Virus record (IMG/VR): IMGVR_UViG_2684622926_000002
Location: 8,159 to 72,158 of that record
Strand: one strand, 5' to 3'
Source: a virus
Taxonomy: Duplodnaviria > Caudoviricetes
DNA: 64,000 nucleotides
This document shows, piece by piece, positions 1 through 64,000 of this stretch (its first letter is position 1; each line of letters starts with the position of its first letter). The translations under genes and the position numbers were made by a program. Under the pieces are notes generated by a model. That model worked only from the letters and a program-made list of their open reading frames with translations. It had not been told where the DNA came from and did not search any database.

Positions 1-602
1 TACATAACCGCTAAATTATGTTGTCCCTTAGCAAATCCTTGTTCAGCCGATTTTGTATACCAATAAAACGCCTTTTGCTTATCTTGTTCTATGCCATCAC
101 CATTATCATACATAATTCCTAAACTATTTTGGGCGTTAGCAAATCCTTGTTCTGCCGATTTTGTATACCAATATACAGCTTTAACTTTATCTTGCGCTGT
201 ACCTTCACCGAAATAATTCTTTATCCCTAAATTGTTTTGGGCAATAGAGTTACCTTGCTCTGCGGCTTTTGTATACCAATATATTGCTTTTTGCTTATCT
301 TGTTCTATGCCATCTCCTTCATCATACATATACGCTAAATTATGTTGTGCTTCAGCAAATCCTTGTTCTGCGGCTTTTGTATACCAATAAAACGCTTTTT
401 GTTTATCCTGCTTTGTACCGTAACCTTCATCATACATATACGCTAAATAATATTGGGCTTCAGCATTACCTTGTTCAGCCACTTTTTTACAGGGAGTAAA
501 CGCTTTTTTATAATTTTCCTTATGCCAATATTTACTGCATTGATTTGCATACCCGGCAAAAGAAAATAAGAGTGATAATATGACTAATAATCCTTTTTTC
601 AT
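1..602 (-). CDS. Sel1-like (SLR/TPR) repeat protein with signal peptide; 3' end runs off the window
   Basis: Manual translation from ATG at 602: MKKGLLVILSLLFSFAGYA, then 36-aa repeats of the type AEQGxAxAQxxLAYMYDEGxGxxQDKQKAxYWYTKA. Absent from the ORF track because it is open-ended. Confidence 0.92.
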   Translation of the reverse strand, partial: MKKGLLVILSLLFSFAGYANQCSKYWHKENYKKAFTPCKKVAEQGNAEAQYYLAYMYDEGYGTKQDKQKAFYWYTKAAEQGFAEAQHNLAYMYDEGDGIEQDKQKAIYWYTKAAEQGNSIAQNNLGIKNYFGEGTAQDKVKAVYWYTKSAEQGFANAQNSLGIMYDNGDGIEQDKQKAFYWYTKSAEQGFAKGQHNLAVM

Positions 603-870
603 AATTTTTCCTTATATTATATTTATATTAACAACGAAAACTTACTTATGCTTTTTAACTGATTTTTAGGGATATTAACTACCAATGTATTTAGAAAATT
701 TATACAAAATTATTAATAGGATTTTTAGAAAAATCCAAGAAAACTATAACGAGTTTTTCACAAAAAATCATTAATAGAATGGCTATTTTGATTAAGATTA
801 AAATACATCAACGAATTTTTTTATCCTAGGAGAGAACAGAAAAAGGGGATTTAAGTCGGCTTTTGAAGTA

Positions 871-1450
871 TGGAATGTCGACATGTTTTCATACAGCAAA
901 TTTAAGGGGTAACGCTATATCAATAAGGTAAAACCCGCAGTGAATTAGTTTTACAGAATTGTGTTAGCCATCAGCATTAGAGAGATGACCAACACAATAC
1001 TCCACAATAGGTTCATGCCAAACTAAAGATAATCGAAGTACTGAAGATAATGAGTTACTCACCCAGCGCAAAGAGAACAAACGGTTATTGATGGAAAACG
1101 ATATCTTCTAGCAAGCCACACTGATAATGGCACGAAAATCGCAGTAATACCATCAAATCAACATCACCATTGATTAAGTTGGTTGGGTCGATGTTTAGCT
1201 ATAGCAAGGCATTACTTTTATTATCAGTGCCAAACATGCCTTAAGAAAAAGTTTTAAAGTATGCACAAAAGATTCAATTTATTTTTTAATCATAGCTATC
1301 AATCTTATGGTACGCGAAGAATACGAAAAGCGTTGTCAAATCAAGGCATAATCGTATCGCGTCGTGATGTGGCTAACGTAATGAAAGCATTATCATTGAA
1401 ATCAGGATATACCGCGAAACGGTATAAAAACAGTTCTTCTCTCTAAAGTA
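871..1450 (+). mobile_element. IS3-family transposase remnant
   Basis: Starts with a TGGAATGTC..ATACA..TTAAGGGG end motif. Degenerate orfA/orfB (YGTRRIRKALSNQGIIVSRRDVANVM) is homologous to the copy at 23110-24109. Confidence 0.8.
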
Positions 1451-1544
1451 TCATTACACAAAACCAATCAATTGGCCTTTAAAATTGCGTACGGCTTTGA
1501 GCATTTTTAATATCAGAAACGATTGTGGTTTAAATTAGCATAGC

Positions 1545-1790
1545 CTTTTTTTTCGCACGGTGTTTATTTTTAGCTGCAAGTATATTCCAGTTGAAACAGA
1601 AAGATAGGAGTACAATCAAAAACCAGGTGCCTTTTTATAGAATCAAAGATAAATTTTTTCTTCTAAATAAAAAGATTAGTCTTATTTTTAGTAGTTTAAA
1701 GGGGATACTTTCGGGAGTTGGCGGATAAACCGCCCGTGAACGGAGTCACTGTTGGTTTACTAATTTTTCAAATGGACTTGTAGTGGTCAA
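1545..1790. repeat. Partial, internally deleted copy of the ~570 bp Rhs-associated non-coding module
   Basis: Shares gttgaaacagaaagata..., tagaatcaaagataaattttttcttc and ggataaac/gcccgtgaacgg with 11771-12342. Confidence 0.8.
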
Positions 1791-1863
1791 GTATTTTCGT
1801 ACACCAATTTAGCTTGCGCAGCAATGGCCGGTGGTAAACCGGCATTAAAACTAGGTAGGTGTT

Positions 1864-1958
1864 TTAAAACTATGTGGACGTATTAAAACTATGTGGGCGT
1901 ATTAAAACTATGTGGCCGTATTAAAACTATGTGGCCGTATTAAAACTATGTGACCGTA
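1864..1958. repeat. Five tandem 19-bp repeats (TTAAAACTATGTGGCCGTA consensus)
   Basis: Units start at 1864, 1883, 1902, 1921 and 1940, each with 0-1 mismatches and no spacers. Confidence 0.95.
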
Positions 1959-2315
1959 GTTGGTCAAAGAAAAATCGGGATTTATTTTTTCATGATAGGT
2001 AAACCAGATGTGTATCTCTTTTTCTGCTATCTTCATAAGGTTTTTTACTTATTCTTTGCTTTCGTAAATACGGTTTAATTTAAAACGTCATTAACTGAAC
2101 AAATCCAAGCACATCTTCTAGGCAGCTTAATGAACTTTGATATCAAACAAGGGGGATCTGTACAGCAGAAAAGTTGCCTTAAAACAGGGAAATGGCAATA
2201 AATAGTCACTTATCTAGAGGTATTTAGGTTTAAATATAAGCCCAAATACCTCAAAAAAGTGCAGTTAGAAATTTAGTTTGAGTGGAGTTTTACTGTACAA
2301 AGGCCGCAATAAAAA

Positions 2316-2789
2316 TTAAAGTGGTTTATACATATGGTAATTTATCAGTACCTGATTTTTTCTGTATATTTTGTTAGTCCGTTTTATTTTAAAACCCCAT
2401 TTTTGGAAAACTGGCATGGCCACTTTTGAAGCATCTACAGTTAATTGTGAAAAATTTTTCTGGTGGGCCAAGTCAAGTATATGGTCATAGAGTTTTCTTG
2501 CTACGCCACGCTTTTGAAAGTCAGGATGCACGTAAAAACAGTCTATGTAACCATCATCTTTAAGTTCAATAAACCCAGCAAGGCGTGAGCCAAAGATAGC
2601 CATCCAAGGCTGAGTGTTATCTAAACGTTTTAACCACATCTGATAATCTGGAGGTGTTGGGCTCCATGCTTCTTGCTCTGCTTTGCTATAAATATCGGTA
2701 TCAATAGCATGAATAGTCGAATGAAACAAATCGCATATTGCAGTAGCATAGAGTGGTGAGTATAGTTTTACTGCGATTTTAGATGCCAC
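2316..2789 (-). CDS. GNAT family N-acetyltransferase (YafP-like)
   Basis: GFIELKDDGYIDCFYVHPDFQKRGVARKLY and VDASKVAMPVFQKWGF motifs. Likely GTG start at 2789; the ORF-track extension to 2987 overlaps IS debris. Confidence 0.88.
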   Translation of the reverse strand: MASKIAVKLYSPLYATAICDLFHSTIHAIDTDIYSKAEQEAWSPTPPDYQMWLKRLDNTQPWMAIFGSRLAGFIELKDDGYIDCFYVHPDFQKRGVARKLYDHILDLAHQKNFSQLTVDASKVAMPVFQKWGFKIKRTNKIYRKNQVLINYHMYKPL

Positions 2790-2799
2790 ATTACCCAAC

Positions 2800-3240
2800 G
2801 TGTTCCCTACTTTCATTATGATTGGCTCCAACAAGACTTTGCACTTCATTATCGCCAACATTAACAAAACGGGCTTGCGTACTAATAGCTTCGTCAGTAT
2901 CCACATTAATAGCTTACTGTGGTTTGCGCCATGTTCTGCTTTTTTTAACTTTACCTTTACCAAAGGCTTTAAAGTCTGTCGCGACAATAACGAAACAGCG
3001 AATAGCCCTTTCGATTTATTGCTATATTTGGCGTAAATTGTCTTTGAATGTTTATTGATATTGGACGGATGATATTAGTGTAACATCCAGCTACTTGCAA
3101 GCCAACTCGAAAAAGCCTTGCCGTGCAGATAACAGCATAGAGAATGTCCCCCCTCCATCATCAAGGTAGTTTCAAGCGCGGTATTAAAATACTGGAAGTC
3201 TCCACGCATACTATTAAGTTTTATATTGTCACGTAACTAT
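2800..3240 (-). pseudogene. IS5-family (IS903-like) transposase remnant
   Basis: Broken frame reads VIVATDFKAFGKGKVKKSRTWRKPQ*AINVDTDEAI..NVGDNEV, resembling IS903 LVIDSTGLKVFGEGEWKVKKH..RTWRKLHLAVD. Confidence 0.55.
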
Positions 3241-3433
3241 AGCTAAATCAGATTGTTACTAGTAAGTCGGATGGGGGCTTTAGCGATGTTGGTGCCGGTT
3301 TCGGGGCTATAGTGACAGAAAAGTTTTTTAACCCTAACCAATCTTGTTATGTGGTATTGAGTATTTTAATTTCTATAATTAAACTTTCCGATTGCCTAAA
3401 GTAGAGATAAAAAAGCTGTCTAAAGTAGATCGC

Positions 3434-3832
3434 CTATTTTAAAATTGTGTAGTTTTTAATTATCTCATTATACTTTATATAGCACTTTTCAATAAAATTT
3501 TTGGTTTCATTTAATATGTTTTCCAGATTACTAATTATATGAAACTCTTCAAAAATATTTCCATCTGATGTATAAAACTGCCCTTTTATTTCTATTCTTT
3601 GATTATCATATTCTCTATATGAAATCTCTATATCTAAAAGATCAATATCTTTCTCATTTAAAACTTCTTCTTTTAATAAAAATTCTAAATATTTGATATG
3701 TTTATATACATTCCCTTGATTATCTTTTTCATATTGATCTTCAATATGAACTTTTTTAATTTCTTCTCGATTTTGAAACTTTTCTTTTCCGAAAAGAAAA
3801 TATTCATTGAGTAAAAATGTTACTTTATCCAT
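3434..3832 (-). CDS. Putative orphan immunity protein
   Basis: 132-aa acidic ORF immediately downstream of an Rhs remnant; its toxin tip is essentially deleted. Confidence 0.55.
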   Translation of the reverse strand: MDKVTFLLNEYFLFGKEKFQNREEIKKVHIEDQYEKDNQGNVYKHIKYLEFLLKEEVLNEKDIDLLDIEISYREYDNQRIEIKGQFYTSDGNIFEEFHIISNLENILNETKNFIEKCYIKYNEIIKNYTILK

Positions 3833-3839
3833 AATTCAT

Positions 3840-4430
3840 ATCTTGTGTACAGGTAACTTTTGCATCTTGTAAAGCTTCTGTAAAACTAGACTTATTACCC
3901 TATAACCCGACGGGCTCTTTCCGCAAATAAAACCCAGTATTTGCGGCGTAGTATCTGAAACTGTCACAATAGAGTCCTGCTAGTTCCTCATCCTCATAAT
4001 GACCAAGCTGCCTGAAAGGTTAGAAATGTTTATTGTGAAAGCTATCTTCCCAGATCCTACCATAAATATCAAACACTACCTGCAAACAAGCTTTCCTTAT
4101 TTATCGTAAACCTGATCGGGTCTTTCAAAATAATCAGATAGAATAAAGTAGCTGTTTTCATCCTAAATTTTTAGCAGTCGCCGCGAAACTTCCATCTGCA
4201 TACAATCAAGTAGTAACATTATGGATTTATTCAGATTTATCCAAAATAAGTAATCCTAAATCATCAGGTAGAATTTAAGATCGCTCACTTAGCTCATAGC
4301 TCTATTAGGTAATAGAACATTATGCCCTCAAAGAAGGAATAAATTTTTGAATTAACAGTTTAGCCGTTCTTCTTAAAGCATCATAAGCAAAGGGAATCAA
4401 TTGGCCTTTAGGATTGCGTACGGCTTTGAG
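3840..4430 (-). pseudogene. Rhs core remnant
   Basis: Broken frames read MLKAVRNPKGQLIPFAYDALRRT...VFDIYGRIWEDSFHNKHF...GQLGHYEDEELAGLYCDSFRYY. Confidence 0.85.
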
Positions 4431-4574
4431 CATGCCAATGTAACGAACTTACCAACAGTCATAAGACTTTAGCCTTATTAAAATCCTTATTCCCGAGGAC
4501 GAACAGGAACTATTGGATAAGTTGGACAGTTAAATAAACAAAAAATCCTACTTTTTGATTTGGATTCTTCTTTT

Positions 4575-4862
4575 TTAAGGCATTCTCATTAAACTTTCTC
4601 TTAATCTATTAATTAAGTCTTTTGATTTAAGACATTCCAGTGGAGTTAAATAATCTAATACAGGGGCTTTATAATTTAACCATTCTTCATAATTTTTGCC
4701 AATTTTACCATACACAACTTTAGCTAGATCAGTATGATTGTTTAATAAAGTTAATAAATTTATCTTTTTTTCATCTAAATAATTCTTATTCCATATATCT
4801 TCAAATGAATGAACAAAACTTTCCCATTTATCTCCTATATAGTATTTTTCTAATTCATACAT
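4575..4862 (-). CDS. Immunity protein with MbcA/ParS/Xre-antitoxin-like C-terminal domain
   Basis: C-terminus YEEWLNYKAPVLDYLTPLECLKSKDLINRLRESL fits the WLxxxxxxLxxxxPxxxL pattern; lies directly downstream of a RES-type tip. Confidence 0.65.
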   Translation of the reverse strand: MYELEKYYIGDKWESFVHSFEDIWNKNYLDEKKINLLTLLNNHTDLAKVVYGKIGKNYEEWLNYKAPVLDYLTPLECLKSKDLINRLRESLMRMP

Positions 4863-4865
4863 AAT

Positions 4866-5400
4866 TTATAATCCATTAAATATTATAATATTATTACCTG
4901 CAATATCTTGTGCAGAAGGCGCTAGTATCCAGCAAAACCGTTAGATTTTGCAAAATCTCCAAGTTTTGAGTAACATCATAATTACCGCTTAGGGCTATAA
5001 TATCATCTAAAGATACATTAAGTTTATTCCTAACATTTGGATCTATTAAATCTAATACATTCTCTAATGAAAATTCTTTTGTTACTAAAACCTTATCCCC
5101 TAATGGAAGGTAACATGTAATTTCTTTATAAGCTGTTTGTAGGCTTATCCTAGCATAAACACCACCTACTCTAGGTTTAGTATCTCTATGATTAACCGCA
5201 ACATTCCATTGACGGCGAGTCCAAATTGAAGAAACTCTATCCGGCATATCATCTCAATATGCACTCCCTTCCACTTTTTTACCAGATAACCCACAATTTT
5301 CCAACCCGAACAGGCAACCTCGGTATTCGAGTCGAAGACATACACATATAAATTGGGGTTATTCCTACCAAGTCCTATAGGATCTTTGCTCATATTGCGA
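4866..5400 (-). pseudogene. Rhs tip with RES-domain toxin (frameshifted)
   Basis: KDPIGLGRNNPNLY junction, then NHRDTKPRVGGVY..VLDLIDP..YDVTQ and, after frameshifts, LGDFAKSNGFAGILAPSAQDIAGNNIIIF. Confidence 0.72.
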
Positions 5401-6060
5401 TGATTCCTTTTTGTTGATGAGAAAATAATGAGCCTACGCAAGTTGTGCAATATCCTTAACAGTAAGGTAAAAATTAACGTTTTTTCATCCTAATCAGTCA
5501 TCAATATGCCTCCAAATTATTGCGTTTAATGGTCAAAATAAAAAACTGCAAATGGGGCCAATGATCTTAAAATTTGCACGAATTGATAATTAGAAGAAAA
5601 GAATAGCTGACCAAGAGTTAAAACTGATAGATACATATAAAAACCATAACACTTAATTGTTGTACCCCAAAAGTGGTACAAACGATTTTTAGCAAATACA
5701 TTTAACATAGTTAAGCTATGGCTAAATTAGTGATTAATGTAAGTTCACAACCTCAATAAAATTAACATCAAATTATTGGTACTAAAGTTTGTTACCTGAT
5801 AAGGAAAGAAAAGTCATGTAAAAAGGTATTTTTTTAATTAATGTTTTTTATAATTGATATTTTTTTTAATATTTTTTGACTTTAATGGACTGGTGAAATA
5901 TTCTACATTTAGATTTATTTATCAGCAATTAAAATACTAGACTTTAGTTTATATTGATTTTTTAGTGAAAGGTCTAGCATTTTTTATAAAAAAATTAATC
6001 TTAACTTAATTTTTTATAAAATATATCGGTTTCTAATACTCAAAACTAACTAGGATTAAG

Positions 6061-7224
6061 ATGGTTAAAAAATTATATTCAAGACAAAAAAGAAAAAAAC
6101 TGAAATTTTATGAGGAAAATTTATTCAAATTCATTAAGTTTTTATTCACAATATTAACCCCTTTTTTAGGGTTGGTTTTAGTATGGTGTTTTTTGAGTAG
6201 TATAGATCGAACTGATGTTTTCCAACAAATCGCTTTTGGTAATCAAGCTACCTTTATGCCTCTTATTGTCTTTTATATCTGTATGTTCTCTATTGTTTAT
6301 TTAAGCGCCGTCCCGAGTTTTATGTTTGTATTTTTTCCTAAAATTCTTATTAGTGAAGATTTACCTTTTGTTTTTTCAAGTAAACGGGCATTTATAGAAC
6401 AAATTATAGTACTAATTATTCTACATTTTTTTGTTATTACTATATCAATTTTTTTACTAGCGATAATCTGTTTCAATATGTATATAACCTTAGTTGTTTC
6501 CGCTTTGGTGTATTTGCTTTATTCAAAAGGTTACTTTTATATTAGATATGGGATAAAAATTCATAATAAATTAGTTTTTATTAATTTTTTTTCCGCGTAT
6601 TTTTCATTTTTACTAATTAGGTGGTTTTTCTTGCATATCACGGGTGCTAAATTTGAATCATCTAATGAGAGTTCGCTTTGGGGTTTGCTTGGGATTTTTC
6701 TTTGGCTTACATTGATTTATGCTATATTGCTAATTGTTTTATATCTTCCTGCAATTATATATTACATGTTCTATAATTCATATAAAATAATTCTAAGTTG
6801 TATAGCTTTTTTAATCTTAGTTATTTCGTTTGTTTTAGCTATTTTTTATAATAACCTTTTTCATAATATATTTGAACAATACTTAATTATAGATAGAACC
6901 CCTTATGTAGCTATTTTGAATAAAAATGATTTTGCGAAAAATATTTTTTATGATCCAATTTGGGAGCTTAAGGATTTAGATGAAGATAGTAATTTTTATC
7001 TTTTAAGAGGAGAAAAATTTTTCAATTTATCTTCATACACTCTTTTTTGCCCATTAGATACTTATAAATATTTTAAATCTAGCCCATCTAAAATAAACTT
7101 TAAAGATTATACAAAACATTGTAGAGTGCTAAATATTGATGAAGTTATGTTTGAAGAACTTAAAATAGGTAAGCTTAAACGTAGAGTGAGACATATAAGT
7201 AAATTGAAGTATTTTACTCGCTAG
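6061..7224 (+). CDS. Multi-pass membrane protein of unknown function
   Basis: 387-aa ORF with ~8-9 hydrophobic segments and a soluble C-terminus; very AT-rich. Confidence 0.75.
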   Translation: MVKKLYSRQKRKKLKFYEENLFKFIKFLFTILTPFLGLVLVWCFLSSIDRTDVFQQIAFGNQATFMPLIVFYICMFSIVYLSAVPSFMFVFFPKILISEDLPFVFSSKRAFIEQIIVLIILHFFVITISIFLLAIICFNMYITLVVSALVYLLYSKGYFYIRYGIKIHNKLVFINFFSAYFSFLLIRWFFLHITGAKFESSNESSLWGLLGIFLWLTLIYAILLIVLYLPAIIYYMFYNSYKIILSCIAFLILVISFVLAIFYNNLFHNIFEQYLIIDRTPYVAILNKNDFAKNIFYDPIWELKDLDEDSNFYLLRGEKFFNLSSYTLFCPLDTYKYFKSSPSKINFKDYTKHCRVLNIDEVMFEELKIGKLKRRVRHISKLKYFTR

Positions 7225-7428
7225 TTTGTTAATTTTGATAAAGTGATTTTAATAAATGGATATTTGAATTATAAATATAAATTTAAGAATATATAGTCAT
7301 AAATTTTATAGCCAGCTTATAGATAATAGCTGTCATAAAGTTAAATGCTTTTAATTTATAATTGATATTTTAATATGCATAATTGATCTTAAGTTAGTTT
7401 AGGTGTTTATATCAATAACTAATTATAT

Positions 7429-7751
7429 AATCAAAGATAAATTTTTTCTTACAAATAAAATAAAAAGATTAGTCGTATTTTTAATAGTTTATAGAGGATG
7501 CTTTCGGGAGTTGGCGGATAAACCGCCCGTGAACGGCGTCACGGGTGGTTTTCTTGTTTTCAAATAAACTTCGTCGCCGTGACACGATGCACCAGTCTAC
7601 AAGCAAAAAACAGAAGCTTTAGCAGATGCGCCAGCAGACGAAGAAACAGCGGATGAGGAGAAGCAAAACACGTGAAGAGCGCGAGATTAACCAAGCGTTA
7701 GCCAAGCTGGAGCGCAAGCATCGAAACCGAGTTTGAGCGTTGACTAATGCC
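7429..7751. repeat. Partial, internally deleted copy of the ~570 bp non-coding module
   Basis: Same sequence blocks as 11771-12342, with the same ~165 bp internal deletion as 1545-1790. Confidence 0.85.
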
Positions 7752-7879
7752 TTCTACAACTCATGCGTTCTCTTATTCCCGAGGACGAACTCGAACTCTT
7801 AGATAAGCTGAATGCTTAAAAAAACAATAAAGCCAACTCAAAAAGTTGAATTTTATTTATATTTGTATTCTATTAAAGA

Positions 7880-8410
7880 TAAAGAAATAAGAGTTGTTTT
7901 ATAAAGAAACAATAACGGTATATCAAGCATAGAGAAAAGAAATTGCTTTACCTGCTGTAAAGGCTCAAACTTTTGTACCTCCCTTTAAAGTTGAAAGAAT
8001 GACTTGGATTAAACCTTCTTTTTATCGATGATGTACAGATCTGGATGTGCTGAGGAGAAAGAACAAGAACATATATTAGCAATTAAAATAAAACGAGAAG
8101 GTTTTAATAGGCTTTGGAAAATGTCTGTTTATTTATTTTTAAAAAGCATATTTATAAAACTTATGAAAATTAAAAAGGGAAATTGAACAATACAGTTGTT
8201 CGTATTCAGTGGGATCCTGAAAAAAGTATTAAACTGGAGAATTTAGATTATAAATCTATTCAAATAGGGTTAAAGGGTGGAGCTGTTAAAAAATATCTAA
8301 AAAGATTGGATTGTTCAAATTGATGATATTACAGATTTTTTTAAAGAAATACACTAACTCATTTTAAATAATGAACTAGAAAATCAAATGAATTATTGAA
8401 GCGGATTAAA
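7880..8410 (+). pseudogene. DUF4291-family protein pseudogene
   Basis: Broken frames read [68 protein letters not shown]. Confidence 0.8.
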
Positions 8411-8941
8411 TTCAGTTTTTTGTATTAGAGTTTTAGCTGTATTATTTAATTCTTCATAAGGAGAATCGAAATATTGCTTTAAGATACCTAATATCTCATT
8501 ATTGATACCTACTTTATATAAATTCCAAAGACATTTTTTCCAGATTGGAACCATAAATGTTTCTATATTTTCAGTATCCTGTTCTTGAAATTTATTAATA
8601 TGCAATATTTTTAGATAATATTTAATATTACCCTTACATACCTCTAATGAATCTAAAATTCTTTCTAATAGGTAATAAGGTACCCATATTTTATCAATTA
8701 ATTGCTTATAAACCTTATCAATATTCTTATTTATATATTCTTCATCATATAAATACTCTATAATATCTAAGCTTACTTCTACTTGCTCAACATTCTCTCT
8801 AGCAATCGAATCCAATAAATTTAAGTAAAAATAATCGATACTTTGTCTTAAATCTATAGAATATTCACTATAAAATTTATCCAAATCTATTTTATTAGTT
8901 AGCAACTTATAGATTAACTGTTGTTCTTCAGCTGTAATCAT
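8393..8941 (-). CDS. Putative orphan immunity protein (alpha-helical)
   Basis: 182-aa ORF directly after a truncated Rhs tip. Confidence 0.6.
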   Translation of the reverse strand: MITAEEQQLIYKLLTNKIDLDKFYSEYSIDLRQSIDYFYLNLLDSIARENVEQVEVSLDIIEYLYDEEYINKNIDKVYKQLIDKIWVPYYLLERILDSLEVCKGNIKYYLKILHINKFQEQDTENIETFMVPIWKKCLWNLYKVGINNEILGILKQYFDSPYEELNNTAKTLIQKTEFNPLQ

Positions 8942-8944
8942 TAT

Positions 8945-9265
8945 TATAAAATTTGATTATTTACCTTCAATCTTAACATTTTCAAAAGATACACTATTTT
9001 CATTAAATGTATCAAGACTTTTTCCTGTTTGAAATATATTCCCAACAAGTCCGATAGGGTCTTTGCTTATATAAGCTCCTGAATTACTTTCGTAATATCG
9101 GAAACGGTTACAATAGCGTCCTCTAAGTTCCTCATCCTCATCCTCATACTGACCAAACAGCCTAAAAAGTTAGAAATGCTTATTGTTAAAGCTATCTTCC
9201 CGTATTCTAGATAAATATCAAACTCTACTTGTCAAATAAGCTTGCCTGTTTCATCGTAAGCTTGA
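8945..9265 (-). pseudogene. Rhs core-end remnant with truncated toxin tip
   Basis: FDIYLEYGKIALTISIS / GQYEDEDEELRGRYC.RFRYYESNSGAYISKDPIGLVGN. Confidence 0.8.
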
Positions 9266-9366
9266 TTCAATGCTTAAAAAACAACAAGCCAACTTATAAA
9301 AGTTGGCTTGTTATTTTATATTGAAAATTTATTATCACATTGGTTTTACCAACAAATAATAAATAA

Positions 9367-9696
9367 CTACATCCACCTATTAGTCGAAGTATTAGCATAA
9401 AATAAATCAAAATATTTTTGATCTATTATTTTCATACTTTCTAAAGAACCAAGTAGATTTTCAGATATTTCTAAATCTTCAGCACAACCTGAGTATTTTG
9501 TTAAAAAATTTATAAATTTAACTAATAACTCATTTTTATCTTCTTGTGTTAAAGAATTATCATTATAAAATTGCTCAATTATAATTTTTATTTTTTGTTT
9601 TTCTTTAACATTATCTTCATAAGTTGCATTGAGATTCTGATAGAATATATCCCATTCGTTTGCTATTTCTTCTAATAATCTTAAATATTTTTGCAT
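9367..9696 (-). CDS. Putative immunity protein
   Basis: 109-aa ORF ending just before a cassette terminator hairpin at ~9286-9310. Confidence 0.55.
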   Translation of the reverse strand: MQKYLRLLEEIANEWDIFYQNLNATYEDNVKEKQKIKIIIEQFYNDNSLTQEDKNELLVKFINFLTKYSGCAEDLEISENLLGSLESMKIIDQKYFDLFYANTSTNRWM

Positions 9697-9721
9697 AGTC
9701 TAAATATTTTTAGCTTATTTT

Positions 9722-10135
9722 TTAGTTTTCCAGAAATAAATCTCGTTTAGATTTATTTTTGGCATCATTTACTCTCTCTTTTTTTATATTAAAATAGTTT
9801 ACAGCTTTATTATATATTTCTTCATTACATTGAAGAGAAAAAATAATTTTATCTTTTTGATTTTTAATCATAAACGTATCTTTATTAAAATATAGTTTAG
9901 CATCTCTTATATTAATTAAACCTTTTTTTCCAACTAATCTTGATGAATATTGAAATATAATATTTTCATCATTTATATTAATAAAACCACACTCTTCAGA
10001 TTGAGAATAGATAGTTAGGTTTAAAGAGTGATAATCTTCCTTATAAGATTTGATATAAAATTTAGGTTTTAAAAATGAAAACATAATTAATAAAGATATT
10101 ATTAAAAAAATTATTAGTGAAATTAACTTAAACAT
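9722..10135 (-). CDS. Hypothetical protein with N-terminal membrane anchor
   Basis: MFKLISLIIFLIISLLIMFSFL hydrophobic N-terminus; lies inside an Rhs cassette. Confidence 0.55.
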   Translation of the reverse strand: MFKLISLIIFLIISLLIMFSFLKPKFYIKSYKEDYHSLNLTIYSQSEECGFININDENIIFQYSSRLVGKKGLINIRDAKLYFNKDTFMIKNQKDKIIFSLQCNEEIYNKAVNYFNIKKERVNDAKNKSKRDLFLEN

Positions 10136-10207
10136 TTAATTTTAGATTTTAAAGAATCTATTTTTTAGCTAATGTAGCAGGCGTAACCCATTTATACCAA
10201 GACATTT

Positions 10208-10610
10208 TTATTCTTTTATATCTGCTTCTTGAGTGGCAACGTACGCAAAACTTGCACATTGCCTATCTCGTAAATTATATCCATTAATTGATGTGCTACC
10301 AGCTTTAAACTCTTTAATATATTGTTTCAAATTATACATTTGTGTTCCATCTATATCATAAAATACTGAATGCAAATTAGAACTATTTAAATACTTTATA
10401 TGATTATAACTTAGTTCTCTAGGAATATCTGCAATCCTAATTTTAGGTATTTTATTATAATTAAAACAATCTCTAGGCACTGTCCAATATAAGTAGTAGT
10501 TCCATTCTCTGTTACTCCTATTAGGGCATGGCCACAAAGTCGTAAGTATTAGAATATCTAATTAATTTCTAACTTAACCCAAATGGAGCGACCCACGTAT
10601 TGCTATCAAA
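10208..10610 (-). pseudogene. Rhs junction remnant plus unidentified toxin tip (ORF 10208-10537)
   Basis: DSNTWVAPFGLS* at ~10560-10610 precedes a 109-aa open segment with no recognised motif. Confidence 0.5.
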
Positions 10611-10619
10611 CTGCTGCAC

Positions 10620-10700
10620 TAAAATACTTTCCAATACTAGCCAGTTTTGTAATGAGGTATTGAGTAGTTGGATTTCTATTATTAGGCTTTCTGATTGCAT
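10620..10700 (-). pseudogene. Truncated third copy of the MQSESLIIEIQ immunity-like gene
   Basis: About 80 bp nearly identical to the 5' ends of 12379-12747 and 17309-17677. Confidence 0.85.
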
Positions 10701-10754
10701 AGGGCAAAAATAAAAGAAAAAAGCCAACTTTTATAAGTTGGCTTGTTCATTTAA

Positions 10755-11216
10755 TTATTCTAATTTTGGTAGCCTATAACCATCATTTATAAATCTATTA
10801 TTCTCAAAAACTATTACATCCCATAAATTGTTATATCTTGGCGCCAAATTAAAACATATCCAATTATTATTTTTACACAATTGCACCTTATTACTTTTTA
10901 CATTTTCATATAATTCATTAAGAGGCAAAAACTGCATATTTCTTCGTTCAAAATATGCTGAATAATAAACTATCAACCAAGACCATTCTGAATCACTACT
11001 CATTTTATAAAAAGCATCAATTATCTTTTTTTTATCAAAATTTGGATTATTTTTCAAATATTCATCTATTTTAAATGTTGCAGAAATAATATCTGTGGGC
11101 ATGTATGCTTCATTCAATCGAATTTCATATCCATTTTGACCTGTCAAATAATCAAATATTTGATCTTTCTGAACTGCTTGAATAAATAATTCATTAATGT
11201 CTTTTCTTATAACCAT
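10755..11216 (-). CDS. Putative immunity protein
   Basis: 153-aa ORF immediately downstream of the 11239-11750 tip. Confidence 0.65.
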   Translation of the reverse strand: MVIRKDINELFIQAVQKDQIFDYLTGQNGYEIRLNEAYMPTDIISATFKIDEYLKNNPNFDKKKIIDAFYKMSSDSEWSWLIVYYSAYFERRNMQFLPLNELYENVKSNKVQLCKNNNWICFNLAPRYNNLWDVIVFENNRFINDGYRLPKLE

Positions 11217-11238
11217 TTTTATAATACTTTTGTAATTA

Positions 11239-11750
11239 TTACTTAATAAACGGTACCTGATCTACCACTACTTCTGCAATACCTCCAGAGGCTGTACCTA
11301 CCGGTATAAATAACGCATTATCTCCTGATAAATCAGACGATGGAAGTCTAAAATTATGATCTGTAGGTTTAGGTATAGCTATCTTATATGACTCTCTTTT
11401 ACCTTGCCAATCTTTTGCAAGTATACCTAATCCTTTTTTCAATCACAGAAATATCACCATTTGCTTTTTTTCAATGAATCATCTAGTTGACTTGTTGGAG
11501 CGACGAGCTGTCCATCTGGTCTAGCTAAATGGCTTTTTCCTTTACCAAAAAAATCATAAGCATCTCCTGTCATCAAAAAAGAAGCTCCAGAATCAAAATC
11601 TGAATGAACTCCACACTCACTTAATCCCATTGGGTCAACCGCTGCATTAGAGTCGTATACATAAGCATACAAATTTGGATTATTCCTAGCAAGTCTTATA
11701 GGGTCTTTGCTTATATAAGTTCCTGAATTACTATCCTAATATCGGAAATG
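11239..11750 (-). pseudogene. Rhs tip, frameshifted (RPDGQ..GDISVIEK.LGI..PSS..SGDNALFIPVG..GGIAEVVVDQ type; possibly an NAD-acting ART-fold toxin)
   Basis: YDSNAAVDPMGL junction; ORFs 11454-11672 and 11239-11442 join across one frameshift. The activity assignment is weak. Confidence 0.6.
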
Positions 11751-11770
11751 GTTGTGATCTAACTTGATGC

Positions 11771-12342
11771 ATCCTTTTTCTTCGCGCGAGGTTTTTCTTT
11801 TAGCTTCAACTCTGTTTCAGTTGAAACAGAAAGATAAAAGTACAATCAAAAAAAACAGATACCTTTTCATAGAATCAAAGATAAATTTTTTCTTCCAAAT
11901 GAAATAAAAAGATTAGACGTATTTTTAGTTGTTTATAGGGGATGCTTTTAGGAGTTGGCTGATAAACAACTAAAAAACGTACGAGGTCTTTTGTAACTCG
12001 TTACAAAAACGAGTTTTAAGCGGTGTTGCAAGCAGTAAAGCGAGAGTGCAAGTGCGGGCGGTGTGATCTTGCCAAAAATAAAATCCATTCCTTAGACTAT
12101 TTGGGCGAATAAACTGCCCGTGAACGGTGTCACAGGTGGTTTACCTATTTTCAAATGAACTTCGTCGCCGCGACACGATGCACCAGTCTACAAGCAAAAA
12201 ACAGAAGCTTTAGCAGATGCGCTAGCAAACGAAGAAACAGCGGATGAGGAGAAGCGAAACACCTGAAGAGTGCAAGGGTAAGCAAGCGTTAGTAAAGCTG
12301 GAGCGCAAGCACCGGAACAGAGTTTGAGCGCCGACGAATGCC
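11771..12342. repeat. ~570 bp structured non-coding module, full copy 1
   Basis: Near-identical to 16701-17272 and 20054-20622; contains the TTTTGTAAC-TC-GTTACAAAA palindrome and a GC-rich GAAGCG/GCGCAAGC tract. Confidence 0.93.
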
Positions 12343-12378
12343 TTTTTAAAATAAGTTTTATTCTTCCCCTTTTAATAA

Positions 12379-12747
12379 TCAATTATTATTTTTATAGGTA
12401 AATAGTAAAGTTTTACTTTCTGCTTCATAAACCCGAATTTCATTTTTTATTGTACTACCAATATATTCTATAAAATCAAATACAGGCTTTAATTCTTCCA
12501 TTGTTAATGAATAAACAGAACTAGTGAATAGAGAGATAACATTTTCACCTTTGTACTCTGAGATAAGCTCCAAATTAAGTGAGATTATTTTTAATTGATT
12601 TTCAATATTAGAATGCTCAAAATTTAAATCTCCTTTTTCGAAATATTCAATAGCATACTTCTGTTCTAAAATACTTTTTAATACTAGCCAGTTTTGTAAT
12701 GAAGTATTGAGTAGTTGGATTTCTATTATTAGGCTTTCTGATTGCAT
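12379..12747 (-). CDS. Putative immunity protein (duplicated, copy 1)
   Basis: Nearly identical to 17309-17677; start inferred at MQSES from the second copy. Confidence 0.75.
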   Translation of the reverse strand: MQSESLIIEIQLLNTSLQNWLVLKSILEQKYAIEYFEKGDLNFEHSNIENQLKIISLNLELISEYKGENVISLFTSSVYSLTMEELKPVFDFIEYIGSTIKNEIRVYEAESKTLLFTYKNNN

Positions 12748-12837
12748 AAGGCAAAAATAAAAGAAAAAAAGGCAACTCATAAAAGTTGGCTTTTGTTTTT
12801 TTTGTAAACTTCAAAAAAGTAATAAGGTAGTACCTTA

Positions 12838-13047
12838 TTAATGTATCTTTGGTGAACTAAACGTAATTGATGTTTTGAAATCGGGTTGTTTTTTAGTGAT
12901 GGATTCTTTATATAAAGTAACTCCAATAAGTTTTCCATCTAAAAAGTAATTACACTCATAATCACACTATTAGAAAATATACTAACTATTGTCATAGCCG
13001 GACTATCACTTTTTAGGTACACTACATCACCTCTTTTATTTCTTCAT
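12838..13047 (-). pseudogene. YodC/DUF2158-like small protein, frameshifted
   Basis: Reads KRGDVVYLKSDSPAMTIVSIFSN..YECNYFLDGK, matching the GDVVxLKSGGPxMTV..CxWF pattern. Confidence 0.5.
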
Positions 13048-13104
13048 AATTTTTTGATTATAAGATTATATATTCATTAACTAATTCATTATTTTAGTGA
13101 AAGT

Positions 13105-13380
13105 TTATTGATCAAGAAAAAAACGACTTTTGATATTTCCTTGTCTACATAGTTTACATATACGTTCAAGTATTAGCTTTTTGTTCTTTACTTCTGAGGT
13201 AGTATTATTTTTATTTATTTGAATTAAACTTTCTGGATAAATTGCAATATCATAATCTTCACTTACTACCATCTCACTATCTATAAAGTATTCATTATTA
13301 TTTGCATCAAAATATTCTATTCCAGATCTTCCTTTAATTACAATATAGTCTTCTGCTATTTCATCTTTAATTATGGCCAT
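13105..13380 (-). CDS. Imm74-like immunity protein
   Basis: KGRSGIEY..EYFIDSEMV..IAIYPES motif; overlaps the stop of an ARC-like toxin. Confidence 0.65.
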   Translation of the reverse strand: MAIIKDEIAEDYIVIKGRSGIEYFDANNNEYFIDSEMVVSEDYDIAIYPESLIQINKNNTTSEVKNKKLILERICKLCRQGNIKSRFFLDQ

Positions 13381-13742
13381 GTTCCTGTTTTTAATTTGTT
13401 AGAATTTATATCTCTAATTTCTGTTGTTAATCCTTTTTTGTCAAGAATTAGTTTTTCTATTTTTTTCCATACACTATCAGCCCGTCTATATCGAGAGGAA
13501 TCAATAAAAGCAATTGTATGTGTTCGAGATTTTGGAGTAGAAGCAGCAAAATCAGCTGAAGTTTTTTTCCATAATGATTCAGCATCAACCCAATCCATAT
13601 CTTTAGTCCAAGCTTCCAAAGCTTTCCCTTGTGGTGTCATTTCAAGAATAGTTCCTCCAATACTTTCTGCATATTCTTGAGCAGTTTGTTGAGTTAGTCT
13701 CCCTCCAGACCAAAAAACTTTTATTTTTTTATCCAACCCCAC
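13371..13742 (-). CDS. Rhs tip: ADP-ribosyl-cyclase-like (Tox-ARC/Tne2-type) NADase toxin domain, open frame
   Basis: FWSG, ILEMT, WKKTSADFA and SVWKKIE motifs parallel CD38-family WS, TLEDT, WKTVSRRFA and STFGSVE. Confidence 0.78.
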   Translation of the reverse strand: MGLDKKIKVFWSGGRLTQQTAQEYAESIGGTILEMTPQGKALEAWTKDMDWVDAESLWKKTSADFAASTPKSRTHTIAFIDSSRYRRADSVWKKIEKLILDKKGLTTEIRDINSNKLKTGTWP

Positions 13743-13999
13743 GGGGCGACCATCGTATTGGAGTCATGAGTATAAGCATACAAATTTGGGTTATTCCCAG
13801 CGAGTCAGATAGAGTCTTTGCTTATATAAATTCCTGAATTACTATCGTAATATCGGAAACGATTGTGGTCTAACCCTGTGCATCCTTTTTCTTCGCGCGA
13901 GGTTTTACTTTTAGCTTCAACTCTGTTTCAGTTGAAATAAAAAGATAAAAGTATAATGAAAAAAACAGATACCTTTTCATAGAATCAAAGATAAATTTT
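13743..13999 (-). pseudogene. Rhs core-end remnant plus the first ~120 bp of the non-coding module
   Basis: TGLDHNRFRYYDSNSGIYISKDSI.LAGNNPNLYAY junction; the module is cut by an IS end at 14000. Confidence 0.85.
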
Positions 14000-14092
14000 T
14001 GGAATGTCTACACTTTTTCATACAACAAAATTAAGGGGTAACTGTTTATTAAATGCCATCGGCGTCAAATAACCTAATGATGAATGCAGCCG
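14000..14092. mobile_element. IS3-family end fragment
   Basis: TGGAATGTCTACACTTTTTCATACAACAAAATTAAGGGG, as at 27205, an imperfect inverted repeat of the end at 24109. Confidence 0.75.
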
Positions 14093-14229
14093 ATTTGTTT
14101 AAAGACCCAGTAATGCTCCAAAGGCTCGCTGAACTCGACAGAATGGACAACACCGAAAAAAGCCATATTCTGCACGTGCTCGACGGTTTTATTAAATCCG
14201 TAAAACTTAAAAATATTGCTGCACTGTAA
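14093..14229 (+). pseudogene. 3' remnant of an XRE-family regulator (paralog of 24141-24497)
   Basis: DLFKDPVMLQRLAELDRMDNTEKSHILHVLDGFIKSVKLKNIAAL*. Confidence 0.88.
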
Positions 14230-14282
14230 AATAAACAAAGCCACTCATTTGAGTGGCTTTAATGTTTGTATACAATTCAGTT

Positions 14283-14642
14283 TTACAAGACTCTTATATC
14301 ATTAATTTCAATTTTTGGCACTCCATTGTCGTTATAGCAAGACAATGACAATGTTAAATCACTTCTCCCTTCCTCTTTTGTCCAAAGGGGTAAATAAATA
14401 TCAATTCTATTTTCAGAGGTAATATCGTATGCTTCTGCTATTGAGAATGCCTTATCAGGCAATGAAACAATAGTACATCCGTAATCGTCAATAACTCTTT
14501 TCAAATCTTCAATATTAACTCTTCCGTTTTGCCCATTGGTCTTAATTAAATCATATTCTTTGTTCGAAATACGAATTACTAACTTTTTTATAAGTGGCTT
14601 ATATTGTTCAATCTTTTGTTCCATAGTAATGATTTTATCCAC
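14283..14642 (-). CDS. Putative immunity protein (PLWTxEEGRSDLTL family)
   Basis: Conserved-looking motif LPLWTKEEGRSDLTLSL; overlaps the toxin stop. Confidence 0.7.
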   Translation of the reverse strand: MDKIITMEQKIEQYKPLIKKLVIRISNKEYDLIKTNGQNGRVNIEDLKRVIDDYGCTIVSLPDKAFSIAEAYDITSENRIDIYLPLWTKEEGRSDLTLSLSCYNDNGVPKIEINDIRVL

Positions 14643-15400
14643 ATCCTTTTCTATTTCTAGGACGACGTGTAACTGTATCTTTTGTTACACCAATAGACTC
14701 GAAATATTTATCTGCGTCAAGAATTGCTGCCCGTGCTTGTTCTAGTGATAAACCTACTTCTCTTAGAGCTCGATAACCAATTCTTCGTTCTGCTCCATAT
14801 GTTCCTCCTCCTGCCATTCTTTGGCTTGTGTTGCTTTATAGTGCGGAGTTCCTATTTGCGTAGAAGGACCTTCTAACTGAACGCCAGGTGCTTTATTGGT
14901 ATCGTATTCTGGTAATCTCTAATGGCTGCATCTTGAATTACGTAATGAGCATCTTTTAATCCTGCAGAGCGTAATTCCCCAATGGGTGTCGTAGCTCCTT
15001 CTAATCCCAATAGATCAACCCAAGTGTTTGTATCTTTCACATAGGCATAAAAATTAGGCTGACCGCTGAGTAACCCAATGGGGTCTTTGCTTATATAGGT
15101 TCCTGAATTACTTTCGTAATATCGGAAACGATTATAATAGCGTCCTCCAAGTTCCTCATCCTCATACTGACCAAGCAGCCTGAAAGGTTAGAAATGCTTA
15201 TTGTTAAAGCAATCTTCCCAGATTCTACCATAAATATCAAACGCAACCTGCCAAACAAGTTTTCCTTTTTCATCGTAATCCTGAGCGGGGCTTTCAAAAT
15301 AATCAGATAGAATAAAGTAGGTGTTATCATCCGATATTTTAGCAGTTGGCACTAAACTTCCATCTTCATACAGCCAAGTAATAACGTTATGGGGCGGTTC
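14635..15400 (-). pseudogene. Rhs core remnant plus Tox-SHH-like HNH nuclease tip (frameshifted)
   Basis: DPLGL..DAHYVIQDAA..APGVQLEGPSTQIGTPHY..GGGTYGAERRIGYRAL..DKYFESIG. Confidence 0.68.
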
Positions 15401-15459
15401 AGTGTAACTATCCCCTAAAATAGTAGATAAAAAAGTAGAAACTTCTCTATAATATTTTT

Positions 15460-15735
15460 ATGACAACCCTAAACAAAAAGGTCGATTTTTCAAAATAAGA
15501 AATTCAACAATTTCTAACCACATTAAACCATTTTAAACATTTTGAAGATTACCAGCAGCTAGGTTATACGCTGCATTCAGTTGGTAATATTATGCCAACA
15601 GCTTTACTGGCAGAAACGGAATGCAAAAGCCTTACCCTTTGCCACAAACCGCTGGACTTATACAATATCTTTACCCTTATTAAAATCCTTATTCCCAAGG
15701 ACGAACTCGAACTTTTGGATAAGCTCAATGCTTAA
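15460..15735 (+). pseudogene. Small ORF (~90 aa, ends LIPxDELELLDKL), full-length but broken copy
   Basis: MTTLNKKVDFSK*EIQQFLTTLNHFKHFEDYQQLGY...; the 3' end recurs near 4490, 7770, 19050, 20630, 22770 and 26150. Confidence 0.75.
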
Positions 15736-15792
15736 AAAATAAAAAAACCAACTTTAAATGTTGGCTTTTTTGTTTCTTATAAGCAATTACGT

Positions 15793-16122
15793 CTAACCTT
15801 TTATTATTTCAAATTTTGGAAATTGTTCTATAACAAATTTTAATCTATCAGTAATATCTATTATATGCTGATCATTACCTTTAGAAAGCACATCATTTAT
15901 TTCTAAGCTAAACAAATCTAATTGCTCTGGATTTTGCATAATTCCAAAATAAAAACCTAATATATTATCGGTATAAATAAAAGGAACTTCATCACGTAAG
16001 TAATTGTCTAACCCGTAAAACATTTCTTCTTTATCAAAAATTAACTTAGATAATATATTACCTACTTTAATAATATCTTTTTCAGAATATTTAAAAATTA
16101 CATTTCCTTTAAAATATTTCAT
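15793..16122 (-). CDS. Putative immunity protein
   Basis: 109-aa ORF after an NTase-like tip. Confidence 0.65.
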   Translation of the reverse strand: MKYFKGNVIFKYSEKDIIKVGNILSKLIFDKEEMFYGLDNYLRDEVPFIYTDNILGFYFGIMQNPEQLDLFSLEINDVLSKGNDQHIIDITDRLKFVIEQFPKFEIIKG

Positions 16123-16209
16123 TTTTATTGATTAATTTAATATTATACTTATAAAATATTTGCACACCTTCATCTATTAAACTCCCTATTTTTCCTGATT
16201 TAAATATCC

Positions 16210-16700
16210 TTATATCCATAGGTTTTTAGGGTCAAATCTATATCCAGAAAAACTATCAATAAACACATTTTCCATTTCATTAACAATATCACCTGCTCCA
16301 GTTTTTCTCATTCCCCGCCACCAATCATTTTTAGAAAATACATCTGAATCATATAGTTTGTCAATAACAATAAAAACATCAATATTTGTGGGATCAAAAG
16401 GTGCATTTCCTTTATGAGGGCCTTTTACGCCTGTTGCGGCAGAACCTCTAAAACCTATTTGAGCATTAGGAGCTAGTTTCTTAATTTTATCTTCAAAATC
16501 TTTTAAAATACTTTGTATTTTTTTATTGACATCTTTAAATCCACACTCATTTAACCCGAACGGGTCAACCATCGTATTTGAGTCGTGAGTATAGGCGTAT
16601 AAATTCGGGTTATTCCCTGCGAGTCCGATGGGGTCTTTGCTAATGTAGGAACCTGTTTCAGGAGAGTAGTACCGGAAACGGTTGTGATCTAACTTGGTGC
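16210..16700 (-). pseudogene. Rhs remnant plus nucleotidyltransferase-fold-like toxin tip (ORF 16210-16572, probably frameshifted near its end)
   Basis: MVDPFGL junction, then IGFRGSAATG..PFDPTNIDVFIV, resembling the pol-beta hG[GS]x9-13DhD motif. Confidence 0.6.
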
Positions 16701-17272
16701 ATCTTTTTTCTTCGCGCGAGGTTTTACTTTTAGCTTAAACTCTGTTCCAGTTGAAACAAAAAGATAAAAGTATAATGAAAAAAAACAGATACCTTTTCAT
16801 AGAATCAAAGATAAATTTTTTCTTCCAAATAAAATAAAAAGATTAGACGTATTTTTAGTTGTTTATAGGGAATGCTTTTAGGAGTTGGCTGATAAACAAC
16901 TAAAAAACGTACGAGGTCTTTTGTAACTCGTTACAAAAACGAGTTTTAAGCGGTGTTGCGAGCAGTAAAGCGAGAGTGCAAGCGCAGGCGGTGAGATCTT
17001 GCCCAAAATAAAATCCATTCCTTAGACCATTTTGGCGAATAAACTGCCCGTGAACAGCGTCACAGGTGGTTTACCTATTTTCAAATGAACTTCGTCGCCG
17101 TGGCGCGCTGCACCAGCCTACAAGCAAAAAAGATAAGCTGTGGCGGATGCTTCAGCAGACGAAGAAAAAACGGATGAGGAGAAGCGAAACACGTGAAGAG
17201 TGCAAGGGTAAGCAAGCGTTAGTAAAGCTGGAGCGCAAGCACCGGAACAGAGTTTGAGCGCCTACGAATGCC
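16701..17272. repeat. ~570 bp structured non-coding module, full copy 2
   Basis: Near-identical to 11771-12342; the duplication extends through the adjacent gene to ~17720. Confidence 0.93.
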
Positions 17273-17308
17273 TTTTTAAAATAAGTTTTATTCTTCCCCT
17301 TTTAATAA

Positions 17309-17677
17309 TCAATTATTATTTTTATAGGTAAATAGTAAAGTTTTACTTTCTGCTTCATAAACCCGAATTTCATTTTTTATTGTTCTACCAATATATTCTA
17401 TAAAATCAAATACAGGCTTTAATTCTTCCATTGTTAATGAATAAACAGAACTAGTGAATAGAGAGATAACATTTTCACCTTTGTACTCTGAGGTAAGCTC
17501 CAAATTAAGTGAGATTATTTTTAATTGATTTTCAATATTAGAATGCTCAAAATTTAAATCTCCTTTTTCGAAATATTCAATAGCATACTTCTGTTCTAAA
17601 ATACTTTTTAATACTAGCCAGTTTTGTAATGAAGTATTGAGTAGTTGGATTTCTATTATTAGGCTTTCTGATTGCAT
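17309..17677 (-). CDS. Putative immunity protein (duplicated, copy 2)
   Basis: Differs from 12379-12747 at only about two residues. Confidence 0.75.
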   Translation of the reverse strand: MQSESLIIEIQLLNTSLQNWLVLKSILEQKYAIEYFEKGDLNFEHSNIENQLKIISLNLELTSEYKGENVISLFTSSVYSLTMEELKPVFDFIEYIGRTIKNEIRVYEAESKTLLFTYKNNN

Positions 17678-17751
17678 AAGGCAAAGCTAAAAATAAAAAG
17701 CCAACTTTTTAAAGTTGGCTTTTTGTTATTTAAATTCTATTCGACTACTAA

Positions 17752-18090
17752 CTATTTGTACTTATTTTCACAAATAATTACACCTGATAATCCTACTGAT
17801 GAATTTATATAAAAAATTAATAAATCAGTATTTATATAATTTTTTAAAAAAGGATAATCTTCCATTATGGGAACTGGCAGTTCATTTGTTTTATAACTAT
17901 TGATTTCAAATATAACATTTTGATCTGAAAAGAAATTAAATTCAAACTGAAGAATATTTGAAAAAATAATCTCTTGAGAGTTATCACAAAGTAATTTTAA
18001 AATATTTTGGCTTTTATCATGATAAATACCATTAATACTTATATCATGATAATCTTTATACACATGTAAATTTTCCATTTTTTGCATCAT
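17752..18090 (-). CDS. Putative immunity protein for the Ntox24-like tip
   Basis: 112-aa ORF overlapping the toxin 3' end. Confidence 0.65.
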   Translation of the reverse strand: MMQKMENLHVYKDYHDISINGIYHDKSQNILKLLCDNSQEIIFSNILQFEFNFFSDQNVIFEINSYKTNELPVPIMEDYPFLKNYINTDLLIFYINSSVGLSGVIICENKYK

Positions 18091-18409
18091 CTATTAACGA
18101 TAAATCATCAGAATCAATAACTCTTCCATCACTCCTTACTTTATTAGGGGCTTTATCTGATGGATAATCCCAATCATGAGCATGAGGATCTCCAAAACCA
18201 TGATCATGTCCAAAATCTATATCTTTTACAGGATTACCATTAGAATCATAAGTTCTTATTTGAATTATATCTCCTGTTTCTGGATTTGTTTTAACAAGAG
18301 TTCCATTACTAGGACCATAGACACCTGTTCTACTTCCTTCTGGTAATCTACTACTCATTGGTTTTCTCGCCAACCCAAATGGATCAATATAGAAATTAAT
18401 ATCCTTCAC
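18056..18409 (-). CDS. Rhs tip: polymorphic toxin type 24 (Ntox24)-like putative RNase, open frame
   Basis: IDPFGL junction; IRTYDSNGNPVKDIDFGHDHGFGDPHAHDW motif. Confidence 0.75.
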   Translation of the reverse strand: MKDINFYIDPFGLARKPMSSRLPEGSRTGVYGPSNGTLVKTNPETGDIIQIRTYDSNGNPVKDIDFGHDHGFGDPHAHDWDYPSDKAPNKVRSDGRVIDSDDLSLIDDAKNGKFTCV

Positions 18410-18760
18410 ATATCCATAAACATTCAGCCCACCATCTATCCCAATCGGGTCTTTACTAATATACGCGCCTGTTTTGGGGGAGTAGTAACGGAAACGATTA
18501 TAATAGCGTCCTCCAAGTTCCTCATACTGACCAAGTTGCCTGAAAAGTTAGAAATGCTTATTGTTAAAGCTATCTTCCCGTATTCTACCATAAATATCAA
18601 ACTCTACCTGCCAAACAAGCTTTCCTTTTTCATCGTAATCCTGAGCGGGACTTTAAAATAATCAGATAGAATAAAGTAGGTGTTATCATCCGATATTTTA
18701 GTAGTTGGCACTAAACTAAACTTCCATCTTCATACAGCCAAATAGTAACGTTATGGGTCG
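18410..18760 (-). pseudogene. Rhs core-end remnant
   Basis: Near-duplicate of 15090-15400 (TWLYEDGS..KISDDNTYFILSDY..GQYEELGGRYYNRFRYY). Confidence 0.88.
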
Positions 18761-18823
18761 GTTCAGTGTAACTATCCCCTAAAATAGTACATAAAAAAGT
18801 AGAAACTTCTCTATAATATTTTT

Positions 18824-19096
18824 ATGACAACCCTAAACAAAAAGGTCGATTTTTCAAAATAAGAAATTCAACAATTTCTAACCACATTAAACCATTTTAA
18901 ACATTTAGAAGATTACCAGCAGCTAGGTTATACGCTGCATTCACTTGGTAATATTATGCAAACGGCTTTACTGGCTGAAATGGAACATCCTAAATATTCC
19001 AACCATAATAAATGGGATATGTACAATCTTCTATCTCTTATCAAAAGCCTGGTTCCTAGTAACAAATTGGAATTGCTTGATAAACTCAACGATTAA
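18824..19096 (+). pseudogene. Small ORF (~90 aa), second full-length copy with an in-frame TAA at codon 13
   Basis: MTTLNKKVDFSK*EIQQF...WDMYNLLSLIKSLVPSNKLELLDKLND*. Confidence 0.75.
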
Positions 19097-19231
19097 ACAG
19101 AAGAGGCTGTCCAAAAGAAGGATAGCCTCATTTTTATAAATTCTTTTCAATTAGTTCAGAAAATGAGTTTGAATATAGTTCTTCATACTCATTATCATGA
19201 TAAGAAATTAGATCATTTCAATTATATATAT

Positions 19232-19453
19232 CTATTTTTTATTTTTAACAAACTTAAATATTTTGAAATGTTCTTTATCATTTATCATTAATCTTGCCAT
19301 AGGAACATCTATCATTATATTTCCACACTTACATTCAGAAAATGTTTCGGGCAAACTATTTACATTGGTATTACACAATGTACATTCATAATAAATATTT
19401 TTTCCTGTAGGATAGCCTTTCTCTTTTTGATAAGTTATATATTCTTTTTCCAT
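19232..19453 (-). CDS. Putative immunity protein, small Zn-ribbon-like (CxxC..CxC)
   Basis: YECTLCNT..SECKCGNI; lies 10 bp downstream of the TNT tip. Confidence 0.6.
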   Translation of the reverse strand: MEKEYITYQKEKGYPTGKNIYYECTLCNTNVNSLPETFSECKCGNIMIDVPMARLMINDKEHFKIFKFVKNKK

Positions 19454-19463
19454 TTTTATAATT

Positions 19464-20050
19464 CTAAGGACATATTATCTTTCGATCAACAACTTCCAAA
19501 TGCCCTGAATCAATTAAATCTCCTATTGTTTTATTTTTAGTAAAGAATTGTTGAGCTTCTCCTTTTTTACCTAACCAAGGGGTTATATCTCCAGCATCAA
19601 CTTCAAATAATTTCTTAACTCTATATGTTGTTAATATGGTACCTTCTTTTACTGGTAACATAGCCCTATTTGTAAAGGGAACTCCTGACTCTGCTAAGAA
19701 TTTACCTCTATGATTAAAAACTCCTTCAGTGTCAAACTAACCACCATATCTATCTAACAACATACCTTGAGATAAATTTACTGTATTCCTACCACCTGAA
19801 AATCCATCATTTTGAGGCCATGCAAATTTTGTAAATTTTCCGTCTGAATCATGCCATCTACCAGTGTTATCAATTTTATATGGCGTACCTTTAGGTTAAG
19901 CCATCAACCCGAACGGGTCAACCTGTGTATTAGAGCCGTGAGTTTAAGCGTATAAATTTGGGTTATTCCCAGCAAGTCCGATAGAGTCTTTGCTTATATA
20001 AGTTACTGATTTACTATCGTAATATCGGAAACGATTGTGGTCTAACCCTG
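19464..20050 (-). pseudogene. Rhs remnant plus TNT (tuberculosis necrotizing toxin-like) NAD+ glycohydrolase tip with stop codons
   Basis: WPQNDGF..LDRYGG*..GKFLAESGVPFTNRAM..YRVKK..AGDITPWLGKKGEAQQF..LIDSGHL. Confidence 0.82.
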
Positions 20051-20053
20051 TGT

Positions 20054-20622
20054 ATCCTTTTTCTTCGCGCGAGGTTTTACGTTTAGCTTCATTCTGTTAC
20101 AGTTGAAATAAAAAGATAAAAGTACAATCAAAAAAAACAGATACCTTTTCATAGAATCAAAGATAAATTTTTTCTTCCAAATGAAATAAAAAGATTAGAC
20201 GTATTTTTAGTAGTTTATAGAGGATGCTTTCTGAGTTGGCGGATAAACAACTAAAAAACGTACGAGGTCTTTTGTAACTCGTTACAAAAACGAGCTTTAA
20301 GCGGTGTTGCGAGCAGTAAAGCGAGAGTGCAAGCGCGAGCGGTGAGATCTTGCCAAAAATAAAATCCATTCCTTAGACTATTTTGGCGAATAAACTGCCC
20401 GTGAACGGTGTCACAGGTGGTTTACTTATTTTCAAATGAACTTCGTCGCCGTGGCGCGCTGCACCAGTCTGCGAGCAAAAAGATAAACTGTGGCGGATGC
20501 GCCAGCAGACGAAGAAACAGCGGATGAGGAGAAGCGAAACACGTGAAGAGTGCAAGGGTAAGCAAGCGTTAGCGAAGCTGGAGCGCAAGCACCGGAACAG
20601 AGTTTAAGCGTTGACGAATGCC
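20054..20622. repeat. ~570 bp structured non-coding module, full copy 3
   Basis: Same sequence as copies 1 and 2 with scattered substitutions. Confidence 0.93.
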
Positions 20623-20751
20623 TTCTACAACTCATGCGTTCCCTTATCCCTGAAGAGGAACTCGAACTCCTTGATAAGAAAAATAGTTAAATGAAAAAGC
20701 CAACTTTTATAAGTTGGCTTTTGGTGTTATTTCTATTCTATAAATAATATA

Positions 20752-30097: not shown

Positions 30098-30621
30098 GGC
30101 TTTTCAGGAAATATTACAGCAATATTTGATACATCAATGCGATTTAGCAAAACTCGATATTTTTTCCACGCGTTCAATTTGTCTTCATCACCGTTTTCTG
30201 ACATGTCCAAATCTATCGCGTCTTGTAGTATGGATATATTTTCATTAGCCTCATTTAATAGTGAGTTTTTTAACATTTTATTCTGTTTTACTTTAAATGC
30301 GTTTTGGTCATCTTCATCTAAAACCCATTTTTTACCGTTCCATTTTGAAAACTGAAACGGCTCCAGTGATGTAAAACCTTCTTTTATTTCTCCTAAATAA
30401 TCGATTTTAACCGATTCTTTAGTTTCAATATCGAAAACTATTTCATCACGATGATCCTCAACTAAAACCCATGTACCATTTTTCTCGCATGGGTGAAAGC
30501 CTTCTTTAAACTCTGGCGCAATCCGTAATGCATTATCTGGTGGTAACGTATCATCGTTAGCGTCTAATTGATGTGTATATGGTTTTAGTGCATTTGTGTT
30601 ATCAAAATAATAATTAATCAT
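30094..30621 (-). CDS. tfa: Tail fibre assembly chaperone (Tfa)
   Basis: WVLVEDHR..KWNGKKWVLD..LQDAIDL..LNAWKKYRVLLNRID..FPEKP. Confidence 0.92.
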   Translation of the reverse strand: MINYYFDNTNALKPYTHQLDANDDTLPPDNALRIAPEFKEGFHPCEKNGTWVLVEDHRDEIVFDIETKESVKIDYLGEIKEGFTSLEPFQFSKWNGKKWVLDEDDQNAFKVKQNKMLKNSLLNEANENISILQDAIDLDMSENGDEDKLNAWKKYRVLLNRIDVSNIAVIFPEKP

Positions 30622-30646
30622 AATTTTTCCTATTTAATTTCTTACC

Positions 30647-31184
30647 TACTCGCCAAGTAGGTAGTGCAGAAGATGACGCCATCAGAAATATTTGGGCCAG
30701 ATATGGCAATTTTATAGTATCGGCATTAGATGCCACAGGAGCATTTAATATTAATGCAATCGCGTCTCCGGCGTACGATGGCAATGCGCATGGTTGGCAC
30801 GTAGATATTCTATTTGATGCATCACGAGTTGTGCCGACAGCACATGAGAATCGCCCGATTAATATTGGGTTAACACCAGTAATATACCTTGGTGTTTAGA
30901 CGCCCAAATAAATCGTAGGGGTCAGAGCAATATTCAGTGGTCGATTTTCATGAGCAGTTGGAACAAACCATGATGCATTAAATAAAACCGATTGCTCTGG
31001 GTAATCAGAATCCGACACGTGACAAGTAACTGGATAATTTCTATTATTCAATCCAGAACCATCGTCATTTCGAAATTTTCTGAAGACACCGTTCGGCACG
31101 GTATCTTTCCAGTGAAAAATATGGTGAATTTCGCCATACAGATTTCTAATTGCGTCATCCTCAGCACTACCTACTTGGCGAGTA
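30647..31184. other. Invertible segment bounded by 43-bp inverted repeats (30647-30689 and 31142-31184)
   Basis: tactcgccaagtaggtagtgcagaagatgacgccatcagaaat versus the reverse complement tactcgccaagtaggtagtgctgaggatgacgcaattagaaat: 39/43 identical, first 21 bp perfect. Confidence 0.85.
30654..30899 (+). other. Alternative tail-fibre tip (silent), tail-to-tail with the expressed tip
   Basis: QVGSAEDDAIRNIWARYG..ASRVVPTAHENRPINIGLTPVIYLGV*, homologous at both ends to the fibre C-terminus; the stop codons overlap at 30896-30899. Confidence 0.88.
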
Positions 31185-32536
31185 GTTCCATTTGCAGGTC
31201 TTTCAAAAAATCCTCTACCATCTGGTGCAAACGCGGACGGTACATTAATATATTGCTGACCATCAATTTCTTTAATTGTTATTTGATGATCACGTTTATA
31301 ATTAGCAGATAACCCATTTAAAGCACGACCTTGTGGTGAACTTAACAGATAGTTATCACCGTTTCTAAAATACCAACCAAACGGCAATTCACCAGCACGG
31401 AACGGCATCAATCGAAATTCACCGATTGCATCTTTAAAGACTACATGATCACCTACTGAGTAGGTAGGTACGCCATTTACTACACTTTTAGTTGCAGGTA
31501 AAGCTCTGGCAATATCGGCTGAAATATTATTTGTAGTTATTTGCTCTACCCAATTTTCCCAAAATCCGCCTTCAGTACTACCTCTATAATTTCTAATAAA
31601 TTGACGACCTGATTTATAGAGTGTATATATTTGTACACAGCTTTGGTTGCCCTCGGTCAAAGTCGGTAAAATTATCAATGACCCTGCCTCTTGAATCGGG
31701 TAACCTAGTTCCACGAGCGCCTTAGCATCATGTTTTTGATAATATATTCCTTTAGCCAATGCTCCTAGATGGTTGGGAGGTATATTATCTAAATCGCCGC
31801 AATATCGCATAATTGTCTGCGGGTCAATAGTTGACGCCCACTCTTTTGCATTGTCAGCACTATTTTTTGCGGCTACCGCTGATGATTTTGCATTAACTTC
31901 AGATGTATTTGCGGATTTAGCACTATTTGCCGAGTTTATAGCTGACTGGTTAGCCTCTTTTGCCGAATTATTTGCATTATCTGCATAAATTTTCGCAGTA
32001 TCTGAACTTGTAGTTGCAACACTTGCTGCATCTGTTGCTGTTATCGCCGATTTTGATGCTAATTGTGAACTTGTTGCTGCTTCAGCAGCACTTACTTTCG
32101 CCGCATCGGCAGATGATTTCGCATTGGTTTCTGATGTATTAGCATGGTTAGCACTATCTGCTGATTTTTTCGCTGATGTATATGAATCTATTGCTGATTT
32201 TATTGCTTCATTTCGAGCATCAAAAATCTGCTTTAAAAATTCAGGAGTTAAGTCACTTTCTTCGGGATTAATTAAATAATCGTTTAATGTACCATCTACT
32301 GAATCAGAATAAATATTGATTTTTCCAAGTCGCTTTTTGGGGAAACCGTTAATGATTAAGCTAACTTCATATTCACATGGCAATACATTCATTGAATATT
32401 TGCCGTTCTCAGACACTTGAAATGTTTGCGTTTGAGTTAATACTTTGCTAGTCGTTTTTTTTGCATATAGTTCGATAGTGCAGTCATTGATAATTTGACC
32501 TGCACCATCCGTTAAAATTCCTGATATTTTTGCCAT
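30896..32536 (-). CDS. Side tail fibre protein (Stf-like)
   Basis: MAKISGILTDGAG prophage fibre N-terminal domain, Ala/Ser-rich coiled repeats, collar-like PFGWYFRNG, ENRPLNIA end. Confidence 0.92.
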   Translation of the reverse strand: MAKISGILTDGAGQIINDCTIELYAKKTTSKVLTQTQTFQVSENGKYSMNVLPCEYEVSLIINGFPKKRLGKINIYSDSVDGTLNDYLINPEESDLTPEFLKQIFDARNEAIKSAIDSYTSAKKSADSANHANTSETNAKSSADAAKVSAAEAATSSQLASKSAITATDAASVATTSSDTAKIYADNANNSAKEANQSAINSANSAKSANTSEVNAKSSAVAAKNSADNAKEWASTIDPQTIMRYCGDLDNIPPNHLGALAKGIYYQKHDAKALVELGYPIQEAGSLIILPTLTEGNQSCVQIYTLYKSGRQFIRNYRGSTEGGFWENWVEQITTNNISADIARALPATKSVVNGVPTYSVGDHVVFKDAIGEFRLMPFRAGELPFGWYFRNGDNYLLSSPQGRALNGLSANYKRDHQITIKEIDGQQYINVPSAFAPDGRGFFERPANGTTRQVGSAEDDAIRNLYGEIHHIFHWKDTVPNGVFRKFRNDDGSGLNNRNYPVTCHVSDSDYPEQSVLFNASWFVPTAHENRPLNIALTPTIYLGV

Positions 32537-32597
32537 ATTTTCTTCTCATTTGTTTAATGACATTTAGGTGTTTAATGTCATAATAGATATTAATCGT

Positions 32598-35500
32598 TTA
32601 GTCAGGTAGAAAACCGTTTGAGTTTTTCATTAGAAAAACTAGGGAGTTAAAAGATAATGTATATTTAATTGAAACCGAAGCAGGTTTATTAATAGTTAAT
32701 GATATTTTAACTCGCTCACCATTGGAAAATGGAGGAATAGGTAAAATTAAATTACGAAATCCCACCCCTTTTATGTAAAATTTATTAACTTCATAGGGGT
32801 ATTGATCATTAAATAAAAAACGCATACTCCCACGAATATTTTCAAAGTCAGATCCCAATCCCATTACCCCTCCGACAACTTTAATTTCTTCGATAAAACA
32901 TAATTTTTGCCACTCTCCAGATGCTTCTATGTTCATTACATGAACGTTTTGGTTTGGGTTTGTCTCTACAATCCTAATCTCTTTCTTGAAAAGTTTTGCT
33001 GAAAGAACGTTACCCCTTATTTGATTAACATCCAAAGTACCTCTTATTTGACAATTTTTGTTAATGATTACATTATTTAGTTCTCCAGAATTAGCATAAA
33101 TATTTCCTGAGATATTGGCTTTACGAGCATTGACGGTGCCATCAGGCAGTAACTCAAATACTGGAGGTGTCCCTGCGCTTATTACACTACCGGCAACCAT
33201 TTTCCCGCCCGTTATTAGCGGCGCTTTGATTTCTGTACCAGCAATTAATCTATCACCTCGCATTGTACCCGTTGCAATTAAATCGCCATCAATGAACATT
33301 TTTGGCTCTATCCACTGTGCACCGTTGTATAGCCTAGCTTCTGAGTGCGAAACTTTACCGTCAGAGGCTAGTGAGTAAATGATTAATGTCGTATCACGAG
33401 CGGGATAAAAGCCAAATTCACGATAAAACATCTGCGTTGCATTATCATTAGCAGGAAATTTACCATCACCTGTTTGAATTCTAAATAGACCACCTGCGCC
33501 ATTTTCTGCAACTAATGTTCGAGTGTTAGCAATAAACATTTCTGAACGCCCAACAACATTAACCGCATTTACACCATACCAATATTCGGTATCTGGGGTG
33601 CAGTCAACATCTGTTAATGACATGGCGCGACCCAAGTAGTTGGTCTGTGCCTCGACTTCTGCTTTGGTGGTGCCTTTATAAAATTCAAACTGAGTACCTA
33701 AGCTAGATGTTGCTGTCATAACTGGGCGAACTGCAATATTAAATGCACTTGGCGTTAATACTAATCCTGAAGGTTTTGCTGGTGGTAATATTGAAAATGC
33801 GATAGTTCTTTCATCACCTAATCGCCCGTCTTCTCCCACTCCTCTGACTGTTGCATTGAATTTACCTTGTTGCAAGTCTGATAGGTAATATTCAGTATTA
33901 TTAACAGTTTCACGACTAATTAGTTTATCATCACGATAGATTTTTACTTCGAATCTCAAGTTTTGAATCGTGCGAGGTGTAGACCATGATAATCGTGCTT
34001 GATATAGATCAGATTCAGGGATAATTTCAGTCTGCAGCTGCTCTACAGGCGGAATTAACCAACTAAAAATAGAACCGCTTTCCTCTTCAAATTTAGCGCC
34101 GTTATCAACAATTTCTTCTTTCCTAGTTTCATGTTCTAGCGCAGTGATAGAGTAAGTGCCATCACTGTTTTCTGTAATGGAAAGAGCTTTGAATAATCGT
34201 GGCTTGATTTTATTGTCATATAGTCCCCAAACAGAATAATCATCAACACTAACACTATTTACCAAAACAAGCTGATTGGGTTTGACTTGTGCTTGAATTT
34301 TAATTTTATGTAGTTGCATATTGGTATCAGTTACACTTAAATACGCATTTTTCATATTTTTAATGTCAATATCACGGTCTAACTTAATAGTACTACCATT
34401 TGCCTCTAAAATTCGTCCACCGATAGTCGTACCTGCAAAATCATTATCAGTAATACCAATAATATCCCCAGGCAAATGTCTAATACCTTCACGTCCTACA
34501 TTGAATGTAACGGTTTGTGTCTCTAATTTTTCGGTTTGAATTAGCCATTTCCCAACTCTATGTGCCTGCCCTCTCGATGTACAGCCAAATGCATCGACTT
34601 GAGCAACATTCAACCCGAATCGTTTAATTAACTCATCATCAGCAACGTATTCGGTTGTGGTCTCCCAGTTATTATTGGGGTCAATATAACGTACGTGCAC
34701 AGCTGTATGCCGTGATTTTTGCGCGGCTGACGTGTAGTTGAACTGACCATCGACAACGTTCGCATTTGAATAAATCGCCACAGGGTCACTTGGTCTATCC
34801 ATAACGGCTGTATATTGTGTACCGTCCCAAATCGGCATCGCCCGAAATATCGAGCATAAATCATGAATAACCTCATACGCCTGTCGTTGCTCGGTAATAT
34901 AGCAATTACAGGTAAATCTTGGCTCTTTGCCACCGAAACCGTCATCGACTAACTGATCACAATATTGAGAAATGGTATATAACGCAAATTTATCGACACC
35001 GAATTGACTGATGCGATTCCCCATACCGTAACGTGTGTTGGTCAAAATATCGTAAAATATCCAAGCTGGGTTATTTGTCCAAGCAAGCTTGAAATTTCCT
35101 GACCAAAAACCTTTATATTCTCTCGTCTCAGGGTCGTAATTGTCAGGCACTTTAACTATCATACCTTTGATTAAATAGTTTCGGCGAGGTACACCACTAA
35201 ATTGCGATGAATCGAATTTTAGTCCAACTACCGCAGTATTTGGATATGAAAATTTGGTATCATAAATTTCTGTGTACGAACTCCACAGCGTATTATTAGC
35301 TAATAATGATGACGTGCTATCTTGCGTTCTGCGCACTACTCGAATGTTAAACGGTTTCGGAGGTAAATCATATAAAATAACCGATGTTAAATACTGTGAG
35401 CGGGTTTTTTTATCGATTAAATCAACAGTTTTTACCGTTTCCCACATGTGGCCCGTACCGATTTGAATTGCCATTGACACCGATGTTCGGTTAATGTTGC

Positions 35501-35882
35501 CTTTTTTGTCCGTTGAGCTTAATGACTGTACACCAACTGTAACCCGAACTCTGTCAATATTGGGGTCGGTAATGGTTCGTACAATCGGGGTTGATGCCTT
35601 TACCTCAAGATTAACAGGCACTTCGTTTTCCGTTGCTAGAAAACTCTCAAGCGGTGCTTGTGACTGAACGCCAGCCGTCCATTCGACTTCAACTCCCTTG
35701 AAGTTGTATGAACCGTTTGGTGCTTGAATTGGCGTATCGTTTAAAAAAACGCTTTGTAGGCCATTCACTGGTCCTTCTATCTGTCCTTCACACAACAAAT
35801 CAATAATACTCAGTTGCTGATTTGATTTTAAGTTATCTTGCGCCTCTGTGGGCGTTTTAGCCTTTTTTTTACCTTTACCCAT
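32598..35882 (-). CDS. Central tail fibre / tail tip protein (lambda gpJ-like)
   Basis: IIDLLCEGQIEGPVNGLQSVFLNDTP, WTNNPAWIFYDILTN, EPRFTCN; 1094 aa intact. Confidence 0.95.
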   Translation of the reverse strand: MGKGKKKAKTPTEAQDNLKSNQQLSIIDLLCEGQIEGPVNGLQSVFLNDTPIQAPNGSYNFKGVEVEWTAGVQSQAPLESFLATENEVPVNLEVKASTPIVRTITDPNIDRVRVTVGVQSLSSTDKKGNINRTSVSMAIQIGTGHMWETVKTVDLIDKKTRSQYLTSVILYDLPPKPFNIRVVRRTQDSTSSLLANNTLWSSYTEIYDTKFSYPNTAVVGLKFDSSQFSGVPRRNYLIKGMIVKVPDNYDPETREYKGFWSGNFKLAWTNNPAWIFYDILTNTRYGMGNRISQFGVDKFALYTISQYCDQLVDDGFGGKEPRFTCNCYITEQRQAYEVIHDLCSIFRAMPIWDGTQYTAVMDRPSDPVAIYSNANVVDGQFNYTSAAQKSRHTAVHVRYIDPNNNWETTTEYVADDELIKRFGLNVAQVDAFGCTSRGQAHRVGKWLIQTEKLETQTVTFNVGREGIRHLPGDIIGITDNDFAGTTIGGRILEANGSTIKLDRDIDIKNMKNAYLSVTDTNMQLHKIKIQAQVKPNQLVLVNSVSVDDYSVWGLYDNKIKPRLFKALSITENSDGTYSITALEHETRKEEIVDNGAKFEEESGSIFSWLIPPVEQLQTEIIPESDLYQARLSWSTPRTIQNLRFEVKIYRDDKLISRETVNNTEYYLSDLQQGKFNATVRGVGEDGRLGDERTIAFSILPPAKPSGLVLTPSAFNIAVRPVMTATSSLGTQFEFYKGTTKAEVEAQTNYLGRAMSLTDVDCTPDTEYWYGVNAVNVVGRSEMFIANTRTLVAENGAGGLFRIQTGDGKFPANDNATQMFYREFGFYPARDTTLIIYSLASDGKVSHSEARLYNGAQWIEPKMFIDGDLIATGTMRGDRLIAGTEIKAPLITGGKMVAGSVISAGTPPVFELLPDGTVNARKANISGNIYANSGELNNVIINKNCQIRGTLDVNQIRGNVLSAKLFKKEIRIVETNPNQNVHVMNIEASGEWQKLCFIEEIKVVGGVMGLGSDFENIRGSMRFLFNDQYPYEVNKFYIKGVGFRNLILPIPPFSNGERVKISLTINKPASVSIKYTLSFNSLVFLMKNSNGFLPD

Positions 35883-36432
35883 CTATTGTTTCCAACCCCT
35901 GTGATAAAACTTTAGAGCCTATTTTTGTTAATCCGTAGCAAAGTGGTACTGGTGCACCCTGTGCTATCGTGTTGTCCAGATTAGAAAAAGAGGTGTTTTT
36001 ATTAGTACCGCCATCGGCTAATTTCTCGGTTTTGGGTAGCTTGGTTAGCATCATGGCTACACCACCGATCATTAAGCCCACACCTGTTGCCATCAATGGA
36101 TAACCCATTGGCGTCCAGTAAAAAATAGCCCCAACAACAAACATTACAGCACCTGCGATAAAGCTGAATGCCCCACCTTTTGCACCTTCTGTTTTGGGTA
36201 CAATATGAATCACGGCATTTTGAGGAATTCGGCTATGCAACCCAAACTGTAAATTGCCCTCATTCATATCTACACCATTAATTCGTACGCGAAAAAAACC
36301 GTTCATAATTTGCTTTTTTAAGCCTTTTATCTGACAATACAAACCATTTAATGCTTCTGCTGCTGTTTCAACGTTCATATTGAACTTATCGCCATATTGT
36401 TTAAGATCGCCATAAAGCCGAATTTTTGCCAT
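35875..36432 (-). CDS. Tail assembly protein I
   Basis: IRLYGDL..VETAAEALNGL..NTIAQGAPVPLCYG..GSKVLSQ. Confidence 0.93.
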   Translation of the reverse strand: MAKIRLYGDLKQYGDKFNMNVETAAEALNGLYCQIKGLKKQIMNGFFRVRINGVDMNEGNLQFGLHSRIPQNAVIHIVPKTEGAKGGAFSFIAGAVMFVVGAIFYWTPMGYPLMATGVGLMIGGVAMMLTKLPKTEKLADGGTNKNTSFSNLDNTIAQGAPVPLCYGLTKIGSKVLSQGLETIDG

Positions 36433-37094
36433 TTTTTATGTCTCCATATTGAATGCGTATAGTCCATCCAAAAACCGCCGTACATATCTCGTTTAGATAG
36501 ACGATTTGGACAGTGATGTAAGATTTGTTGGTTGCCAATGTAGATGGCTGCATGGTTAGGTGTTGATGAGCCTAGACAAATGATGATGATATCGCCTTCT
36601 TGCAGTTCTTGCGCATCAACTTGCACAAACCCGTTTTGGGGCAGTAAATCTAGATAGAGGTTTTGACCGTTGTGCCACCAATCGTCCTGACGTTCATAGT
36701 CAGGTAGTTCAATACCAGCAAGCATATAGGCGTCACGTACTATTGTTAGGCAATCGATTTTTCCGTGTTGAAACTCTCGACCTAATAATGGTTTTATATA
36801 TCTAAATTTATGAATTTGGTTATCACATAGCAGCCACCAATCTAAACCTGTAAACTGTTGATAAATTTGATCAGCCTCACTAAGAATTGGCTCACCGTCA
36901 GGATGAGAATGTACAACTGCTGTAATCTCACCCTTCTCTTCAGCTTTTATCCAATCATCGGGGGATATTTCAAATGTTTTTGTCGGTGTTGCTGATATAT
37001 TGTTGCATGGCATATAGATTTTATTATCAATAACAAAACCGCAGCATTCAGCCTCACCGCATTGTTTAGCATGATTGAGTATCTCTTTTTTCAT
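36375..37094 (-). CDS. Tail assembly protein K (MPN plus NlpC/P60)
   Basis: ECCGF, VHSHP, DCLTIVRDAY, NHAAIYIG. Confidence 0.95.
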   Translation of the reverse strand: MKKEILNHAKQCGEAECCGFVIDNKIYMPCNNISATPTKTFEISPDDWIKAEEKGEITAVVHSHPDGEPILSEADQIYQQFTGLDWWLLCDNQIHKFRYIKPLLGREFQHGKIDCLTIVRDAYMLAGIELPDYERQDDWWHNGQNLYLDLLPQNGFVQVDAQELQEGDIIIICLGSSTPNHAAIYIGNQQILHHCPNRLSKRDMYGGFWMDYTHSIWRHKKWQKFGFMAILNNMAISSI

Positions 37095-37156
37095 TATTTA
37101 ACCTGATTTTTAGGTATATTTAAGGGGGAAATAGATTTGTAATTATTGAGTTTTGA

Positions 37157-37861
37157 CTAGGATAATTTTGCAGCAGTAGGAAAACCACCAAATGGTAGAA
37201 TACCGTATTGGCCATGACGAAGTTTACAACCAGTTAAACATCGGCTACATTTATCTTTAGTGATGTCGTTTGTTGGTTTGTCGAACTCATCCGCTACTGC
37301 ACCGCCTGTATAACCACATTCCGACGAGCGATATATCCAATTGCAAGTGTTAGCAACAATGACACGAGCCGGAATTAATGCACCGTCGGACTCGCATGGC
37401 AATGCTAATTCAAATGTAACAACCATTGAATTTTGTTGTTTTACCTGCTCAATCACATAATTTGAGATAATTTCGCAAAACGGATCGGCATATTGATTAC
37501 CGTTCTCAAAATTCACCGCATCTAGATATTTGACAGGCACTTCATGACGGGTGACAATTGCACCAAGTAAACCGTCAAAATCAGCAATTAGACCATTGAT
37601 AAAGCCCATCGCATTACTAACACTCATTGTTGGACGGTTACTCACACCCTGTCCATTCTTTTCAAAACCTTCAACTTTTATGGGATAAGGTTCATAGATA
37701 TTACATTGCCACGTTATCGGTCGTCTCAGCTCATTTAATCCATTGTGAAATCGAAATATAGTTTTGTTGCCGACAATTTTAGTTAAATCAACTTCATACA
37801 AATCAACAATCGCATCTTGTGCTATTTTAGTTATATCGAGTAGCATTTTTTGCGGTATCAT
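37157..37861 (-). CDS. Minor tail protein L
   Basis: Cys cluster NTCNWIYRSSECGY..DKCSRCLTGCKLR, FGGFP. Confidence 0.95.
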   Translation of the reverse strand: MIPQKMLLDITKIAQDAIVDLYEVDLTKIVGNKTIFRFHNGLNELRRPITWQCNIYEPYPIKVEGFEKNGQGVSNRPTMSVSNAMGFINGLIADFDGLLGAIVTRHEVPVKYLDAVNFENGNQYADPFCEIISNYVIEQVKQQNSMVVTFELALPCESDGALIPARVIVANTCNWIYRSSECGYTGGAVADEFDKPTNDITKDKCSRCLTGCKLRHGQYGILPFGGFPTAAKLS

Positions 37862-38202
37862 ACTACAACCTCCTCAAATGTTGCAGTAATTGATATTACT
37901 GTATGTTTAACATTTGTTGACCATGATGGACATTTAACTGTGATTAATCGATTGGTGTTTGGCTCTCGCCATTTGAAGGCATGAACACCACCATGCCGCG
38001 TTAGAAAGTCATCAATCATAGCAGCATCATCTCTAGGAACATTCAAACTTACGTCATATAAACGTAGATCGTTATTAATCCCATCTCTAACGCGTTGTTC
38101 GTAACCATCACCAAATTTGATAAGTTTGACCCTTGGTTCAGCTTTAACTGTTAAACCTGGAGCAAGCTCCCAACTGAATGTTTCCATATTTTCTCCAGAC
38201 AA
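37858..38202 (-). CDS. Minor tail protein M (distal tail)
   Basis: VKLIKFGDGYEQRVRDGINN..FLTRHGGVHAFKW. Confidence 0.95.
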   Translation of the reverse strand: MSGENMETFSWELAPGLTVKAEPRVKLIKFGDGYEQRVRDGINNDLRLYDVSLNVPRDDAAMIDDFLTRHGGVHAFKWREPNTNRLITVKCPSWSTNVKHTVISITATFEEVVV

Positions 38203-38344
38203 TAAAAAACCGCCAACAGGCGGTATGTGTGAATTTTAATTGTGAATTTTTAGTTACCTATACGGTATAAATCAATGATGTATTGTCGTCCTCTAGATTT
38301 CTAAACGACCTACACGGCAATGCTCCCCTCTAGGTACAACTTTA

Positions 38345-38851
38345 CTAGTTAAATTTTTTTATTTTCTCTAACAACGTTTCAAGTTCATTTACGTTTTTAT
38401 TTACTAGGGTTTCCATGATTGCAATGGGTAATTTTGAAATACCCTCACTATGCGCCATCACATAGTCAGCAGTTACACTCATTATGTCATCTTGAGCGAC
38501 TAAAACTAAACACACACCCGCAATTCTGGTTTCAGAGTGAATATTCTTGATATTTATTTCACCAGTCATGTCAATTATTGTTGCATAACTTTTGAACGCA
38601 TCATCACCAAGGTTTTTATATTTTTCTATTAATTTGTATTTGTTTATATCTTCACGTGAAATTTTCCCGATAGTACTTTGGCTATTATCCTTTATGATTA
38701 ATCCATTCATTTGTTGTGTGAAATAATAAGGGGTTGACTTGCATATGTCAGCTAAATATGTAGATATATCATTTTCGGTTAAATTCGAATTTGCGCTAAC
38801 TAGAAAAGGGAAAAACAATAAACAAAACAAAATCCTTTTCATACTTTCCAT
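38345..38851 (-). CDS. Moron: predicted secreted/periplasmic protein
   Basis: Signal peptide MKRILFCLLFFPFLVSA; followed by a terminator-like aaaaaccgcc..ggcggt at ~38205-38225. Confidence 0.7.
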   Translation of the reverse strand: MESMKRILFCLLFFPFLVSANSNLTENDISTYLADICKSTPYYFTQQMNGLIIKDNSQSTIGKISREDINKYKLIEKYKNLGDDAFKSYATIIDMTGEINIKNIHSETRIAGVCLVLVAQDDIMSVTADYVMAHSEGISKLPIAIMETLVNKNVNELETLLEKIKKFN

Positions 38852-39010
38852 CCTAATGTGTTCATTTTTTAAATGGTATGAAATTTCGACAGTTAAATCA
38901 ATAAACTTTTAGTAATTCTTCTATTCGTTATTCTTTTTGTAACTGTGCACCTATTATCCCAGTACATAAAGGGTACACTAATAAACGCCGATTAGCTCCC
39001 TCATAAAAAC

Positions 39011-39344
39011 CGGTTTATCCCTGTGTGTACAGGGAACACCTTTTCTAAAAATCGAATAATGTCATCTTTGTCGGTTTATCCCTGTGTATACAGGGAACAC
39101 AAAACCATTTCTAATAAGATATTCGATTGTCTCGGTTTATCCCTGTGTATACAGGGAACACACTCTGGGGATGTGGGTTGATAAAAACTCGAACGGTTTA
39201 TCCCTGTGTATACAGGGAACACATTAGTATTCTCATGGTTTGTGATACCTCTGCCGGTTTATCCCTGTGTATACAGGGAACACCTAGAGCTCCCATTTGA
39301 AATACTGATAAAACACGGTTTATCCCTGTGTATACAGGGAACAC
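39011..39344 (-). CRISPR. Type I-E-like CRISPR mini-array: 6 x 29-bp repeats (GTGTTCCCTGTATACACAGGGATAAACCG), 5 x 32-bp spacers; no cas genes in the window
   Basis: Repeats start at 39011, 39072, 39133, 39194, 39255 and 39316 (61-bp period); the leader-distal repeat carries one mismatch; palindromic CCCTGT..ACAGGG stem. Confidence 0.98.
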
Positions 39345-39470
39345 TTATTATAACTTATTGTTTATTAGTTAAAATACTAAGCGATAAATTTCCACCAACT
39401 TTTTTACTGTTTTTTTGCATGATTTTATTGAGATGTTTTTAGTGATTTATTATTAGCAAAATGACTCTAT
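39345..39470 (-). promoter_or_regulatory. CRISPR leader
   Basis: AT-rich; the minus strand has AAAGTTGGTGGAAATTT, resembling the enterobacterial I-E leader motif, ~45-60 bp from the first repeat. Confidence 0.75.
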
Positions 39471-39909
39471 TTTTTAGGTTATTTGCTTATGTAACTTGGC
39501 TATAAGCGGGTATCTGATCAAGTAAGCGATTTGACGAACCACATTTGCACGCCCTGTAATTCTTTAATGGTGACATTTTAACGCTGACGATTCTATTTTT
39601 TCTCGCAAATCATTCAACGGATTGATAGCAGTGGCTAATGTTTGTTTACAAATACTAAACAACTGTAACTCAATAGGGTCAAAATTCATCTCTATTATTG
39701 ATTAATCCCAGTGAATACAGGCAACACTGTTTTACGCCACTCGTCGCATCATAACTACGCCTTAAATTACTCAAAAGGAGATCTGGAGCACAAAACTGTA
39801 ACGAGATAGCGAACGTATTCTCTCATATGGGTATTGTGTTAGACGCATTCCCGATCTTATGATCGGGAAATAAAAGTTGGAGATCTACAATTAATTTAGT
39901 TGGTTATAT

Positions 39910-40473
39910 TTATCGTTTATACTCAAACTCTATATTCATTAAGGTTTTTATCTTGTCTATTAACGAATATTTTATCCCATGTTTATTCAATGTTAATTCA
40001 GCATAAATATAATCCAAGCTATCTTTTTTGTAATTATGTCCATCAATATCTATTTCTCCAATTTCATCAACTCTTGGTTCACGAGTGTTGTCAATATAAT
40101 ATTCGCATGAAGAATAACCGACTAAATCAACACCCATTCGGTTTTTGGATGAAAATTTAACCAAAGCAGTTGTGTTATAGAAATTTTTGGGATCATTATA
40201 CTTTTCTTTTAATGATGAATATATTCGATTTCTTGAAAAGTAATTATCAATTCTATCTTGGCTCCAGTTTTTCTTACTAGTCAAGGATAATTCTAGAATT
40301 TTATACGACGATGGCGCCACCATACGTTCTTTAGTTGCAAAGGAACATCTTTGCTTCAAGTCATATAAAAAAACATCATCATAGCTAACACTTTCATGTA
40401 CATATATTAAAAATGTTGATACTAATGTACCTACAACCAAAATTGATATGATAAACCATTTCATTCCATTCAT
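39910..40473 (-). CDS. Moron: membrane-anchored hypothetical protein
   Basis: N-terminal TM segment WFIISILVVGTLVSTFLIYV; lies between the tape measure gene and the CRISPR leader. Confidence 0.7.
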   Translation of the reverse strand: MNGMKWFIISILVVGTLVSTFLIYVHESVSYDDVFLYDLKQRCSFATKERMVAPSSYKILELSLTSKKNWSQDRIDNYFSRNRIYSSLKEKYNDPKNFYNTTALVKFSSKNRMGVDLVGYSSCEYYIDNTREPRVDEIGEIDIDGHNYKKDSLDYIYAELTLNKHGIKYSLIDKIKTLMNIEFEYKR

Positions 40474-40522
40474 CCTTATGTCACTAATATATAATGAATG
40501 GTATGAAATTTTAGTTATTAAA

Positions 40523-43500
40523 TCAACGACGATTTAATTTACCACCAGGTCGCATTTGTTCGTCTAGTATTGATAACACTGATTGTTTTATCATTATACC
40601 GATTTCTTTGCCGTCTTCCTCGCTAATATCACCTCCGCCAACATTGACTGGTACATTTACAGTAATACTGCCGCCAGATGATTTAGATGCATCAAGGAAA
40701 TTTTTTAAATCAGCATTTGTGCGCGCATCAACAACTCTCTCGCCTTTATCGAGTAACCAAGTTCCTTCGCGAGGAATACTATCGATACCACTATGCGCCA
40801 TACCTGAAATGGTTTGAGCTGCAATCAATCCGACTGAAGCATAACCTAATCCTCTGATCCAACTTGCAGCGGAAATACCAAAAATAGGGCCAAGTTCAAG
40901 CGCTTTTGATGCTGCAACTTCTGTACTAATAATAGCTTGAGCAATAGCAGAAGCCTTACTAGCTAAAAACATCACTTTATATGCAGCTGATGATTCACCA
41001 GCTGTTTGTTTGAACATATCAGCAATTGAACCAGTTAGTGTTGAAAATGTACCTAACGCCGCCATTGTATATACAGATTGCAACTCTTGTTGCTTATTCT
41101 GCATAGTTTCCTCGATGCTCAAAACTGCGTCAGCATATTCTTGATGATTTATTAACTTAGCATTTAGCAAATCAGTTTGAATTGCTAACTGTTGTTGCTG
41201 CCAATCTTTGAGGTTTTTTTCATCTTCAGCAACTTTGATTAGCTCACTACCTGGTCCATTATAAGAATTTTGAATACTTAACGTAGGCGCTGATTGAACC
41301 ATTTTTTGATTCATTTTTTTAAGCAACTCTTCACGTTCTTGCAAGGAAACGTTACTTTTTTCAAGAACTGACAGATTTTGTTTGTAACTATCAAATTGTT
41401 GTTCGGTAGGACTACGCATTGAATCAAGAATAGATTTGTATTCTTTTTGGGCATTAAGTTGATCAATCTCAATGGCTTTATTTTCTAAAGCTTTTTTTTG
41501 CTCACCAGATAATACTTTTAATTCACCCTCTGCTAATTGGCGTCGGATTTTTTGAAGTTCAGTGATATCTTTATAGGCATTAATTTGATCGTTAAGTTTT
41601 CCAAGTTGGGATTGATAAAGATTAGTTGGATTTTTATCCAAACTACTACGCTTTAGCTTCTCTTGTTCTTGATAAGACTTTCGTAACTTCTCAATGTACT
41701 CTTTCAATTTTTCAGCTAATTCATCTGACATTTCTGCTGATAGTTCCTGATTGGTCACTAAAGCAATAAGGTCTTCTGAATGTGCCAATGCTGCATTACC
41801 CGCTGCTTTTTGTAAACCGGCTAATATGTAAACCTGTTCCGCGGATAATCCTGTTTTTTGACTGTTTGTTTCTAGATCTTGGTTTAATATACGAAGTTGG
41901 TAACCGAGGTTTGGAAAATCTGCTACGTCAAGCTTTTTAAGACCTCCAGCCGTTTCCTCTGACGCTTTTTTAGTGGCATCTATCTTTATTTTGGTTTCTG
42001 CTAGTGCTGCTATATTTTGCAATAACGAGCCTGTTATTGTGTTAAGAAGGTTTGTGAACTGTTCTCCACCACCCGTTGCATTAATTAAACTTATACCTGC
42101 TTCATTAATTCCCTCTCCGAACTCTTTTGAGGTAATTTCCCCCTCTATAACTTTATTTTTTAACACCTCAATTTGATTAATATATTTAGCTATTGCATTT
42201 TCATTTTCTGGCGAGATGTACGGTGAAAAACTTGAATAATCAAATGACGGTATTAGCTCTGTTAATTTGTCAGTTAATATTTTTTTAATTTCTGATACGT
42301 CGCTATTAACAGCTTTTACATTGACTTTAATTTCCGCGTCAAGTCCTGCTCTAATGTTACCTTGACGTGCTTTATCAAGTTCTTTGTATTTTGCAATCAA
42401 TTGATCAACAGGTAATTGTAGCTCTTCGATTGGTTTTTTAGCACTATTCGCGCCATCTCTCATTGAGAAAAAAGCTGTCCCAACAGCTATGGCTGTCATC
42501 GCTAATCCTAATGGGCCACCAAGTACTCCTAACAAGGTACTACCGGCACGAGTTAAAATAGTCATTGCGCTACTTGACAACTTAAGTCTCTCATTTGCTG
42601 CCCTAAGACCATTTTTAGCCTGCGTTTCCCTTTCAGTTAGAGCAATTTCTTGAGCTTCAAGTGCTAAGACAGCTCTTCGTACATATATGCTAGAACTAAT
42701 ACCGGAAATATTTTGCAATCTAGCAATTGCCGCCTGTTTGGTGCTTGCAATAGATTGTTTTTCAACTGCTATTTTTTGCAGCTCAGACTCAGCAAGATGT
42801 TTTTGAGCTAATGCTAGATTTCTGGTTTTATTAATTTGATCTACTATTTGAACTGAAACTTTTTTTAATGATGTATATGCACCATTTAGATAATTGCTAA
42901 ATTTGGCCGATACAACTGCTGCTCCAGCAACGGAAACTAATCCAATATTATCAGCTAAAATTTTTAAAGCCTTCGATATATTATTAGTTAATCCAAGACT
43001 ATTATTTAATTCGTTGACTAATTGTCCAAAATCATTAGATATTGCATTAAAGCCACCTTGAAGCGTATCACCCATGGCATCTGCCATTTTACCCGTTTTA
43101 TCTTTGGCGTTAATCATCGCATCAGAAAGTTGACGCATTGAAATTTCACCAGACATACCGAGTTGGATAATGGTAGCTTCAGATTCTCCCATGGAGTCAG
43201 ATAATGCAGTAGCAACATTAGATGTTGATGACAATATTGTTTTAAAATCATCACCGCTTACTTTACCCGTAAGCAGTGATTCATTAATTGCTTTTATACT
43301 TGTCGATACGTCAGTTGCTGATGTCGCATTTATTTTATAACTATTTGACATCGCCTCGATAAAATCGACCGTTTCATTAGTACTGTAACCTAAATCAGAC
43401 ATTGATGAAGCAGTCGCAATATATAACTTTTGGGAATCTGAAATCGCTTTACCATTTCTGTTACTTATTGCAAGTAACCTGTCTTGAACTAATTGATAAT

Positions 43501-43843
43501 CATCAGCAGATCCACCAACTGAATCTATTGCCATTTTGACGCGATTGGCCATTTGCCCATAGTCATCGGCCATTTTCAAAATACCAGTAATTGAAAAATC
43601 AACTCCAAGTGTTTTGGTCATCTCGGAGGCTGAAATTTTTAACTTACTTAAATGCGCATTGATTGCTTGAATTGATTTCTTATTGTTAGCAATGTGTTGA
43701 TCAAAACGCCGTGAATATTTCTCCATTGTTTTGTAATAATCATTACCAAGACGGGTTGCTCTTTTAATTTCTCGTTGATACGATTCTGAATTTGCACTGA
43801 GTCGTATCACCAATTCTCGCGGTATAGCCATATTATTTTCCAA
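40523..43843 (-). CDS. Tail tape measure protein (likely start at 43831)
   Basis: RELVIRLSANS N-terminus, tape-measure domain, C-terminal GMAHSGIDSIPREGTWLLDKGERVVD. Confidence 0.95.
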   Translation of the reverse strand: MENNMAIPRELVIRLSANSESYQREIKRATRLGNDYYKTMEKYSRRFDQHIANNKKSIQAINAHLSKLKISASEMTKTLGVDFSITGILKMADDYGQMANRVKMAIDSVGGSADDYQLVQDRLLAISNRNGKAISDSQKLYIATASSMSDLGYSTNETVDFIEAMSNSYKINATSATDVSTSIKAINESLLTGKVSGDDFKTILSSTSNVATALSDSMGESEATIIQLGMSGEISMRQLSDAMINAKDKTGKMADAMGDTLQGGFNAISNDFGQLVNELNNSLGLTNNISKALKILADNIGLVSVAGAAVVSAKFSNYLNGAYTSLKKVSVQIVDQINKTRNLALAQKHLAESELQKIAVEKQSIASTKQAAIARLQNISGISSSIYVRRAVLALEAQEIALTERETQAKNGLRAANERLKLSSSAMTILTRAGSTLLGVLGGPLGLAMTAIAVGTAFFSMRDGANSAKKPIEELQLPVDQLIAKYKELDKARQGNIRAGLDAEIKVNVKAVNSDVSEIKKILTDKLTELIPSFDYSSFSPYISPENENAIAKYINQIEVLKNKVIEGEITSKEFGEGINEAGISLINATGGGEQFTNLLNTITGSLLQNIAALAETKIKIDATKKASEETAGGLKKLDVADFPNLGYQLRILNQDLETNSQKTGLSAEQVYILAGLQKAAGNAALAHSEDLIALVTNQELSAEMSDELAEKLKEYIEKLRKSYQEQEKLKRSSLDKNPTNLYQSQLGKLNDQINAYKDITELQKIRRQLAEGELKVLSGEQKKALENKAIEIDQLNAQKEYKSILDSMRSPTEQQFDSYKQNLSVLEKSNVSLQEREELLKKMNQKMVQSAPTLSIQNSYNGPGSELIKVAEDEKNLKDWQQQQLAIQTDLLNAKLINHQEYADAVLSIEETMQNKQQELQSVYTMAALGTFSTLTGSIADMFKQTAGESSAAYKVMFLASKASAIAQAIISTEVAASKALELGPIFGISAASWIRGLGYASVGLIAAQTISGMAHSGIDSIPREGTWLLDKGERVVDARTNADLKNFLDASKSSGGSITVNVPVNVGGGDISEEDGKEIGIMIKQSVLSILDEQMRPGGKLNRR

Positions 43844-44135
43844 TTAAGTTAGATAATGCGTCGAATAAAGTGACTGGTTGCTTTTTCTCTTCTCTAAATT
43901 TAATTAAACAGTCGTCGAAAGAGACTTTTCCACCTTGTGAGCGGTATATAGATGAAGAAATTTGAGCTGCATGCCAGTCATTTCGCTCGTCACTGATAGG
44001 ATTTAATTTATCAAATGCGACCCAGTAGTAAAATTCACTAGCTGAAAGTGATTGCTCAAGTTCAGCTAGTGTTTTACCAAGCCTTAATGCTAGCTTTAAT
44101 TTAAAGAAAAGCTCTGGTTCATTTTCTACTTTTTT
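43833..44135 (-). CDS. Tail assembly chaperone T segment, reached by -1 frameshift from G
   Basis: Slippery A AAA AAG at 44129-44135 before the G stop; -1 frame reads VENEPELFFKLKLALRLGKTLAEL..SEFYYWVAFD..DWHAAQI..LIGK*. Confidence 0.88.
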   Translation of the reverse strand, partial: KKVENEPELFFKLKLALRLGKTLAELEQSLSASEFYYWVAFDKLNPISDERNDWHAAQISSSIYRSQGGKVSFDDCLIKFREEKKQPVTLFDALSNLIGK

Positions 44136-44509
44136 TCAGCCTCTTTGAGAGGATCGTTATTTAACTCTATCAATTCGAGGGCTTTATTCAGTACTCGAGT
44201 ATGAACAGGACCATAACTTTCTACTAACGCCTCCATTTCTTTACTGTCATTACTATTGAAAATAAGATTACCGTTTTTATCAATTACGGTTGCAGCAAAT
44301 AATAAAGTTTCAGCTTTGATATTAAGTAAGTCTTTTTCTTGCTCAGTTAATGAGTCATCTTTTGACGTTTTTTCAATGGATTTTACATAACGATAAAAAT
44401 CAATATGTAACGGTTCTCGAACACAAATTGTTGTATTCCATTCTGCCACCTGAAACTCTTTAGTGCGAAAGCCTGAATTTTTAGCAGTGATAATTTTCTT
44501 TAAATTCAT
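44126..44509 (-). CDS. Tail assembly chaperone G
   Basis: Sits between tail tube and tape measure genes; ends in a slippery heptamer. Confidence 0.88.
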   Translation of the reverse strand: MNLKKIITAKNSGFRTKEFQVAEWNTTICVREPLHIDFYRYVKSIEKTSKDDSLTEQEKDLLNIKAETLLFAATVIDKNGNLIFNSNDSKEMEALVESYGPVHTRVLNKALELIELNNDPLKEAEKK

Positions 44510-44529
44510 TATGATGTTTTCTCCACAAA

Positions 44530-45000
44530 TTAATTAGCTGGAGTCGGTTCATTAAACACAAATGAGCCTTTTACTTTGAATGCGAATGAACCAGTTAAAA
44601 TGCCATTCTTTTCACCTTTAAACTCAAAATTGGTAACACGCGCAATCCAGTCAACAGAACTACCATCCTCATGTTGGATTTTAAATGCGTAATTATTACC
44701 TGACTCATAGGATTCTCTTAAAGCTTTTTGACCATCATTTGCAATAACAAAATTAACGTTCATTGATACAGTTGGTTCAGCCGGTAATCCACTAATGGTT
44801 TCTTTGGTACGAGATGAAAGTGTTGAGACATCAATCTCTTCACCTTCTGGTGATGTCATGGAATAGTCGGTTACCGTACACTCTAAACTTAATTTTGGGG
44901 TGGTATCAGTGATGAATTTTGTTGAAGGATCTTTACTAATAAATACACCGATATCTCTAGTTTTGGTATATTCGCTTTGTGATTTTTGTACTTCAGTCAT
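44530..45000 (-). CDS. Major tail (tube) protein
   Basis: EGEEIDVSTLSSRTKETISGLP..GQKALRESYESG..LTGSFAFKVKG. Confidence 0.9.
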   Translation of the reverse strand: MTEVQKSQSEYTKTRDIGVFISKDPSTKFITDTTPKLSLECTVTDYSMTSPEGEEIDVSTLSSRTKETISGLPAEPTVSMNVNFVIANDGQKALRESYESGNNYAFKIQHEDGSSVDWIARVTNFEFKGEKNGILTGSFAFKVKGSFVFNEPTPAN

Positions 45001-45059
45001 GTTAGTTTCTCCAAAAATAAAAAAAACCGCAATTAAGCGGCAAATAGGTTAATTTTTAC

Positions 45060-45150
45060 TTACTGATTATTAAAGGTATAGCTCTTATGATGCTCGATAG
45101 AGTTATATATTTAATTCGTAGTTAGGGTGACTTTTAACATTGAAATGTTT
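45060..45150 (-). pseudogene. Possible 3' remnant of a tail terminator gene
   Basis: NYELNI*LYRAS*ELYL* resembles the YExxTxLYRAxLEf ending of tail terminators, in the expected position. Confidence 0.4.
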
Positions 45151-45287
45151 CAATTGTTATTAGTATATTATTGCATCTATGTTTCCTATAGATTAAAAAT
45201 CTATAAATATCATTATGCAAATCAAATAGTTAAATTATATAAACATGGTTTATTTGTATAGAGTAAAAGTTAAAAACTAAGCTCAAT

Positions 45288-45545
45288 TTAATTGATTACG
45301 CTAATTATTTTTTTTATTGCCCTTTTATCTTGATTGCACATCTCAATAACATTCAAGAGATGCTCGTTATAGCTAACACTATCGCCGAATGTCATTTTTT
45401 GTGGTGGTAAATTTGCTATGCAATCACTGAGCAGATTTGCTGGAATTGGCTGATTCACGTAAACTTTTCGCTCGGTTGTACAGGCTACCAGAGATAGACA
45501 TAGGCACGAACTGATTAGCGCAATCATTATATTTAAGTTGTTCAT
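45288..45545 (-). CDS. Rz1-like outer-membrane spanin lipoprotein
   Basis: Lipobox LVAC, PIPANLLSDC..C..D motif; overlaps Rz. Confidence 0.88.
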   Translation of the reverse strand: MNNLNIMIALISSCLCLSLVACTTERKVYVNQPIPANLLSDCIANLPPQKMTFGDSVSYNEHLLNVIEMCNQDKRAIKKIISVIN

Positions 45546-45792
45546 TGATCTGCTCCTGACGTGAAATAGATTGATTTTCTAGCTCACGTTTTGATTGTTC
45601 GTTAGCGGCAATAATCTGATTATTTCTCTCGATAGTTTGCTGTAATTGTTGCATCTGTGAAGATAATTCAGTCATTTTCTGTTTTGCTGTTTGTTCATCT
45701 TCAAAACATTGATAAGCAAAATAAATGCTAAAAATAACAATAATTAATAATATTATCGGAGACAGCTTATAAAGTAGTTTTAATTTATCCAT
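45424..45792 (-). CDS. Rz-like inner-membrane spanin
   Basis: N-terminal TM plus coiled coil; C-terminal CANQFVP. Confidence 0.85.
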   Translation of the reverse strand: MDKLKLLYKLSPIILLIIVIFSIYFAYQCFEDEQTAKQKMTELSSQMQQLQQTIERNNQIIAANEQSKRELENQSISRQEQINEQLKYNDCANQFVPMSISGSLYNRAKSLRESANSSKSAQ

Positions 45793-46232
45793 CAGACTAA
45801 CCCATTGACGTAAACTGTTTTACCGCCCTGTTTAACCGCAGTTAACACGATTTGGCGGTTATTGCTCGGACTAAATCCAATATGTACCCATTGGTTGTGC
45901 TCCTGGATTAATTTGTCAAACTGCACACCGGCATCAATCAAACGTTGGCAAATCTCTTTAGGCGTTCCGTATGAGCTATGAAAATCAACGGCAAGCCCTT
46001 TGGTGTGCGCGCTAGTTGGTGAACCGCCTACTTGAGTATTGAGTGCCGGACAACGATAGCCTGATGTGATAATAATCGGGAAACCTAAAACTTTTCTTAC
46101 GCACTCCAATTTATTGGCAGTTAGCTTGATATTGGGCATTAATTGAACTGGTACAGAATTGTTTATTTTGGCTCTCTCGCCTGTGGTTGAGCGGGTAAAT
46201 TCCTCAAGCGTAAAATGTTCGGTTAGTTGCAT
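45792..46232 (-). CDS. Endolysin, peptidase M15A family
   Basis: HFTLEEF, ITSGYRC, SAHTKGLAVD, WVHIG. Confidence 0.93.
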   Translation of the reverse strand: MQLTEHFTLEEFTRSTTGERAKINNSVPVQLMPNIKLTANKLECVRKVLGFPIIITSGYRCPALNTQVGGSPTSAHTKGLAVDFHSSYGTPKEICQRLIDAGVQFDKLIQEHNQWVHIGFSPSNNRQIVLTAVKQGGKTVYVNGLV

Positions 46233-46540
46233 TAGTTATCTCCTTTGGCTTTTTTAATCAGTCTTTCTTCCAGCGCTTTAATCAGTGTTGCGCCCGACCA
46301 ACCTGCTAACCCAGCTATACCGCCTGCTAGTTCAAAATCCCAGTTAAAATAACTAGCAGCAAGAACCACAAGAGAACCAGCAAAAGTTGATACACATATC
46401 TGACCTATCAACGTACCAACTCTGAATTTACCACCATTTATAACATGATAAGAATAGCTTGCTAATGAACCGAGCGAAGTAATAATAAATAGGTATACAA
46501 CAACCGTCCAGTTGACGTTGTTTGGGTCTTTTATTGGCAT
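46232..46540 (-). CDS. Holin (LydA-like)
   Basis: MPIKDP start, three hydrophobic segments, AGLAGWSG. Confidence 0.88.
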   Translation of the reverse strand: MPIKDPNNVNWTVVVYLFIITSLGSLASYSYHVINGGKFRVGTLIGQICVSTFAGSLVVLAASYFNWDFELAGGIAGLAGWSGATLIKALEERLIKKAKGDN

Positions 46541-47707
46541 GATAAAATCTTTATGTTAGTTAATAGAAATGACAGCGTGCTAGCTAAGCATTGGTTGGTT
46601 GTGTGTGTCTAGCGTTGCTGTCGATGCTGTAGCTCTTCACTAAGGTATCTAGTTTTGACTATGTCAAAAATTAGTAAAAGTGATGAGAGAAACTTTATTT
46701 AAAATAGATAATTAGCGAAAATATAGTGTCTACCATGAATTAAAATTAAGGTTAATTGTCTATAAACAAGCATAAAAAAACCGCAATTAAGCGGTTAATC
46801 TAGCATTTTGAATTAGTTATTTTTCCCTAAAAAAATAATCAATTACAAATTGTATCGTTAAGTTAGTTATAACTCTTTTATAATTAAGATTTTAAATGTA
46901 AACAAATTGATGCATTATCTTTTCTTTATTAGAGAGTCATAGAAAAAAAGTGCTAAAAATTCAAAAAATGCAGCATCGCCACTATAAAAGAGGTAGTGAT
47001 AATCAGTTAAATTATTGAGCCTCTATTCCGAAAAATAGATATAAAAGAACAGATTGATAACAAAATAAATCATCAAAAAAACAATTACATATTGTTAATC
47101 TTTTCATTTTATTTTTATTTAAAAATATATTCTCACCTTCAAAAGATAAGTACTTATCCCATCTCTTAAATTGATTATACGGTATTCAATATTTGAAAAT
47201 ATTACTCAACGCGAAAAAATAGAGCGCTAACTTTCAATATCTCGATTCAGTTAGATTTATTTGCTATATAATCGATAACTCTTTTATAGAATCTTAGACT
47301 AAATTTATATTAAATCTTTAGTTAAAATAATCCCTAACTGGAATTATAAAGTTAACTAGATAATTTTTAGCATTATTTAAGTTTTACGAATACAGTTATA
47401 AAAATTATACAAAAGATGAGCAAGGTAATTTTTTAAGAAATCTATTTCATTAACAACTAAAAATAATTAAATTATTTTTGATTAAGCGTTTGAGCTTTAT
47501 TATAAGTTAACTCACAATGATAACCATCAATAGAACGCTGATAAGCTACTATCGACCTAATACTAGGACTTAAAGAGAAGTAAAATAACAGGTAAAATAC
47601 GCATTTTAATTCTGCTACTTTGATAAGCTCGCCAATATTCAATAGTAGAAATAAAATATAAATCATTGAATAAAATTAAAAAAAGATTGTATATTTAAAA
47701 AATCAAG

Positions 47708-47905
47708 GTGAATAGTATGGCGTTAACTAGAACTGAAATTAATGAGCGTAGTAACGAAAAACGTGGTATAAAAAATAAAGCATTTAAATTAAATATAAAC
47801 GATATAGCAATGATTAAACAAACTGCTATAGATTTAAATATGTCAGAAGCAAAACTAGTAGTAGAAGCTATTAAATTCTATAAAGACAATAAAAAAGCCT
47901 CATAA
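47708..47905 (+). CDS. Small ribbon-helix-helix-like phage protein
   Basis: KAFKLNINDIAMIKQTAIDLNMSEAKLVVEAIKFY; duplicated at 54553. Confidence 0.65.
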   Translation: MNSMALTRTEINERSNEKRGIKNKAFKLNINDIAMIKQTAIDLNMSEAKLVVEAIKFYKDNKKAS

Positions 47906-48118
47906 GAGGCTTTCTTGGTAATTCAATATTGAACGTTGTTCTTGTAGAGTGATTTCATTTAGATGTTTTCTTGGGTTACCACACATCCAACAAGAACAAG
48001 CTGCGGGTGTTACTACATGTCTTTTTAGAGCCTTTCTTGAAGTAGCACCATAAAAGTCATTCTTTCTATTATCTAAACATCGTTTAATCTGATGTCGTCT
48101 ATATGCTCTTGTTCTCAT
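47900..48118 (-). CDS. Small conserved phage protein (CSCWMCGNPRK)
   Basis: Duplicated at 54745. Confidence 0.65.
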   Translation of the reverse strand: MRTRAYRRHQIKRCLDNRKNDFYGATSRKALKRHVVTPAACSCWMCGNPRKHLNEITLQEQRSILNYQESLL

Positions 48119-48239
48119 ATTTTTCTAATTAACTAACAAGTTAGATAATAAAAAAGCTCTTTTTTAGAGCTTTATATACAACTATTCCATTCTGTGTGCT
48201 TTATACCACACCTCTCTTAAGAAATCAACTTTTTTATAA

Positions 48240-48581
48240 AAATTTATTTTTTAACATCTCTAATTCAATTCCGGATCTGCTTTTTATTGCGGCAAACTAC
48301 CCTGTTAAAAAATCCTCACCACTTTTTTGAGTTTATCAATTGCATTCCAATTGGTTTTAAATTTTTTGGCAATATCAACAGTGGTAATGGTTTAACCATG
48401 TAGAGTTTCTCCTCTCTGATACCTCGGGCAATTTTTTAAAAATTGGCAAATCATCAAAACCTTGCGCTTGTCTTTTCCTTCCGCTTTAACACAGCCAGCC
48501 ACAGCTATATAGTCAGTAACCTCTTGTTTTTTTCACCCAATAATAGAGTATCAAGGTATTATATATATCTTTGGATTGAGG
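48240..48581 (-). pseudogene. Truncated, frameshifted antiterminator Q copy
   Basis: Matches the C-terminal half of 55079-55696. Confidence 0.88.
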
Positions 48582-48742
48582 CATTTTCAGCGATAAGATA
48601 GTCAGATGTAGGCATCTGCATTGGTAAAATTTGAATTTTCGTGTACTTGTTAATGGCGTCGCCTACAAGATTAAAAATAAAAAACAACCAATTGATTAGT
48701 AGGGTTAAAAAATAAAATAAAAATACCGTAAAAAATACTGTT

Positions 48743-50533
48743 TTATTTATTGGTATACCAACATTCAAATCGAGTAATTTCAACGCGCATCGTTTTAGCC
48801 TCACCTTTATCGATTCTTCGGTAAACATTGCCCGCAACACCTGAGGTAACAGGCTCTACGTTAGGTAAAACTCTCTCAAATGACATTGTTGCGATTGCAC
48901 CTTCGCTTTCTATTTGTATATTCGCGTAACCTCGATTGTCAATGAATGACGTTAAACTTACACTATACCGCGAGTCCGATTTTTTAATATTTAGATAGCC
49001 CACTTTTTCATAGCGATTAACATTATTTAAAGTATCAAATGTATGTATATATATTGATATGTATCCAGAGAAAAAATACAACATAATGCCGTTAATGGTG
49101 TTCTTATATCTACCAGGTGCTTGACATAAGAACACACCCGAACCGTCATCGAAAAGCCCTTCTAGTATAATATGAGTATTTTTATCTCGAGTGAACAGTT
49201 GTACAACGTTCTCTCCGTATCTATCGTAAATATCTGATGTGCGGCAAAAACTAGTTTCTATAAATGGTTCATCAGCCGGTGCAACTAGGTCTTGCTGATC
49301 CCTAAACGTTCTATAATTTTTTAGCAAATCTTTAGTTGTAAGTTTAGCTTGATAGTTCACAATAAAATCAAAATGACCAAAGAACACACTATTTGTCAGG
49401 CTCATATCTCCTATTAATTGAATTCTATTTAGCCCATATTTCAGATCTTTAATGTATTCTGGGGTATCCACCGCCGAGTACTCACCATACCACAACATCG
49501 AACCTACGATTTTTGATTCACTATTACCCGTTAGCACATCCGTTACTTTAATGCTCGATGTTCTGGCATCCCCCAACATCCGGCGGTAAACAATGGAAGC
49601 GTTAGGATGCTCACACCAAACCCAAATATCGAGCAGTACTTTGTTTTTGCAATCAAATTTTTGGGGATTAACATAAGGATTAACACCATATTTACAACTT
49701 GTTGTCGTAGATGAAGTATTAACACCTATAGGTGAATTACCCCTATCATCTAAAAAGTGTACGCTTTCATACGTGTTGCTGTCGTTAATTTTAACAATGC
49801 GATTATAAAATAGATTGGCAATCCAGCATGCCTGAAACGAATGTCCCAAATCCAACCAGTGTGTATTATCTGGTTGGAGATCTGCGTAGTTATACTCATT
49901 TGTATTTGACATCCACTTTTTCATCTCGGCGTCTAGGTCTAACAAGGGAATATTTCGAGTACACGCAATGTATCTTTTCATACTATTTATGCGTTCGATC
50001 TTAAAGGGTTTGCTATCCATATCCCCCGTTGATTTTAAACGGACAACGTTGCACGTCAATATAATAGGTAAGGCGCCAATCTTTTCTATTTTATCAATTA
50101 ATAAATTTGTTTGCTGTAATGTATCCGCCAATAAGTCTCCTTTGTTATGACCAGCATCGTTAATGCCAAATCCAAACATTACAATATCGACTTTGCCATA
50201 ATGGGGATTATTAGTTATCGCATTTTCAAAATTTTGCACTGCCCAACCGTCATCCAGTCGTTTACCTGAATACCCCGCGTTATAAACATGGATATTGTCA
50301 TTATTGTACATTGTCCGTAATATCGCTTGTAATATCACAGGCCAAGAATTTGGGGCATTATCGTTGTGATTTGTACCAAATTTATTTCGCGTCCATCCAG
50401 TAGTCGCATGCCCATCTGTTGTTGAATCACCATAACATGCGATTTTTACTGTTTGCCCCGCAGCCATCTGGGCAATCCAATAATTTAGTTTACCTTTGTT
50501 GTCGATTTCAAGTGGTGTGTTAAACTCTGACAT
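48743..50533 (-). CDS. SGNH/GDSL hydrolase-domain protein (tailspike-like acetylesterase)
   Basis: CYGDSTTDG, NAGYSG, FGINDA and PDNTHW catalytic blocks, plus a long beta-rich C-terminus. Confidence 0.82.
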   Translation of the reverse strand: MSEFNTPLEIDNKGKLNYWIAQMAAGQTVKIACYGDSTTDGHATTGWTRNKFGTNHNDNAPNSWPVILQAILRTMYNNDNIHVYNAGYSGKRLDDGWAVQNFENAITNNPHYGKVDIVMFGFGINDAGHNKGDLLADTLQQTNLLIDKIEKIGALPIILTCNVVRLKSTGDMDSKPFKIERINSMKRYIACTRNIPLLDLDAEMKKWMSNTNEYNYADLQPDNTHWLDLGHSFQACWIANLFYNRIVKINDSNTYESVHFLDDRGNSPIGVNTSSTTTSCKYGVNPYVNPQKFDCKNKVLLDIWVWCEHPNASIVYRRMLGDARTSSIKVTDVLTGNSESKIVGSMLWYGEYSAVDTPEYIKDLKYGLNRIQLIGDMSLTNSVFFGHFDFIVNYQAKLTTKDLLKNYRTFRDQQDLVAPADEPFIETSFCRTSDIYDRYGENVVQLFTRDKNTHIILEGLFDDGSGVFLCQAPGRYKNTINGIMLYFFSGYISIYIHTFDTLNNVNRYEKVGYLNIKKSDSRYSVSLTSFIDNRGYANIQIESEGAIATMSFERVLPNVEPVTSGVAGNVYRRIDKGEAKTMRVEITRFECWYTNK

Positions 50534-50869
50534 TTTTACCTCGTTAGGATTTTATTATAGTACTTAATTTATTAATTATTTGAAAAATAAAGATAAAGAA
50601 CAAATTAAATACCGTAAAATTTTTTGAATTTATTCGATCTGTTTCTCAATCTTTTTATATTAGAATAATGCCCGACGATTACGATTTAGAATTAGCAGGC
50701 GATAAGCTACATAATTAACAGTCACGACGATCATAACTACGTTTTCTATCAAAATGATGATGACATGTTTGATATCGCCGATTTTGTGATGTTGTCTGAT
50801 GTTGTCTGATGTTGTTGAGTATTGAAGATTGAAGTTCGTTGCGATGATTGTTAACTCAATTCTGGTTTT

Positions 50870-51175
50870 GTTGGAAAAATAACATTGATATCCGATGCGT
50901 CTAATTTTTTTAGACTAATTCGATATAGTTTCCATTTTTTTAACATTGTTACATCTTTATCAGTCGCCTGGTCGAACTCTATTTTATCGATGAGTATATC
51001 TATTTCGTTGTTAGCTTCATTCAATAACGATTCTTTAATTTGCTGATTTTGAAAATTATTTGCTCGTCCGTAAACCCCATTGTTTCAGGATTAACAAGAA
51101 CTAATTTACCATTTTCACATTTTAACTCTTTCCCCTTTTTATTAGCTTTAATAGCCATTTCATCTGCCATATTAC
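50870..51175 (-). pseudogene. Tfa-like remnant (paralog of 29765-30097)
   Basis: EMAIKANKKGKELKCENGKL..DEQIIF, frameshifted; ..KKWKLYRISLKKLDASDINVIFPTKP. Confidence 0.82.
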
Positions 51176-51199
51176 ATATTAACTGTAGTTTCGGTTTTC

Positions 51200-51672
51200 T
51201 CTTTAAATACCTGAACACTCACGTGTTTACTTAACAATTCAAGATTCTTGACTTTGTCTGGTATTTTATTTTTTTCATAAGTGCTTCCGTGTCCCCAATT
51301 CCGATAATGGCAATATCTAAACCTGATAATGTGGTCCTCTATGTTCTCGGCCATTCTTTCATGGGGAGGAAATCACCTGAATGAGCGAGGATGTCCAAGA
51401 TGTCCATTTGGTCTATTTCAACTAATCGCTTTAGCACATAGTCAGCATCTATTTTGTTACGTTTATCGTGCTGTTGTTTAGGTTCTTAGATATAATTTTG
51501 AACTGAAGTTTTTTGAAGTAATTGGTAAGATAATTGTGCGGACGTCTTTTGACTATATCCTGCTGACTATATCCTGCTGACTATATCCTGCTCGGATTGC
51601 TGCTTGTGTCGTATTGAGATCTACTAAATAGCCACGACAAAACAGCTCATGTTTGTCGGTGAGCTTTGTCAT
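51200..51672 (-). pseudogene. Terminase small subunit pseudogene
   Basis: MTKLTDKHELFCRGYLVDLNTTQAAIRAGYS..IDADYVLKRLVEIDQMDILDIL; a 14-bp triplication at 51551-51592 and stop codons. Confidence 0.88.
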
Positions 51673-52022
51673 ATTTATACCTTTAGTTAATTTTTTAGAT
51701 AATAAAAAACCGCCAGACGGCGGTTCGGTGAATTAATTACTCATGCCTTATAACAAACAGAGCTTCAGCAAAAGTCGCTAACATAAACCTTTCGGGCTTA
51801 CTTTCTGCTTGGTCAATGATTCGTTGTAATTGCTCCTCTGCATCATCAGGAAGTGGCTCGGTATTAATCAGTTTAGTCGCTTGCTCAACTAATGAATCAA
51901 ACTTATTCATTTAATGCCCTTATCTAACGCATTATTCATTGGCCTGTAACCATTCAGATAGTTGACTTGGGTGACCTATTTTTTTCTTATCACCCTTTTT
52001 CATAATCTTTCCTTTAATTAAC

Positions 52023-54053
52023 TTAAATATACATGATTGCAGGTATTTTTCTTTCTCCTTCACCTAAACTAGGGTTATTTATAATTTTCCCTTTGTACCA
52101 CAATGATGCACTACCACCGCCATCAAGATTAAACGCATGAATGCAACCAAGATCTTTCATTTTTCTAGCTACTTGCTCCATTGTACAACCAGCAAATCCA
52201 GATTTACCATCAACAGCAAGCAAAATATAACTTCCATCTTTTTTCTGTCCTAAACACATTCTAGCGGATAAATATCCAACCCAACCATTATAATCTAACA
52301 ATTTATTTGGAACTGGATCATATACCTCACCATCTACAACAAGTGGGGCTCGAAATATTGCTGTTTGCCATGCGTTTTCAGCAATACTAGCTGAGGCAAT
52401 CATCAAAGGGTTATTGGAACTATAACTAGGTGTTGAAAAATCGCGACATGTTAAGCTATTGTATCTATCAATGACAAGCATGCTGCGTGCCCACCAAAAG
52501 TTTTCTGTTCCATATGTATCATATACAGTTCCATTGACGACGATATCACCAAGTTTTTTACTTGGAACATGCCAAGCACTGCTATTCCATGCTAAGGTTG
52601 CATTATCAATAGATTTCATCCAGTCAGATAGTGTTTTAAAATCGTTAGTATTAGCTGCTTGTTGTATTTTTCGATAATCATTGACTCGAAATTCAATAAG
52701 GTATGAGGTTGCCTCATTTAGATCTGAATCATGCTCTTTTATAATTGGCTCTGAAATATAATCATTGATTGACGGTTTAATAATATTTAATTTTTGTTCA
52801 TTATAAATATTTGTTACATCAGCAGAAGAATCATTTCTAATGGTTTTTATTTCTCCAGGGGCATAAAATTCATTGTTAAAGTATTGGCCATTTGTTACCT
52901 CTTTACTAAACCATAATAATCCTGTATTTGTTTGTGTAACGTCTGTGTAAAATTTATTATTAAAAACAGAAATACTATCAGTGTATTCAATTTTTATACC
53001 TGATGATAAACAATGAAAACTACAATCATGTATTCGCCAGAATTTACTTGGGTAGGTATTTCCTCTTGTTTGTGCATTTAAATTGGCATTACCAATAATA
53101 ATTGCATAACCTGTTTTAACAGCTCGATCAAATACACAATTGAATAAATCAACATTAACACATCCGGTTGCCCTAATATTACAAGCTTTTTCGTTAGAAG
53201 TTAGATTTGAATTGTGAACTTTTACATCAGTACATGCCTCTAATTTTATAGTATCTGTTATGGTACTGGCTGTAATATTATTAATCATAAGACCATTACA
53301 AAAGTATGCTCTAATCCCGCCATGCTTTAACATCTCCTTATCACGCAATGAACCTGTAATAACCAAATTATCTAAAATTATTTTAGATAATCTTGCGGTA
53401 CTCGTACCAATTAAAGATATACTAGAAGCGACACAATTTGCTATACGGGTATTGAGGATACGAATTTCACTAGCAGCAAATGACATTGTTGGTTCAATAT
53501 AAATCCCATTTAGGAACTCTTGAAATTCACAATTGTCGATTAATACGTGATTAGCATTTAGAACAGTTAATCCATTGAATGCTCGACTCTTAATCGAAGT
53601 AAATTTACAACAACGAATAGAATATCCACTTGTTATCGTCCGCGATTGACCAATTTGCAGGCTCGAATGTAAAAAATTCACACCGTTTAACGCAACCGGA
53701 GTATAGATTTGTTCATTATCTTTTGGCGCAAGTTTCACTACCAGATTATTAAATGTTACATTTGAAACATTCATTCTACGCCCAATATAAAAAACCACAT
53801 TAGGAGAAAGATCTCCATTGTCAGGAGCCTTAAAAGAAACAGCGCCTGTAGAAATAAATTCTCTTTTTAATTCAATATCTGACGAAATAGTATAAGTGCC
53901 GCTCGGGAATAATAAAATTCCACCATTTTTATACGTTTCATCAATTGCTTTAGTAATGGCTAAGGTGTCATCCTGTAGCCCATCCCCTACGGCTCCGAAC
54001 TCTTTAACTGAAAAAATATTTGATTTTTTATCATACTCTTGCGATGAATTCAT
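52023..54053 (-). CDS. Beta-helix (pectate-lyase-like) plus C-terminal phosphodiester glycosidase (NAGPA-like) protein; depolymerase-like
   Basis: SVKEFGAVGDGLQDDT..FPSGTY N-terminus; ARMCLGQ..LLAVDG..AFNLDGGGS C-terminus. Confidence 0.85.
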   Translation of the reverse strand: MNSSQEYDKKSNIFSVKEFGAVGDGLQDDTLAITKAIDETYKNGGILLFPSGTYTISSDIELKREFISTGAVSFKAPDNGDLSPNVVFYIGRRMNVSNVTFNNLVVKLAPKDNEQIYTPVALNGVNFLHSSLQIGQSRTITSGYSIRCCKFTSIKSRAFNGLTVLNANHVLIDNCEFQEFLNGIYIEPTMSFAASEIRILNTRIANCVASSISLIGTSTARLSKIILDNLVITGSLRDKEMLKHGGIRAYFCNGLMINNITASTITDTIKLEACTDVKVHNSNLTSNEKACNIRATGCVNVDLFNCVFDRAVKTGYAIIIGNANLNAQTRGNTYPSKFWRIHDCSFHCLSSGIKIEYTDSISVFNNKFYTDVTQTNTGLLWFSKEVTNGQYFNNEFYAPGEIKTIRNDSSADVTNIYNEQKLNIIKPSINDYISEPIIKEHDSDLNEATSYLIEFRVNDYRKIQQAANTNDFKTLSDWMKSIDNATLAWNSSAWHVPSKKLGDIVVNGTVYDTYGTENFWWARSMLVIDRYNSLTCRDFSTPSYSSNNPLMIASASIAENAWQTAIFRAPLVVDGEVYDPVPNKLLDYNGWVGYLSARMCLGQKKDGSYILLAVDGKSGFAGCTMEQVARKMKDLGCIHAFNLDGGGSASLWYKGKIINNPSLGEGERKIPAIMYI

Positions 54054-54064
54054 TTAATTATCTC

Positions 54065-54470
54065 CTTAATAGCCTTTTTAATTTGATTACACATTTCAAT
54101 AACATTGAATAAATGCTCCTTGTATCTGATGCTATCGCCGAACGTCATTTTTTGTGGCGGTAAATTTGCTATGCAATTACTGAGCAGATTTGCTGGAATT
54201 GGCTGATTCACGTAGACTTTTCACTTGGTTGTACAGGCTACCAGAGATAGACATAGGCACGAACTGACTAGCACAGTCATTATTTTTGAGTTGTTCTTGG
54301 ATCTGCTCCTGACGTGAAATAGATTGATTTTCTAGCTCACGTTTTGATTGTTCGTAGCGGCAATAATCTGATTATTTCACTCGATAGTTTGCTGTAATTG
54401 TTGCATCTGTGGAGATAATTCAGTCATTTTCTGTTTTGCAGTTTGTTCATCTTCAAAACATTGATAAGCT
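54065..54470 (-). pseudogene. Second, broken Rz/Rz1 copy
   Basis: Near-identical to 45290-45715 with indels and a TGA in Rz1. Confidence 0.88.
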
Positions 54471-54552
54471 CGCCGGCATTCTATAGTAGTTTAAATTTTA
54501 GGTAACCTATTAAATAACCTTAAAAAAATGATTGTAGATTTAAAAAATCAAG

Positions 54553-54750
54553 GTGAATAACATGGCACTAACAAGAGTTCAAATTAATCAAAAAAGTGAC
54601 GAAAAGCGAGGAGTTAAAACAAAAGGTTTTAAATTAAATATAAACGATATAGCAATGATTAAACAAACTGCTATAGATTTAAATATGTCGGAAGCAAAGC
54701 TAGTAGTAGAAGCTATTAAGTTCTATAAAGACAATAAAAAAGCCTCATAA
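54553..54750 (+). CDS. Small ribbon-helix-helix-like phage protein (copy 2)
   Basis: Paralog of 47708-47905. Confidence 0.65.
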   Translation: MNNMALTRVQINQKSDEKRGVKTKGFKLNINDIAMIKQTAIDLNMSEAKLVVEAIKFYKDNKKAS

Positions 54751-54963
54751 GAGGCCTTCTTGGTAATTCAATATTGAACGTTGTTCTTGTAGAGTGATTT
54801 CATTTAGATGTTTTCTTGGGTTACCACACATCCAACAAGAACAAGCTGCGGGTGTTACTACATGCCTTTTTAGAGCCTTTCTTGAAGTAGCACCATAAAA
54901 GTCATTCTTTCTATTATCTAAACATCGTTTAATCTGATGTCGTCTATATGCTCTTGTTCTCAT
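54745..54963 (-). CDS. Small conserved phage protein (copy 2)
   Basis: Paralog of 47900-48118. Confidence 0.65.
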   Translation of the reverse strand: MRTRAYRRHQIKRCLDNRKNDFYGATSRKALKRHVVTPAACSCWMCGNPRKHLNEITLQEQRSILNYQEGLL

Positions 54964-55078
54964 ATTTTTCTAATTAACTAGCAAGTTAGATAATAAAAAA
55001 GCTCTTTTTCAGAGCTTTATATACAACTATTCCATTCTGTGTACTTTATACCACACCTCTCTTAAGAAATCAATTTTT

Positions 55079-55696
55079 TTATAAAAATTTATTTTTCAAC
55101 ATCTCTAATTCAATCCCGGAACTGCTTTTTATTGCGGCAAAATACCCTGTTAAAAAATCCTCACCACTTTTTTTCAGTTTATCAATTGCATTCCAATTGG
55201 TTTTAAATCTTTTGGCAATATCAACAATCGATAATGGTTTAACCATGTAGAGTTTCTCCTCTCTGATACCTCGGGCAATTTTTTTAGAATTTGGCAAATC
55301 ATGAAAACCTTGCGCTTGTCTTTTCCATTCCTCTTTAACACAGCCATCCACAGCTATATAGTCAGTAACCTCTTGTTTTTCACCCCAATAATAGAGTATC
55401 AAGGTATTATATATATCTTTGGATTGAGGTATGTTCAAAGATAAGATAGCCAAAAGTGCATCGTTAATTAGCATTGCATCATTATCAGAACAGACTTCTT
55501 TAAGTTTTTTTGGCTGTGAATGGTAATATAATAGTGTATTTTGTTTTAAATAAAGGTTTTTTCTTGACCAATTGCCAAAACGCATACATACATCAGTAAT
55601 ATCATAATCAGCTTTAAATCTCACTTTTGCGATCGACTTATCCGCTGTTTTTGGTTTTTCATCTTCTTTATATTTATACTCTGTCACTATTTTCAC
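55079..55696 (-). CDS. Late antiterminator Q
   Basis: DITDVCMRFGNW..CSDNDAMLIN..LILYY..SIVDIAKRF..GEDFLTG; lies upstream of the lysis region. Confidence 0.8.
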   Translation of the reverse strand: MKIVTEYKYKEDEKPKTADKSIAKVRFKADYDITDVCMRFGNWSRKNLYLKQNTLLYYHSQPKKLKEVCSDNDAMLINDALLAILSLNIPQSKDIYNTLILYYWGEKQEVTDYIAVDGCVKEEWKRQAQGFHDLPNSKKIARGIREEKLYMVKPLSIVDIAKRFKTNWNAIDKLKKSGEDFLTGYFAAIKSSSGIELEMLKNKFL

Positions 55697-56097
55697 CCTT
55701 AAAATTTTTCAAGTTCCTGACACTACTCTGTTTTTAATTCGATATTTAGTTCGCTTTTTAATTACTAGGAACGTAAATGGTTAAATATCAGCGATGATTG
55801 CTATTGTTACTCTTACGTCAGCTGTTCAATGTCCTTTTACTGCTGCGGATCAATCACCCCCACCTTTATTAATCACCATAAAATCAATAAATTATGCCTC
55901 CCTGTCAGCTTAAATGATTTTTAATTTCACAAACTTAAACCGTTATTCCATTTGCTCGCTGTGACTTTTTTAAATATTGGGAAAACTGGAAATCAATTCC
56001 GAGCATCCTCCCTGGCTATATTTGCTTCTCGCATAGTGGATGTCTTGGCAGAGATCACGCTATTTTGTTTAGTAGGCGATTCTGACCTGAGCGGTGA

Positions 56098-57504
56098 TTA
56101 ACTAGCTCTGGCATATTTACGCTCTTTTTTTACTGGCTCAGGGTTTGATTGTGCGTATGCTTCAGCTTGATTTATCTCATAAATTCGAGCATGTTTAATT
56201 CCAGCATATACAGTAAAATTACCGATACCATGGCGATTCAACGCCACGATGATCTCCATTAGGTTTTTATTTGCCAGATCGTTGTAAACCGAATCACGAT
56301 AAATACCGAGCCAATAATCACAATCCTGTTCAATTTGTCCGGTATCTCGGCTATCGCTTGGTACAGGTCGTTTATCGGCTCGCGATTCAAGATTACGGTT
56401 TAGTTGTGTTAATAAAACAACTACACAATTTAATTCTTTAGCCAGCGCTTTAAGCCCTTTAGTTATCGCGGCATAAGCTAAATCATTACGTTGTTCATCA
56501 CCTTTCTCTTTATCCATCAGCGTGAGGTAATCCACCATGATCATGCCAATCTGTCCTTTAGCTTTTGCTATTCTTCTTGATTCAGATCGAATGTGTGATA
56601 GCGTAATTGCCGGTGTATCATCAATATAAATATTATCCGTATCAGTTAACGCTTTAAGATGACCTATAACTCGAGCAAACTCTTTATTAGTAGCTAAACC
56701 ATCGTCATAAAAAATATCGCTATTTACACCAGATTCCTGTGCCAAAATGTTTTCGAGCATTTGTTCGTCTTGCATTTCAAGTGAGAACATAAGTACAGGT
56801 AACTTTTCAATCATCGCACAATGGCGAGCCATATTGATTTCAAACGTGGTTTTACCCATTTTAGGACGAGCACCTACAACCAATAGTGAACCTCTTAATA
56901 ATCCTTTTGGCGCAAGTTTTTCGTCTAATGCTTTAATCCCAGTTGACAAGCCTCTGGCGTTATCCGAATTAACCAATCGTTTTTCCAGTGTCGCTTTCCA
57001 TTTTTCACCAATACTTGTGAGTGATTTAAGCCCTAGCGTTTTACCGGTTTTGTTATAGTCGTCAATTTGCGTAAATAACAATTGAATGGCTGATAACTTC
57101 TCGTTAGTTGATAAATTGGATTTTTCAAAAATCATTGCGCTGCAATCATTTAATTTTTTTAAAGTGTAACGTTCGACCGCTTTATCACGAACAATTCCAG
57201 CATAGGCGATAACATTTACCATTGATGGGGTGTTTTTCGCTAGCTCTGCCAAATAAGCGAAACCACCACATTCTTTCAAGGTGCCTTTGGCCTCCATACT
57301 GTCTGATACGGTAATTAGATCAACAGGATGATTCTTTCTGTTTAGTTCGATAATCTGATTAAAAATTATCTGATGATGCCTACTATAGAATGAATCTACT
57401 TTTAACTGGCGGATCGCCTTTTGGCAGCGTTCTGAATCGAAGTCCAACATCATCGTACCTAGTACTGCTTGCTCTGCGACTAAATCGTGAGGAGTAATAT
57501 TCAT
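56098..57504 (-). CDS. dnaB: Phage replicative DNA helicase (DnaB-like, P22 gp12-type)
   Basis: AEQAVLG, Walker A GARPKMGKTT, MVDYLTL, QLNR, DSRDTGQIEQDCD. Confidence 0.95.
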   Translation of the reverse strand: MNITPHDLVAEQAVLGTMMLDFDSERCQKAIRQLKVDSFYSRHHQIIFNQIIELNRKNHPVDLITVSDSMEAKGTLKECGGFAYLAELAKNTPSMVNVIAYAGIVRDKAVERYTLKKLNDCSAMIFEKSNLSTNEKLSAIQLLFTQIDDYNKTGKTLGLKSLTSIGEKWKATLEKRLVNSDNARGLSTGIKALDEKLAPKGLLRGSLLVVGARPKMGKTTFEINMARHCAMIEKLPVLMFSLEMQDEQMLENILAQESGVNSDIFYDDGLATNKEFARVIGHLKALTDTDNIYIDDTPAITLSHIRSESRRIAKAKGQIGMIMVDYLTLMDKEKGDEQRNDLAYAAITKGLKALAKELNCVVVLLTQLNRNLESRADKRPVPSDSRDTGQIEQDCDYWLGIYRDSVYNDLANKNLMEIIVALNRHGIGNFTVYAGIKHARIYEINQAEAYAQSNPEPVKKERKYARAS

Positions 57505-58277
57505 AACGAGCCCTCGATAAATTTTAAATATGTCGTTGTTTTTACAATGTAATCAAAATCAGCACGCCATCCTCTATCATTTTCACCAAAATAAAAACGG
57601 TTGGCTTTTTCAGCGAAGTCATAAAAATAATTTGCTAGGTTCTGAAAAGTCGGAGCATCAAATTCTTTGAGTAATTTTTTAACGGCGTTTTTTCTTGCTG
57701 TGGTCATTTTTACAACTTTAGGTAATTTATCTTCCACTGCGTCGTTATATGCATCAATAATTAGATCAAAATCAATAATATGGTTCTTTTTAGGATTACG
57801 CTTGTCATCGCAAGATGACCTGTTATTATTTGTAGTAATTTCTGTAGTAATCTCTTGATCTAACGAACTTGATTTTGTCGCCATCACGGCATCTACAATG
57901 TTGAGTTCGGGTTGCATACTTTTTATATCCCGTGATAACTCAATCATAGATTTGGCGAAATCACTTAAAACTTTATTCACTGTTTCATTATCAATTTTGT
58001 AATACGTTTTATGGACCAAGCGCTTTTCAGTGACAATTAACACACCTCTATCACTAAGTTTTTTTATTGCCGTTCGCTGTTCGTTATGGCTTAGACCGGT
58101 TTCATCTTCTAATTCATCACGCGTTTTATATACACCTAACTCAGAAGTTGCTTTATCCTGCCAATAAAATAATTGTGAAAATAGAATGGCAGAACTAACT
58201 CCGCCTAAAGGTTTAGCTAACTTGGGATAATAGGCAATGGGTTTGCCCATGGTTAGAAGATACTCTGTTGCTTTCAA
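57501..58277 (-). CDS. Phage replication initiator (O-like)
   Basis: Winged-helix N-terminus (LFSQLFYWQ..YKTRDELEDETGLS) and GWRADFDY C-terminus. Confidence 0.88.
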   Translation of the reverse strand: MKATEYLLTMGKPIAYYPKLAKPLGGVSSAILFSQLFYWQDKATSELGVYKTRDELEDETGLSHNEQRTAIKKLSDRGVLIVTEKRLVHKTYYKIDNETVNKVLSDFAKSMIELSRDIKSMQPELNIVDAVMATKSSSLDQEITTEITTNNNRSSCDDKRNPKKNHIIDFDLIIDAYNDAVEDKLPKVVKMTTARKNAVKKLLKEFDAPTFQNLANYFYDFAEKANRFYFGENDRGWRADFDYIVKTTTYLKFIEGSL

Positions 58278-58499
58278 TTTACACCTCTCATCGAATACTT
58301 AGCGTATTGAACACCGTTTTCGCCAATCAAACGGCTATTAAGTTAAATCCAGTTTTTTAAGGTCGTAAAAACGAACGCCTTATCCTCAGCAAACGCAGAA
58401 ATTCAATAACTGATTGGATTAATAATTCTGCGCTGCAAATGAGTTAACAGCCGTTTGTACTGATTTTGTATATTAGGTTTTTAACGTATTTTTGCTTGC

Positions 58500-58703
58500 C
58501 TAATGCTCAGCAGTTCCGTAATACAACCACTCAACCGAGCAATTCAGCGCTTTAGCTATCTCTACAATATTTCTTGGCTTTTCAATATGTCCAGCTTCTA
58601 AATCACTAATTGACTGTTGTTTCATTCCGACTAATTCAGCCAATGAGGCTTGGCTAATATTAAGTTCGATGCGTTTATTTTTAACTCGTTCCCCTATTGT
58701 CAT
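58500..58703 (-). CDS. cro: Cro-like HTH regulator
   Basis: ISQASLAELVGMKQQSISDLEAG; divergent from cI. Confidence 0.9.
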   Translation of the reverse strand: MTIGERVKNKRIELNISQASLAELVGMKQQSISDLEAGHIEKPRNIVEIAKALNCSVEWLYYGTAEH

Positions 58704-58722
58704 TTGGACCTCAATATATTTT

Positions 58723-58781
58723 ACAGTTATAACTGTATTAAATAACAGTTTATTCTGTTTGTCAATTACAGATTTATCTGT
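58723..58781. promoter_or_regulatory. OR: three 14-bp operators ACAG-N6-CTGT
   Basis: acagttataactgt (58723), acagtttattctgt (58745) and acagatttatctgt (58768), spaced 22-23 bp. Confidence 0.88.
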
Positions 58782-58815
58782 ATTATTTTAATAATCATCA
58801 AAGAGGATTTTTAAA

Positions 58816-59460
58816 ATGAACAATCTCGGTCAAAGAATTAGAGCCAGACGCGAAGAATTGGGATTAACTCAAGAACAAGTTGCGCAACAAGTAGGAATTA
58901 AACAACAATCCTATCAAGCTATAGAAAGTGGTAGTGTTAAAAAACCTCGCCATTTATACGAAATTTCAGTCGCTTTACAATGTGATATGGCGTGGCTATT
59001 AAGCGGTAAAGATAAAGATGTAAAAAATGTAGAAGTTATAGACTTTAAAACTTATCAAGTTCCATTAATAAGCTATGTACAGGCAGGATTATGGACAGAG
59101 TCATGTGAACTTAGAGATTCAACTGGATTTGAGTATATTATGACATCATTAGAATTATCAGATGAAGCATTTGCATTAAAGATTAAAGGCGATTCAATGG
59201 AACCTGAGTTTAAAGAAGGTGATGTGGTTATTATTGATCCTGCTATTAAACCAATGCCAGGTGAATTTGTTGTAGCGGTAAATGGTGAAGAGGACGCTAC
59301 GTTTAAAAAATATCGGGAATTAGGACATGATGAACACGAAAGAATGCAATTCGAGCTTATCCCGCTTAATCCTGACTACACAACGATGAGTTCGTTAAAA
59401 CAACAGATTAGAGTAATTGGTACTATGGTTGAGCATCGGATATTTAGAAGGAAAAGGTAA
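58816..59460 (+). CDS. cI: CI-like repressor with S24 autoprotease domain
   Basis: HTH; VQAG cleavage site; GDSMEP serine and TFKK lysine intact. Confidence 0.96.
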   Translation: MNNLGQRIRARREELGLTQEQVAQQVGIKQQSYQAIESGSVKKPRHLYEISVALQCDMAWLLSGKDKDVKNVEVIDFKTYQVPLISYVQAGLWTESCELRDSTGFEYIMTSLELSDEAFALKIKGDSMEPEFKEGDVVIIDPAIKPMPGEFVVAVNGEEDATFKKYRELGHDEHERMQFELIPLNPDYTTMSSLKQQIRVIGTMVEHRIFRRKR

Positions 59461-59577
59461 CAAGTTTAAATTGTAAGTTAAACAATTTGATTATGATGTG
59501 AATTATGCATAAATAACTGCTATGGTGGCCATTAAAAAATAACAATTCAAATTCAGCTGCATAAGGAATAATATTTA

Positions 59578-60339
59578 ATGACAGATAACATGGTTAAGAT
59601 AGGAAGAATCATTAGTGATTCAGAACCAATCGGAGAAGGAATAAACGATTCTTTTAGATGTGTTGCTTGCTGTGGTGATGAAGAATATCCTGTAATTGCT
59701 AAATATTTAAAAACTATTGAAATTATTAAAGAGTTAATATGTTCAATTTTAGGCAGAACACTAAATCTACCTATTCCTGAACCAATCTTGTTATTAGATA
59801 GTAAAGATGTTTTATGCTTTGGTTCCATTGATATCGGTTACCCTAATCTTTATCATTTTTTGAATTCCAAAGATCCCTTTTATTTAGAATTTCATTCAGT
59901 AATAAAAAACTGGGATGATATTGAAAGCGCTGCATTTTTTGATGAATTTATCATAAATGCTGATAGGCATTCAGGAAATTTATTATTTAATGGTAAAAAT
60001 ATAATGATGATTGATCATGGTCTATCAATTCCATCAGATGAGGTTAATCCAGAATTCTCGGATAATTGGAATAATATATTATTCAAACATCTCCTTTGTA
60101 ACTTTGTTGGACTAAACTGTAATCATCAATTAGACAAAAATGAATTATGTAACAGACTTAACAATTGGTGCAAAGAGATTACAGGCAATGCACTTATAGA
60201 TAAAGTTGCGGATAAAATACCTCTTGATGAATCAAGAAAAAGTGAGTTATTATCGTTTCTCAAGAAACGAAGTAAATTTATTGCCAATATAATAAATAAT
60301 AAAATCACTCCACCTCAGATGGATTTTGTAAATGATTGA
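59578..60339 (+). CDS. HipA-like / PI3K-fold Ser/Thr kinase
   Basis: GEGINDS, IAKY, ELICSILGRTLNLPIPE, NADRHSGNLL, IDHG. Confidence 0.85.
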   Translation: MTDNMVKIGRIISDSEPIGEGINDSFRCVACCGDEEYPVIAKYLKTIEIIKELICSILGRTLNLPIPEPILLLDSKDVLCFGSIDIGYPNLYHFLNSKDPFYLEFHSVIKNWDDIESAAFFDEFIINADRHSGNLLFNGKNIMMIDHGLSIPSDEVNPEFSDNWNNILFKHLLCNFVGLNCNHQLDKNELCNRLNNWCKEITGNALIDKVADKIPLDESRKSELLSFLKKRSKFIANIINNKITPPQMDFVND

Positions 60340-61207
60340 TAGTATAAAATTATTATCTACATTACCCAAACTACCTAGCTATAAAGCTGCATGGGCGCCT
60401 ATTTATTTTGAACCTATTATGGGTTCTGGTGAAAGATTGACTGTTGCTGTAGTTGCAATTGCCGAAAATGGTGAATTTAAAATAAATCAATCAATACGAC
60501 AAGATGTTGTAAAGGCAATGTATGGCAGTAAATCAGAACAATTTAATTCATTGATTGAGTTGATAATATCGAATCTTACGCTACATTTAAGTAAAATTAA
60601 AAATTTAGAGAATTGGTGTCCTCCAATGCAAGGCGTAACTTTAGGTAAAATAAAACAAACTTACTCTACAGATATAACTGGAGTTCTTAGACAAGCTGTA
60701 ATGCTATCTGCTAGCATGTCATCATTAGACTTCTACTCAAATGATGAAGAAAACGAACAATATTCGTCAGATAACACATGGTCAAAATTGGTAAAAGATG
60801 CAGTTCTAGTTAAACACGCACATTTTTCTCATTACTTTAATCAACAATTTAAAGTAACAAAAGAAGCCAGAGCTGCAAAAATCTTTTTCTTGAGCGACCG
60901 CTCAGCCATCAACACTGAAAGATTACGACCAAGTAATATTTCTACTGATTTAGATAAAAGTAAAGCTAGATTACTAGATCTATTTGCCGTAAAAGATCAT
61001 GAAGATTTCTTTCAAAGACAAACTCATGAACTCATTGTTTACAGACCTTATGATGATGAACCCATATACAGTAAACCGCAAATAAAAAGAATGAAAGACG
61101 CTTTTTTAACTCTTGAAGAGATAGGAGATAAACACTCAATTATCGTTACCTCTGTTCATACTGTTCAAGAAGCATTAAAAAGAATAGTGGGTGCCGAATT
61201 AAATTAA
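60332..61207 (+). CDS. Kinase partner protein (DUF3037-like N-terminus)
   Basis: Overlaps the kinase stop; IYFEPIMGSGERLTVAV motif. Confidence 0.6.
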   Translation: MIDSIKLLSTLPKLPSYKAAWAPIYFEPIMGSGERLTVAVVAIAENGEFKINQSIRQDVVKAMYGSKSEQFNSLIELIISNLTLHLSKIKNLENWCPPMQGVTLGKIKQTYSTDITGVLRQAVMLSASMSSLDFYSNDEENEQYSSDNTWSKLVKDAVLVKHAHFSHYFNQQFKVTKEARAAKIFFLSDRSAINTERLRPSNISTDLDKSKARLLDLFAVKDHEDFFQRQTHELIVYRPYDDEPIYSKPQIKRMKDAFLTLEEIGDKHSIIVTSVHTVQEALKRIVGAELN

Positions 61208-61325
61208 ATAGAAAATGAAAAAATTTTCAAATAGCTCTTTGTAGAGCTTTTTTTATCTTTACAAAATACAAAAAAACCAACATCTAATCAAAAAAACACC
61301 TCACCCAATAAAATACAGTTTTAAT

Positions 61326-64000: not shown

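Follow-up and report, generated by a model that had tools for sequence, protein, structure and literature searches.

Genetic Context of the Array

The locus analyzed here belongs to a lambdoid prophage of the bee-gut bacterium Gilliamella and lies in a stretch of 64,000 nt, which is hereafter called the window. All genes around the array are located on the minus strand. In the order of transcription they encode the major tail protein, the tail assembly chaperone, the tape measure protein (TMP) and ORF187; then come the leader and the array, ORF168, a terminator-like hairpin and the gene of the minor tail protein gpM (Table 1). After gpM the operon continues with gpL, gpK, gpI, gpJ, a fibre gene and a fibre assembly gene. 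The genes of a holin, an endolysin and Rz (46540-45424) are located upstream of the tail genes, and farther upstream there are fibre- and spike-like genes, a Q-like gene, DnaB and a divergent gene of a LexA-type repressor (58816-59460). The first-pass annotation of this DNA had described a cas-less type I-E array of six repeats and five spacers, preceded by a leader, between the TMP and gpM genes and co-oriented with the tail operon. This description was accurate: the gene flanks are those reported, and both the array and the operon are read on the minus strand.

The two cargo genes that flank the array belong to no Pfam or PADLOC family. ORF187 matches only phrog_20018, a family of unknown function, and is also found between TMP and M in relatives that have no array; the Atlas look-alikes of ORF168 all score below 0.8. 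Two 168-aa ORFs located beside arrays in genomes G014 and G004 were considered as homologues of ORF168 and rejected, the equal length being coincidental. The hairpin between ORF168 and gpM was recognized by a consensus match only, and chance alone would give one match of this kind over the region scanned; if real, it would close a moron-like unit composed of the leader, the array and ORF168.

The prophage contains a lysis cassette and a full flexible-tail operon (tube, chaperone, TMP, M, L, K, I, J and fibre) and has no head or packaging genes. Only about 420 bp separate Rz from the tube gene, compared to 8-9 kb in the relatives from genomes G017 and G003, and in one more relative (G030) the ORFs upstream of the tube gene resemble TerL, portal and capsid genes by size and order. 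Since the relatives have 8-9 kb at this place, we consider the element to be head-deleted, in agreement with the earlier description of a headless carrier. The same headless layout was seen only in a closely related element from genome G006 (95-99% nucleotide identity). At the same time, the carrier retains the phage repressor, replication and Q genes together with duplicated remnants of a second late region, and is closer in appearance to a prophage in decay than to a proven F-type tailocin.

Some other features of the window should be mentioned. The site of the missing head module corresponds to positions 45000-45424. The region 46540-55700 contains two nested late regions, in which a Q-like gene and an Rz remnant are followed by two intact spike- or fibre-like genes (52023-54053 and 48743-50533) and then by a truncated second Q gene and the intact lysis cassette; the same layout is present in G006. 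The first part of the window (1-29700) is AT-rich (25-35% GC), contains internal repeats and many small minus-strand ORFs without Pfam families, and is largely common to G006 at 97% identity.

Table 1. Position of the array, its parts and neighboring genes in the window, and of type I-F mini-arrays in other Gilliamella prophages.
Feature	Position	Strand	Remarks
Major tail protein	44530-45000	-	
Tail assembly chaperone	44126-44509	-	
Tape measure protein gene	40523..43843	-	upstream flank; PF20155, 1.2e-39
ORF187 cargo gene	39910..40473	-	N-terminal membrane anchor; phrog_20018
Solitary decayed repeat	39699..39727	-	6 mismatches, hairpin lost
Leader	39345..39480 (end approximate)	-	aligned with the leaders of C6a, C6b, C10 and G006
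Type I-E CRISPR array	39011..39344	-	6 repeats: 39011, 39072, 39133, 39194, 39255, 39316
Newest spacer	39284-39315	-	
Fourth spacer from old end	39223-39254	-	
Middle spacer	39162-39193	-	
Second-oldest spacer	39101-39132	-	
Oldest spacer	39040-39071	-	
ORF168 cargo gene	38345..38851	-	signal peptide; downstream side of the array, co-oriented
Terminator-like hairpin and T-run	38209..38224	-	between ORF168 and gpM; consensus match only
Minor tail protein gpM gene	37858..38202	-	downstream flank; PF05939, 9.6e-36
I-F mini-array, G. bombicola R-53248	L059:4812-4959		
I-F mini-array, G. apis NO3	L057:1417-1744		
I-F mini-array, Gilliamella sp. Choc5-1	L060:1945-2092		

Structure of the Array and Its Leader

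The array is composed of six 29-nt repeats that follow each other with an exact period of 61 nt and are separated by five 32-nt spacers, all of them different. No such repeats are expected by chance (0 in 100 shuffles). On the plus strand the repeat reads CGGTTTATCCCTGTGTATACAGGGAACAC; its crRNA-sense form, GTGTTCCCTGTATACACAGGGATAAACCG, is found on the minus strand and corresponds to the canonical orientation of type I-E repeats. Therefore, the leader should begin at position 39345 and extend to about 39480, and the old end of the array should be at 39011. The repeat folds into a 7-bp stem with a 4-nt loop (-10.5 kcal/mol, z = -3.2). As to the presence of a stem-loop and of the AUAAACCG 5' handle, we take the E. 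coli I-E repeat to be the comparison by which a repeat of this type is judged. The last eight nucleotides of the prophage repeat, ATAAACCG, are identical to those of the host chromosomal array C6a, which has the same 3' handle AUAAACCG.

Five of the six repeats are identical, and the copy at 39011 carries a single substitution in the loop. The distal repeat had been called degenerate in the first-pass annotation; it does differ from the other five, but only in the loop, and cannot be called decayed, since the same fold is kept. A 78-aa ORF on the plus strand (39206-39442) was discarded as a spurious frame running across the repeats. A search of the array against Rfam revealed no family at E <= 0.1; this result has little weight, as Rfam covers only some repeat families. 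We regard it as virtually certain that the locus is a genuine type I-E CRISPR array carried by a prophage.

The leader has a core of approximately 70 nt, located next to the first repeat, that is conserved among the prophage array and the host arrays C6a, C6b and C10, and its IHF-like site matches 12 of 13 positions. A promoter scan of this AT-rich leader found 12 sites compared to 12.8 expected in shuffled sequences, none of them above chance. The window copy lacks two base pairs (GA) at the junction of the leader and the first repeat (39345-39347), where it reads ...ATAATAA immediately before GTG; five other copies of the prophage array read ...ATAATAAGA before GTG, and all arrays of the host read ...AGA before the repeat. 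The deletion is unique to the window copy, which is also the shortest array of the set. Because of these two features, spacer uptake in this strain may be impaired, even if crRNA production is intact.

A solitary repeat was revealed about 355 bp upstream of the first repeat of the array. It ends with ...ATTAATCA, like the terminal repeats of chromosomal arrays of the genus, and folds at only -1.5 kcal/mol, with 186 of 200 shuffled sequences folding equally well or better. This unit and the approximately 230 bp that follow it correspond to the ends of chromosomal arrays from other Gilliamella, i.e., to their terminal repeat and trailer; in the window the trailer is formed with positions 39496-39698. 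This suggests that the cassette, composed of an array end, a trailer, a leader and the next array, was excised from a chromosomal multi-array locus.

The solitary repeat is of interest for one more reason. Repeat-like phage RNAs are able to inhibit type I-E and I-F systems (PMC10651486), and a lone repeat-like unit near the array, or the array itself, could act as a Racr-like RNA anti-CRISPR or titrate Cas6e and Cascade, thus shielding the prophage. However, the lone unit forms no hairpin and looks like the decayed terminal repeat of an array; since the whole cassette resembles the end of a chromosomal array followed by the next one, its reading as an RNA anti-CRISPR is disfavored. The spacers also bear on this explanation and are considered below.

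It should be mentioned that the host chromosome contains a fourth I-E array (G000:C10:126603-127654; L011:9604-10655) with seven repeats that differ by 1 nt from the prophage repeat and with the most similar leader. It adjoins queH and a remnant of an Rz-like spanin, and a 127-aa ORF of no known family stands between it and three decayed repeats. In other Gilliamella genomes (L029 and L031 in G014, L030 in G004, L032 in G006) we observed array islands, i.e., groups of many small I-E arrays and lone repeats interleaved with genes of PAAR-domain toxins (PAAR-DUF4225), an IS integrase and small ORFs of no known family. Some of these islands are tandem duplications of units composed of an array and a toxin gene.

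CRISPR-Cas Systems of the Host

The genome of the host strain (G000) is a 3.54-Mb draft of 31 contigs with a GC content of 34.5%. A tblastn search for cas homologues revealed none in the window nor on the whole 323-kb contig, so that the absence of cas genes near the array, noted earlier, extends to the entire contig. A single complete type I-E set (cas3/cse1/cse2/cas7/cas5/cas6e/cas1/cas2) is located on another contig, C6, where cas3 adjoins array C6a with 18 repeats and array C6b with 66 repeats comes after cas2. In this locus (G000:C6:13277-24620; L012) cas3 and the Cascade operon are divergently oriented and about 8.6 kb apart; the gap contains a yejABEF-like operon of a peptide/microcin ABC transporter and further ORFs.

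The prophage repeat differs from the C6a repeat in three nucleotides, two of which form a compensatory stem pair while the third is in the loop, and from the C6b repeat in five to six. The repeats of C6a and C6b differ from each other in seven to eight nucleotides, that is, more than the prophage repeat differs from either of them, and therefore the prophage repeat is within the range already served by the single Cas set of the host. Thus, the search for a compatible I-E system in the host, proposed in the first-pass annotation, gave a positive result. With a complete cas set, similar cas-adjacent repeats and a common leader core, the array would be able to borrow the host Cas proteins, as had been supposed. 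Cas6e is also present in G006, the host of the sibling element.

Besides the type I-E system, a complete-looking type I-F system flanked by two arrays was observed in the host chromosome (G000:C7:~244600-255000; L141). It comprises cas1, a cas2-3-sized ORF, three csy-sized ORFs and a cas6f-sized ORF, which were assigned by ORF size and order and by a weak Cas1 match.

Targets of the Spacers

The oldest spacer matches at 32 of 32 positions a head-tail adaptor gene (G006:C1:279489-279521) of a sheath-bearing, myovirus-type prophage, and its protospacer is preceded by a 5' AAG PAM. The same prophage is matched at 31 of 32 positions by a spacer of the chromosomal array C6b, and thus a phage of this myovirus type appears to be a real enemy of the lineage. 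The fourth spacer from the old end matches (29/32, also with a 5' AAG PAM) a virion structural gene (phrog_771) of a prophage from genome G035, where this gene adjoins a head-decoration gene. A third target was found for a spacer from one metagenome copy of the array; this target, matched at 28 of 32 positions and preceded by AAG, is a gene of portal size in an intact lambdoid relative from G030.

Each of the three protospacers lies within a head, portal or connector gene of another Gilliamella prophage and has the AAG PAM; by our own arithmetic, the probability of finding this PAM three times by chance is about 6e-6 at this base composition. The PAMs are on the side predicted by the orientation of the repeats, which independently confirms the minus-strand direction of the array. 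Thus, the supposition that the array is directed against competing elements was borne out for two of the five spacers in the window, both of which match other prophages next to an AAG PAM.

For the second-oldest, middle and newest spacers, no match with up to three mismatches was found in 49 Orbaceae genomes. When the whole array was compared with GenBank phages and PLSDB plasmids, all matches were at the chance level or confined to the repeats. In searches performed with N at every sixth position, none of the five spacers had a match in IMG/VR, nor had the newest and middle spacers in JGI metagenomes.

The genome of the host was also searched with the five spacers and gave only chance-level matches (the best at 19 of 21 positions, E = 0.83); the target genes have no homologue there. 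The idea that the array regulates host genes through partial matches is thus not favored.

The same data bear on a possible role of the array as a counter-defense decoy. The repeats of the array are canonical and are spaced by genuine phage-derived spacers with AAG PAMs, and the spacer sets are turned over between copies (see below). Moreover, the carrier is not targeted by any spacer of the host, and the prophage has therefore nothing to escape. We therefore consider titration of Cas proteins or RNA anti-CRISPR activity, both of which the first-pass annotation had allowed for, very unlikely.

Spacer Turnover Between Copies of the Array

A sibling of the element was found in G006, a MAG that represents another Gilliamella species. 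It is collinear with the window from 17.8 to 61.7 kb (~44 kb) at the 95-99% nucleotide identity mentioned above, and the ORF187, ORF168, gpM, gpL and gpK proteins of the two elements are 99-100% identical. The G006 array contains 14 repeats and 13 spacers, none of which is common to the window array. We also found metagenome contigs from independent assemblies in which ORF187 is 100% identical. In four of these contigs the sequence extends into the array, and the same leader is followed by further unrelated spacers (three more sets), with at least 14 spacers in one contig. In total, at least five unrelated spacer sets are located behind near-identical leader and flanking sequences, which is the result of the comparison between strains suggested in the first-pass annotation. 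Among 80 gpM-bearing loci from species-representative genomes, this I-E array is present only in the G006 sibling. To judge from these sequences, the array looks alive. Since so many spacer sets are found behind identical flanks, canonical adaptation, and not only recombination, probably acts on phage-borne arrays.

CRISPR arrays often break or become mis-joined in short-read assemblies. Given that the host genome is a draft of 31 contigs, it might be supposed that a piece of a chromosomal CRISPR locus was erroneously joined to the prophage contig. Against this, the same order of TMP, ORF187, leader, array, ORF168 and gpM is found in the independent G006 MAG and in several independent metagenome assemblies, and elsewhere in the genome neither this repeat variant nor any of the five spacers is present. 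The probability of such an artefact is practically negligible.

A more serious alternative is that the array is an inert passenger. In this case the phage would have acquired, by recombination, a fragment of a chromosomal multi-array locus that included the terminal repeat, the trailer, the leader and the array, and the fragment would have no function in its new place. The match of the decayed repeat and the following ~230 bp to the ends of chromosomal arrays in other Gilliamella agrees with such an origin, as do the orphan I-E arrays scattered across genomes of this genus. The carrier prophage is defective, the leader-repeat junction is damaged in the window copy, and spacer gain by recombination has been suggested for published phage mini-arrays (PMC6858448). 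However, an inert fragment does not account for the presence of five or more unrelated spacer sets in copies whose leaders are nearly identical and whose flanking genes are the same, nor for perfectly homogeneous repeats, nor for spacers that are PAM-selected, phage-targeting and never match the host genome. Capture from the chromosome would account for the origin of the cassette and is no argument against its function. For these reasons we consider that the array is improbable as a mere passenger, though this reading deserves more weight than the decoy.

A Cargo Slot in Gilliamella Prophages

Analysis of related elements revealed type I-F mini-arrays in three other Gilliamella lambdoid prophages (Table 1). 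They contain 3-6 repeats, have a leader-like upstream sequence and are located upstream of gpM. In G. bombicola R-53248 the slot holds, in order, TMP, two ORFs, the I-F array, a toxin-antitoxin pair and then gpM; in NO3 and Choc5-1 the array is likewise upstream of gpM, and no tape-measure match is present in the examined DNA. All three I-F arrays are co-oriented with gpM, and all three hosts encode Cas6f. The neighbors of these arrays include a P22-type antirepressor, a Gp49/HI1420 toxin-antitoxin pair and, in NO3, the Septu system (PtuA and PtuB). In relatives without arrays the slot holds ORF187 alone or other inserts.

Since the relatives carry such varied inserts in this place (arrays, Septu, toxin-antitoxin and antirepressor genes), the TMP-gpM slot can be regarded as a hot spot for defense and cargo genes. 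Host-matching CRISPR arrays have entered it at least twice.

Concerning the loss of the head module, we note that the identified spacers of the window array match head or connector genes, which the headless carrier lacks. One can speculate that CRISPR self-targeting selected for the deletion of the head module. A broader hypothesis, which we put forward tentatively and consider rather less than likely, is that the slot is a general home for updatable, host-matched arrays (type I-E in this lineage, type I-F in at least three other species), that phages spread immune memory in this way, and that self-targeting drove the head loss. If this reading of the slot is true, adaptive immune memory would be spread by phages between bee-gut strains.

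The speculation on self-targeting also draws on spacers of the host chromosome. They match intact relatives of the resident prophage (L049, L047) in the head module, exactly the part that the resident element has lost. A spacer of the host I-F system matches the head region of the G030 lambdoid relative at 32 of 32 positions (L049:7366-7397), and head-module matches were also obtained for a decayed spacer of array C10 (27/30) and for C6b spacers.

Proposed Function of the Array

Taking into account the sequence data described above, we propose that the array works with the Cas proteins of the host against rival phages, and estimate the probability of this reading at about 0.75. The array would be an accessory 'moron' cargo that settled in the slot between the tape measure and gpM genes of a lambdoid prophage, which later lost its head module. 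In the lysogen it would be transcribed on the minus strand from the leader and probably also by read-through from the late operon. The transcript would be cut into crRNAs by the host Cas6e, and the host Cascade and Cas3 would destroy incoming phages with a matching protospacer and an AAG PAM. New spacers would be added at the prophage-borne leader by the host Cas1-Cas2. The net effect would be a CRISPR-based exclusion of rival phages, to the benefit of both the prophage and the host.

We infer that transcription, processing, interference and acquisition take place, the latter in situ rather than by recombination; replacement of spacers by recombination with chromosomal arrays may nevertheless have played a part. 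Because the carrier is defective, the array may today serve the host only.

Comparison With Known Systems

Phage-borne arrays without cas genes are already known, and arrays beside the tape-measure gene of prophages have been documented (PMC4173771), so that the word 'unusual', applied to this array in the first-pass annotation, was an overstatement. What is new is the presence of type I-F mini-arrays in other Gilliamella prophages; our search of the literature found no report of prophage-borne CRISPR arrays in Gilliamella. The value of the present array lies in its I-E subtype, retained leader, natural spacer turnover and recurrent cargo slot, and in a carrier that does not have the genes matched by its spacers. 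Culturable Gilliamella strains with defined targets could provide a tractable system for studying how prophages spread immune memory between strains. For studies of the bee-gut virome it is important that prophage spacers can confuse CRISPR-based host assignment and the binning of arrays.

RNA anti-CRISPRs, or Racrs (Camara-Wilpert et al., 2023; PMC10651486), resemble the Gilliamella locus in that repeat-like sequences are carried by a prophage in a host with the matching CRISPR-Cas type. However, Racrs are single repeats that keep the hairpin and have no spacers, whereas the Gilliamella prophage contains a full array and its lone repeat has lost the hairpin.

Another parallel is found among isolated arrays moved by mobile elements, namely CRISPR3 of P. 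aeruginosa, a type I-F array with a leader like that of the cas-associated array, which is functional and has been horizontally transferred (PMC13142298). Both arrays are located far from cas genes, have a leader that nearly matches that of a cas-adjacent array, and are suggested to have originated by recombination from such a cas-adjacent array. CRISPR3 belongs to type I-F, is located outside a phage structural operon, and its interference and adaptation have been shown experimentally, while the function of the Gilliamella array is deduced from comparative data.

The closest bacterial counterparts are found in the phiC2-like prophages of C. difficile, which contain two to four cas-less type I-B arrays with 7-24 spacers in the structural region from xkdN to the tape measure gene (Hargreaves et al., 2014; PMC4173771). 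The spacer content of these arrays diverges between prophages and targets other phages (PMC4173771), and their function was studied by Boudry et al. (2015; PMC4556805). Like them, the Gilliamella array has no cas genes, is located in the tail module beside the tape-measure gene, contains several to many spacers and relies on the host for the supply of Cas proteins; in both cases the spacers diverge between related prophages and target phages of the same host genus. The differences concern the subtype (I-E and not I-B), the gammaproteobacterial host, the lambdoid siphovirus-type tail and the exact position, which in Gilliamella is downstream of TMP, between TMP and gpM, while in C. difficile it is between xkdN and TMP. 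In addition, the Gilliamella prophage has one array instead of two to four and has no head module. Expression has been demonstrated for the C. difficile arrays, while the Gilliamella array is known from its sequence.

Finally, in the viruses SPV1 and SPV2 of Sulfolobales, mini-arrays with a leader occupy the same position but differ in their spacers, and a role in CRISPR-based superinfection exclusion was proposed for them; the mini-arrays of bacterial phages described up to then lacked leaders (Medvedeva et al., 2019; PMC6858448). The Gilliamella arrays share with them a host-like leader, the absence of cas genes, the same position in sibling elements with different spacers, and the targeting of other viruses. 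The archaeal arrays belong to type I, have only one or two spacers and target close siblings reciprocally, whereas the Gilliamella arrays contain from 5 to at least 14 spacers and target a myovirus prophage, another prophage and, in one metagenome copy, an intact lambdoid relative. The array described here provides a clear natural example of a host-type leader retained in a bacterial prophage array. Most of the documented cases of this phenomenon come from Clostridioides and archaeal viruses, and the present data add type I-E and, in sister prophages, type I-F from a bee-gut symbiont.
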